A program made the translations under genes and the position numbers. A model generated the notes under the pieces. It was not told the DNA's origin. It did no database searches and saw nothing but the letters and a program-made list of their open reading frames with translations. DNA of 64,000 bases from Macrostomum lignano (Eukaryota): positions 1-64,000 of the forward strand of contig NIVC01002546.1 of assembly GCA_002269645.1 (NCBI GenBank), given 5' to 3'. Below are positions 1 to 64,000 of this stretch, piece by piece; the first letter of the stretch is position 1, and every line of letters starts with the position of its first letter.

Positions 1-935
1 CACATAGTATCGGCTAGCTAATAGCAAATTCTGCAGCTACTTGCCTGTCCGCTGTTTCGATCGTGTATACTATAGCCAACTGTCAGAGCTACTAGCTAGC
101 ATTTTTTATGGCTTCACATTTCAATTAGTTGATGGTCCAAACTTATGCAGGCTAAACTATATGACCCGGGCCAGCAGGACATGCAATTCATCAAGTAACC
201 CACTCGTAGTTCAAACATGAGAAAACTTGCTTAAATGGAGTTAAACATTTCAGTTAATCCGAATCAGCAATGTAACCAGCAAAAAAACATTTCTAGTCGA
301 GAAACTAGGTCAGTCAAATTAGAAATAAGCAACTGCAGTGTTGACTGTAATTCGCGTCTTATTTTTTATTGAAAACTAGAGACTCGCATTCTGCTCTGGA
401 AGCTCGCTGTGCGATTCTACAGCCTTCTCTCCAGTTGACGAGTCTCTGGCTACTGGAAAGATTTATAGCCTTATATTTTGACTTTCTTCTTGTTGGCATG
501 CAAAGGATCAGCTCCCTATCGATCTCTCGCTAAACGTCTTCTTCTGTCAGTGTCTGGAATCGGCTGCTGTTTTTGCTGAAGCAGTTTGCATCAACAAGTC
601 AAGTACATGTAGATCCGGAGAAATCTCCATATTTGAAGGCTCCAAGTTGCCAAGATTGGAAAGCAAACCCTCTTCTTCTATGCTGAACTGGACTCGCCAG
701 AAAGCAATAAATGCGACTTTCTACACCTTTTTCAGTTCAGTTTCAATCAAAGTTGTTTTCAATTTATAAAAAACAGCCATTCACTTTCAAAGTTCTATAT
801 TTATCTTATTAAACCAGAATTCACATTAAAAAACCTGCGTTCAAATTCGACAGTGACACTCAATTTGGATACTTTGGCATGTAACGTCGTCTATATAAAG
901 CGCTCTCCTTTCAGCTATTAAGTGGAATAATTAAT

Positions 936-1196
936 ATTTTATTACACCTGCTTTAATGGGTATTGGCGCGGCGCATCTAAAGGCTGCGTACGGCTGTTCA
1001 GTCCAAGGACTGGGGGTCGCCACACACACAACCCTCGATTACCCCAGCTAATGCTGGCACCCATTTTACAGCTGGGTGAACTGAAGCAATGCAGAGTTAA
1101 GTGTCTTACTCAATGACACGAATTGTTCCGAGTGGGTCGAGAATCGAACCCCGACATTTCAGTTGTGAGGCTGACACTCTGGCCACTAAGATACAC
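936..1196 (-). mobile_element. tRNA-derived SINE, family A (CORE-like central domain), copy 1
   Basis: Minus strand has an A-box-like start (GTGTATCTTAGTGGCCAGAG), a B box (GGGTTCGATTCTC), then GTGTCATTGAGTAAGACACTTAAC...CAGCTGTAAAATGGGT, which resembles the MIR/CORE domain. Strongly similar to 35022-35312 and 53608-53778. Confidence 0.8.
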
Positions 1197-4100
1197 TGTA
1201 TCTATAGAACTGTGAGATTAATGTCCGCTATACTAAGTTAAATATGACTTTGATGAAAATTGAATTGAAAAAAGGTGAAGTAGTCCATGAGCTGATTATG
1301 GCTATGGCCTATGGAGAAGCAATCCGAAACCAATCCTTTAGAACAAGGAAACAATTCTGATGGGGGTATTATATTATCTTTATATCAAAGTCTATGGAAG
1401 TGGTGATGGAGGAAGGAGATTGGATTGAACAATTTATTATAGCAATATTCCTTGTGTTTTTGGTCTGACGTGTCAGCGTGGTACATGTAGCAGAGGTTTG
1501 GTCCTGAGGTAGCTGAAGGCATGGCTAAAGTAAAATAATGACACAGAGGACCATAAGCTAAAATCAGTCTGGTGGACAGATAGAGGATAGCGAAAGCATA
1601 TAGGTTTGGAGATTTATGTTCGCTTGATAAACCAAATTGATCCGTTGATTTCAGTTTTTGCGCAGTAAAAACCATATAGCTAAATATAAAGCAAACAGGC
1701 AAAGTATTAAAATCACTCTGGCTACAAGTCGAATAATTCCTCAAGGTGTCTGTGCAGGGCTTTTGAATCCAATTGTTGCTAGAAGCTTCCTTTTTTCAAC
1801 CGAGCCTCAATATTCATTAGCATCTTAATACCATCTGCAGGCAAATTTTCCAGGATTTCTCGGTTTTTAGGTCTGCCATATGCGATCTTTGCAGGCCCAC
1901 TTATTAAATTTTGATTTAGGCCATGCTACTGCTGAGGAGACCAATGCTAAACCAATTAACTGTGGAATTCGATTAACCCATGCCTTTCTAGGAACTAATA
2001 AAAATTTAGCTAATCTAATAACTATGCCCAATTGGCAAGCGTAATCTTGATACAGAATGTCTAATCAGTTTACTCTATAAGAACTGATAAAGGCAATTAA
2101 TTAGGGCATCTAAAGAGGGGTCCATGAACACACCTGAGAATCAGGAAGCTGCTATGTGAAAACCGCACGTGCCTATTTTTGCCTGCCTGCGCACCGGCAT
2201 GGATGGTGCGGCCTGCCAGCTGGAGTCGCCGTCGCTGCCTTCACGGAACAAAAGACAGTCCAGGCCAGGAAAATGCCATATACCTTCGTTTGAACTGTCG
2301 GGAACTAGACCGCCAAGTTAAACGAACTGGAGTTTTCATCGGCTGTCCTTCAACGCCCCGCATCCTTGATGTAGTCGAGCACGCAGACCTGGAAGGACAA
2401 AGTGTTCGTTTCGATTTCGTTGGCCAATTCAGTGCTAACGCAACAACTTGTAGAAAGCACTCTGGTATATGGTTGGTAAGCACAGGAAACACACTTGATA
2501 AAATGTGGCATTGTGTTATTTGTTTAATTTGTTAGCATGTCGAATAACAATCGCGACTTGAGAATTTACAAATTCGTGCCGATTCCCTCAGTCTTAACTT
2601 TTCGATTTAAATAATGCGTTTCTTTCTGCCGGATCCAAGCGGCTGTAAAGGCGCTGAGTAGCACTGTGAGCTGCTCCTGTCAGTTTCGTGACGAGCATTG
2701 AAATATTGGAGCATCTTAGCTGTGAAAGCAATGCTTATCCTGTATATCCTGTCAAGCATGCTAAGATGAAAGCAAGAACCATTAAATAGTTTGTGATCAT
2801 TTTTTTGGTCGGCTTTATTCTGGCATGGCGCTTTTGGGCTCAGAAGAAACACATGGGTGACAAAAAAAGAATTATTAATAAGAAAATCCAGAGTCGAAAT
2901 ACAGAGACCTGGAAGGCTTGTCCATTGAAGTGAAAAGTCGATAGCGCTAAAAAGGAATGTAGATGGAATGTTTTGCGAATTATTAGAATGTCGACTCAAA
3001 GACCAGCTCTAGTACCGCACTCTGCTGGACTCCTGCACAAAAAGCACAGTTTGCGGATGCCTTCGCTGGCGCGCTTGTATGCAGACACCAGCATCGTCGT
3101 GAGCAACTGACAGAGGAGCGACCCAGCCATCAGACAGACGCAGCTCAAATCGAACGCCTTAAGAGAAACTGAGGCCTTTTACGCGTCGACTGGATGAGCT
3201 GCAGAAGGCTGCTGTCGAGGACGCCATCCGATCCATCACTGCAGCCGACCTTGACTGGGTGAAAAACGCACGTGGCTGCGCGGAGGAGCGCAGGAATGAA
3301 ATTGCGCGACATCTTAATTTTTTTTCTAAAGTAAAGTGAAGTAGACCAGAGTATATGCATTAAACGCGCCTGCTGAGAACTTCTGCACCAGCCCAATTAC
3401 ACAAAAGACGCGGGGTTTTTCGCTCGTAAAACACCTGGCGGCAAGGCGCTAGGGCCGAAGGAAGTCCCGGTCGAAGTTTTGCAGCTTTGCTATTTGGCTT
3501 CCAAGTTGCAAGCGTGATGACGAACGACGCGCTCACGAGTTGTACACAGCGAATCGTGCCAATTCCAAAGAAGACCAGGACGACGAGGAAAGAAGACAAC
3601 CAGGGATCTCGCTGATGTCCTGCACCGCGAACCTTTTTAATTGGCTGCTGCTCGACGGTCTGCAGTCGGTGCAACTGGACCCGTACCTTCCCTCCCGTTA
3701 CCGGTTCCGGCCGCAACGCGGTACAGTGACCCTGATCCTCGCGCTTTGCCGTGTCATTCGTCCTGCGGACCAGTCGGGTTCCACAGCAGCTGATCGACCA
3801 TCATCATGCTGTTGTAACACGACACAAGAAGACATTCTTTCATCGGAAGCGGCCCTTGTGGGAGATTAATTAGCTAATCGAGTAAAGGGAGTAATTAATC
3901 CCGTGACATGAATCCCTACCCTTGACTTTTCCGACAAAGTTGTATGCGACATGGACGTTCCAGTATGCATTAATTAAACTGCCGCAAAGCAACCGTGAGC
4001 GAGCATAAATTATAAACTTTGATAAATGAGGACACTGCTTATCAAACAGGTCAGTCATCAGTTATGCTGGAATTAATAAATTGCACCAAATACATGTGGA

Positions 4101-5230
4101 AGCAAATCGAAATTCTTTGTAAAAAGGATCCGACGACACGGCGGATAAGGTTACATGTAATTAAAGGTAAACGCATCACCTGCAGTATACATTATACGAG
4201 ATTGCTCAAGAGACGAAATGGAATTTTACAACTCTTCCACCCTGACCCATGAAGGCGCTGTGTCAGGGTGCCCATAGCCCTCCTGCAGCCAATAATATCA
4301 CTGAAGGTCACTGATAGATGCGTCAGATAATTACTGTACAGTTTCAGATTACCCAGATGTGCCAGATGATCATTGTAGTGCGTCATTACGAGCGTTCGTA
4401 GAGCTTGGCAGAAAGTTCTTAGACGCTATCATCACTGAAGCACAGATCAAGTAGCAGCTTTAATCATATTTTTCCTAACTCGAACTCGAAATCGGGCAGC
4501 AAGAAGCCTAAGAAACTTTTAAAAGGAATTTAATTCAGCTATCTGAAGCCTTAGTCCACCCAGCTACACTAGAAATAAAAGTTCGCAGGGATCTTTTGAT
4601 ACAGATGCAAATCAAAGCGCAAAATTTCACCCGTCAACTACAACACAATTTTCACTATACTACTACATACCAAAAGTAGTTCTTAAAATGTTTTTTAAGA
4701 TAATTCTACGAATAAAACAAAAAGAAGAATTGCGAAAACAACGATAAAGGTTTCCATCGTAATTTACGGAATTTATCTTGAAATTTACATAGTGCGTGTT
4801 TTATTAATTAGCACTCAACTAACCAAATAGCACAGAGATTAAGACAGCTCGAGACGAGCATCTGACAGGATGCTCAGTAAAAATGGCCTTACAGGTGCAA
4901 GTAACAAATAAATTAAATGTGTGAACTATCTGCAAAGGCAGAGCAGATAAAAAAGCTAAATAATAATAAAAAGCTTATACAAAAGAGTAAACTAATTAGC
5001 AGGGAGGGAACTTTATATTGATCTGCTCTGTTTAACAAATATTTCGCATTCTCAATAATGCCCTCAAAAGCAGAGCAGCTGCGTTTAAAACAAGTTTTGT
5101 CGACAAAGAATAAGAAGGCAAATCAAATGTTGCAAATTTCAATAAAAAATTATAAATACTCATATCACCGATAAAACATTTCAATGAATTTTTAAATTAA
5201 GGCCGAGTAAATATTCGCCAGTTTGTCAAT

Positions 5231-5552
5231 TTATGACCAAATTTCGAATTCGTTTGATCATCTATGACCAATTTTGAATTCGTTTAATAATCTATGACCA
5301 ATGTGGAATTCGTTTGACCAACTATCTATGACCAATGAGGAATCTGTTTGATCACCTATGACCAATATGGAATCCGTTTGATCATCAATGACCTATTTCG
5401 AATTCATTTGACCATCCATCTATGACCAATGTGGAATTTGTTTGACCAACTATGACCAATTTCGATTTCGTTTGATCATCTATGACCAATTTTGAATTCG
5501 TTTGACCATCTATGACCAATGTGGAATTCGTTTGATCATCTATGACCACTGT
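5231..5552. repeat. ~30-31 bp minisatellite (ATCTATGACCAATNTNGAATTCGTTTGATC), about 10 copies
   Basis: Tandem degenerate units are visible directly, just beyond the stop of the PTB gene. Confidence 0.9.
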
Positions 5553-5611
5553 GTAATTCCAATTACATGCCAACAAACAAAACAAAATCCCATTTACATT
5601 TTAATAAAAAA

Positions 5612-8600
5612 TCAAGCTGAAAACTGAACCCAACCGCTCTGAAGCTCCGAGGCTGAAGAGTCGGCCCGTGAAGCGGACAGGGTTCGAGCCTGGGCCTCGC
5701 ACCAAACCAACGGCTGCTCATCTATGCTCGCAGCCGCGAGGCCGTGCGGTTGCTGCCGTTGCTGCTCCGCTAGATTTCTTGCGGCAACTTTGAACGCTTC
5801 GTTCAGTGAATAGGCCAGCTGAACTGGCTGCGGGGGCGTCGGAGATTCTGCGGCTGGTGACTCCACTATGCCATCTGTATGATCTACTCTGCATCTCTGC
5901 CTACAATCTGCCGTCCCTATCTACAATCTGCCGTCCCTATCTACAATCTGCCGTCCCTATCTACAATCTGCCGTCCCTATCTACAATCTACCGTCCCTAT
6001 CTACAATCTACCGTCCCTATCTACAATCTACCGTCCCTATCTACAATCTACCGTCCCTATCTACAATACAATCTACCGTCCCTATCTACAATCTACCATC
6101 TCTATCTACAATCTACCATCTCTATCTACAATCTACCATCTCTATCTACAATCTACCATCTCTATCTACAATCTACCATCTCTATCTACAATCTACCATC
6201 TCTATCTACAATCTACAATCTCTATCTACAATCTACCGTCTCTATCTAGAATCTATCATCTCTATCTACAATCTAGCATCTCTATCTACAATCTAGCATC
6301 TCTATCTACAATCTAGCATCTCTATCTACAATCTAGCATCTCTATCTACAATCTAGCATCTCTATCTACAATCTAGCATCTCTATCTACAATCTACCATC
6401 TCTATCTACAATCTACCATCTCTATCTACAATCTACCATCTCTATCTACAATCTACCATCTCTATCTACAATCTACAATCTCTATCTACAATCTACCGTC
6501 TCTATCTAGAATCTATCATCTCTATCTACAATCTAGCATCTCTATCTACAATCTAGCATCTCTATCTACAATCTAGCATCTCTATCTACAATCTAGCATC
6601 TCTATCTACAATCTAGCATCTCTATCTACAATCTAGCATCTCTATCTATAATCTACCATCTCTATCTATAATCTATTGTCCCTATCTACAATCTAGCACC
6701 TCTATCTACAATCTTCCATCTCTATCTATAATCTAGCATCTCTATCTACAATCTACCATCTCTATCTATAATCTACCATCTCTATCTATAATCTAGCATC
6801 TCTATCTACAATCTACCATCTCTATCTATAATCTACCATCTCTATCTATAATCTATTGTCCCTATCTACAATCTAGCACCTCTATCTACAATCTTCCATC
6901 TCTATCTACAATCTACCATCTCTATCTACAATCTACCGTCTCTATCTATCTACAATCTACCACCTCTATCTACAATCTACCACCTCTATCTATAATCTAC
7001 CGTCCCTATCTACAATCTACCGTCTCTATCTACAATCTACCATATCTATCTACAATCTACAGTCTCTATTTACAATCTACCGCCTTTATCTACAATCTAC
7101 CGGGGCCGGGATCCATCTACCCGCCTATAACAAGCCATGTAAAATCGTCGAACCTCTTTCTGGTTGGCGCATTTGCAGACATGCAGTTCCACAGTTTCGT
7201 TGATCTGATTTCTTGCAACAAAGCCAAACACTCGATTATTTCGCTTATCGGCTGTGCAGTAGGCAATCCGCTCGATGCCGGACTTCACTAACACAGAGTG
7301 AGAGTCTGTGGCCGCGGGGTCCGGCTGGGGAGCGACGCTCCGTAGCTCGATGCCCCGGATGGACAGGGTCAGGACGGCCGGCGTAGACCGGTGACGAGCT
7401 TTGCGATTCTGATTGGTCCAGGTGGGGTTGAGGGCTGCTAGCGGTGCAATTTTATATTGATGAAGGAGTAGGAGAAGGGATGGGAAGGGATAAAGAGGGT
7501 GGGAGAATGAATGGGAGGAGGGATGGAAGATGGGATAGGAGATGGTATGCGAGATGGGATAGGAGATGGGATAGGAGATGGGATAGGAGATGGAATGCGA
7601 GATGGGATGGGAGATGGGATGGGAGATGGTATGGGAGAAGATATGGGATATGGGATGGCAAATGGTATGGGAGATGGGATAGGAGATGGGATGCGAGATG
7701 GGATGGGAGATGGTATCGGAGAAGATATGGGAGATGGGATGGGAAATGGTATGGGAGATGGGATGGGAGAAGATATGGGAGATAAATGGTAATAAGAGTT
7801 ATAAAGTATAAAGTACAAACTACTGTTATGAACACAGCTTACAAAGTCCAGCAGAGTTTGAATGGCAGCTGACACAGCAGTGGCGGAGAACTGCTGACCA
7901 GGGCGAATATCTTCAATAAGCTGGGAGCCACTGTACTTCACTAAGAATTGAATACCTGACTGCAAGTGCTGCTCGTGATTGGGCCATTTTCAGTGAGCTC
8001 TGTGCGAAATAGAAAATAGTTTATGCATTATTCGAAGGCACAACTTTCAATTAAAAATATTCAAGTACTATAAAAATAGCAAATGCTAAATTAATCTGAT
8101 TATTGACAAACAAGACCTAGGAATTAGCAGCCAAAGCCCAGATATGCCAAAACAAAAAATGGATGATTCAAAAAATTAATATCAATTTACACAAAGTATT
8201 TTAATGATTTCTTATAAAAATTATACTGTCAATAAAAATATTATAACAACTTTGCCAACTTAAATTGCCAAACTAAATTTATATTGATAATTTTATAGCA
8301 TATCCTATCTTATCTCAATATAAATAGTCTCTTATAGTTTTATTAGTTATCAATAATAAAATAAAACAATATTTTAAAATACTAGATATATGTAATTTAT
8401 GATAAGCCATAGTTTAGCAGTAAGTCTAAATTCAATATAAGCCTAATATATGACATTGACTAGCAACAATTTGGCACATGCTATGTTTTTTGATGTAATG
8501 CATTTAAAATCATCACATAAAATATAATAAAAATTATTTAAGCACATACTTACTGGTTATAAATATGGTTTAGCTAGGCTAAAAAAATAGGCTTAAGGCT

Positions 8601-11600
8601 AAGATAGGTCTAATAAAGTTTTAGGCATATCTAAATAGGATAGGTATAGAAAATTGCAATAGCTTAATAAATTATTAAACCTAAATATGATATAAAAAGT
8701 GGGAAAAATGGGCTAATGGCTATAGATCATGGACTTACTTATTATATTAAAAAAGTATTGAGTCTACAATAGGAAATAGCTGTTAATATAAAAGTATAAT
8801 TATAAAATTAATATTTCATTTTTTGAATACTTGTTGGACCTAAGTTGGACCTATTAAATAAAATATTCTTCTATTTATTATATATAAAACTTTTTAGGCC
8901 CTAAGTCTTTTTTACCAAAAACTTTTCAAATGACTTCTTCAAGTTTAGACAGGATAAAATAAAATACTTAAATTATTTTTTAAACTTTCACTAGATTGCA
9001 AAGATTGCAAAAATTGATATCTCAGCTAGTTCAAAAGTCCCTTTCAAAGCCATTGCAATAATTCTTTGGTTTAATGTGGAATGATCCCTGGTTTATCAAG
9101 TGCAATATTCCTTGGCTTATCAAGTACAATAATTCTTGGTTTATCAAGTGCAATAATCCTTGGCTTATCAAGTGCAATAATCCTTGGCTTATCAAGTGCA
9201 ATAATCTTTGGCTTGTCAAGTGCAATAATCTTTGTTTTACAAAGTTCAATGATCATTGTTTTATCAAGTGCAATAATTGTACTGACTGGCTACAAACAGG
9301 CTTTTTAGCAGCATTCACTAGCTTTTCCTAGGTGCTCTGTGTTCTGCTGCACAGCAGTTTAGTCTGCCTGATCTAAGGAGAGATACCTTGTGCTAGGCCT
9401 AAGTGTTTATTGCCTAATGACTCATCGCCTAAGCTGGTATGCAGGTAGCTACACACAATGTTTTTCCCACCGATGCATGGAGTGTAATAGTTGCTTGAAG
9501 GGAGTAAACAGAAGACTCATCCCCCCAAATATATTTTTAGCACACTAAAGCATGTGACTGCATACACATACAGTATGGTGTGTGGCATCTGACCTTGAGT
9601 CACGCCAATGTTGCCTGGCATGATTACCTTATTTGGAAGTTGGCCTTGAAGCATACCTTTTTAACATGACTCTGAGGCCCAAATAAGGAAGTTCATGTGC
9701 TCACTGCATGAAACTCATGTGACTTTTGGGGGTCTGCTTGGCTATAAATATGGAGCACCTGGGAGCTATTTTTCCTCAGAGGTGTTCCTTAGAAGACCAG
9801 AATCTCCTCTCTGCCTCCACTTGCAAGGAGCTCCCCTTCTCTCATTTCAGGCTTACAAGTTTTCAGGTTTGAGCAACAATTTTAGGAACTTTGCCAATTA
9901 ACTGTTGAGACATTTTCAGATTTGCTTTGCTTTGAGAAACTTTAATATTTTATTTTAGGTTATAGATAGATAACTCATCTGACAAGTTTAGTGTACAAAC
10001 CAAGGTGGCAGCAACCCTACCAAGTCTAAGGCTAATGTTTAAGGTTTCTTTTAGGCAAATTGATAGGTAGTACAGAGGTACAATCTAACAACTTCTGGAG
10101 CAGCAAGTTTATTTTAGGTACAACTAATAGAACTTGGGAAGGAGCATAACATAATCCTTGGTTTATTAAGTGCAATGATCCTTGGTTTATCAAGTGCAAT
10201 GATCTTTGGTTTATCAAATGCAATAATCCTTGGTTTATCAAGTTCAATAATCATGGGTTTATCAAATGCAGTAATCCTTGGTTTATCAAGTGCAATAATC
10301 CCTGGCTTTTCAAATGCAATAATCCTTGGTTTATCAAGTACAATAATCCTTGGCTTAATAAGTGCAAAAATCCTTGATTTATCTTTCAATAAAAAATTAT
10401 TTTATACCACTAAGACTTGAACCTAGGTTTCTGCATTAGAAGTTTAGTCTGTTCACCTCTAGGCTAACTCTCATCAAATTTATAAAATGAATTTGTAGCC
10501 TTATATAATGTAATACTCACACCAAATCAGTTAATGTCACACAGAGCAATGATGACATAATCAATTATTCAGGCAAGTCAAAACTAGTTGCTATTAAAGT
10601 TAGCAAAATAGGGTTACACACTATAAATCAAGTCTTGTGCTATGCTTTCATGCTGCATTTTCAACATAGCTAGTACACAAAGACTGGATAAATAAAAAGC
10701 CTAGTGTGCTACAATCTATTTTAGAATCAGAATTCAACCAGTTAGGTTTTTCTCTAGCATTCTTACAATGCATTTCAAGTTGAAAACTTTGCTTGACCTT
10801 AGCAAAAAAGCATGTTTTTCAAATATATAATTCCTTTAGCATCAAGCAATTTCTTAGCCACGAGGCATATACCGTCATAGAAAAATGTCTAATTGAATGG
10901 TGCAAGTTTGAAGAAAATTGGTTTGAGCCATTTTTTTTAAATTGATCATATATCTAGATAGGCCCTACCTACTAACAAATCATTTTTATTATATAGAAGC
11001 CTAAAGTCATCAATACTTTTCAAATAAAAAATATTGATAGATTTTATTTAAATATGTTTCATAGAAACTACAATGTTGACTTAGTTTAATTAAAAAAGCT
11101 ATCAATATACTAGCAAACAAAAAGGCACTAACTTTGTTAGTAAAAATATTGTCAAATCATTTTTCTTTGTTTTGTACCAAATTGTACCATTTTTGTGCTA
11201 TATTGTGCCAGATTTTTTCTCCCTGCTTGCTGTTGCATTAGAATGCACTGGTGCAACATATGGTTAACCCTTTTTGTGCCAGAATTTTCTATGAAGAAGG
11301 CTATTTTCCCAACTAAAGATCTAGTTAGAGACCATAGTCCAGAAGGTAGCCTTTATGCTGGAATTTTCCAGCATGTTTTATCCTTGCTGACAATCTTGGT
11401 GTACATTTGCATATATAATTTTCAGATTCAACATTAGTTTATATATTTTGCATACAAAAATAGGCAATTTGTTCATTGTTAGGCTAAGTATCTATAATAT
11501 AGTTAAAATCAATCAAAGAGGTTTTTTAAATAATCAGAAAAAAATGGAAAATAATAACAAAACTTAGAAGGAAAACAATAGTAAAACAAAGAATACCAGG

Positions 11601-12979
11601 TTCTAGCAAAGAACAAATGTTTTTTAGTTTAGAAAAACTCTTATTTATAAAAAAGATACTTTCTAAATAAAGTTGGCATATAAGCAACTTCATGCTTGTC
11701 ATAATTTTTTTATTTATATAGAACTTTGGCATTGAATTTTAAAAACTAGAATCTTTATTCTGGCATACACCTGCCGTGATCTGGACTATGGCAAGTTAAG
11801 GTTAATAAATTAGTAGCAGTTTTTATAGTCCTTTATCTAAACTTGGAGAAGTCCAATAAATGCTTTTAGTAAAATGATTTTCTTTCTTTTAAGGGACAAA
11901 AAAAAATTCGTTTTGTTTTAAAAACAATCACAACATAAATTAGAGATTAATGGTTGATATTACTTGTCTTATTTTTATAGTATAGACCTAACTTAAAGGT
12001 AAAAATATTGTTTATTGTCTTCCCACCTGCGAGTTTTTAAGTAACTAATAAAGCTCAAATTATAGCTATTCAGCAATCCTACTGAAATTTCTACTATTAA
12101 GTCTGCCTTCTGCAATGATTTTGTAAATTTAAAAACATTTTTTATTAAATTAAATGTGCTAGGCCTACATCTAGACTTGGATACTCCTAGATATATAGTA
12201 TACATGTTTCGATCGGTAAAAAATAAAAATAGTAAAAAATACAATTTATAATTAAAACGGAAATAAAAGCAACATACTTTTCTTTCTTGCTTGAATCATT
12301 TGCTTCACCAAGTAACTACACAATCGATTGATATATTTTTTGACTTGACTTGACGACTGACGTTAGTTTATTTGAGCGTAAAGCATTTCCTATAAAATAG
12401 CCAGCTCAAAATATAACCTTAAGTACTTTTAACAAAATTTGCTATATTTAAAGTTTAAAAAAATCTAAAAAGGTTATTTCTATAGTTTTATTTTTATTTT
12501 TGACAATAAAATAAAACTAAAAAATACAAAAATTTATAAACTTGCTTTAGACCCTGTAGCGTATATCTTAGCGGTTCCGGAATATTTGAGACCTAGTCTT
12601 TCATACTTTGATATGACTTGCCTTTCTTATAGCTCAATTGATAGTAATATATCTTTTCGTTTATAAAATTATGATTTTACAGTTATATCTTAATTTTATA
12701 TCCTATCAACATAATTCGTTACGATAGTATGTATGACATGTATGTACTGCAATTGCCTTAAAATCATACAAATATCACTTACAGCTTGAATCATTGGCTT
12801 TATGAATATATTTTTTCTATCTATTTATCCATTTCTATGTTAGTTACTATATGTAACAATTAAATGTGAAAGAGCAGCTACAATGTGACATGCAGCAGTT
12901 TTTCAAAAATTTTACTTCTGTGACGTTTGTCAGTTGAGGTGGCGCCGACAAGGGCCGCTTTAGCGAAAGCAGTGCCATT
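5612..12979 (-). CDS. LDLRAP1: LDLRAP1/ARH-like PTB-domain adaptor (spliced; start codon not located; apparent frameshifts)
   Basis: Exons (minus): 12979-12916 (...DKRHRK, phase 1), 7999-7843 (LTEN/WPNHEQHLQSGIQFLVKYSGSQL...QTLLDF), 7437-7154 (...AVLTLSIRGIEL...IERIAYCTADKRNNRVFGFVARNQ...ELHVCKCANQKE), 5827-5612 (PVQLAYSLNEAFKVA...stop). Matches recalled human LDLRAP1 motifs RHRKLPENW, IYRISYCTADK..KVFAYIA and TLTVAQAFKVA, with two intron positions in the same places. Confidence 0.8.
5875..7098. repeat. 20-bp minisatellite (TCTATCTACAATCTACCATC)n filling an intron
   Basis: About 60 tandem units with variant blocks (CCGTCC, CCATC, GCATC); occupies almost all of intron 5828-7153. Confidence 0.95.
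7500..7790. repeat. 12-bp purine-rich minisatellite (GGGATAGGAGAT)n
   Basis: Tandem degenerate 12-mers inside intron 7438-7842. Confidence 0.9.
9053..9277. repeat. 24-bp minisatellite (CCTTGGTTTATCAAGTGCAATAAT)n, left part
   Basis: About 9 tandem units; the same unit resumes in the same orientation at 10152. Confidence 0.9.
9278..10151. mobile_element. Probable solo LTR inserted into the 24-bp minisatellite
   Basis: 874-bp segment that begins TG(TACTG) and ends (TAA)CA. It is flanked by a TAAT duplication (9274-9277 and 10152-10155) and contains a TATA-like GCTATAAATA near 9742. Confidence 0.6.
10152..10380. repeat. 24-bp minisatellite, right part
   Basis: About 9 further units of the same 24-mer. 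Confidence 0.9.
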
Positions 12980-13076
12980 CTATAATGTTGTTAATTTGAT
13001 GGTCTCGTACTCTAACGTCTGCTTATAGTAATTCCCAAGAAATTTTAACAACATTTGCGTGACGTTCGTAAGCCTA

Positions 13077-16000
13077 CCCAGTGGCAAAGCCGAGCTCGGT
13101 CCGAGCTCGGGCCGACGTCGGCCACTCGGCATTCGATCGGCCATACTAAAGTCGGCCAGCCGACGTCGGCCCGAACTCGGTAGAACCTCGGGGTGCCGCG
13201 CCGTTAACCGATTAAAAGTTTTAATCAATTATGCAGAATTTACCTACGCTAATGAATTCAATATGATTAAAAAAAAACCCCGCATAAATATAGATGAATA
13301 ATTTACACTGAAAAAGTGACTCTTTTGCAATAAACAAAAACAACGCAATCATACAGCACTTTTGATCCACCAAAGTGGTGTAATGTGCTTTTTACACATA
13401 CTAATTGTGTTTTTACTGAATTAGTTTCCTCGTTGAGTAGGTGATTTGACTTTTATGGATTTATTCTCCTTCGAGACGACCATGAAGTGCATGCGTTATA
13501 GGTACGGAAAATTCGAAGTACTGGATTTTAACAATTATATATATGAGTAATTTACCAGATAAAAGAACATAGCTTCGTTAGTAAAAATATAAATAAATAA
13601 TTAACTGCTTTAGAATTTACTTAAGGCGTAATTATTGCTCATTTTTTGCCATTCATTTGAATATATTGCTCCCGTGCAGGTCAAGTCAATTGTAAACAGT
13701 GTCTAGCTCTTTTTAACGTGGCAATTCATTTAGCTCGTAGCTTCTTAGTTATTATTTTTATTACACGTTCTTTGGAAGCATTTAGATGTTTCGGCAAAAA
13801 TTCCAGAGACATACTTAGTCTTACAGTTAAGCCGTAACTAATTGAACTATAGCTACACTGTAATGCAATGTAAACTTGCTTTTTTGGGTTTAATGAAGAT
13901 TTGCTTACAATTTATGAATAGGCGTATGAAATATGTTTTCATTAATGATAATTAGACATATTACGATGGCAATTCACCAGCTATTTTCAGAATGGCCATC
14001 AAATAGTTATCTAGGAGTTAAAAGTGAATAAATCCGAGGAGAAGAATTTCTTGTCGCGTCCCAAATCCTGGACTTAGCTCAAGATTCTTAAATGGAAATT
14101 TTACTAAACAATTTATCTACAAAAAGCATATTTTCATGATAAAATGTTGAAAAGTATAGGATTGCAATAGGAGTTACCATAACTTAACTGTAGGAATGAT
14201 ATCTAGCTTAGGTCATAAATCCTGTGATTTGAAAAGTCTAAAATGGCCTAAATAAAGCCAGATTTTTAGGCTCCTATGATATTTTTATCCCTACTATATT
14301 AGGTCTAGCTTCTTATTTTTTTATTTGTCTATGGCAATGCCATCATGAATTACATACTATCAGTTAATTTAAGACATTGTTTATGTACTATGGGCCAGGA
14401 TATAATGCCAATTGTGCATTTTATGGCAGGCAATTTAATGTAATTTTGCTGTATATGCCAATTTTTTACTCTTTTGAATAGATTCATAGTATTCATATTA
14501 TACTATATTGTTTTTCTAATGACTTTTTAGTACAACTATAGTATACTTATTTTACTATTATAGGTTTTTACTTTATTTTTGCACCATAGACTAGATATTG
14601 ATGCTATTTTTATATACTAGGGCCCTATGCCATATTTGGCATCAGTTTTGCACTGCAGGCCAGATTTGGGTATCATTTTTGTATTTTCCATTTATGCATT
14701 TGATTCCAATTTTTTTACTTTTTCATCATATGGCTTCAATTCTAACCCCCTTGATGTTCTAGATACAACACTTTGAGAAAATGGGGCGAGATTCTAAGGC
14801 TACCCACAAGCGATCCAGAAGCAGCAGCACGACACCCATGCCCATGACCACCACATTGAGATGGGCAACGCAGTCGTTGCGAGGGACTTTGCTGCTGATG
14901 GCAGCTGGAAGCCTGCTGTTCTGACCGACTGCTCCAGGGCTGTGTCTCTTGCCAGTTTGACGATGGTCGAGAGGTCCATCGGCACATCAATCAAGTGCCT
15001 GCGGCGCCTTCCAAAGTTGAGCAACCGCTATGTGCCGAGGTGTCTGACGATCAACCAGAGGCCCCTGCGGAGACGCCTGGCCAGGCGCCAGAGTTGAGCT
15101 CTGCGGCGCCACTTTGACGTTCGACCAGGGCAAGAGCTTAAGCTGACCGGCTGCGCTACCAGTGACTATGGACTGTTCCTCTATGGACTGTAAACTGATT
15201 TGCGTCTTTTATTCCCGTTTTTATCTAACGCTTAATCTTTGTGGGGAGGAGTCTGGTGACTTGGCTGAGCAAATTGTTGTTTGTTTTGTTAGCTTGTTTT
15301 TACTCCGTGTTTTGAGGTGGTTTTTTACCAGTTTGCTGCGTGCTCCATTCTGCGATATTTCGCTGTACATTCTTATGTGCGCTCTGCATTCTGGCCGCTC
15401 TTGCTCTCCACCCTTAAGCCTCTTACACCCAATGTATCGTGCTCAATATTTACAATATAAATTGCAGTCGCTTTCCTCGTATCAAGCGTCTCGTTCTACA
15501 ATCTAAAGTGAAGTCTTTACAGTTTATAATGTTAATAAATGCTCAACCAAGTCTGTATCACAACCCTTAACTCAACCTCTGTTTTCAGCTGTTTAGCTAC
15601 TTTTTCTCTTTGTTTTCTTGCTTATTGGTTGAAAAGTTAATCTTGTATCATTATTAGCATTTGATAATACACTAGTGTGCTTGTGGTGGATTTACTGTTG
15701 CGGTGTTCTTTTAATTCAATTATTTTAACTTCTAAATCGTTGTCTTATTTCACAATCATTTAATCCTGAACATGGTTGGTTGTTGGTTGTATATTTGTTG
15801 GGTCAGAGAACTGAGTCTGGTGGAAATGTATCTAATTCCGAGGGGAAATCAATTAAACTAGTTATACTAGAGGCTCACCATAACTAGGCTCATATACGAG
15901 CGTACATTACCACTGCAATGCACTAACATGCTAGGAATGACATGGGATCTTTAACTCGATGGTTTCAATTCGTGTCATGTCGTTTTCCCATTCACCTTTT

Positions 16001-16265
16001 CTTTTTCATGTAATACCGAATTGTACATGTACAGTAAAATTCTATAGAAAGTGAAAGTGGCACCTACATGTAGTCAATCTGCAAGAAGCAATATAAGCTT
16101 TATAATAAGCTAAATAGAAAGTATAGTGCAAAGCTACTCGGCATTACCGCGGTCAGCCGACCTCGGCCCGAGGTCGTCGGCCCGAGCTAGAACCGCCGTC
16201 AACCCGCCGAGCTCGGCCCGATCTCGGCGGACCGAGCTCGGGCCGAGCTCGGCTTTGCCACTGGG
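13077..16265. mobile_element. Non-autonomous DNA transposon with CCCAG...CTGGG termini (CACTA/EnSpm-like), TA TSD
   Basis: TIR CCCAGTGGCAAAGCCGAGCTCGG(T/C)CCGAGCTCGG at 13077 and inverted ending at 16265, with TA on both sides. GC-rich subterminal arrays of the palindrome CCGAGCTCGG and variants. No transposase ORF inside. Confidence 0.85.
14800..15521 (+). mobile_element. Degenerate Gypsy-type LTR retrotransposon 3' fragment (integrase C-terminus, PPT, 3' LTR)
   Basis: Frameshifted peptides QAIQKQQHDTHAHDHHIEMGNAVVARDFAADGSWKPAV, DDGREVHRHINQV and RSTR..DRLRY resemble the Gypsy pol C-terminus. Purine tract GGGGAGGAG at 15243-15251, then an LTR-like ~270 bp ending ...TTTACA. Confidence 0.6.
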
Positions 16266-17886
16266 TACATGTATGACAATGCGATCGACAATTTTCTGTT
16301 TTTAATTTAGTTGGTTTTCGCGCCGGCCAATAGGAAAGCCGCGCATATATTATGCTAGCCTGAAATTAAGCTTTTGTCGTGCACCCACCCCAGCCCGCTC
16401 GTTATCAGTCCTGTCTGGCTGGGGCGCCCGGGGTTAGGCTTTTTCTTTTCTACTCCGGCTGCTTCTTCGTCTCTCTCTCTCTCTCTTGGCCTTTTCATAT
16501 TGCTTGTTCTGGTTCCAGAACCAGAACCAATTTGTGAAGTATAACTTTTTGTCTCCATAACTAGAGGGAGATACGTGCTATAAAGTTTTTATTATTGAAT
16601 GACAATCGCCAAGAAGAAAGTGAAAAATTGTGCTAAGTGAGGTTGTTAAGGCAGTCAAACATTCAACAGAATTAAATAGTTATACTGCTGTTTTTCTTGG
16701 AAGATCCGAACCGATTCTGATTCTGGAATTGGTAATATGAAAAGCCTCTCTCTCTCTCGCTCCGCCACAGTTCTTAAGCCACGCCTCTGATGGGTTTCGA
16801 CCTTCGGGCTCCTTGTTAGGGAAGCCTTCGGGCCTCAGGCTCAGAAATAAATCAATTAGAGACCTGCCCCCCCCCCACTCCTGTCAGATGGTCAGCCCCA
16901 TGGTAGCTTGATCGTGTGGCGAGCAGTCTAGGTCCTATAGCTAAGAGAGGGGCAGCGAGAGACGAGCAGGGAGAATTTTGAAAGTAGAAATTAGCTAATC
17001 CGCAGATCAACTAACTTGCTGCCACCAGCCCGTGCGCCCTGGCTCACCACACCGGGACTCTCGAAATCGGGCTTCCGACTAGAAGGGGCTTTGCACTTAC
17101 CTGCCAACTAGTGTCTTTTTGCTGTCAATCTCGAAGTCATAGCCGATGATAAGGGACACTGCTGGGACTAGATCGCGTTGGCCATGCAGGACAGAGGGGA
17201 CTTGTGCAGGCCCTAGGGACCCAAAATGGACAAATAATGCATTTTCAGAATCTAATGACAAAATAGTGCATTCTTGGTGCATTATATGTACGTGCATTTT
17301 TAATGCATTTTTAGTAAAAGTTCTATCTACACTATTTAACAAAATAAGCATGAATTTAGTTCAAGATTGGCTTTATTGCGCATCTGTGTATTTATAAATT
17401 ATACTTCCGTTGCTAACTTTGAAGAACAAATAATAAAACGTGGTGCGATAAAAATGCATTATTTTCTGTAACAATTATCAAATTACAAATGCATTTTTTA
17501 TATCCAGCCGTAGCGAATTAGACCATCACAAATTGAAATTAAAATGGCGGTCTAATTGCGTGCTGGATTATTTTGTTGCTCGAAGCGAAATTCGTAATTA
17601 AATTTCTATTTCAGGTTCTTATCTAGCAAACAAACTTACATTCGTACGCAAAAATTGGGTCGCTTTTGTTATTTCTCTATAACATAGCTTGTTCAATCGA
17701 TTTTGATTGTCGAAATAAAAGCTTTGTTTTCTTCACTATTTTATGACATCCTCTCAACAATTTAATTGCATTAATCAATCTGGTGTGACAATTATTCCAA
17801 TTTCTAATTATTCCAATTCAGTTAATATATTATTATTATAGGTTTGAATTTATTGACTTCAGACACTAAGAGTTGGTGGATCTTGA

Positions 17887-20800
17887 ATGGATCTTGCGGC
17901 TGGTTCAAGTAGGCGCTCTTCGAATAGAGTAGTGAAACCAGTGCAACGATTGGCAAATTCTGCTGCGTCATTTTATGATTCGAAGTACCTACTATTCTTC
18001 ATTCGAAAGACAAGAACTTATCATAACTTTTCCCGTGGCAGTCTTGCACTTAGCCATAATGAGCCTGATGTGAAATTCATTTTTGTAAGTAATTTTTTGC
18101 TTACTTACTAGGCCCAGGCCTAATCCTAGTAATTGTTACAAATGCTATTGCATATTGTATACAAAATTCTGCAGGATTTGAAAAAATAAATAAATTGCTT
18201 GAGTGCATATGGCTTAAAATGAATGTAGTTTTGTGTGCCTAACTATCAAATATCTATTAACTCCTACAAATATATTTATTAGGGCCTAAAGTTAAATGAA
18301 GCTAAATAGTTTTTTATATTGTTTTACTAGTAGGCTGGGCTTCTATAGCCATATGCCTAGTTTAGGCCATGTAGGGAGTAGGCCCTGATGCCCAACTATA
18401 GAACTAGTTAGGTATTTTTTAGTGAATTAGGCTTATTCTAAGATTTCATCTTTTTATAGTTTTAGTAATACTAGGCCAAGGCTGTTTAATTTGCAAAAGA
18501 CTACTTTTTAGTGCTTGAAATAGGCTGTTTAGTTGCTATCAATGTTAGAGTATGATTAGCTAACTCATGCATAAAGAACTATGGTTGGTTTGGCTAGCTT
18601 TCCTTTCTTTTCTATATGTTCTCTATTCTAAGTATAGAGAGAATATATTGGGCTGTTAGGAAAATTCTGTCCGTTTTGACTAAAATATGTTGGAGCGAGT
18701 TTTTATAGGAATGCAGCAGTGTTACTCAGTAAAATAATTGCCATCGCAATCGATGACCCTCTGCCAACGAGAGGGCAGACTTTGGATGCCAGCTCTGTAG
18801 AAATCCTTGGGCTGTGATTCAAAAAAGTTAGTAATGCAGTCCTTGACCCCTTTGTCATCTTCAAACGTTTTCTCTTTCAGATGATGGTGCAGCGCTCGAA
18901 AAAGATGGTAGTCTGTAGGGGCCAGATCGGGGCTGTACGGTGGGTGGGGCAGCACTTCCCAGCCCAGATCCAGCAGCTTTTGTCGGGTCAAATTGGCGGT
19001 GTGCGGCCGAGCGTTGTCATGAAGGAAGCGAACATGCTGACGCCCTGGACGCTGTGTGTGGAGGCAGTCGGCCACATTCTGCAGCTGGTTACAGTAGAGC
19101 TCGGCGGTGATGCTGGTGTTGGGCGGCAGCAGCTCGAAGTATACAACTCCTTCACTGTCCTACCAACAGCAGAGCATCACCTTCTTAGGGTGCAGTGGGG
19201 CCTTTGGCTCTGGCTGTGGCGGTTTGCCGGCATCAACCCACTGGCGCTTGCAGTGTATATTAACGTACATCACCCACTTCTCATCGCCAGTGAGTATTGA
19301 GGCCAGCCAGTCTGTTGTTCTCTTGTAGGAGAGCAGTGAGGTGCAAATGTCTGCTCGGCTTTGACGGTCCCTGTCAGTCAGGTCATGGGGGGTCCACTGT
19401 CCGAGCTTGCTTTTCTTGCCCATGGCAGCCAGGTGTTCAGCGACTTGCACATGGGAGCACCCAAGAGTGGCTGCCAGCTCTCGTGTAGTCTGGTGCGGAT
19501 TGGCCTCCACAAGTGTCCGCAGCAGCTCAGTGTCTATCTCAGATGGGCGTCCAGGGCGAGGTTCGTCAGCAAGGCTGTAGTCGCCGCTGCGAAAGCGATC
19601 AAACCAACGACGGGCTGTGCGGTCAGAGACAGCATCCTGGCCAAATGCACTGCACAGGCGTCGAGTCGATTCGGCTGCTGTAATACCTGCTAGAAAATCA
19701 TATAGCATGCACTGCCTTAGAGCGATGCTGTTTAATTCAAAATTTCTGGCCATAATTGGGCGCTGAAAAGCAAATGACTTGGTTAGAATGACCACAACTC
19801 TGGCTGTATATGCATACACAAGTATTGGATCCAACACAGCTTCATGATCCTCTGCATAGAAAAATAAAAAACGGACAGAACTTTCCTAACAACCCAATAG
19901 AATTTTGGCCATTTTTAAATGTCTTATTGTCTATTTTTTTAATATATATTTTGTATAATGTATTCATTTTCAAACTTGACTGCCTTCATTGATTTTTATA
20001 ACATTTTATATAGTGGTCTCAGTATGTTTATATATCTATTTATCTATGAGCTATTTTATTCCTATGCTAAGCCTAAGGTGTTCAATTCATAGGAAGGTCT
20101 ATTTGCTGATAAGGTAGGCCCTATATTCTATCCAATAGCAAGTTTACTATTTGAACTATTGTCCAGTGCTTTAGTTTTCTATTTTAATATTTCTTATACT
20201 TTTAGTTTTCCTAGTATTTTAATAGGCTATATTTGCCAACTCTATTAAGCTATCTAAAGTTTTATTTTAGTTAAGTTTGTCTATTTTTCCAATGGATTTA
20301 TTCTCTTTAGCTTGTCTATCTTTCTAAAGGACTCTTTTGTTTAGTTTGTCTAACTTTCTAATAGGCTATATCTATTTTGTTAACTATTCTAAAAAGAATT
20401 TTCTATTTAGTTTGTTTATAATTCTTAATTAAAAAATTAATTTGGTCTAATATTAGCTCAAAATCTAATAATGAATCACATTTTTATTTTAGGGTGAGGA
20501 CTACCCACTTGCTCTCAAGGATGGCATTTTCAATGGCATGTTCATTGCAGCTGAACCATGGTCAAAAATGATCTACCTTGAGAAGGAGCTTGATGCATTC
20601 ATAACTGAAAACAAGGAGAACTCCGAGCTCTCTGATCATGTCCAGTCTCATATGAAAGTCTTCATGAGACAACAAGAAGACTCAAGTGATGAAGATGCAG
20701 GTGATATTGACGATTCGGATGATGATGAGACCTGGCAGCCTACTCCGCCTCCTACTCAGGTTTCTTTTGTAAGCCCAAGTCCAGTTTCGACACCTACAGC

Positions 20801-22036
20801 TGCTCATTCTCGTGCTAGGAAGCAATCTCAAGGCAGTCTAGCAAACAAGCGGCCAAGGACAGCTGGTACTCATGTTGAAGACAGACACCAAAATTCTGAG
20901 GCATCATTGGCTTTAATTGCAAGTGAGGAACAGCGTGCCTTACCACCGGAACTACTTCCTCAAGTTCTTCAGGCTCATGAATCAGCAAAGGCAGCAAGTG
21001 CAAACGATCCCACAAATTCCAAGCCTCTCACACTGGCTGAATTTCAGGAAGGAATGGGTAAGGTTTAATTATTTCTTTCTTGTGCTTTTGTTTTTATGCT
21101 TTATTCTCATTATCTCAGTGTAATACAACTTTTTTACTCACAAATCCTGCATTTCGTGCTGCTTATGTAATCACTATCAGTATAGTACAAATGTGAAACA
21201 CCAAATGTTTCAGACAGTTTGAAGCGGTTCATCGCTCACAAACTGAGGAAGATTCGCACTTCATCATCCAGCTTGCATCAAATGGTATCAGCTGATTTCC
21301 TTAAGGAGGTAGGTTTCTCAGTTTCTGTGCAAATTAATTTACTTTCTTTACTAACCATTTACTATAAAATTATTATATGCTTTACTTTGCCATTTTACTT
21401 TACTGTTTTTCTTATTTTTCGCTCTTCTTCATGTGGCTTGACGTTTTCACATTTCACTGACATTTATCATGACATAATCCAAACAATCGGTCCTGAGTAC
21501 CAATTTTCTTTGTACTTTTTCGTAGGAATTTGAAGGCCACGATGGGCGAGTTTGCAATTTCTCAGATCTGCCTCGTACAACGACGTCGAAGTTCATCAGG
21601 GCATATGCTTCTGCGAGGTATGGCGTCGAGTATGTGCAATCGCATGTTTTCGGAGAGTACAAAGGCACGACACAAAGGCCAAAGGCTCCAGGAGAAGTGC
21701 AAGACCATCTTAAGAGTAAGCGATACAATTTCTTTGCAACTGAATGTTTTTTGGCAACTGACTTAGTATTGTGGGCATTAGATGGATGCAGGTCATTCTA
21801 TATAGTCTTTTAAAGCTAAAAATTCAAACTGGCTCACTGTAGCCATTCCATTGTTGGAAAATGTTTGTGTGAATTTGCTGCTACTATAAAATCTTTCTTA
21901 AAAAAAACTAGGCATTCTGAACAAGGCCTTCAATATCCCGAGGGATCAAACGGTTTCTGCGTGGACAGCCGTCAAAGACTCTCTGAATCGACTTGGTCCA
22001 GAGTCAACCTTCCGCAAGCGAAAGGCCGGTGATTAG
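17887..22036 (+). CDS. CACTA accessory (TnpA-like) protein, ~390 aa, 5 exons, C-terminal BEN/DUF4806-like region
   Basis: Exons 17887-18084, 20493-21057, 21214-21308, 21526-21715 and 21912-22036 all have GT-AG sites and consistent phases (1173 nt, open). Acidic, low-complexity middle. The C-terminal YVQSHVFGEYKG...QRPKAP..VQDHLKSIL...WTAVKDSLN pattern resembles BEN domains (inference). Confidence 0.7.
18648..19897 (-). mobile_element. Mariner (Tc1/mariner, DD34D) element, 1250 bp, nested in intron 1 of the CACTA accessory gene
   Basis: TIR TTGGG(C/T)TGTTAGGAAA(A/G)TTCTGTCCGTTTT at both ends; TA TSD at 18646-18647 and 19898-19899. Confidence 0.95.
18722..19753 (-). pseudogene. Mariner transposase with a single premature stop
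   Basis: MARNFELN...; motifs WTPHDL, TGDEKW, HDNARPH and YSPDLAPTDYHLF. The two track ORFs are in one frame, separated by TAG at 19160-19162 (W-stop-D where WWD is expected). Confidence 0.93.
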
Positions 22037-22496
22037 ACTGACGGCTAAACGTGTGTCGCAATATTTTAACTGAAGATGCAATCACCCAACTGCCATTCGA
22101 CATGTAACAAACTATAACGTTTTTGAACTGAATCGATCCCTATTTTACGTTATCTGCGCTAAAGTCAAACTCTTACTCTGTAGTGTTTTTTTAATATAAA
22201 ATGAAGCGACTACCTTAATTATTTTTTTAGAATAATAACTGTTGCGTTTGAAAAGTGTTGGCACTCTTTGTATGGGTAGTTAGGATACCCTTAATGATTT
22301 CCGTAGTCGTTCAAAATGTATATATGTGGAAGAATCTAAACTCCTTCAACTTTAACGCCACCGAGCTAATTTATTCCACTTCATTTCATATTTATCGATA
22401 GATGATGGTGCACATTCTTATTTCGATGGCACGGGTACGTAATTTTCTCCAAACTTTTCAGTCTATCCTAACACTCGTAGAACTGAAGTTGAAATT

Positions 22497-24893
22497 ATGA
22501 GTTCGTCGTCGGAAAGTCTGTCCTCTGGGTCGTCGGAAAGTCTGTCCTCTGGGTCGTCGGAAAGTCTGTCCTCTGGGTCGTCATATGTCTCGATGTCGGT
22601 TGATTCAAGTACACATTCGATTGACACATCCATGGGTGAATACAGCGATTCGAGCTCTTCCGCTGCAATTCAAGCAAACGTCGGCGAGCAACCGACTATT
22701 GCAATTCCTGCTGATGACGAGAATGAAGTGCAGGCAGCTGGTCCATCTGATATCGAGCACCCTGAAATATTTTCTGCGGATGAGGATAGTAACCTTCTTT
22801 CTGTCTTTTGTATCCAAGGTATCTCTATGGAGGTCAAATGTGCCCTTCTAATGTTGTGGATGATCTTGTCGAACGTTTCCAAGAAAGCTGTTAAAAACAT
22901 GCTTCGCCTCATTTCCATTCTGTCTCCTCGCGCTGCTTTACCTACATCTTACAAAGCAATGGAAGCGGTTCTGCTTCGTTCATTCATTTTAAAACCGGAC
23001 TTCGTTGTGAAAGTTTGTTTAGCGTGTCTACTTATAAACTGTAGTGAACATCCAGTCGACTCTTTCGAGGGACTATGGCTCTTAAATGTAAACCATCAGG
23101 TGGAGCTTACAGTTGAAAGGCATTTAAATGATATTTTATCTTACCAGCGTGAGCTAAGGCGAGGATTTCAAACTGACATTCTGAACTCTGCTGTTAGCAA
23201 TGAACTAGAAACCGGCTCATCTCCTGACATTTTTCACTTGTATTTTCTTCTTTCGGCTGACGGAGCAAACTTCTTTAAAGTTTCTGAAATGTCTGTGTGG
23301 CCTTTCTGTGCACTGTGCCTCAATTTGCCTGTTAGATTACGCCAGAAGTTTGTCAACATTATCACAATCGCTTTGTTTACCAATCGAGGAAAGCCGAATT
23401 TTGAAAAGTTTTTGCCTACTATTTTAAATCGCTTGCCTTCGTGTGTAAAAGTAAGGAATGTGACGTTTTTTCTTCACTTCTCGTTTTTTACCTGCGATTT
23501 GCCCGCTTTATCTCACCTTTTTGGAATCAAGCAATTCAACGGACAATTTGCTTGTCCCAGATGCATCCTACCTGGCAAGTCTCTAAAGGTGTCAGAAAAA
23601 GGCCAAGTTCGTGTCTTCCCCGCTGTCCATGGAATTCCGCTTCGAACTAATGCCATGCATGCGCAGCATCTCACAGTTCTCAAGGCTCAAGGGCTTAAGG
23701 ATTATTTTGGAATCAAACGCGAAACTGCTCTTCTCAAAATCATTCGTTTTCCAGAAAATTTCATTGTTGATTCTATGCATTGTCTCTGGGAAGGTCAAGT
23801 AAAACACATTCTAGCCTTCTTGACTGATTCTAAGACTAAAAGCTGCAATCCCAATCATTACCGTGTGCTAGGCTCAGCATCTGTCAATGTAATCGACTCT
23901 CAGATTATGCAACTGAAACTTCCCCAAGGTATTAGCAATGTTCCTCCAATTAGTCAGCTCTCACTTTGGAAAGCGAAAACATACAAGATTTTTGCTCTGT
24001 ATCTGTTTCCATCAATTCTGCTTCCACGAATCGAAAATCCCGAACTTAGGGGCCTGCTCCTTCTTCTTAATTCTATTTATAACTTGCTGTACTCGCAAAA
24101 TTCTTGTGTTTCAACTTTAAAACGTCTGTGCAATATGTTTCTTAACCTGTGTCCTGAGTTTTTTGGCGAACGTGTTATGCTTCTTAATTTTCATCTTCTC
24201 TATCATCTACCCGACCAGTATGAACGATTTGGTCCTCTGTATTGTGCATCAATGTTTCCCTTTGAGTCAGCTATGCATGGCTTTAATATGCTTCATTTTG
24301 GCAGTCGATTTCATGGAAAGCAAATTTCCGAAAAGTTTTTCTGGCTAAAAGTGCTATTGTATTCACTGCAACCTGCTGCAGGCTCCAATCCCTCAATTTC
24401 TGATGCACTCCTTGTCATCGCTAAGCACTACTGCAATCCTCCTGAGCGCGAAAATCGAACTCTAGGCGCTTCTGGGGGTAAAATTTTAACAACCACTTCT
24501 GCGGATTGCACTTTAAAAACATGTAGTTCGTATGTCCTGGATGTATCAAATTCATATTTTGCTATTAATCATTTTGCCGATAGCAAAATCTTTGGCTCTT
24601 TTCTGACTCCACAATGTCGTTTAATCGACTTACTGTTCAATGCTGTTCCGGATTTTACCAATATTGGTGCTAGTGCATCTGAACAAGCAATCTTTCTTGC
24701 TTTTTTTACATCTGATGTTCCACTCCGAAATATGCTTATCTTTACGAGTCAGGAACCCACTCGGGAAAATTACAATTGCATACGTCTCACTGATGTGGCT
24801 GCGAGGTGCATTCGAGTCGATGTCAACTTTCCGAACTTGCCATCAGGCAGTTTTTGTCTGGTACCCCTGTTGGAAGAGTGTGAGCACGATTAG
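22497..24893 (+). CDS. CACTA/EnSpm (TNP2/TnpD-like) DDE transposase, 798 aa, intact ORF
   Basis: Motifs SADG..., SVWP..ALCLNLP..R, CDLPA......G..ACPRC, VDSMHCLWEG, NFHLLYHLPDQYERFGPL..SMFPFE. Ser-rich N-terminus encoded by a 24-bp triplication. Confidence 0.92.
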   Translation: MSSSSESLSSGSSESLSSGSSESLSSGSSYVSMSVDSSTHSIDTSMGEYSDSSSSAAIQANVGEQPTIAIPADDENEVQAAGPSDIEHPEIFSADEDSNLLSVFCIQGISMEVKCALLMLWMILSNVSKKAVKNMLRLISILSPRAALPTSYKAMEAVLLRSFILKPDFVVKVCLACLLINCSEHPVDSFEGLWLLNVNHQVELTVERHLNDILSYQRELRRGFQTDILNSAVSNELETGSSPDIFHLYFLLSADGANFFKVSEMSVWPFCALCLNLPVRLRQKFVNIITIALFTNRGKPNFEKFLPTILNRLPSCVKVRNVTFFLHFSFFTCDLPALSHLFGIKQFNGQFACPRCILPGKSLKVSEKGQVRVFPAVHGIPLRTNAMHAQHLTVLKAQGLKDYFGIKRETALLKIIRFPENFIVDSMHCLWEGQVKHILAFLTDSKTKSCNPNHYRVLGSASVNVIDSQIMQLKLPQGISNVPPISQLSLWKAKTYKIFALYLFPSILLPRIENPELRGLLLLLNSIYNLLYSQNSCVSTLKRLCNMFLNLCPEFFGERVMLLNFHLLYHLPDQYERFGPLYCASMFPFESAMHGFNMLHFGSRFHGKQISEKFFWLKVLLYSLQPAAGSNPSISDALLVIAKHYCNPPERENRTLGASGGKILTTTSADCTLKTCSSYVLDVSNSYFAINHFADSKIFGSFLTPQCRLIDLLFNAVPDFTNIGASASEQAIFLAFFTSDVPLRNMLIFTSQEPTRENYNCIRLTDVAARCIRVDVNFPNLPSGSFCLVPLLEECEHD

Positions 24894-27247
24894 CTCAGAT
24901 AACTTCAAACGCGCGTCAGTTTTTCAGGGTCATTGTCTTGTCTCGTTTTCTATTCTGTAAGTAGTCCTGGTTGTCAATGTAATCATTGCATGAAATTTTT
25001 TCTGGTACGTATTCCTGATTTATCTGCTGGGTAGCTATTGTTGTGTAGCTTTTGTCGATGTTAGCCAGCCGATGTGTGTGTGCTAGGCTTATTCTAAAAG
25101 CTCTATTGCTAGGACACAGGAAGAAAATATGACTGGGGAATTAGACGGGACCAAGAAAGAGACACTAACTGGCAAACTTTCGGCTAGCAAACGCCGGCTG
25201 GCTAACATCGTAGACCCAGTACCATCTAGTACTTGTACTTAAGCAAGCTTTGTTTCTTGTTAGTTTTTCTAAACTAAAAAGCCCTTTTTCACAAAACATG
25301 CGCGCCTAATGCTCAGCTATATTTATCCTACATGTTATGTTTTACGTTTTCTCTCATATGCCGTGCGCTTTGTTTAGATACACCTAATTCTTTGTCACAT
25401 TTTTGCAGTTTTTTATGTTTAATTGCTTTTACGTAAAACTCCGGGGACACAAATTTTTTTTTTACATTTGGCTTCTTTGTTTGGTAATAAATATTACATT
25501 TTCGGCTCACTCACTTAGTTGAGACCTGTCTTATACATAAAACTAACCAATTGTGTTATTTTGAGTGTGTCTTATTGTGTGTACATCGCCCATGGTTTGG
25601 TAAGACAAACCAGAATAGAACTAAGTACGGTTTTAATGAGCCGATTTAAACGAAGGTACGAAGTGCAATGTATTCATATATATACGAGTATATATGGCTC
25701 GCAAGATGACTAAAAATGCATTATTTCTAATTAATTGCAACCACATTATAAATGCATTTTATATATATAGAATTTGCATTATAATGGCAATTATAATGCC
25801 ATTAAGTGGCAATTATAATGCCATTAAGTGGCATTCAATGTCATTATAATGGCCAGTAAAAATGCATTATTTACCCATTATGGGTCCCTAGGGGGGGATT
25901 CTTGCGGTGGCGAGTCTATGGGGTAGCTACATGTACTATTACATTGCTAAATACGAAGATATGTACTTTTGGCCTTCAACGCGCCAACTAGCCTCTCATA
26001 GCGCTGATGATAGACTAACTCGAACTTCAGAGACCGCATGATTCATTTACCCGAGCCGCTTGGCTACCCTAGAGTGCACAAAGTACATCTCTGGCGCCGA
26101 TTCTGCACTTTTGGCAGTTTTGCTCACTGATTTGATAGATTGGTCGACTGAGAACTGCCTTGCCATTGGTCCACTGTGACCGGCGCCTACTAGCTTAGCT
26201 ACTTATCTGAGCCATCGGCGAACAAAGAAATAAAAATAGACAGTAAATAGATAATAATAAAAATAGAAAGAAATAGACAAATCGTTGTCACGGGCTGCGA
26301 CGACTGCTGATTCTTTGCATTGTTATGCTGCTTGACGATCCTAAAAACAACGCATTGTTTGTATTTAATGTATTGTTCTGCATAAAAAATGTGAATAAAT
26401 GATCGTCAAATTAATTGCAAATGATTGATTAGGAATTGCTAGACCAAGACACTTAATCATTGTCAATCTCTCAAACCACATACTCAACTATACATTGCCT
26501 CAGACTCATCAACTCGCTCTATCATCTATCTTATTGTTGCGCAGCCGCCTAGTGCATTCCTAATTAAATTAATACGGATTCAGCAAATACGCGCAGGTCC
26601 ATCTCTATTAACTACCCAGACGGAATTGATAACAAACGAGCCTTAACTATCCAAACATACGGGTACATAAATAAGTAATAAATAATACATAAATAAGAAT
26701 TGCGGCCATTGCCGCATCATTCGTCAATATCATCGAGTGCTACCGCGCTACACAGTTTGCCTCCGTGTATTCGCCTTCGTCATTTGATCCTGAGTCTGCC
26801 ATTTAATCGTCACACTTCTGAAAACTCTGAACCAATTCCAAAAGCAATTTATATCTATTCTATTTTTTCAGTTTTTTGCAACTGACACAGCTGGCTTGAT
26901 TAAAAATTCGGGTGCTGGAGTTGACCGCGAAGTGAGCTTAAATTATAAATGATCTTTACGGTTTATTTTGTTTGCTAAAACAAAATAGTTTTATTTTTAA
27001 GATACAAACGATTGAACTATAGAAATTGGTTTATATATTTTTTTAAAAACAAGTAGCTTAATAAAAATTTGTTAACACAAGTTATAAAATAATTACGCTG
27101 TTGCTTTTAACTTGCAGCAATTTATATATTCGACACTGGCACTTGACGAATCACGAATGTAAATGTGCTTCTCTCTGGTCTGGTCTATGTTTAGGGTTTT
27201 AATCAATCAATAATCGAATCTTCTGTAGTCCGAATTCACTAGTTGAT

Positions 27248-29280
27248 ATGGCCATTCGGTATTCTCCAGTGGACGATGTTGTCAATAGTGGGGCACTAGG
27301 GCAGATGGATTCTCCTAATTTTACTTTTGTGTACGACTTTGAGAAATTGTCAACTGGTCTAGAGGAGGACTTTCGTGCGTGGACTGAGGTAAGACGTTTA
27401 CTTAACTTTTTTACTTCATTTTTGGCAGCTTTTAAATTTTAATGCTTTTGCATAATTAAATCACAATTCGCAATATTTCAATCTCTATGTAACTAAATTT
27501 TAAACCTAAATTTATCTTTGTGCCAAATGTCAAAGTAATTAGCAAACTTAATAGTAAATGATTTTATGTTTTGGGTTTTATAGTTTAAAATATTTTTATG
27601 TGATTTTGTCTAGTTTCGCCATTTTTTTCAAATGTATTTATATTTTAATTATAATTATATTAATACATGATGCAAACTATAGTAGTGCACTAGTCAAACA
27701 ATGAATAGCTGGCCATCCACAACACATTGAAATTTTTGCTTCTAATAATTCTCTGTAGAGGTTGATTCTTTTTGTTAATTGAGTTTTTAAAAGTGTTTGC
27801 CCTTTATATTAAGTTTTTACTTTTGTGCAAAAAGTGTTACCATAAAAACAATAAACCAATTAAGTTTTTCAAAGTGTTAGATAGGTGCAAATTTGACCAT
27901 AAGCTTAAGATTATTGAAGCTTGGTATATCACAATGCACAAGCCCAACTTAAATGCATAGCTATCTAGCAATGGGGTGGAATGTAAGCTCAGACTATGAA
28001 GTATGCTATCTTTTTTTGCTCTTGTTCCATTTTGTACTTAGGCTCATTTTAAAATTTTACTGGACTTTTTTGACCTATCTTTGGACTTTTATGTTTCTGT
28101 TGGCATTTATTTTCTTACTACTGTGTATAAATTTTAATTATCATACTCATTTATTTGTTTTAGAGAAACTGGCACTACACAGTGTATATCTCGGCCATCT
28201 ATGTTGCCATGGTGTTCTATGGCCAGCACTACATGAAGAATCGTCCACCATTCAACTTGCGACCAATGCTGGCTGCATGGAGCGGCATCTTGGCTATCTT
28301 TAGCATCATGGGAGCTTATCGGTATGGCATTGTCTCAACAGCTAATGCAGTAATTTATGCCAAAATTAGGCTCAATCAATTCGCAAAAAACCATGATAAT
28401 TTCCAGGACACTGCCTGAACTAATTCACACCTGGCAAAACTATTCGTTCCATCACACGATCTGCCATCCAAACTATTTCTATGGCGTCACAGGTTTCTGG
28501 TCAATCTGCTTTGTACTTAGCAAAGCCTACGAACTTGGCGACACAGCCTTTATTGTGCTGCGCAAGCAGAATTTAATGTTCTTGCACTGGTACCATCACA
28601 TCACCGTTCTCATGTACGTGTTCCAGAGCTACTCTGAGCACACGGCTCCTGGCAGGTGAGACTCTTTAATCTAACTAGTACGATTTAAATCGGGATGATT
28701 AGCATAAGTTTTGTTATGCAATTTCTCAGATGGTTCTTCGCTATGAACTACACTGTGCACGCGTTTATGTACTCCTACTATGCCCTGCGCGCGATGCAAT
28801 TCCGTCCGCCCCGTTGGACCAGCATGTGCATCACCAGCATGCAGATTGTGCAGATGATCATCGGCTGTCTGGTTTTTGCCTACGTGCAGTGGACTAAGCG
28901 GGTAAGCATTTGGAGAGGTGTTTGGGGGGGGGGTGTTGTGATTTGATTGATTTGGTGATTTGTGGAGAAAGCCACAAGGACCGCTGTGCACCATCGAACT
29001 CACCCAGGCCGGCCTGCCCTGCCAAGTGTCGGACGCGAACGCCCTATCTGGCAGCATCATGTACCTGTCTTACTTCCTGCTTTTCGCCAACTTCTTCTAT
29101 CACTCTTATATGAAGCCGTCGGCTCGCAGGTCGACCGCCACCACCGCTGCTGCTGCTGGTAGTGGTGGAAGCGGTTCCAATTCAAGCGAGCAGCACACAA
29201 AACAGCCGGATGTAGCCGCTGTGCTGAAGTCGGTAGCCAGCATGGAACGCCACGGTTTTGTTGCTAAGAAGGAGAAATAA
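27248..29280 (+). CDS. ELOVL6: Fatty-acid elongase, ELOVL6/ELOVL3-like
   Basis: Exons 27248-27388, 28164-28321, 28407-28655, 28730-28901 and 29008-29280. Motifs [22 protein letters not shown] histidine box, [36 protein letters not shown]-terminal KKEK dilysine ER-retrieval signal. Confidence 0.93.
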
Positions 29281-31269
29281 AGTCAAATACTCGAGTGCAG
29301 GAATTATGCTGGGTTTAGCGAAAAAAACTGGGATAAAATGTTTTTGGCAATTAATAAATTTTCTAAGAACTGAGAATTGTTCATTTGATTTTTGTAAAGC
29401 GGTCTTTTATTATTTATATTATTGCTATTGCTGTTATTTTCTGTTTGAATTTTAACAACTCAGTAATCTTACTTTCCTCTCTGTTCCTAACACCGATCTT
29501 TTCTGTTCTGAATTGCATGTTGTCTGTCCGTCAGGCTGGTAACAAGATTATTACCAGCTAATTAAAGAGGACAGACAACTTGGCAATTGAAAATGCTTGC
29601 GCAAATTAACAAATTACAATATTATTTCCTAGTGAAATAGACATTTTTGTTATATTTTCTAACGATGTTTGAAAGGTCTCTATCGATAGTAACAATATTT
29701 TATTAATTAGTTTGCACCGCTTCAGTCTTCTTTAATTTCTTTTGTTTATCTATATTAAGTTTCTTAAATTCAAATACCTGCTCCAGCGCTTTTTTTTGCG
29801 GACGTTTTGTTTAAACGTCACCCAATGTTACGAGGCCGCATTTTTTATTTGAAGCTATTTCTCTTTAAATGTTGTTTGTTTTAGTTTTTTACGAACTAAT
29901 AATAATAAAGAACTTGATGAAGTTTCAATAGAGATTACTCATTCTGTGCTGTGCTCAACCAAACCAGTTATAGTGTATTGCTTCTTAAATTTAATTTTTT
30001 TCTCTATAAAAAATCATTCTTTTTTTACCAAGTTAATTTTTCCAACACACGCGTATGCAGGTTCTGTGGCGCCAAAACTCGAGTATAAAAATGACACTGA
30101 ATTTGATTTTTTACCGAAGTCATCACGTGTGCACTGCCAGTTTGGTCGCGTAAAGATAATAATAGTAATCATATAATATTTGTATGTTATTAAAATCTCC
30201 CTTCAAATGCCTGAATTTTTTTTTGAAATATAAACTTAGAAGTTGAAATAACCACGCTAAATATCAGTTATAATTTTATTCTAAACATAAATATATAACT
30301 GCCTTTTTCAGTCGGACTTTATTCAATTCTCTATAAAGATTGCGTCGGCTGCGGAATCGTGTCAGGAGAGTTGTCGTCGCACTTGCGCCGAACTGGGAGA
30401 AATCGCATGATCAGTCTTATCTTAGTTGTACTAAAGACCTAAGTTCGCGTCCAGCCCCCCTCCCCCCCCCTGCTGATAAAGAGAGCTTGACTGCAACCAC
30501 AGAAATTGAGACGCTTAAGACTTTTTCTTCTCAATACGGCCAGGGGGCAGGCGTTATTCACTTGTGCATTTATTTTTAGATGCCTTGGCAACTGAGAGAG
30601 AGGGTAAATTTGTATAAAGTTGATTCTGAATGCCATTTGGCCAATGGCCGTGCTAGCAGCAGCGGGCTTTGCACTTTGTACGCTACCGCACCCAGTGTGT
30701 AGCTAGTACGTATGTGCGTGGCGCCACTTTTTTAGAAGCAAGCAGCGAAGAGGGCAAAGCACTTTACCCTGTTGCATTGTGTGTGCGTGTGTTTGAACTG
30801 CGACCGCGCACTCTGAACTTTATACGCGCATTGCTGCGGGTTCAAGTCCTACAGAACTCTGGGAAACACCTGGCCATTATATGCAGCCAAATGCCGTTTT
30901 ATGCTGAGCGTGCGGCAGTGTCTTTATCAGTTCATTTTTTTCTGGTTCATGGTTTTTGCTCCAAGGGACCCGCTAGTATCATATGCAGTTTCTAGCTAAG
31001 AGATACGACCGTATGGTATGTGTCGTGAAGTTTTTTATGACCTCTAATGCACTTGGACAGTTTTATTATATATTGTATATGCCTTGCTTATATCACGATG
31101 GGGTTACATCTGCAGACTGAATAATATTGTCGTTAAAGATTCAATATAATACGAGAGTTAATTACAAAATGTTGTTCTGTCTGTTACTAAAATCTGCTAT
31201 AAACGCTGCTTGCTGTGTTGACATGTTTGGAGTAACGGGTTCTGTATTTATGTAGAGACACTGTTTGCG

Positions 31270-32365
31270 GCCTTCTAGGGCATTGTTGTGTGGCTCTCTG
31301 GGGCATTGTTGTGTGGCTCTCTGGGGCATTGTTGTGTGGCTCTCTGGGGCATTGTTGTGTGGCTTTCTGGGGCACTGTTTTGTGGCTCTGGGGCACTGTT
31401 TTGTGGCTCTCTGGGGCACTGTTTTGTGGCTCTCTGGGGCACTGTTTTGTGGCTCTCTGGGGCACTGTTTTGTGGCTCTCTAGGGTGATGCACTGTTTTG
31501 TGGCTCTCTGGGGTGATGCACTGTTTTGTGGCTCTCTAGGGTGATGCACTGTTTTGTGGCTCTCTAGGGTGATGCACTGTTTTGTGGCTCTCTGGGGCAC
31601 TGTTTTGTGGCTCTCTGGGGCACTGTTTTGTGGCTCTCTGGGGCACTGTTTTGTGGCTCTCTAGGGTGATGCACTGTTTTGTGGCTCTCTGGGGCACTGT
31701 TTTGTGGCTCTCTAGGGTGATGCACTGTTTTGTGGCTCTCTAGGGTGATGCACTGTTTTGTGGCTCTCTAAGGTGATGCACTGTTTTGTGGCTCTCTAGG
31801 GTGATGCACTGTTTTGTGGCTCTCTAGGGCACTGTTTTGTGGCTCTCTAGGGCACTGTTTTGTGGCTCTCTAGAGTGATGCACTGTTTTGTGGCTCTCTA
31901 GAGTGATGCACTGTTTTGTCGCTCTCTAGAGTGATGCACTGTTTTGTGGCTCTCTAGGGTGATGCACTGTTTTGTGGCTCTCTAGGGTGATGCACTGTTT
32001 TGTGGCTCTCTAGGGTGATGCACTGTTTTGTGGCTCTCTAGGGCACTGTTTTGTGGCTCTCTAGGGCACTGTTTTGTGGCTCTCTAGAGTGATGCACTGT
32101 TTTGTGGCTCTCTAGAGTGATGCACTGTTTTGTGGGTCTCTAGAGTGATGCACTGTTTTGTGGCTCTCTAGGGTGATGCACTGTTTTGTGGCTCTCTAGG
32201 GCACTGTTTTGTGGCTCTCTGGGGTGATGCACTGTTTTGTGGCTCTCTGGGGCACTGATTAGTGACTCTCTAGGGGTGATTAGTGACACTCTGGGGCACT
32301 GGTTAGTGACCCTCTGGGGGTGATTAGTGACACTCTGGGGCACTGTTTTGTGGCTCTCTGGGGCA
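31270..32365. repeat. 21-27 bp minisatellite (GCACTGTTTTGTGGCTCTCTAGGG[TGAT])n
   Basis: About 40 tandem variant units between the ELOVL and TRPA1 3' ends. Confidence 0.95.
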
Positions 32366-32841
32366 GTTTGTGGCAGTTTGATTCGATTTTCAACTGGACA
32401 GAATTCAATGCAATTCAAACACTTATTGATTACTTTAAGTAGAAAAGCAAAAATATTTTTCTTTTTTTTATTTCCAGAATGATGTTAAATTAAATATTTG
32501 GGTAAAGTAATCATACAGAGGGGGGAACAATTGCATGTAGGGGCAGTTGGTTACCAGACTAATTAACAGCGATAATTCTTAATGAAATCAAAATTACACC
32601 AAACAGAGAGGATTAAATCTAAATAGGATAGCAAAAAGAGATAATAGAATTCCGAATAAATATTGATTAGTCATTGGCATTGACTGTTTTGTTAAACTTT
32701 CACATGTGTTGTGTTGTAGTAGTGGCAAAATATATGTATATATCTGTTTATAAGTGTTGTCAAGTCAATATGCATCCAAAGTTATACAGTTGGTTAAAAT
32801 ATGTTTCACAAAATAACCATTGTCATAACAAAGCTTAGTCT

Positions 32842-35800
32842 TTAGGTTGCGATCTCATCCCCGACATCGGGGACGTGTTCATCCGTGCAATTATCCTCAG
32901 CGTCCACGTAGTTTAGAGAGGACTCGTCCTGGTCTATCTGGAGCTTGCGCATTATCGCCTGCATAAAGGTCGGAGTTTGTTGGGATTGGAATTTCTTGGA
33001 GATTACATGCGTAAATTATTTCCATAGATAGAGCTTTCTAGTTGGGCAATTTCTATGGGCATTGGTGCTGTTGGGTGGGTGACTTCTATAGGGAGTGGGT
33101 GCTGTGGGCTGGGTGGGTGACTTCTATGGGCAGTGGGTGCTGAGGGGTAGGTGACTTCAATGGGAAGCGGGTGCTGAGGGGTGGGTGACTTGTGTGTGTT
33201 TTTTGGGTGGCGGAAGCTTAGACTATACCCTTAGTTTTGTGAAAGAACATTCCCAAACTTACCCCTAGCATAGCTTCGATCTTCACAGTTTTTGACTTCA
33301 ACTCTTTCAGCTTGGTTTTCACCGTCACCATGGAGACGTCGGTGTCTTCCTGTTTCTTGTAGATTTTATCCCATTGATCCAGCTCGGGATCGAGAGCTCT
33401 GTTAAGCTGGTCTCGTGTGATCCAAATATTGTCGAACATCTTGGATATGAAGTAGGTTTTCTTGCTTCGATCCGGATTTGGATAATATATTTCGGATTTG
33501 ATGACGAACTTCCTGGTCAGCACCATCGGTAGGATAGCTTCCACATCAAGGGCCAACTCGACCTGTTATTGGCATGGATGCTCTTTTAGTCACTTGAAAA
33601 TTATTTTCTATATAAATTTTCTCTGCCGCTATGCTTTGCAATTTACGTACGTTACAAATCATACTGCTCATCTTTCCACGAAATCAGTTTTTTCATATTT
33701 CATATTTCATACAATCAGAATTTTCCGAGCAGCTGTCATTTCTATGGTAGAGGCAGTGGTTCTTACTGATCGGAGTATCTGCTCAGCCTTGGAGAGCTAT
33801 TATTTGTAGAAGCAAAGGGTTGTGGGCACCCTGGTGCACTTTAAGCGACATTGTCACACAACCGGCGAGAGGCATTACTGCCCATTCCGCCGACTCCCCT
33901 GAGCAGGCACACAAGCGCGCGGATACGTACGCAGTCATACACACAGGCACACACTCACACAAGAGTGTACAGCGGCCCTAACTTGATTGATCGTTAGGCA
34001 TGTACACTTCACTGTGCCTTGGGGGTTGACCTTCAAGAGCGTTTAATTGCACGAGCAGAGCGAAGCCGAGACTCCAATTTAGCTCCAGATTATTGCGACT
34101 GCACTTGGAATCGAGCCTGGGCTGCTGGCGCATCAGAGCGCCGCGCCAGATCACTGGGCTTCGCCCCCCCCCGCCCTGCCTCGGAGTAGCTCGCATTTGC
34201 TCTAGTGGTATAAAATCCTCGCAAGAAAATGCTCACGTGCAATTTCTTGGTTTGCACTTTACAGGCCTGTGCAAATCTTTGTGTGCGAGCATGTTGTACA
34301 GTTTGACGTCGCTACCAGCTACTGTAATTGATGCACATTTGAAATCATCACCGAATACTAACGATCGCTCACCTGCATTGCCATCCGGTTAAGCGAAGCC
34401 TGCTCCTGCACCGCTTTGATGTCGTCGACTGCGAGACCGACCAGCAGGTTCATGATGATGATGCTCATGATGGCCAGGAAAAAAACAAACACGGCGTAAG
34501 TAGCGGCATTGTAAAATATTTGCTGGCTCGCGTTCAGCTTGTTGTCAGGCTCGTACTGGTTGTCGAACGTGTCCGCGTACTCAAATTCGCCGATCATCAT
34601 GACGGTGGTCTTGAGAATTGTCTTCCCCAAATTGTCGAACCCAATCTGGTTCTGCATCAGCAGGTAGAATGCGATGCTGAACGATAATATGAACAAGAAA
34701 AAGACCAAAAAGAATCGAGAAAAGGTAAAGAAGATGTCCGTGAACATGACAACGTAGATGCCGAAGCGAGGCATCTTGCGGATGTACAGGACCAGGTTGA
34801 GCCAAGCAATCAGGATGCCCAGGGCTCCCGTGTTCCATTGCCAGTCCTGCAGAAGTAGAAAAGATTTTAATGTTTGATAGGAAAACTGCACATTTTTCCA
34901 CTAAATACTAATATGTTTAGTAGAGTTACATTTAAAGTTTTTTGTAACCAAAAAAAAAATCAAGCCAAGAGCGCACGTCTGCTTTTTCCACCCGTTTCAA
35001 CCTTTTCAAGGTGGCATATCAGGTTGTAGCCTAGTACTCGCAGTTAGAGCGTCGGACTCTCACGATTCAAAGTTGAGGGTTCGATTCTCGACCCACTCGG
35101 AAAATCTGTCCCTGAGCTGCAAGCCGCTTAACTCTGCATTGCTTCAGTTCACCCAGCTGTAAAATGGGTGCCAGCATTAGCTGGGGTAATTGAGGGTGGG
35201 TGTGGCGACCCCCCTCCCAGTCCTTGGACTAAACAGCCGTACGCAGCCTTCAGATATGGCTGAGCTGTTGGTTGCACATCTGCCCATTACGGTATTAGGG
35301 CAGGTGTAATAAAGAGGAGGCAAAAATACCAAGCGTTTAAATATTTGCATCGGCTGAGCCTGATTAGCGACTTTTTTAATCATGTGTGTGAATAGCCTTC
35401 GTAACGTTCAACAATCTAATTTGGAATTTTGTTCCAATACTTGACCGCGCAGCCCTGTTGATTTTCACGTTCTTTGACTCTATTTAGAAAGTGGAAAACT
35501 CCTTTCTGGTGAACTTGGTAACTCTATATTCTCCAATTTCAATAACACCACTCAAAAACTATGTTCAGTGTATGCATGCTGTAACTTACAGTTCGAACGC
35601 CGCAGGTCCTCTGACAATCGCTCAGATCAATCACCGTGACAATGGCCAAACTGAAGATGCTCCAGTCCATCAGATTCTCCATGTTTATGTACTTCAGCCG
35701 GCTTATAAATACCTGGCTCACCTGTTTAATGTTTTAATTGTTAATTTCGATTCAATGCTAAAATTCATACGGAAACCGAATCCTAGATTTGGTCCTTGGT

Positions 35801-38800
35801 CTACCATTGGTGTACGAACCTCTTTGAGCAGAAACAAGCCTCCCAACCCGATCACAAGCCACATAGCCACAAAAGCCACTGCTGGCTTCGAACAGCTGGA
35901 CATTGCCTTCAACACCTGGTCGCATTCGTTCCCGCTCCACGGACTGACGTTGTAGGCCGAATAGAACGGTCCGTAGTACATGTAAGTCGGCTTCAGCACC
36001 AGCATGTAGGCGGTGAAAGCGGCGAGAAAGATGGCGTACAGTGACAGGTTGATGTAGTACACCCAGCGACCGTAGGAGGTCCACTTGTGACGCAGCAGAG
36101 CCGATACTAGCGGGTGCTTCAACAGAGTCTCGCGCTTCTTCCTGTTGATTACAAAAGAAAAATACGATGTGGTCACTAAATATATGGTCACTGAAAGCTT
36201 GCAAGACTTCTCTATGTTTCTCACTTGACCATCAGCATCAGTGGATGGTTCTTCTTCAACGAGCCTTTAACCGAACGAAACTTCAGATCCTTGCGCAGGT
36301 AGCCCTCTGTGTCGTAGATGTCTATATTCTGACTCAGTGCATCGCCGACCGTTGAGGCGCTGTCGGAGCCTCCACCGCCGCCACTACCGACACTGCCTCC
36401 GCCGTTGCTGCCCCCATCCATCTGGTCAAATCCGAGAGCTGCGGCGTCTTTGCTGCGCAGCGGAGCCCAGCTGCTGTACATGTCGTCCAGGAACTCGTAG
36501 TAGAACACAACCTTGTAGTTAGGGTCGTCCGGCGGTCGGCGCTGCTTGTTGTTCTCAACGCAGCGGTTAAAGACCTTCTCGGCCACTGCTGGCATCTTGC
36601 GGATGAGCTTCCTGAGCGGCGTGTCCTTCTCGCCCTTCTCGCCGATTGTCTCGTTGCGCAGAGCCTCCTTCCATTGGTTGGAGTTGATCAGCGTCAGGGC
36701 GACCTTCTTGTGCCCGTGATCGATCGCGGCGTCCAAGCAGTTGCAGTTGTGCAGCGGACTCTTGATGTTGGAGTACTTGATGCGGTTGTCCACCTGGTGG
36801 TTTAGTTTTGACTTTATTTTGTTAATGAAGAATAAAGACGAATTTAAGATTCTAAAGTTGGTGTTTGTTCTGGAATATTGATATAAAATGAAAGAGAATC
36901 ATGGCAATGAGCTAGGTGAATGGCTATTACTCTCGTATATCTGCTAGCAATGAATGTGTCGTATATTTGTTTTTTACACTCTGATGACTGCAGACGGCCT
37001 GGGAAGAAGTCTTATTTGCTAGACCTAAAGTTGGCATCCAATGCGTAGAGAGCCTCACCCTGGCACCGATTTTCAGCAGCAGCTCAACCATCTCCTGGTG
37101 CCCACCCTGACAGGCGAGGAAAAGCGGGGTGATGTTCGACTTGTCCGCCGGATCGATTGGCGAGTCGTTCTCCAACAGCACCTGGGCCACCTTGGTGAAG
37201 CCCTTGGACGCGGCGCAGTCCATCGCAGTCCAGCCGCGCGAGTTCCTGGCCTCAACGTCGGCTTTGCCCTCTTCGATGAGCACTTGGCAGATCTTGGAGT
37301 GGCCAGCCAGTGCCGCCAGGTGCAGCGGCGTGTTCGAATCTTCGTCCTCGTCGTGCGCCAGGTTGCGGCTGAGGCGTAGCAGGTGACGGACGATGGGCAC
37401 GTGGCCGGCTTTGGCGGCCAGATGAATTGGCGTCTCTTCGTCCTCGTTTTTGTCATCGTATTTGGCCTTGTAGCGCAGTAACAGCTCGACTACGTCAAGA
37501 TAGCCTGCGATTGTTTAGTAACACTCGTAGCTTTTCATTAGGCATTTGATCGCAAAGTTCAAATACTAGAGCGATTGTTGACTGTAAAAAACAAACCAAT
37601 CAAACGTAAGAGTACATTTACGCTCGTACAAGGTTAAAATACGCGTAGCGCAGACAGGTGGATAATTTCTAAAAGCAGTACATGCTTCGATTATCACGTA
37701 TAGTGCAATCTGCTTTTAAATTAACCATGAACTAAGGAATGGATCTCGATCAGTTTCCCGTCCGCTAATTGAATTGATTGTGCCAATGAAGAAAGATACG
37801 AAGACAATAATATACACTCGTACAAAGCTCCTATCAATGTAGCTCCAATTGCGCATTGATTCATCAATGGCTATTTACGAGCTAGTCAATCAAAAGTAAA
37901 TAGTCTTAAACAGCTATCTTATTAGCAGGTCGATGGCGTTCAATAAAATGAAGCATAGTAAGGCAAATTGCAGCGGCCTACCATTCTCGCAGGCAACGTG
38001 CAACGGCGTATTGTTGTTGACATCCGCTTCGTCAATGACGCGATTCTCAGTGACCACCGGATTGTCCAATAGAGCTTTAAGCACTTTGGTGTTGTGCCAC
38101 TGGGCTGCCAGGTACAGGGCGGATCGATCCTGGCCGTCCGTGCACAGCGGATTGGCTCCTTTCTCCAGCAGGATCTGGACGCATCCGGGATCGTCCTGCT
38201 GGCAGCTGGCCAGAAGGAGGGGTGTGTTCTCCTCCCTATCTTTGGCGTCGATCACGGAGCTGTCAATTTCCAGCAGGTACTTCAGCAGGTCATTCTGATT
38301 GAAGTTCGCCGCCTTGTGCAACGCCGTCTGTCGATCGGTGTCCAAAGCGTTTAGGCTGGCGCCGTGACGGATGAGCAGCTCAACCATGGCCGTGCTGCCA
38401 GTGCGAGCAGCGAGATGCAGCGGCGTCTCATGACCCGTGTTGCAAGCGTTCACGAAGGCACCTGAATGTCATTTTTGTAGTGATGAGATTTCATTTTTCG
38501 ATTTTATGCTGAACAGTAGAGGTTTTGCTTTTTCAATGCTTACCCTTCTTGAGCAGGACCTCCGCAACAACGATGCATTCATTCTGCACCGCGCTGTGCA
38601 GACAGGTGTTGTTTTCCATATCCTTGCGGTTGATGTACCGCTTCAGGAAGCCTTCGCCTTCGAGCTCGGCGGAGTGCAGCAAGTAGCTGCAGATTTCTTC
38701 GTTACCTTCGGCACTGGCCAGGTGAAGAGCGGTGCAGCCGCTGTTCTCCACCATGTCTAGGTAGTCTTTGTCGTTCGTCTCCATCTCGAGGAGCATCTTC

Positions 38801-41800
38801 ACAATGAGAACTTCGCTGTGTGCGCAGGCTAAATGAAGAGCTGTCATGTCTTCGTTGTCGGTTATCTGTGACGCGAGGGAAATATAAAAGTTCAAGTCAC
38901 ATATGAGAAAAAGTCTATAGGAGATTGCCTGCAAAATATTATCAAGATTAGGATGTGGTTCGTACAATGATATCTACGTTCTAAAGCATTAAACGTGTGA
39001 CGTCCAAGGTCACAGGTGTGGTCCAAGCTAAGTAGAAAAAACCTGTTTGACAAGCAGTAAAAACGAAAGTATAATTCACTTTTGGGCATTTTGAGATGTT
39101 AACAACCGACCCGACCAAACCGCTACTTAGAACTGTCGACCAGAAGCCAGGGAGGGAGCCCGAGAGAGGGACCCGAATGCAGTCCGAAGCTTTACCCCCG
39201 GGTTCGATTTCATCGTCGCTTTATTTGACGCCGTGGAAAAGGTCGATGAGATCTTATAGTCAACTAAGATTTTGTCATTGTACTCAGTGTGCTAGGTAAT
39301 TTTTACAGTTCCTGGGGGAAACTCCGGAAAAAAACTATGGGAAGATTTGGTCGCATAGGAAACGCGCTCACCCTCCAGATGGGCACTCGAGTGCTGTAGA
39401 CGCATTCCACCCTGTCGGCGCTGATCACTCGTCCTTTCTGTCGCATCGACTCAAAGTGCAGTAGGCACCTGCTGGCCACGAGGTTGCCCTTCATAGCGGC
39501 GTAGTGCAAAGGTGTGCAACCGTAGAAATCTTTTTGAGTAAAATCGGCTCCATGTCTCAGCAGGATGTAGACCGCGTCCCGTTCGTCCTACGATGAAAAG
39601 TAGGGCCCAGCTAGATACAGCAACAGTTTGGCAAAGTTTCACATTAACTTAAAAATGATCCGTGCATTAACTTTATTACCGACTTTATCAAAGGCTGACA
39701 CCGAAGCTTAAACAGCAAAATCAGTTTTTGATCATGAAAAGCACCATTTTTTGGATTTTATCGTGCACCTAATCATAATGCTGTTAAACTTTTCCACTAA
39801 TTTTTAACGCGTTCCTTTGCAACTAAGAGTGCAATATCCTAAAAGTAGCCATAGCCGTTAGTGTTATCATGTTGAGAGATACCATGCAATATCAAGACAA
39901 TAGATAGTTTATTCATTTCAATACCGCAAATTTAAGATAAGCATATTTAAACAAAGTTGCTCGAGGCAGTGTGATTATGTATTACTGCAGTTACCATGCG
40001 TCAGGCGAATTTTTGTTTACTTTACTTCCATGTTTCGAATACACACGAAACATAGAAGCCGGAGGATGAGCATCACTACGGCTCGTATAGCGCATGAATG
40101 ACTTCACAGTTATGAAACATTCGCTACACTGGGATCAGAGCACTTACATCGCTTTCGGAATCGTATTCGGCGTTCGATTCCAAAACTGCTAAATACTGCC
40201 AAATGGAACAGTAGATGTTTGCAAAGGTAATTGAATATTATGGATAGTGTGGAAGAGAAGCTAGCAAGGAAGGTTTTTTACATGTAGTAGCAGGTCATCG
40301 GGCATTGTAATCAGGCAACATGTTGATGTATATATGCGTTATGCGTTATGCGTTATACATCCATTCACATATATTGTATCTATCGGTCTTGTCTTTCTGT
40401 CTACGTGTCTTATGTCTGTCTGTCTGTCTTTGAATCTTTTCGATTAGAGACAGGGGCTGTGTGCACTCAGGTGCACTTTAAGCGACATTGTCACATAACC
40501 GGCGAGAGGCATTGCTGCCCATTCTGCCGACTCCCCTGAGCAGGCACACAAGCGCGCGGATACGTACGCAGTCATACGCACAGGCACACACTCACACAGG
40601 AGTGTACAGCGGCCCTAACTTGATTAATCGTTAGGCATGTACACCTCACTGTGCCTTGGGGGGTTGGCTCTCAAGGCTGTTAATTGCACGAGAAGAGCCA
40701 AGCCAAGATTCCAATTTAGCCTCAAATTAATGTGACTGCACTTGGAATCGAACCTGGGCTGCTGGCACACCAGAGCGCCGCGCTGGACCACTGTACTACG
40801 GCCCTCGTCTTAGGTTTGGATCTGTCGGTCTCTCTGTCTTATTATCTTAAAGTGTCTGTCTGTCTGTGTGTCTTTAAGTCTGTCGGTCGCTCTGCTTTAT
40901 TATCTTAGTGTCTCTCTGCCATATGCCTGTATATCAGTAAATTAACGACAGCTATTACATAAAGTAACATCTAGGAAAAACTTTAAAGGAAAATCGGTAA
41001 AGAATATAATTCACGTTCAGATCAAGTCAATTAACGATGGATTATAAGTGCATCGTATCGACTTTTGAGGAAACAAAAGACATCAAGCAGTGAAATCGGG
41101 TTCAACCAAAACAGAAGACATCGACTCAGCTTACCTGCGGCTTCAACGCAAGACTCTCCGACTCGTCTTCATTCTTCTAAAACGACAAGGTAAGGAGAGT
41201 AGGCTTTGTAAGCTTTAAAAAGCAGCAGTTCAACATTGTACAAAGCGACTGCGTGAACAAAAAACTATAGAATTAAAAATATGTGATAAACTGCAAGTAC
41301 TTTGCCTATCAGCAAAGCGGGGGCACAAGTCGAACGCATTAAAGTTTACAACTCAAGGGATTCGTAAGCAACAATAATTGTTAATCATACAAACAACAAC
41401 AAAAACTTTATAAAACGGTATTTTAGGTCTAAACTGGACTGTATTTTGTATTGCTTGTATTTTTTTCAACTGCTGAACATTGGACCTTGTTCTGCTCACG
41501 GATTCAAATAGTTAGGATGGGCTAAATAAAGAATCAATTTAGTTATTTTAGTATCAATACATTGCAGCAGAGCCAGTCAAAAGCCGGTTACATTTTAGTT
41601 GATCGTCACAAAAGGTCATCGCGGTATAACAAAAAACGTCCAAACAACTACAACAAAAGCTTACAGGTAGACATAGCATAAAATTGTAAATTGACTTTAT
41701 ACCAGTTTTGCATTGGTCGATGCCTCAGCCTGTCTCGTACGCTGTTGAGTGTGAAGTTTTTGTTTTAATGATGAACCAAATATTTAACCTTCAATTAACA

Positions 41801-44800
41801 AGTAAAATAGTTAAAGTAAAGTTCTTTCTGTGCATTTGCCTGTAGGTTGTACGTTTTCTTAGAGTTGAAGCACAGTAATTAAAATTTGAAGGTTGATTGA
41901 CAGTTTTCACAACAGTACATTAAGAGAAGCACATCGAATATAGTTACACCTTAGTATGTAGAGTTAACAGAGTTATTAATTTTTATACTGCAAGATAATT
42001 CAAATTTGATTCAGATACCTCATCATCCCTGTCAATTGACGTCTGTTAAAGTTTTGTACAGTTTTCTCGTGTCCAAAAAAACTTTCAAATTGTTATAGAT
42101 ACGTAAAAAAGTCGAAGAATGAATGAATAGATAGTGAAAAGCACCCAAGAAAAGGCAACAAATTTATTACGAGCTAAATATCCTTCTATTGACTGTGGAA
42201 ATTTATCCGACAAATTTTATATAACGATGACCCAAACCCATTCATGTATATAGGCCAATTGCTGGCTTTTAGTATTTTTCTGGGGTCTGTCATCATTTCC
42301 CTCATCGGGTCTGTCATCGGGTCTCTCATCGGGTCCATAATCGGGTCCATTTCCCAAGGGTCCATCATCGGGTGCATCATCGGTTCTCTCATCGGGTCTC
42401 TCATCGGGTCTCTCATCGGGTCTCTCATCGGGTCTCTCATCGGGTCTCTCATCGGGTCTGTCATCGGGTCTCTCATCGGGTCTCTCATCGGGTCTCTCAT
42501 CGGGTTTCTCATCGGGTCTCTCATCGGGTCTCTCATCGGGTCTCTCATCGGGTCTCTCATCGGTCTCTCATCGGGTCTCTCATCGGGTCTCTCATCGGGT
42601 CTCTCATCGGGTCTCTCATCGGGTCTCTCATCGGTCTCTCATCGGGTCTGTCATCGGTTCTCTCATCGGTTCTCTCATCGGTTTTCTCATCGGGTCTCTC
42701 ATCGGTCTCTCATCGGGTCTGTCATCGGGTCTCTCATCGGTATCTCATCGGTTCTCTCATCGGGTCCATCATCGGGTCCATCATCGGGTCTCTCATCGGG
42801 ACTCTCATCGGGTCTCTCATCGGGACTCTCATCGGGTCTCTCATTGGTCTCTCATCGGGTCTCTCATCGGGTCTCTCATCGGGTCTCTCATCGGTTCTCT
42901 CATCGGGTCCATCATGGGGTCCATCATCGGGTCTCTCATAGGGTCTCTCATCGGTTCTCTCATCGGTTCTCTCATCGGGTCTCTCATCGGTTCTCTCATC
43001 GGGTCTCTCATCGGGTCTCTCATCGGGTCTCTCATCGGGTCTCTCATCGGTTCTCTCATCGGGTCCATCATGGGGTCCATCATCGGGTCTCTCATAGGGT
43101 CTCTCATCGGTTCTCTCATTGGTCTCTCATCGGGTCTCTCATCGGGTCTCTCATCGGGTCTCTCATCGGTTCCATCATCGGGTCCATCATCGGGTCTCTC
43201 ATCGGGTCCATCATGGGGTCCATCATCGGGTCTCTCATCGGTTCTCTCATCGGTCTCTCATCGGGTCTCTCATCGGGTCCATCATCGGGTCTCTCATAGG
43301 GTCTTTCAACGAATATCAAGGCCTCTAGTTGAAATTCTTAATATCATTAATTGTTGAAAATTCAAATCTAGATAGAGAAAAGAAATCCAAGATGAAATCC
43401 GACTCAAAAACAGGTCAGTAGGAGAGGAAAAAAGCTTCAATTTCATCCAAGCATTTCTCACAGCTGTGCGAGCTCTGCCTCGCAGTGACACGTTATGAAT
43501 GGGCGGCAAATTTGTAAAAGCTCCGCCTTTACCGGCGGTGCCAATGTCAGCGGCGGCTGTCACAGCGTCTGCACTTCCAGATTGCTTCAGTTTCTATTTA
43601 TTTTATTAGGCGAAATAATTGAAGTAAATTTAATGTCATTTGGTAGTCTTTCCCTAGTTATATTGATCTCCTGTGACGCGTTATAGCTAGAATCGAGAAA
43701 AGTGACACAATGGGTTGTATGCAGAAAGCTCTGTCTAGGGTAGTCCGGTCTTGAAAAGCTAGTCTGGACTTGGATTTGGTATGCGGAAACACAAAGGGCC
43801 GTATGCAGAAAGCTCTGTCTAGGGTAGTCCGGTCTTGAAAAGCTAGTCTGGACTTGGATTTGGTATGCGGAAACACAAAGGGCCGTATGCAGAAAGCTCT
43901 GTCTAGGGTAGTCCGGTCTTGAAAAGCTAGTCTGGACTTGGATTTGGTATGCGGAAACACAAAGGGCCGTATGCAGAAAGCTCTGTCTAGGGTAGTCCGG
44001 TCTTGAAAAGCTAGTCTGGACTTGGATTTGGTATGCGGAAACACAAAGGGCCGTATGCAGAAAGCTCTGTCTAGGGTAGTCCGGTCTTGAAAAGCTAGTC
44101 TGGACTTGAATTTGGTATGCAGAAACACAAAGTTAGGCCGGTCTACTATAGACACAACTAAGGTAGCTGGACCATAGACCATAGACTGAACTACCTTGTC
44201 AAGTGTGCCGTGTAGTGATTGGCTGGGACTTGAGATATCTGTTCGCTCTAACTCTCCATCATATGCCCTACCCACACAGTCAGCATCCCAAGCTAGTTAG
44301 TTGACATCAAAGGCAACAAAATACACCGCGCCTCCTTCTTTGTTAGTTTCTAGGTGAACGAAAGGCCGATTGCGTTTGGATTCAACGAGACACTTATGCG
44401 CCTATTAGTGCATATTCTTTACTGTCAAAAAGTTCACTACTGGTTGGCATAGCTAGTCCTACTCAGTAGCAGCGCTCTTAGCGTGAGCAGACTGATTTTT
44501 TGATTGCCAACATTCTCTGCTAATGTCAGAGTTTTCCCAGTAAGCAAATGGAGAAGAGACAGGGGCAGTTGAGCGAGGGTGAGGGCGAGAGCGAGAGCGA
44601 GAGGGGGAGACAGCTCGCAATATTATTAAGCTTCTGCTGCTGCAGGCTCTAAAACCTCACGAGGGTTGCTATGGAAACAGCAAGGTACACACAGCTGGAA
44701 TTGGGAATAGAAAATACCAAACGGTGGACATTGCTTGCTGCTGGGGCCAGGTTTCCGGAGGTTTGGCATTTCATTGTTTAGACAGCCAGTGCTTTAGCGT

Positions 44801-47530
44801 GCATCTCAATGCTGCTCAAATATTGCAAACTTTATTGCTTTTGGCGAGTCCTTGTTGTACTTATAGTTGTAAATCACCGTTTACACTAATAATGACAGCT
44901 AGATAAAACCGGCAGGTCACCAGAAGTAGTCTGCGAAGTCAATAAAAGTTCCAGGGAGCAGGCGAGACTCAAGGAAAGTAGCAACCTTGAGTAGACAGTG
45001 GTGAACGTAACTCTATTGTGGACAGTCAGTGATAACTCTAGGATAGACAGTCGTAACTCTAGGGTAGACAGTGGTAACTCTGGGGTAGACAGTCGTAACT
45101 CTGGGGTAGACAGTCGTAACTCTAGGGTAGACAGTGGTAACTCTGGGGTAGACAGTCGTAACTCTGGGGTAGACAGTCGTAACTCTGGGGTAGACAGAGC
45201 ATTGGTAACTCTAGGGTAGACGGTGGTAACTCTAGGGTAGACAGTGCAGTGGTAACTCTAGGGTAGACAGTGGAGTAGTAACTCTAGGGTAGACAGTGGT
45301 AACTCTAGGGTAGACAGTCGTAACTCTAGGGTAGACAGTGGTAACTCTAGGGTAGACAGTGCAATGGTAACTCTAGGGCAGAGAGTTGTAACTCTAGGGT
45401 AGACAGTGCAAGGGTAACTCTAGGGTAGACAGTGGTAACTCTAGGGTAGACAGTGCAATGGTAACTCTAGGGCAGAGAGTTGTAACTCTAGGGTAGACAG
45501 TGCAAGGGTAACTCTAGGGTAGACAGTGGTAACTCTAGGGTAGACAGTGCAGTGGTAACTCTAGGGCAGAGAGTTGTAACTCTAGGGTAGACAGTGCAAT
45601 GGTAACTCTATTCTGGACAGTCAGTGATAACCCTAGGATAGACAGTGGTAACTCTGGGGTAGACGTGGTAACTCTAGGGTAGACAGTGCAATGGTAACTC
45701 TAGGGCAGAGAGTTGTAACTCTAGGGTAGACAGTGCAGTGGTAACTCTAGGGCAGAGAGTTGTAACTCTAGGGTAGACAGTGCAGTGGTAACTCTAGGGC
45801 AGAGAGTTGTAGCTCTAGGGTAGACAGTGCAATGGTAACTCTAGGGCAGAGAGTTGTAGCTCTAGGGTAGACAGTGCAGTGGTAACTGTATTCTGGACAG
45901 TCAGTGATAACCCTAGGATAGACAGTGGTAACTCTGGGGTAGACGTGGTAACTCTAGGGTAGACAGTGCAGTGGTAACTCTAGGGTAGACAGTGCAGTGG
46001 TAACTCTAGGGTAGACAGTGCAGTGGTAACTCTAGGGTAGACAGTGGTAACTCTAGGGTAGACAGTGCAGTGGTAACTCTAGGGTAGACAGTGGTAACTC
46101 TAGGGTAGACAGTGCAGTGGTAACTCTAGGGTAGACAGTGGTAACTCTAGGGTAGACAGTGCAGTGGTAACTCTAGGGTAGACAGTGCAGTGGTAACTCT
46201 AGGGTAGACAGTGTTAACTCTAGGGTGGGGAATTGGTAATTACATGAGAGTAAACGTTGATAAATATATGAGGGTCGATAGTGGTAGCTCCTGGGTAGAT
46301 TGTTTTAATCACGTTGTAGATAAAAGCGTCGATGCAATTCATAGACCTCTAAAATGAATAAAAAACAAGAGCAAAGATCCAGAATGGTCTATTTATCAGT
46401 GGCCTTCACCAAACTCACAGTAATCGCCGCTTTGGACCGCGACCTTCGATATTTTGCAGCCAGGTGCAGCGGCGTCATCTGATCCGGCCCTTCTACGTTC
46501 ACGTCAGCGCCTCGTTTGATAAGAAGCTCGCAAACATCGCTGTGGTTGTTCCTGGCCGCATAGTGCAGCATGCTGTAGCCTTCGGAGTCGCGTTTGTCGA
46601 TCGGGATGTTCTTGCGCACCTTGATCACGCCGGTTGGGCCCGTTGGAACTGACGGACCCATCAGTTCGTCCAGGTCTTTGGTTCGGCCTTCTTTCGCTGC
46701 CTGTGTGGTTCGTCATGAGCTGGTATTGTTTTGCTGCGCCTTACTTAGCAAACATTCTAAGCCAGAACACCGACTCATGAGAATATATGGATGTAAACGT
46801 AGCTTAATAAAGGCAGCTGTCACATCTTTTTTCTCTAATAAAGACAAGAGTTTTGTATCAGAAGAAAACGTCAGGACCCTCAGATATAAAACAACTTGGA
46901 GGGCAAGAGGCGTTTTGGTGGATGCCCCAAATCGTCTTCTAGGCCGATCGATGTGACGTCCAAGAGGTAGCAGAATTTGACCTCTGTTGTCATTCATCGA
47001 GTTTGGTTGCCTCTTCATTTAGTTTTTAGAGGAGTTTAATTTTTTACCTATGCTTTTAACTCGGTCATCTTTGACGCTCTTTAACAGAAAGTTCGCGGGA
47101 CTGTGCCTTTATTGCAACTTTTTATAGTTTTCGTTAGTCAAAATTAAACTGTCTGTGCATGAAGACATTAATTTGAAAAAAGTGTTTTTACCTCAATCAT
47201 CTCCTGGAAGTTGACCACCTGGTTAACTCGCGACTTCCCAATGTTGACGCCGACGCCTTGATCGTCCGCGCCGCCGTCTTCGGTTGAGCGCAGGAATCGC
47301 ACCATCTGAACTGGCAGGTTCTCCGACAGAGCGACCTGCTGCTGCTGCTGCTGTTTCAACGGCTCAGGGACACGTCTCAAGTGCTCTGGCGATCCGTACT
47401 CCGGCGCGTTGGGTATCGCACGTCCCGGCTGGGGCCGCGCCGACGCCACCAGCTCGTTGTCATTGTCTGGCACCAACGCCTGGTTCACAGCTGCCATCGC
47501 CGGTGACACCCTGTTGTTACCAGAGCTCAT
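32842..47530 (-). CDS. TRPA1: TRPA1-like ankyrin-repeat transient receptor potential channel, ~1390 aa, 14 exons
   Basis: Exons (minus): 47530-47192, 46700-46419, 43593-43462, 41176-41135, 39587-39372, 38865-38544, 38461-37982, 37504-37059, 36793-36225, 36141-35820, 35721-35590, 34846-34373, 33562-33263, 32958-32842 (4173 nt, phases consistent). Many TPLH ankyrin repeats, HPLMLMV..R..LL.HPL...KW..YG, six TM segments, MMIGEFEY pore loop, IMNLLVGLAVDDI. Exons 3 and 4 are supported only by splice sites and frame. Confidence 0.92.
33060..33192. repeat. ~33-bp G-rich tandem repeat (GGGTGCTG.GGGGTGGGTGACTTCTAT), about 4 copies
   Basis: Visible in the last TRPA1 intron. Confidence 0.7.
33817..34168 (-). 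mobile_element. tRNA-derived SINE, family B, copy 1
   Basis: Strongly similar to 40452-40804 and, inverted, to 48351-48684. Pol III A box (CAGTGATCTGGCGCG) and B box (GGCTCGATTCC) at the 5' end. Confidence 0.8.
35022..35312 (+). mobile_element. tRNA-derived SINE, family A, copy 2
   Basis: TAGCCTAGT...GGGTTCGATTCTC head, CORE-like GCTTAACTCTGC...CTGTAAAATGGGT, tail ...GCAGGTGTAATAAA. Confidence 0.8.
40452..40804 (-). mobile_element. tRNA-derived SINE, family B, copy 2
   Basis: Minus strand GGGCCGTAGTACAGTGGTCCAGCG...GGTTCGATTCC head; body shared with the other two copies. Confidence 0.8.
42285..43300. repeat. 12-bp minisatellite (TCTCATCGGGTC)n
   Basis: About 85 tandem units with 1-bp variants, in a TRPA1 intron; explains several spurious long ORFs. 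Confidence 0.95.
43717..44136. repeat. 84-bp tandem repeat, 5 near-identical copies
   Basis: Unit GTATGCAGAAAGCTCTGTCTAGGGTAGTCCGG...AAACACAAAGGGCC starts at 43717, 43801, 43885, 43969 and 44053. Confidence 0.95.
45020..46230. repeat. 22-27 bp minisatellite (GTAGACAGT[GCAGT]GGTAACTCTAGG)n
   Basis: About 50 variant units in TRPA1 intron 2. Confidence 0.95.
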
Positions 47531-48350
47531 GCACGCTGTGCAGATGCTCCGCTGTGCTCACTCTGTTTTTATTATCTTCCCCTTAGCAATAAAACTGGGC
47601 GGGACCGGGGCCGTATTAAGTAATTTGATTCCTGCTCCCTAGCAATGTCCAACTGTGGCTGTACCTTTAGCTAGCCACTGTCTGTGCTTCTCCTGTACTT
47701 AAGCTGATGATGCCGCTCAGAGCCCTAATTTCTTCTTTTTAATATTGGATTTTGAATTCAAAGTGCGGTGACAATGGGCTAGGGTAGAGGCACTGCAGAG
47801 GCCCCAACTACAGTGTACACACCTTTCCCGTATCTGTGCGGATCAGCGTTTGCTCAGCCTTAAAGAATGAAAAAAATAGGAATGAGCGGGACGAGATTTT
47901 GGGAGACGGAGAGACGGAGAGGGTGAGAGAGGGGGAGAGAGTGAAACTGCGACCTATAAGCACTCTCTGGATCGGGAAGAGCTGAGCTGCCGGGCAAAGA
48001 TAGAATGGAAAGAGTACCCATCCGCGCTTGTCAAGCATCCTGCCTGGCTCACAGGCCGGGGTTTGTGGTACAGTTTTGTTGTCATGGCAACAACGGACAG
48101 AAGGGAGAGAGAAACTCTGAGCTTAGGGAGTGTATTGGGAGGATCAGAGGTAAGCGTTAGAAAGGAGGAGCGACCTGGAAGGCCGAGTTGGAAAATGCAT
48201 ACACTCTTGGCTCCACCCGTTTTGCAGCTAAGAATAGGCTCCAGAGGACTACAGGTAGCTCAGCTAATCTAAATACTCTACAGAACTCTTGTAAATGAAA
48301 GAAGAGTTGTTGTTGAATACTTCTTAGACTGATAAAACTAATGTTCATCA

Positions 48351-48684
48351 GGGGCAGGGACTCAGTGGTCTGGCGGGACGCTCTGATGTGCCAGCGGCCC
48401 AGGCTCGATTCCAAGTGCAGTCCACATTAATTTGAAGCTAAATTGGAATATCGGCTTGGCTCTGCTCATGGGATTAATGCGATTGAGGGCCGAGCCCCAA
48501 GGCACAGTGAAGCGTACATGCCTAACGATAAATAAAGTTAGGGCCGCTGTACACTCCTGTGTGAGTGTGTGCCTGTGCGTATGACTGCGTACGTATCCGC
48601 GCGCTTGTGCGCCTGCTCAGGGGAGTCGGTGGAATTGGTAATAACAATGTCGTTTAAAGTGCACCAGGGTGCACACAGGCCCCT
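48351..48684 (+). mobile_element. tRNA-derived SINE, family B, copy 3
   Basis: GGGACTCAGTGGTCTGGCG...GGCTCGATTCC head; ends ...AAAGTGCACCAGGGTGCACACAGGCCCC. Confidence 0.8.
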
Positions 48685-50627
48685 GATTCTACGAGTAATA
48701 ATAAAAAGCTACTGCTTATACAAATTTTTCATTTGCGTACGACGATGCATTCTGAACATTACTGTAAGTAGTGCTTTTAGAAATTACTGATTAACCATTC
48801 CCTTTCGCGCGGCACAACTTTTGCACTCCTTCACACTGCCATCATTGTACATATTCTTTTTCGTACAATCGCAGCATTTTGCGGGAACAAGCCTCTATAC
48901 ACCGCCATCAAACTTTACAGAAATATCTGGTCAGCAAAACATGACTACTGATAATAGTTATTATAGATAGTGTACGGTTTCAAGACTTTTTTATTACTTT
49001 TGCAGAAGTTTTATCGAACAAATAGTATACCACTGACGCCAAAATTGCTTGTGTCAGTTTGCACGCTCGCAACTGGCATTTTGCTCCACACTCTCAAGCT
49101 GCCGATTGCGTAACCTACGATTACTATTAGTTAGAGGGCTCAATGCGAATAAGTTCACGATACCCCTGAGTGCAGTTGTAGTTTTAGTAAACCTCAAAAC
49201 ATTTCTGCTTTCGTGGTCAACTAAAGTAGAAGTACGCTAGGCGTGCAATCCGTGCTAAAATATTTGCTTGAGACTGTTCTTGGCGAGCTAGAAAGTTTTC
49301 AGTTTGTTGTCATTGAACTAGCGATCTGCGCCCCCGATGGGAGGCAACAAAGAGAGAAGCAACTTGCTAGAATAAACTAAATCATATTTTGACCTTGTAC
49401 AATCACTGAATATTGTTAGATATTGTTAGTTTCTGAAAGAACCTGATGTGTTTAAAGCAAAAAGCATTCACCTCGAAAGCCAGCTATCTAGCCTAGGATA
49501 TCAGTATTCCAGCTTGGAGCTTTGGTATTAAATCCTCTCTTTAAGCCACGACTTAACCCTAACTCCTAATCTCGATCCTTTGATACCTGGCGCTGGATGG
49601 AGTTTCACTCAAGGGCTACTCGAGTAGAAGGAGAAACTGAATTCTTGGAAAATTTAAAAAAACTTAACGAAAAACTTTATGAATATCAATAAGTCTATAA
49701 GAAAGGCAAGGCATATCAAAAGATGAAAATTGTGTCTCCCTTCTATCAAAAGCAATAACATTTTTTGCTGGAAAATCCTCCAAGTCCAATCTCCGTAATG
49801 TATTTCTTTGGTAAAACCTGCCTTTTAAAATTTTCCAAGAACCGTACTTTTCCGTCCTTTTACTTGGGTAGTCCTTGGTTTTGCCATAGACAAATTCAGT
49901 GTGAATAAAACTGGCATCCAGCAGTTTCTCTTCATCTCACCGGACTCAGTTAAACGGGGCATAGGTTAGATAGCGGGAGAAATACCACTTTATTAGTGAA
50001 TTAGACAACACAAAGTACGCTAATTCAGCATTAATAATTGTATAATTGTTGAGCTTAGCAGCTCTCCGTGAGACTCCGGCAGGAACATTTGCACCTGAAC
50101 AAGACAACGGAGTAAGTTCTATGAATCAGAGGGAGAGCTTTAATATTCAAACATGGCAGTGTTGTGCACATGGAAACGCATATAAATTCAGTCAGTACAG
50201 TGAACTGCATGCACCCAAACTGCATGCTTTAACAATTTTGTGTGTCTACTGAACGAAATTTTAATATCACACTCAGAATGGAATTAATTTTTTTTTGTAA
50301 TTTATTCGCTGCTCGTATTTGCACTGGTATATGGCAACACAAATATCTAGTGAATTTTCTGGTAATTAAGCTTTACTGCGTAGAAAGGTGTGCAGGATGG
50401 GGCAAAATTTATGTTAGAATTAGCTTGTGGATCTGATGGTGTTTTAGATTAACTCCGGATAATATAATTCAACAAATGTATAAGACATTACATGTACAGT
50501 AAATAAGATCCAATCATACTTGAGTTCATAATCCGACTAGACGAAAACTAATCTTATTGTACAGGTAAATATTATTTTTAAAAAATATTTGACTTTCGTA
50601 ATGTCTCTCAATTCTTTTTACTGAAGT

Positions 50628-51836
50628 TTAACGTCTGCAAGACCGGAGCTGCATCTGGTAGACCGAGCTCGCGTCATCAAAGTTGCTTGCTAGCACCATC
50701 TTCCTGTCGTTCACAACAACATCGGCGGCGTCTACTGCTGCGGCTGCGGTTGGCGGCGCCGATCTGGTCGAGGCCGACTGCTCACCCCGGCGACACCAGA
50801 CCCGGCGACGGCACCGGCCGCACAAAAGTCTGGCCAAGTCGGCGCGAAAGTCGGCGGACATCAGACTGTAAATAAAGAAGTTGCAGGCGAAGTTGCAGAA
50901 CTGCAGGAACAGAAGGCCGGACCAGCCCAGCCGGACACTGTGGTACTCGGGCGTGCCCGGCTGGACGGAGCCCGGAATGCCCTTGCCGTGGTGCACAACT
51001 AGCCAGAACTTCACGGGCATCGCCAGCGGGATGAACAACAGCGGCACAGGCAGCACCATTCGCGTGGTTGGCGTGAGCAGGCGATGCTGCCGTCCAGCTG
51101 GCGAGCAGTTGCTGAGCCCGGCTGTCAGAGTTTTAAGCTGGCGACTTCTTTGGTAAAGTCTGTGCGCGATCGCCCCAGTGAAGATGACCAATAGCAGGAG
51201 GGGCAGCCCAGCGGTGAAGGTCATGTCTACGAAGGGGTGAACCGATTTAGAAATGAACGCGTCCAGACCCGAACGCGCATTCTGACAGCTCATTCGGTTC
51301 AGTTGGTGGTTCCAGACGAATTCGCGAGTCCAAAAGAAATGCACATTGAGCAGTGCAGAGACAGTTATGATAGCAACAATCACAGCGACGATTCGACGCG
51401 GCGTCAGGAGTCGCGATCGACGCAAGGGGAAACAGATGATGGTGAATCTCTCTCCGGACACCAGCACCACCATCCAGATGCTGAACATCAACGAGAAGTA
51501 GACGAGAAACTCGTGCGTCTTGCAGACACCTGTGCCCAAAGTTTGCACGTCAAAGCTGATGTAGAGCTTGGCGTGTCTCAGCCAGTGCCGCGTGATGGGG
51601 AACAGGAACACGAGCAGATCGGCGCAGGCCAGCGTCACCATGGTGATGCAGAGGACCGGCTTCCTTCGCCGTCGTTTGGTACTAGTACTGAACACAAGCA
51701 CAATTAGCAAGTTGCCTATCAGGCCAACGGCTAAGAGTGGCGGAAGCAGAACGCTCCACAAAATTGTATTCGCCTGACAATAGGCCTCGCAAACGGACGA
51801 TTCCGACTCGGAGTCGTTCGCGACTTTCAGTGACAT
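50628..51836 (-). CDS. Intronless class A (rhodopsin-family) GPCR, peptide-receptor-like (FMRFamide/orphan type)
   Basis: Seven hydrophobic segments: TM1 GLIGN, TM2 LACADL, TM3 C...ERF..ICFP, TM5 P..LL, TM7 NFACNFFIY. Likely start MSLKVANDS at 51836 (N-glycosylation sequon); alternative in-frame ATG at 51929. Confidence 0.9.
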   Translation of the reverse strand: MSLKVANDSESESSVCEAYCQANTILWSVLLPPLLAVGLIGNLLIVLVFSTSTKRRRRKPVLCITMVTLACADLLVFLFPITRHWLRHAKLYISFDVQTLGTGVCKTHEFLVYFSLMFSIWMVVLVSGERFTIICFPLRRSRLLTPRRIVAVIVAIITVSALLNVHFFWTREFVWNHQLNRMSCQNARSGLDAFISKSVHPFVDMTFTAGLPLLLLVIFTGAIAHRLYQRSRQLKTLTAGLSNCSPAGRQHRLLTPTTRMVLPVPLLFIPLAMPVKFWLVVHHGKGIPGSVQPGTPEYHSVRLGWSGLLFLQFCNFACNFFIYSLMSADFRADLARLLCGRCRRRVWCRRGEQSASTRSAPPTAAAAVDAADVVVNDRKMVLASNFDDASSVYQMQLRSCRR

Positions 51837-52548
51837 TTCTAAGAAATTCCTTTCCTTCAATTTTCCGCCTAACTTGGAGTGCGCGCTTGAGATGCTGCTG
51901 GCAACTCTTATAAAGACAGATACCCACATAATAGCCTCGGTACGAAGCCTATTGCGCCATGTCTGTCTCGTCGCTTTTGATTGGACGTTGGAAATTAAAG
52001 CGTTTGAACTCACTGTGAAACTATTTGTGGCAAAATATTCGACCCTCGAATTGTTTTATTTAAAGGAATGGCATTAAACTGAATAGGAAATTGCGTCGTA
52101 GATTGAATAAAATCGATAATAGATGTAGGTTTAAAATCGATGCAAAATCAACTATTTCATGGATAGGCACAACGATTTTTACGGGTTAAAAAATAGGTTA
52201 GGATTTTTTTAAAGAAGGTAATGTCATTTTTTAGTTTTTGGAAAGTGCCCGTAAGTTATCTGTTCAATATGGAAGCAAATTTATACTTTTAGAACAAAAT
52301 GTGAGAGAAGAATTGCCTAATTTTTTATTCTAACAGAATTTATTAAACCAATATAAAAAAGTACAATTTAAAATACTGCTTCAGCAAAGGGATTAAGGAC
52401 AGTAAGCAGTTAAATAGGCATTGAGCTGCTTGCTAATGGTTTGTTCTTGTTCAGTGACCAATGGCTCTACTAGAAGAACAACGTTGCTCGATTTTTCTGT
52501 ACTTAAAGATAAATAAACAGTGTCACATACTGAACTTTAAAGTTTAGA

Positions 52549-52728
<180 letters not shown>

Positions 52729-53607
52729 AAAGGACCCTGTCTTAAGTCAGAATAGAATTATCAAAGTGCAATAAATTTTTGACAAAAAAAGCTTGAAATA
52801 GAAGTGAGTGCTTTTTAAACTATGAATTTATGGTCGCGGAATTTTCTGAAAGTCTTGCAGCCAGTAGCCGAAATTCAAATAAATAATTTACCAAGTTGGT
52901 GCTGATTCCAGCCTGCTCGATTTCTACTCAAAGGTTTCAGTATTTTTAGTGCAAATGGCTGCTTCTGAGCTTCTCCAGTGCGCCGTGTTGGTTTCGCCAT
53001 AAATTTTCTTTCTGTCAGGATCAAATTTCAGCGGAGACGGCCAAACTTATTTGGGCTATCGAGCTTCTCGGAAAGCCCTGCAATCCCAACCATTCGCCCC
53101 GTAAATTGAAGCATCTGTCCGTTAAATGGGACGACAGGAGCTGCGTTAGTCAGCACAAACCAATGGAGACTCTGTGTACCATGCTGCACGGATGCCTGTA
53201 TACTGATTTTCCATAGCTAAATTTGTTCTTAAAATGTTGATCGGAGCGGCGTATGTTTCGATAATAACTAATGACAATTTTAACCAAATTCTGTCATTTC
53301 TTAATATAAGTTACTACACTTTTCTATGCCTCAAATAATCAGGTGAATTTATGAGCTTTGCGTATTAACCCACAGTGAATGCAGAAAGCTCCGATAAACG
53401 GTTGCTCAATCTGCGCAATACTACGAGCCGTATTTTCTGCCTGAACGTGTAAAAAACGCTCTAAGAGCTCCAAAGCGTAGGTGACTTGATTATTTTCATT
53501 AATGACATTTACCCCGGTATCAGCGTAGAAAGTGCTATCAAGATGATTTACAGTGGGCAGGGTAAATGCTCTGGAAAGCTTTTTAACACCTTTTCGCATT
53601 TTTCCTA

Positions 53608-53778
53608 GTGTTGTAACCTAGTGGTTAGAGCATCGGATTCATGACTTGAAGGTTGAGGGTTCGATTCCTGATTCCACTGGTGTCAGCATTGTAAAATGGG
53701 TGCCAGCATTAGCTGGGGTAATTGAGGGTGTGTGTGGCGACTCCCCCTCCCCCCAGTCCTTGGACAGAACAGCCCTCC
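53608..53778 (+). mobile_element. tRNA-derived SINE, family A, internally deleted copy 3
   Basis: TAACCTAGTGGTTAGAGC...GGGTTCGATTCC head joined directly to TGTAAAATGGGTGCCAGCATTAGCTGGGGTAATTGAGGG. Confidence 0.75.
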
Positions 53779-54596
53779 TGCGAAAATTGATTGATTAAAC
53801 CTACTGAATAGACCAAAAAGTTTCGAGCATTAAGAAACGGTAAAAAACCCAACTCACATACTGGGCCGTTCGACTAACCATATCGACTATCAGGACTGAC
53901 TTTTATCGCACCTCCCTGCGCCGCGTTGGATCAAAGTGCATCTACTTATAACTCCTATAAATAGAGAAAAGCAACAACAGTTTGCTCCGGTATTCTGCAT
54001 GCAGCCATGCAGCCAACAGCTTATAAAGAAATCTGTGCATTAATGATTCAACAGCTGATAGGCAATTGCCAATATTGACAGAAGCAGTTTCTGCAGCAGA
54101 GGGCACCGACTTTGAAGTAAAAAGAGCTGCCGAACTAAAAAAAATTCAATGATTGCCTGACTCAACAGTGGCCAAGCGATTACTCTTGAAAGATTACTAT
54201 TAGTACTAAAAAGAGCCACTACGTGATAATCGCTTAAACATTGAAAGACCAGCAACAGGGCATAATAACTTGACTGTATGTTTTCAATAACGTGTCTTCA
54301 AATCGTTCAATCGGCTACCGCGCTTCCATATGAGAGCATTAAGTTTGTACGAGTTATGAAATCGTCATTTCCAAGGTTATTCCCCCAAATAAAGTATTTT
54401 CTTTTCCTTTTTAAATTTTCACAGCATCTTTTTGCGATGGTTCTGTTCTTTGACTTGTCGCTTCCAAAATACGCTGAAGTTCAAATAGAAAGCGCTGTTT
54501 AAATTTGGCTTTGAATATACTTGCTTGTCAGTATCTAGCAGCATATTAGGTTAAATTAGGTTAAATTAAATTCGGTTAAATTAGGTTGCAATGGTA

Positions 54597-57807
<3,211 letters not shown>

Positions 57808-58777
57808 GGTTGCAATGGTAAGTATAATTTGTAACCCGAACGGCCTCTTTCGAGACCGACTAACCACAACTATCAACGACTACCACTAGTTACAATAAAA
57901 GCTATACAATAATTTGGCAGAGGCACAGTAATAATAATTACTAAACTACTAACTAATAATTCCACAAATAAAAGGCAATGGTGACGATCGGCGCTCGACA
58001 AGCACAATCAGATCAGCTCAAACTGCAAATCGACCACAAAATTTACTGACAACTAATCGACAAACAACTGACTCCGATGCATCTCTGATGCAATAAAAAT
58101 GTTGACCCTTCATAATGAAATGATGAAACCGTATTTGTGAGCCGACCCGTCAGTTATGTATACATCTATTCGCATATTTATAAATTATAGTTTTAGGAAA
58201 AACTTTGCATTACAGTTGAAATTGAGTCTTTAGAGTACTTTTTTGGAGTTTTTGTTTTCGTTCTGCTGTATTTAAAGTAACGGCGACTGGGCGACGTTGC
58301 GCTTCCGAGTAAAGAATGTTTTCATGCCAGTGCATAATAGTGTTCCAACTAGTCTGTTATACTCTACGCTCGTATGCTAACTTTAACTTGTTTTGCCAGT
58401 CGGCTATTATAAGAAGCTGGGCCGGAGACTGGTATAGGAAAGACAGGTACTATATTATTCCGCACATCTTGCTGCTGACAGAAACCGTCTGTGCGTCAGA
58501 GCAAATCGATGAAAGCAGACACTATAATGGAGAGAAAGCTGTCGGAGAGAGAGATGAGGAGTGGAGGCAAAGGAAGGAGAGAAAAGTCTTTAGTAAGCAA
58601 GGCACAATAGACCAGCATAAGAGGAGCATTAGGTTCGCTAAATGAAAAGAGAGAATTGGCTTTAAAGCCCAAACTCACAGAGTTTATTAATTAAGATTTC
58701 TCAGACCTGTTCCATTTCACTTAGCCTTGCTCTAGAGCTTCAATTTTACTCGTTACTTACTTATAGCTACGGAGACT

Positions 58778-60988
58778 ATGAACGAATCAACGAACAAGGC
58801 CCTATTGGTTCCAGGCACGGCAGCCCTGGAACCGGGCATTCAGGAGGTCTACAACCAGCTGGAGAAGCGAATCCAAAGTGGCAAACCTTTGCAGCAATTC
58901 CAGCAGGACGATTGGCGCAATCTCGTCCGGGTGGCGCAGCTACACACGTCAGCGCTAAATCAGACGCCGACTGACGAAAGGCGTGCGTTCGCCAAGGCGA
59001 TTCGCCAGCGCTCGGGCTGGTGGGGCCGTCCGTCCGAGGCCAAGATAGCCGATGCCAATCTGGAGCGCACGTTGATTCGATCGGCTCTTGATTCGGCCGG
59101 ACTATCGGAAGCGGCTACGGAGGCAAAGCGACGCCTTCACGGACCGGGTGTTTTCGCTTTGCGTCATGCTCGGCTGCCGGCATTTGCCTACGTCGGTCGC
59201 GACGCGAACCAACTTATTGAGGCGCTGCGGCGTCTCCTCTGGCTGGCTTTCGACGGACTTGAGAGCCCGAGTAGCGATCAAAGACGACTTGACGAATCTG
59301 ATGCAGTGGTCAGTGCAGCGATTCTGTTGACTCGTCAGACCGATTGGCAGCTGACTCTCGTGGCAGCTGACGACTCTGAGGCGGAGCGACAGACTTTGCA
59401 GAATGAACTGACGCTTCGTCTAGGTTGCCTATGGCCTCGTGGTCTGAACTCGAGTCTGAATCAGAGCCTTGTCTGTTTGAAGGAGCTACGGGAGCTTGAC
59501 TGGTGCCGATCCATAGAGAACGGCGCGAGTCGAAGTCACTTAGCTGTTGTCGAGGAGGCTGCAACGGCGATGGAAGCTAGACGATTGGGTCTTGCCGATC
59601 TGCAGTTTGACGACGTGCGTCGGATTGCCTTTGAGGCGGACGAGTCAGGCCTGTACCGGTGCGATGAGGCTGTTCGCGAGTTTAGCCGGCTTTGCCAGCA
59701 GCTGCGACAGCGTAGCAGCGAGTTACACCAGGCTGACTACGTCGCTTGCCATCGCCTCCATGTCATGGCCGCTGAGTTGGCCGCAAAGCCGCAAACCAAA
59801 GAAAGACTGAAGTACCGACGAGACGTGCGACAACATAGTGGCTGGTGGCGCTCGGAGACGGGTGGGCTGGAATTTTTTGACGACTCTGTAGCAAACTTGG
59901 ATTGCCTGGCAAATACCCTGGCGAGAATTCTACAGTCGGAAATGAGCAAGTCGGAAAGCGGTTGTAATGACATGAGCAACTATTCCCAGCTGCAGACTGC
60001 CGGTGTATTTGTGCTCAGACACAGGTAGAATGGCTCATTTCTTGAATTCATACCTTACAGCATCCATGTTGACTAGTTTGACAAAAGAATAGCCTACTTT
60101 CAATACTGGTAGCAAGATCTAACTTTTAAGTAGTCCTCTTTAAGATTTTTCTGCTTAAATCGCTTCGTTTCCCGTCAGTAGTACATTTTTATTTATTGCA
60201 TATAAATTTCTGTAGCGGAAAAAATGGTAGCCTTGCTTTCTACATTTAGCTTTATTATTAGACCGTAAAATGATCTAGTCAGCTTCACTCAGCCTGACTA
60301 GCATAATGCTTATAACAGGGACTACTCAATACGATCGCGACTGGAAAGGACAATATTTGGAGGCCGCTCGATTAATAACTTAGTCCTCTAAAAGCATTAC
60401 TTCGATATGTTCTCCCTTGTAGTCAGCGAGTTTGTGACTGTGGTAAAAACCTAATCCAAGCGATGCTTTTTCGAGGACTAAGTTATTAACAGATCGGCCT
60501 CCAAATATTGTCGTTTCCCGTCCCGAGTACTGAGTAGTCCCTGGCTTATAAATAGTTTATCGATTGTACTACCAACTCGTCGCGACAGGTCCAGACGTTG
60601 TTGGCGCTACGTCAGTCGTCCATGCGACGATGTACTCGCAGAATTTCGCTGCCTTCTTCACCGATCGCTGGACGGATTTCCATCTGACGAGAATTGTGAC
60701 AACGCTAGTTCAGGGTGCGACCCGACAGGCCTGGATTGCGCTGCTGCCGCAATGCTTTTGCTAAGCACAGCAGACGAATGGCTGTTTGAATTGCATCCCG
60801 AGCCTGACCAGCTGCTAGCGGCCGAGCTGTACAATAGGTTGGTGCTGCAGCTCGACGCTCTGTGGCCAGGTGGTGCCAATCTGTCTCTGCTCATTGACTG
60901 GCAGACGCTGCCAGCGCTGCACGAGGCGATGGCTCAGCGTCCGCAGTCACAGCTTCAGGCGCGAAACGCCAATGTCACCTGCGATTGA
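58778..60988 (+). CDS. Uncharacterised ~548-aa protein with two internally duplicated GIY-YIG-like modules
   Basis: Exons 58778-60024 and 60589-60988 (AG|GT donor, CAG|G acceptor) join in frame and give a gapless alignment of repeat 1 (GVFALRHARLPAFAYVGR...LWPRGLN) with repeat 2 (GVFVLRHRSRRCWRYVSR...LWPGGAN). Each module is preceded by an R..F/Y...IRQ.SGWW segment. A further upstream exon at 58400-58592 is possible. Confidence 0.75.
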
Positions 60989-61869
60989 GACTGCTATGCT
61001 AAGTTAGATTATTCTCCTACTATCAAACTTATCATATGTTTGCATGGGAACTTTCTACTAATTATAATTGTAACTAATTTATTAGTTTAGTTGCAGGGTT
61101 CTGTCTGCTTCAAGAAATTCTATTAAAGTCTTTTGTCACCAATAAAACCATAGTAGAAAATAAAAAGAACTAAAATACGAGCTTATCTATTTGCTTTGCT
61201 CGCAGTCTACAGAAACTACTTTATTGATGCGTGGGCCTTCAGTCAATTAAGCAGATGAGGTTTTTATAGACTAGACAGCCAAATACTAAATGGAAATGCA
61301 CTCTCCAAATACGAACTATTTTATTGACTGCAGTTTGTAGTAGCGGATATTCATTCGTTTTTCTGCAGCGACGTTCTCAGAATTATTTTACGGGAACACT
61401 GGGTAAACGATTTGTTGCTCAAAGCTGATTCACAAAGCGTCAAAAGTCTTACAATTAACTAGAACTTGCATTGAATTTGCCTATCCCATTTTACTACATC
61501 GTTTTAGATGTAAAAATAGAAACGATTTTTTGTGTCCACAGGACTGATTCTAGCTCTTGGCTAGTCTTTGTAAAAATGGGACCGGAATGGTTTCCCGAGC
61601 TAATCCCAACGGTAATCGATAGAGATGCAGCAATTTATAATGTAGCTTGCAGCAACAATCAGTGATTTTTCGGTTCATTAATGGATTCCGGTTGGATAAG
61701 TCAATAATTGTCAGTTTTTTAGCTCTCCATTCACTGTCAGCTGCTATATAGTCTGAATTCTTTATAACCGAACGAACAAAATTTTCAGGTCAAGTTGCTC
61801 AAGTTTTTGTTCATAACGCTTTCTACTAAACTGTAAATCAAAAACTCAATCTTAAACGATAAAAATCAA

Positions 61870-62000
61870 AACTGTGTATCTGTGTGTCTGTACAAATTAC
61901 TTCCGCTATGGATTCCCAAACCGCTCAACCAAACTACACCAAATTTTGCATCCGCCCTAGACTTAATACGGAAAGTGTCATCAGGATCAGGCTCCCTTAA
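61870..62000. mobile_element. Possible Helentron-associated (HINE/DINE-like) remnant
   Basis: CTGTGTGTCTGT...AAACCGCTCAACCAAACTACACCAAATTTTGCAT resembles my recollection of the core of non-autonomous Helentron elements; no ends identified. Confidence 0.3.
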
Positions 62001-62671
62001 AATTTTCTAAATCCAAGTCTTCCTCTTACCTTAATCCATTAATCCTGAACGGCGCTGTGCACTTTTAAATTAAGACTGTTTTTGTCAGCGAGACAGCCAC
62101 CCCAGCCTCCGCCTGCCTCTCCTGATCTGGCCCAGAGGGGGTATGAGTTTAAAATGAGTTTAAATGAGTTCAAAAAGTAAAAAAACAAACTAACTTTGAT
62201 GCGTTTGACTTCAAACTTGACACAATTTTTCATTGACTTATTCGATCTCTGTCTAAATACTGTCTGTTAAAAGTCTCAACTCTGTAACTCAATCAGAACA
62301 GATACTGTAAGCATGTGAAGTTTGCTTTTTCTGTTGTTCGTGCGGCTCACCAAACTCATTCCCTCAGACTAAGGGTCAGGCGATAGGGCTCAATGTACAT
62401 AGCAAATGTACATTACTTTGGAATAAGTTCAAGTTCAACTTTATTTACGCCCCAGTAGAATTTCTCAACCAAACTGTTCTTAAGCTGCCTGACTGTTCTA
62501 TCCTATAGGCCTAACAGTTAAACAGTTTAATAGTGTACGATGAGCAAGACAGCATTCAATAAGACTGCCATGGTTTGAAAAAGAGAAAAATCCTAGCTTT
62601 GCATAGACCTGCAGATCGAGTGTAAGTGCAATGGTAGATTGTATAGTATGCAACTGAGTTGAATAATGGTT

Positions 62672-63680
62672 GGTTATTCGTAAGTGAGACTTTAGGATAA
62701 TAGTCCGGCTCATGGCACGAGATTGCAGACGCGGTTCTTGACCATGAGCCGGACTATTATCCTAAAGACTCACTTACGAATAACCGCATTGTCGAATTTC
62801 AGTGGGGCCATAGACAAAAAGGGCATCGAAAGGAGAGAGGGGTTACCGAGGAGAGAGAGACATAAAGACTGAGGTGGTTTACTGGAGTTTGGGCCATAGA
62901 CAAAGAAGTTGCAAACAGGCTGGGGGTTAAGAGGGTGGAAAGGAAGGAGATGTGGAGAGAAAGAGAGAATAAAACTTAAATAGCTACATTCGCTTGGCCA
63001 TGGAGAACCAGACGTCATATCCGATCAACTGGGGCAATCTGCCTGTCGAAAGTTTAGCCAACGTATCTAGCAGCGAACTCAATTGGATCTCAAGACTTTC
63101 CACATCTCAGAAGGACATGAAGGATAACGAAGACTTTTTGAACTTCTTGCACTTTCTTGAGACCTGGAATCGGCTGGGCATTCGATGAGCGAGATCATGG
63201 CTATCACGGGTCAAAAGTCCGAGAGCACGGTCCGGCGCTACCTGGCAGTTAAACGGGACAAGTCCCTGCAACAATGCAGCTATGCAGTGTCGCGTGCGTT
63301 GAACATGGGACAAAGCGCCGCGACCCACGGTCAAGTAACAATGCCTGCTGACATCAGCATCCAAAGTTCCATCGTGCAAGAAGCAGTGAGCGTGTCTGAT
63401 GGTCGTCAGATGAACGGTCGGAATATCTTTATTATGAACAACTGTACTTTCAACAATTGCAATCTGTAATGGTCTTCGGCACTATGACAATTGCGCCATA
63501 TTGATACTGCACAATTAACTTTCCATAGCGCTAATATTTTGTTGTTGGTGTTTGCTGTTTTGTTCTAAAAATAGGCGTCCATTATCCCGAGTTTGAAATC
63601 ATTATCCTGAAGTTTAAGTGAAAAAAAAAATAAATGTGCTCATGGTTTAACCATAGACGATTGCATTATCCTAAAGGCTG
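62672..63680 (+). mobile_element. Internally deleted Crypton-like (tyrosine recombinase) element
   Basis: N-terminal fragment MENQ...SSSELNWISRL...F...W (63000-63170) is fused out of frame to the C-terminal catalytic segment LESAGHSMSEIMAITGQKSESTVRRY and the tail FIMNNCTFNNCNL (stop 63469). A 44-bp hairpin lies at 62672-62785, with a degenerate echo (GCTCATGG...ATTATCCTAAAG) at ~63638-63676. Confidence 0.65.
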
Positions 63681-63697
63681 ATTTTTGACAATGGGGG

Positions 63698-63799
63698 GTT
63701 AACTGGAAGAGAGAACTCCAGGCAACGGCCAAAGCCACGAGCAGCGCTAGCCGCGAGTGGAAATTTGGCCGTTGCCTGGAGTTCTCTCTTCCAGTTAAC
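63698..63799. mobile_element. ~100-bp hairpin MITE-like element
   Basis: Perfect 36-bp inverted repeat GTTAACTGGAAGAGAGAACTCCAGGCAACGGCCAAA (63698-63733 and 63764-63799) around a 30-nt spacer; the ends contain TTAA/TA. Confidence 0.6.
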
Positions 63800-64000
63800 T
63801 TCATTGCAGGAAATATCTATGGCACGAATCGAAGTGGCCCAGAAGGAGGAGGCACAAACGTCTATGGCACGAAAGCCAAAAGGCGTGGAGAGTTCATGGC
63901 AATGACAATCCTATTGATTGAATGGAGGGTTGAAATGTCTATGGCAAAACTTTCAGTGGGGGTGAAGGGGTTTGTGTGAGGGATTCCCAGGCAGTAAGTA

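What the first reader, a model, noticed from the sequence alone, without database searches (positions are those of the whole stretch)
58778..60988. Orphan host-like gene encoding a tandem pair of degenerate GIY-YIG nuclease folds
The spliced ~548-aa protein has an A-B-A-B design. Module B reads GVF-x11-YVG (aa 124-140) ... AAILL...DW.L.L ... L.LRL..LWPRGLN in copy 1 and GVF-x11-YVS ... LWPGGAN in copy 2. This matches the GIY-x10/11-YIG hairpin, the central helix-strand and the C-terminal P.G.N motif of I-TevI- and Penelope-type GIY-YIG endonucleases. The first Tyr is Phe in both copies, the helix-1 Arg is absent at its usual position, and the metal-binding Glu position (12 residues before the Pro) is Gln or Tyr, so both copies look catalytically dead. 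Module A is a helical segment with a conserved IRQ.SGWW. There is an intron and no RT, TIR or TSD. Together this suggests a domesticated pseudo-nuclease, perhaps a nucleic-acid sensor or structure-specific binder in genome defence. I know of no described family with this architecture.
Basis: partly seen in the sequence, partly recalled or inferred. Interest (0 to 1): 0.78.

Follow-up and report, generated by a model that had tools for sequence, protein, structure and literature searches.

The report
Tandem GIY-YIG-fold protein gene, flatworm
This Macrostomum lignano (flatworm) gene encodes two tandem copies of a helical module joined to a domain with the GIY-YIG nuclease fold; it is not an orphan, because uncharacterised relatives exist in annelids and a nemertean, and the usual catalytic residues are poorly conserved.

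Summary
Exons 58778-60024 and 60589-60988 (GT..AG intron) give a 548-aa protein. Its two halves are homologous (27% identity, E=1e-13). The window is Macrostomum lignano.

"Orphan" is wrong. A full HMMER scan found relatives in Tubulanus (nemertean), Owenia, Helobdella and Lamellibrachia (annelids) and in unnamed eukaryotic contigs. All are uncharacterised, with one or two units. The four whose loci I read are single-exon genes.

No Pfam, PHROGs or PDB sequence match exists. With a 13-unit alignment, AlphaFold2 gives a confident unit model (pLDDT 85, pTM 0.82): four helices, then beta-beta-alpha-alpha-beta-alpha. Foldseek's top PDB hits are the UvrC GIY-YIG domain. In the viral library every top hit that carries a name, bar one terminase at rank 50, is a GIY-YIG or intron endonuclease. 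A profile comparison aligns the GIY...YIG hairpin and helix 1 (0 of 150 shuffles reach the score).

The classical catalytic residues are not conserved across the family, so a non-canonical or inactive nuclease is most likely. dN/dS among the three M. lignano copies is about 0.2.

Verdict: a new, undescribed branch of a known superfamily. Function is untested. Interest is moderate.

The parts
58778..60024 (+). Exon 1 (ATG at 58778; aa 1-415 plus 2 nt of codon 416)
   Evidence: ORF and splice reconstruction. Identical N-terminus in P0001.
60025..60588 (+). Intron, GT..AG, 564 nt. It interrupts the beta1-beta2 hairpin of the second GIY-YIG-like domain. The homologues whose loci were read (Tubulanus, Owenia, two unnamed) have no intron.
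   Evidence: (P0002 junction).
60589..60988 (+). Exon 2 (third base of codon 416 to the TGA stop). AATAAA signals at 61141 and 61159.
58880..59137 (+). Unit 1, module A (aa 35-120): four helices with the family-invariant S-G-W-W loop (aa 79-82).
   Evidence: AF2 helices at unit positions 9-27, 31-45, 58-73 and 79-86. Invariant S45, W47, W48.
59138..59467 (+). Unit 1, module B (aa 121-230), GIY-YIG fold: beta1 124-130 (GVFALRH), beta2 137-142 (FAYVGR), alpha1 146-159, alpha2 173-183, beta3 190-196, alpha3 201-214 (N209-E210), WPRGLN 219-224.
59705..59989 (+). Unit 2, module A (aa 310-404), with SGWW at aa 354-357.
   Evidence: Internal repeat alignment. Unit alignment A1.
59990..60901 (+). Unit 2, module B (aa 405-520; coding parts 59990-60024 and 60589-60901, split by the intron): GVFVLRH…RYVS…, N-R in place of N-D/E, WPGGAN 508-513.
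60316..60543 (.). Foldback (MITE-like) inverted repeat inside the intron. Arms about 60316-60406 and 60454-60543. Partial extra copies of arm sequence lie at 60131-60207.
   Evidence: Present in the introns of the paralogous loci L001 and L002.

Best explanation
The locus is an intact, single-intron nuclear gene of Macrostomum lignano. It belongs to a small, so far undescribed protein family found in spiralian animals (flatworm, annelids, nemertean).

Family members have one or two units of roughly 220 aa as delimited here (module A probably starts a little further upstream). Each unit is an N-terminal four-helix module with an invariant SGWW loop, packed onto a domain with the GIY-YIG nuclease fold (beta1-beta2-alpha1-alpha2-beta3-alpha3, ending in an invariant W-P-x-G-x-N). 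The window protein has two units, made by an internal duplication that is shared with the nemertean and Owenia proteins.

Shown: the gene model, the duplication, the homologues, the fold, and purifying selection.

Inferred: the residues that GIY-YIG nucleases use for catalysis are not the ones this family conserves.
- The GIY tyrosine is Phe in 8 of 13 units.
- The YIG tyrosine is variable.
- The helix-1 Arg is present in only 7 of 13 units and is displaced by two residues.
- The metal-binding Glu is apparently replaced by an invariant Asn with a neighbouring Asp or Glu.

The protein therefore most likely does not cut by the canonical one-metal GIY-YIG mechanism. It more probably uses the old nuclease cleft, remodelled by the SGWW module, as a nucleic-acid-binding surface, and the two units may act as an intramolecular pseudo-dimer. 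In the window protein, copy 2 (F411, Y-N-R) is the more degenerate. Copy 1 keeps Y138, R151, N209-E210 and N224.
For: Gene model and splice junction: with the RNA-seq basis of the GenBank models (PMC5730564).

Internal duplication: E=1e-13.

Homologues: found and named (Tubulanus XP_074643470, Owenia CAH1783701, Helobdella XP_009020121, Lamellibrachia KAI0211080). They are single-exon genes; the Tubulanus, Owenia and P0007 genes have recognisable host genes on one or both sides, while the short contig carrying P0003 has only unannotated neighbours.

Alignment: unit alignment A1 has invariant S45, W47, W48, G90, H96, W156, N175, W185, P186, G188 and N190.

Structure: AF2 with A1 gives pLDDT 85.1 and pTM 0.82, with strands 90-96, 103-108 and 156-162.
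- Foldseek against the PDB: ranks 1-3 are the T. maritima UvrC GIY-YIG domain (prob 0.77-0.91, target-normalised TM 0.55-0.61). Hpy188I and PD-T4-3 also appear lower in the list.
- Foldseek against BFVD: the top 50 hits have prob 0.82-1.00. About half carry a name, and all of those except one terminase large subunit (rank 50) and two 'uncharacterized' giant-virus proteins are GIY-YIG, intron-associated, Seg or 'endonuclease' entries. Best E=5e-4.

Profile comparison: hhalign of module B against a 9-sequence GIY-YIG alignment scores 24.5. Column shuffles give 9.7±1.8 with a maximum of 17.8.

Catalytic-position table. hhalign register of the Arg.

Selection: dN/dS is 0.20-0.24 among the three M. 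lignano copies, with a synonymous excess at P=9e-4 to 4e-5.

Synteny: a GPCR gene lies upstream in all three copies.
Against: - Foldseek E-values against the PDB are only 0.15-0.3. The structural case rests on rank, probability and the coherence of the hits.
- The AF2 alignment is shallow: 13 units from 9 proteins.
- I could not inspect coordinates, so the mapping of Arg, Glu and Asn equivalents comes from sequence and helix register, not from superposition.
- The C-terminal half aligns unreliably in hhalign.
- An Arg two residues from the canonical column and an N-D/E pair in alpha3 could still form a working active site.
- No binding or cleavage data exist, and I found no expression data for this gene.
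- Two of the three M. lignano copies carry lesions: a 19-bp frameshift in L002, and loss of the last 22 nt of exon 1 in L001. Constraint in this recently duplicated genome may therefore be relaxing.
Confidence: 0.6

Rival explanations
1. It is an active endonuclease with a variant GIY-YIG active site. Candidates for that site are Tyr138, or Tyr92 in homologues, the displaced Arg151, the N209-E210 pair as metal ligands, and possibly the invariant His130. Unit 2 in other phyla, or unit 1 in M. lignano, would be the catalytic unit and the other a pseudo-domain partner.
For: The Arg column is Arg in all u2-type units of the two-unit proteins and in both window units. D/E176 is present in 11 of 13 units next to invariant N175. 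N190 is invariant. The u2-type units are the most GIY-YIG-like by hhalign. By helix register, R117 is the sixth residue of alpha1, as R27 is in I-TevI (plus established knowledge of the I-TevI structure). Motif variability within the superfamily is documented (PMC1564403).
Against: The Arg is absent in 6 of 13 units (Q, S or A), including all three annelid single-unit proteins in A1. The GIY Tyr is Phe in 8 of 13 units, and the YIG Tyr is L, V or I in 3. hhalign places the Arg two residues off the catalytic column in two independent runs. Window unit 2 has no carboxylate at any of the three candidate positions (Y-N-R).
Confidence: 0.25
2. In M. lignano the locus is a decaying remnant with no present function. 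It would be either a fragment of a mobile element (a Penelope-type or homing-endonuclease gene) or a redundant post-duplication copy drifting to pseudogene.
For: Two of the three copies have disruptive lesions. The structural neighbours are mobile-element endonucleases. The homologues whose loci I read are intronless and the phyletic distribution looks patchy. A LINE fragment lies 970 bp upstream.
Against: The window copy is fully intact over 548 codons. dN/dS is about 0.2 with a significant synonymous excess. There is one copy per duplicated locus with conserved synteny. The gene is conserved across three phyla. The LINE is on the opposite strand, has its own 13-bp target-site duplication and is absent from paralogous locus L001. 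The GenBank gene models exclude repeat-overlapping transcripts. There is no RT, transposase or NUMOD domain.
Confidence: 0.08
3. The resemblance to GIY-YIG is convergent or a modelling artefact, and module B is an unrelated small alpha/beta domain.
For: No Pfam, PHROGs or PDB sequence hit even at E<=10. PDB Foldseek E-values exceed 0.1. The MSA is shallow.
Against: Sequence-profile and structure evidence agree independently. hhalign aligns exactly the GIY…YIG hairpin and helix 1, about 8 SD above shuffles. The AF2 model used no templates, and the only coherent group it retrieves in two libraries is GIY-YIG proteins. The order and spacing of all motifs (GxY/F, x10-11, YVG, helix, beta3, helix, PxxN) match.
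Confidence: 0.07

Closest known systems
GIY-YIG homing endonucleases (I-TevI catalytic domain; phage Seg and intron-associated endonucleases)
   Same: About 100-aa beta-beta-alpha-alpha-beta-alpha domain. G-[VI]-[YF]-x10-11-Y-V-G hairpin. C-terminal P-x-(x)-x-N motif. Best Foldseek matches in the viral library. Profile-level similarity over the hairpin and helix 1.
   Different: No NUMOD or HTH DNA-binding tail. A nuclear animal gene, not in an intron, phage or organelle. The Arg27 and Glu75 equivalents are not conserved. Carries an N-terminal SGWW helical module and a tandem duplication. Not detected by Pfam PF01541.
UvrC N-terminal GIY-YIG domain (PDB 1YD2, 1YD3, 1YD4)
   Same: Top three PDB structural matches, with target-normalised TM 0.55-0.61 over 114 columns.
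   Different: 18% identity. No UvrB-binding, EndoV or HhH domains. The residues equivalent to the catalytic Y19, Y29, R39 and E76 are variable in this family.
Penelope-like element GIY-YIG endonuclease
   Same: A eukaryotic GIY-YIG lineage.
   Different: No reverse transcriptase is linked to the gene. The only RT nearby belongs to an unrelated LINE insertion on the other strand. The gene is single-copy and syntenic. A direct sequence comparison with PLE endonuclease domains was not done.
Eukaryotic cellular GIY-YIG nucleases SLX1 and ANKLE1 (COG3680)
   Same: Host-encoded animal proteins with a GIY-YIG domain.
   Different: No RING/PHD finger (SLX1) and no ankyrin or LEM domains (ANKLE1). No entry described as SLX1 is in the top 50 PDB hits. 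Restricted to spiralians in the searches done.

Membership tests
GIY-YIG superfamily (fold level) | About 100-aa domain with a three-stranded antiparallel sheet encased in helices (PMC11893778) | tested here: met
   The AF2 model has strands 90-96, 103-108 and 156-162 with helices 112-125, 139-149 and 167-180, at pLDDT 91-96 in these elements. Foldseek retrieves GIY-YIG domains first in both the PDB and BFVD.
GIY-YIG superfamily | 'GIY' and 'YIG' boxes on beta1 and beta2, 10-11 residues apart | tested here: met
   GVF-x11-YVG (aa 124-140) and GVF-x11-YVS (aa 409-425). The Gly is invariant, the aromatic is Y or F, and the Val is near-invariant across 13 units. hhalign aligns these boxes to those of I-TevI, UvrC and the phage endonucleases.
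GIY-YIG superfamily | Conserved catalytic Arg in helix 1 (I-TevI R27, UvrC R39) | tested here: inconclusive
   The column aligned to R27 is A, E, S or T. An R/Q column lies two residues downstream, with Arg in 7 of 13 units including both window units. No 3D superposition was possible.
GIY-YIG superfamily | Metal-binding Glu in helix 3 (I-TevI E75, UvrC E76) | tested here: inconclusive
   Invariant Asn (N175 in unit numbering; N209 in the protein) is followed by D or E in 11 of 13 units. Window unit 1 has N-E and unit 2 has N-R. The hhalign alignment of this half is unreliable.
GIY-YIG superfamily | C-terminal Asn motif (motif E, I-TevI N90) | tested here: met
   W-P-x-G-x-N is invariant in all 13 units. 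The motif can be absent in some families (PMC1564403).
GIY-YIG superfamily | Sequence match to the curated family models (Pfam PF01541 and relatives) | tested here: not met
   No GIY-YIG-clan hit at E<=10 for the whole protein, for separate modules, or for any of the 13 units. No PDB sequence hit.
GIY-YIG superfamily | Metal-dependent endonuclease activity | not testable with these tools
   Needs biochemistry.
Penelope-like element endonuclease | GIY-YIG domain fused C-terminally to a PLE reverse transcriptase; multicopy element | tested here: not met
   No RT in the protein. One copy in the window. The nearby RT and RNase H ORFs are on the minus strand, within a 3.2-kb insertion with a 13-bp TSD that is absent from L001.
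I-TevI-type homing endonuclease | GIY-YIG domain plus NUMOD or HTH DNA-binding domains; encoded in introns or free-standing in phage or organelle genomes | tested here: not met
   No such domains. It is a nuclear gene, with recognisable host genes next to it in four species.
SLX1 / ANKLE1 | C-terminal RING/PHD finger (SLX1), or N-terminal ankyrin plus LEM (ANKLE1) | tested here: not met
   Pfam finds none of these domains.

The most novel reading that the evidence does not exclude
This is a spiralian-wide, previously unrecognised family of domesticated GIY-YIG pseudo-nucleases. A new SGWW helical module has taken the place of the usual DNA-binding domains. Tandem units form an intramolecular pseudo-dimer that recognises, but does not cut, a particular nucleic-acid structure. 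It would be a new animal nucleic-acid reader derived from a selfish-element nuclease.
Probability: 0.3. Interest if true: 0.65.

Novelty: new variant of a known kind. Interest (0 to 1): 0.5.

Why it matters
The list of GIY-YIG lineages given in PMC11893778 is short, and from general knowledge the animal ones are SLX1, ANKLE1 and the Penelope element nuclease. This would add a further animal lineage. It is invisible to Pfam-level annotation, appears limited to spiralians in the searches done, and has an unusual build: a helical SGWW module plus the GIY-YIG fold, often in tandem. Its conservation pattern suggests a change of function.

It gives a fold assignment to 'uncharacterised' proteins in model annelids and flatworms. 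M. lignano is amenable to transgenesis (PMC5730564) and, from general knowledge, to RNAi, so the function is directly testable. The case also shows that a shallow alignment that counts internal repeats as extra rows can rescue structure prediction for lineage-restricted genes.

Tried and rejected
- Single-sequence AF2 of the full protein gave pLDDT 37.6 and was unusable.
- Pfam was run on the whole protein, on four separate modules and on all 13 units. PHROGs was run on the 13 units. PDB sequence searches used both the single protein and the profile. No GIY-YIG hit appeared.
- Weak hits were rejected as noise. Terminase_7 (E 0.003-0.03, below cutoff) matched only 1 of 13 units. The RlmL_1st and volvatoxin A2 hits are also weak.
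- The word-indexed profile search added only two partial homologues.
- Global or greedy hhalign over the C-terminal half gave low-confidence registers. I did not use it to assign the Glu.
- A search for expression data or mentions of Mlig022171, Mlig028671 or the homologue accessions, in papers and in the supplements of three M. lignano papers, found nothing.
- 'Part of the adjacent LINE' was rejected on strand, TSD and absence from the paralogous locus.
- An introner or MITE origin of the intron was considered. ACAG|GT is repeated at both splice sites and there is a foldback element inside. The inverted repeat does not reach the intron ends, so this stays unresolved.
Full report
**1. What is in the sequence**

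The region 58778-60988 carries a 416-codon ORF that stops just inside a GT..AG intron.
- Joining 58778-60024 to 60589-60988 keeps the frame and gives a 548-aa protein.
- The protein matches two Macrostomum lignano hypothetical proteins at 97% identity: P0001 (BOX15_Mlig022171g1) and P0002 (BOX15_Mlig028671g1). The window is therefore M. lignano.
- P0002 contains exactly the predicted junction, …GVFVLRHR|SRRCWRYVS….
- The GenBank models of that assembly come from a genome-guided RNA-seq transcriptome from which repeat-overlapping transcripts were removed (PMC5730564). The paralogous copies are therefore transcript-supported. This particular copy was not tested.
- The CDS has GC 0.57, like the neighbouring GPCR ORF (0.56). 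Intron and flanks are 0.36-0.40.

**2. The A-B-A-B design is real**

BLASTP of aa 1-245 against aa 246-548 aligns aa 40-227 with aa 310-516: 27% identity over 203 columns, E=1e-13. The gene occurs once in the 64-kb window.

**3. It is not an orphan**

An exhaustive phmmer scan of 1.84 billion representatives found eight distant relatives (E 3e-28 to 7e-4, 26-35% identity).

Named sources:
- Tubulanus polymorphus, a nemertean.
- Owenia fusiformis, Helobdella robusta and Lamellibrachia satsuma, all annelids.
- All are 'uncharacterized' or 'hypothetical'.

Unnamed sources:
- The others come from unnamed metagenome or SRA assemblies.
- One lies beside TOP3B and furin-like genes, so it is an animal genome.

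Architecture and gene structure:
- Three relatives have two units like the window protein, a fourth (P0006) has the end of a first unit plus a complete second one, and the others have one unit plus long low-complexity tails.
- The Tubulanus, Owenia, P0007 and P0003 genes are each a single exon. The first three have recognisable host genes on one or both sides.
- No paper in the held library mentions any of these accessions.

**4. Family anatomy**

I cut 13 units and aligned them as A1.
- Invariant positions, in unit numbering (add 34 for the window protein): S45, W47, W48 (the SGWW loop), G90, H96, W156, N175, W185, P186, G188 and N190.
- Family consensus: …SGWWG…PG[VI][FY]xFxH[KR]xxPxF[RQ][YF]V…[ND][IV]L…[RQ]…LLxS/TxxxDWxFxF…N[DE]xxLxH[DN][ST]LWPxGxN…RxSCxxHxWPP.
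- The last motif has decayed in both window units.

**5. Fold**

The single-sequence AF2 model failed (pLDDT 37.6). With alignment A1, the model of window unit 1 (aa 35-256) is confident: mean pLDDT 85.1 and pTM 0.82.
- It has four helices (module A).
- These are followed by strand 90-96, strand 103-108, helix 112-125, helix 139-149, strand 156-162 and helix 167-180 (module B).
- That is the beta-beta-alpha-alpha-beta-alpha order of GIY-YIG domains. PMC11893778 describes the fold as three antiparallel strands encased in helices. The order of elements is from established knowledge of the I-TevI structure.

Foldseek against the PDB:
- Ranks 1-3 are the T. maritima UvrC GIY-YIG domain (1yd3, 1yd2, 1yd4): prob 0.77-0.91, TM normalised to the 90-residue target 0.55-0.61, 114 columns.
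- Two other GIY-YIG enzymes, Hpy188I and PD-T4-3, appear lower.
- Everything else is scattered noise with prob below 0.1.
- The E-values (0.15-0.3) are not significant on their own.

Foldseek against BFVD is clearer:
- The top 50 hits have prob 0.82-1.00, most of them at least 0.96.
- About half carry a name. Those are GIY-YIG, intron-associated, Seg or 'endonuclease' proteins, except one terminase large subunit (rank 50) and two 'uncharacterized' giant-virus proteins.
- The best E-value is 5e-4.

**6. Independent sequence-profile test**

I built a 9-sequence GIY-YIG alignment.
- E. coli UvrC came.
- Seven diverse phage endonucleases came and were aligned.

hhalign of module B against this alignment gives a local alignment of 43 columns.
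- It covers exactly the GIY strand, the YIG strand and helix 1.
- The score is 24.5 and P=8e-4.
- 150 column-shuffled controls score 9.7±1.8 with a maximum of 17.8, and the reversed alignment scores 15.6.
- Module A gives nothing.
- Pfam, PHROGs and PDB sequence searches see no GIY-YIG relationship at E<=10. The family lies beyond HMM-to-sequence reach.

**7. Catalytic residues**

The roles of I-TevI Y6, Y17, R27, E75 and N90, and of UvrC Y19, Y29, R39, E76 and N88, are established knowledge of these enzymes. Motif variability across the superfamily is documented in PMC1564403. Counts across the 13 units are.

| Position | State across the 13 units |
|---|---|
| GIY aromatic | Y in 5, F in 8; F in both window units |
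| YIG aromatic | Y in 6, F in 4, L/V/I in 3; Y in both window units |
| Column aligned to R27 | Never Arg |
| R/Q column two residues downstream | R in 7 (both window units and all second units), Q in 3, S/A in 3 |
| Helix 3 | Invariant Asn followed by D/E in 11; window unit 1 = N-E, unit 2 = N-R |
| WPxGxN | The Asn is invariant |

- By hydrophobic register, N-D-L-I-L-K lines up with E-x-x-Y-I-K of UvrC. The invariant Asn may therefore sit where the metal-binding Glu does. This is an inference, because hhalign is unreliable there.
- Net: the residues under strongest constraint are structural (G, W, P, G, N and the SGWW loop), not the canonical catalytic set.
- I therefore favour a non-canonical or inactive nuclease fold used for binding, at confidence about 0.6 for the whole statement and about 0.9 for the fold. 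A variant active site is the main rival, at about 0.25.

**8. Host gene, not transposon**

Three M. lignano copies exist: the window, L001 and L002. They are 96-99% identical.
- All three have the same GPCR gene upstream on the minus strand.
- Between the GPCR and the gene, the window alone has a 3.2-kb insertion at 54597-57807. It encodes RT and RNase H on the minus strand and is flanked by a 13-bp duplication, GGTTGCAATGGTA. It is an independent, 5'-truncated LINE and is not part of the gene.
- Nei-Gojobori dN/dS among the copies is 0.20, 0.23 and 0.24. Synonymous:nonsynonymous counts are 11:7, 19:14 and 14:11, against an expected ratio of about 1:3.2 (P=9e-4 to 4e-5).

Caveats:
- L002 has a 19-bp frameshifting deletion at window positions 59073-59091.
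- L001 has lost the last 22 nt of exon 1, which encode the GVFVLRH strand of unit 2, and the 5' part of the intron. These are replaced by an inverted duplicate of the start of exon 2. This may be an assembly artefact.
- The window copy is the only fully intact one of the three.

**9. Comparison with known families**

The protein works like, and very probably descends from, the GIY-YIG superfamily.
- It meets the fold, the GIY/YIG boxes and the Asn motif.
- The Arg and Glu features are inconclusive.
- It fails curated sequence-model membership.
- It is not a Penelope endonuclease (no linked RT), not an I-TevI-type homing endonuclease (no NUMOD or HTH, nuclear host gene), and not SLX1 or ANKLE1 (no RING, ankyrin or LEM).
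- PMC1564403 lists the domain architectures it found in the superfamily. As far as I can tell from its figure legend and table, and from the searches here, neither a tandem pair of GIY-YIG folds nor the SGWW helical module is among them.
- I classify it as a new variant (family) of a known kind.

**10. Verdict**

Its fold call is borne out by tests it could not run. 'Orphan' is wrong. 'Catalytically dead' is plausible but unproven. A genome-defence or sensor role is speculation. Interest is moderate (0.5).

Noticed in passing
window 54597-57807 (minus strand): A 5'-truncated non-LTR retrotransposon insertion. It carries an RT ORF (55839-56969) and an RNase H ORF (54690-55820), and is flanked by a 13-bp target-site duplication, GGTTGCAATGGTA. 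It is absent from the paralogous locus L001, so it is a recent, copy-specific insertion about 970 bp upstream of the gene.
   Followed up: yes
window 60025-60588 (intron), especially 60316-60543 and 60131-60207: The intron holds a roughly 230-bp foldback (MITE-like) inverted repeat plus partial extra copies of arm sequence. The hexamer ACAG|GT is repeated at both splice junctions. The four non-flatworm homologues whose loci were read are intronless. This hints at intron gain linked to a transposon insertion, but the inverted repeat does not reach the intron ends.
   Followed up: partly
L001 11225-11568 and L002 around 9683 (paralogous M. lignano loci): L001 lacks the last 22 nt of exon 1 and has an inverted duplicate of the start of exon 2 inside the intron. 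This is either real or a long-read palindrome artefact. L002 has a 19-bp frameshift deletion in unit 1. The window also has a 12-bp in-frame insertion (60717-60728, the CDPTG loop) relative to both.
   Followed up: partly
window 50628-52013 (minus strand): An intact 461-aa rhodopsin-family GPCR ORF (Pfam 7tm_1, E=3e-20). It is syntenic with the target gene in all three M. lignano copies.
   Followed up: partly
window 42244-43299 (+) and 43658-44275 (-): A 351-aa ORF with strong glycine-zipper hits (Gly-zipper_Omp, E=3e-22; YMGG-like; Rick_17kDa_Anti), which are domains typical of bacterial outer-membrane lipoproteins. Next to it is an ORF with an MSP-domain fragment. This is odd for a flatworm locus and may be low-complexity Gly-rich sequence.
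   Followed up: no
window 22497-24893 (+); 19160-19837 (-); about 34300-39000 (-): A 798-aa ORF with a DUF1258 domain (E=8e-14), a mariner/Mos1-type transposase remnant (HTH_48 plus a partial DDE), and exons of an ankyrin-repeat gene. L002 shows a 1404-aa ankyrin protein in the same relative position.
   Followed up: no
L013 7344-8987: In an unnamed animal assembly (SRR23372228), the single-unit homologue P0007 lies head-to-head with topoisomerase III-beta exons, about 400 bp apart. A shared promoter with a DNA or RNA topoisomerase would fit a nucleic-acid role, but it may be coincidence.
   Followed up: no
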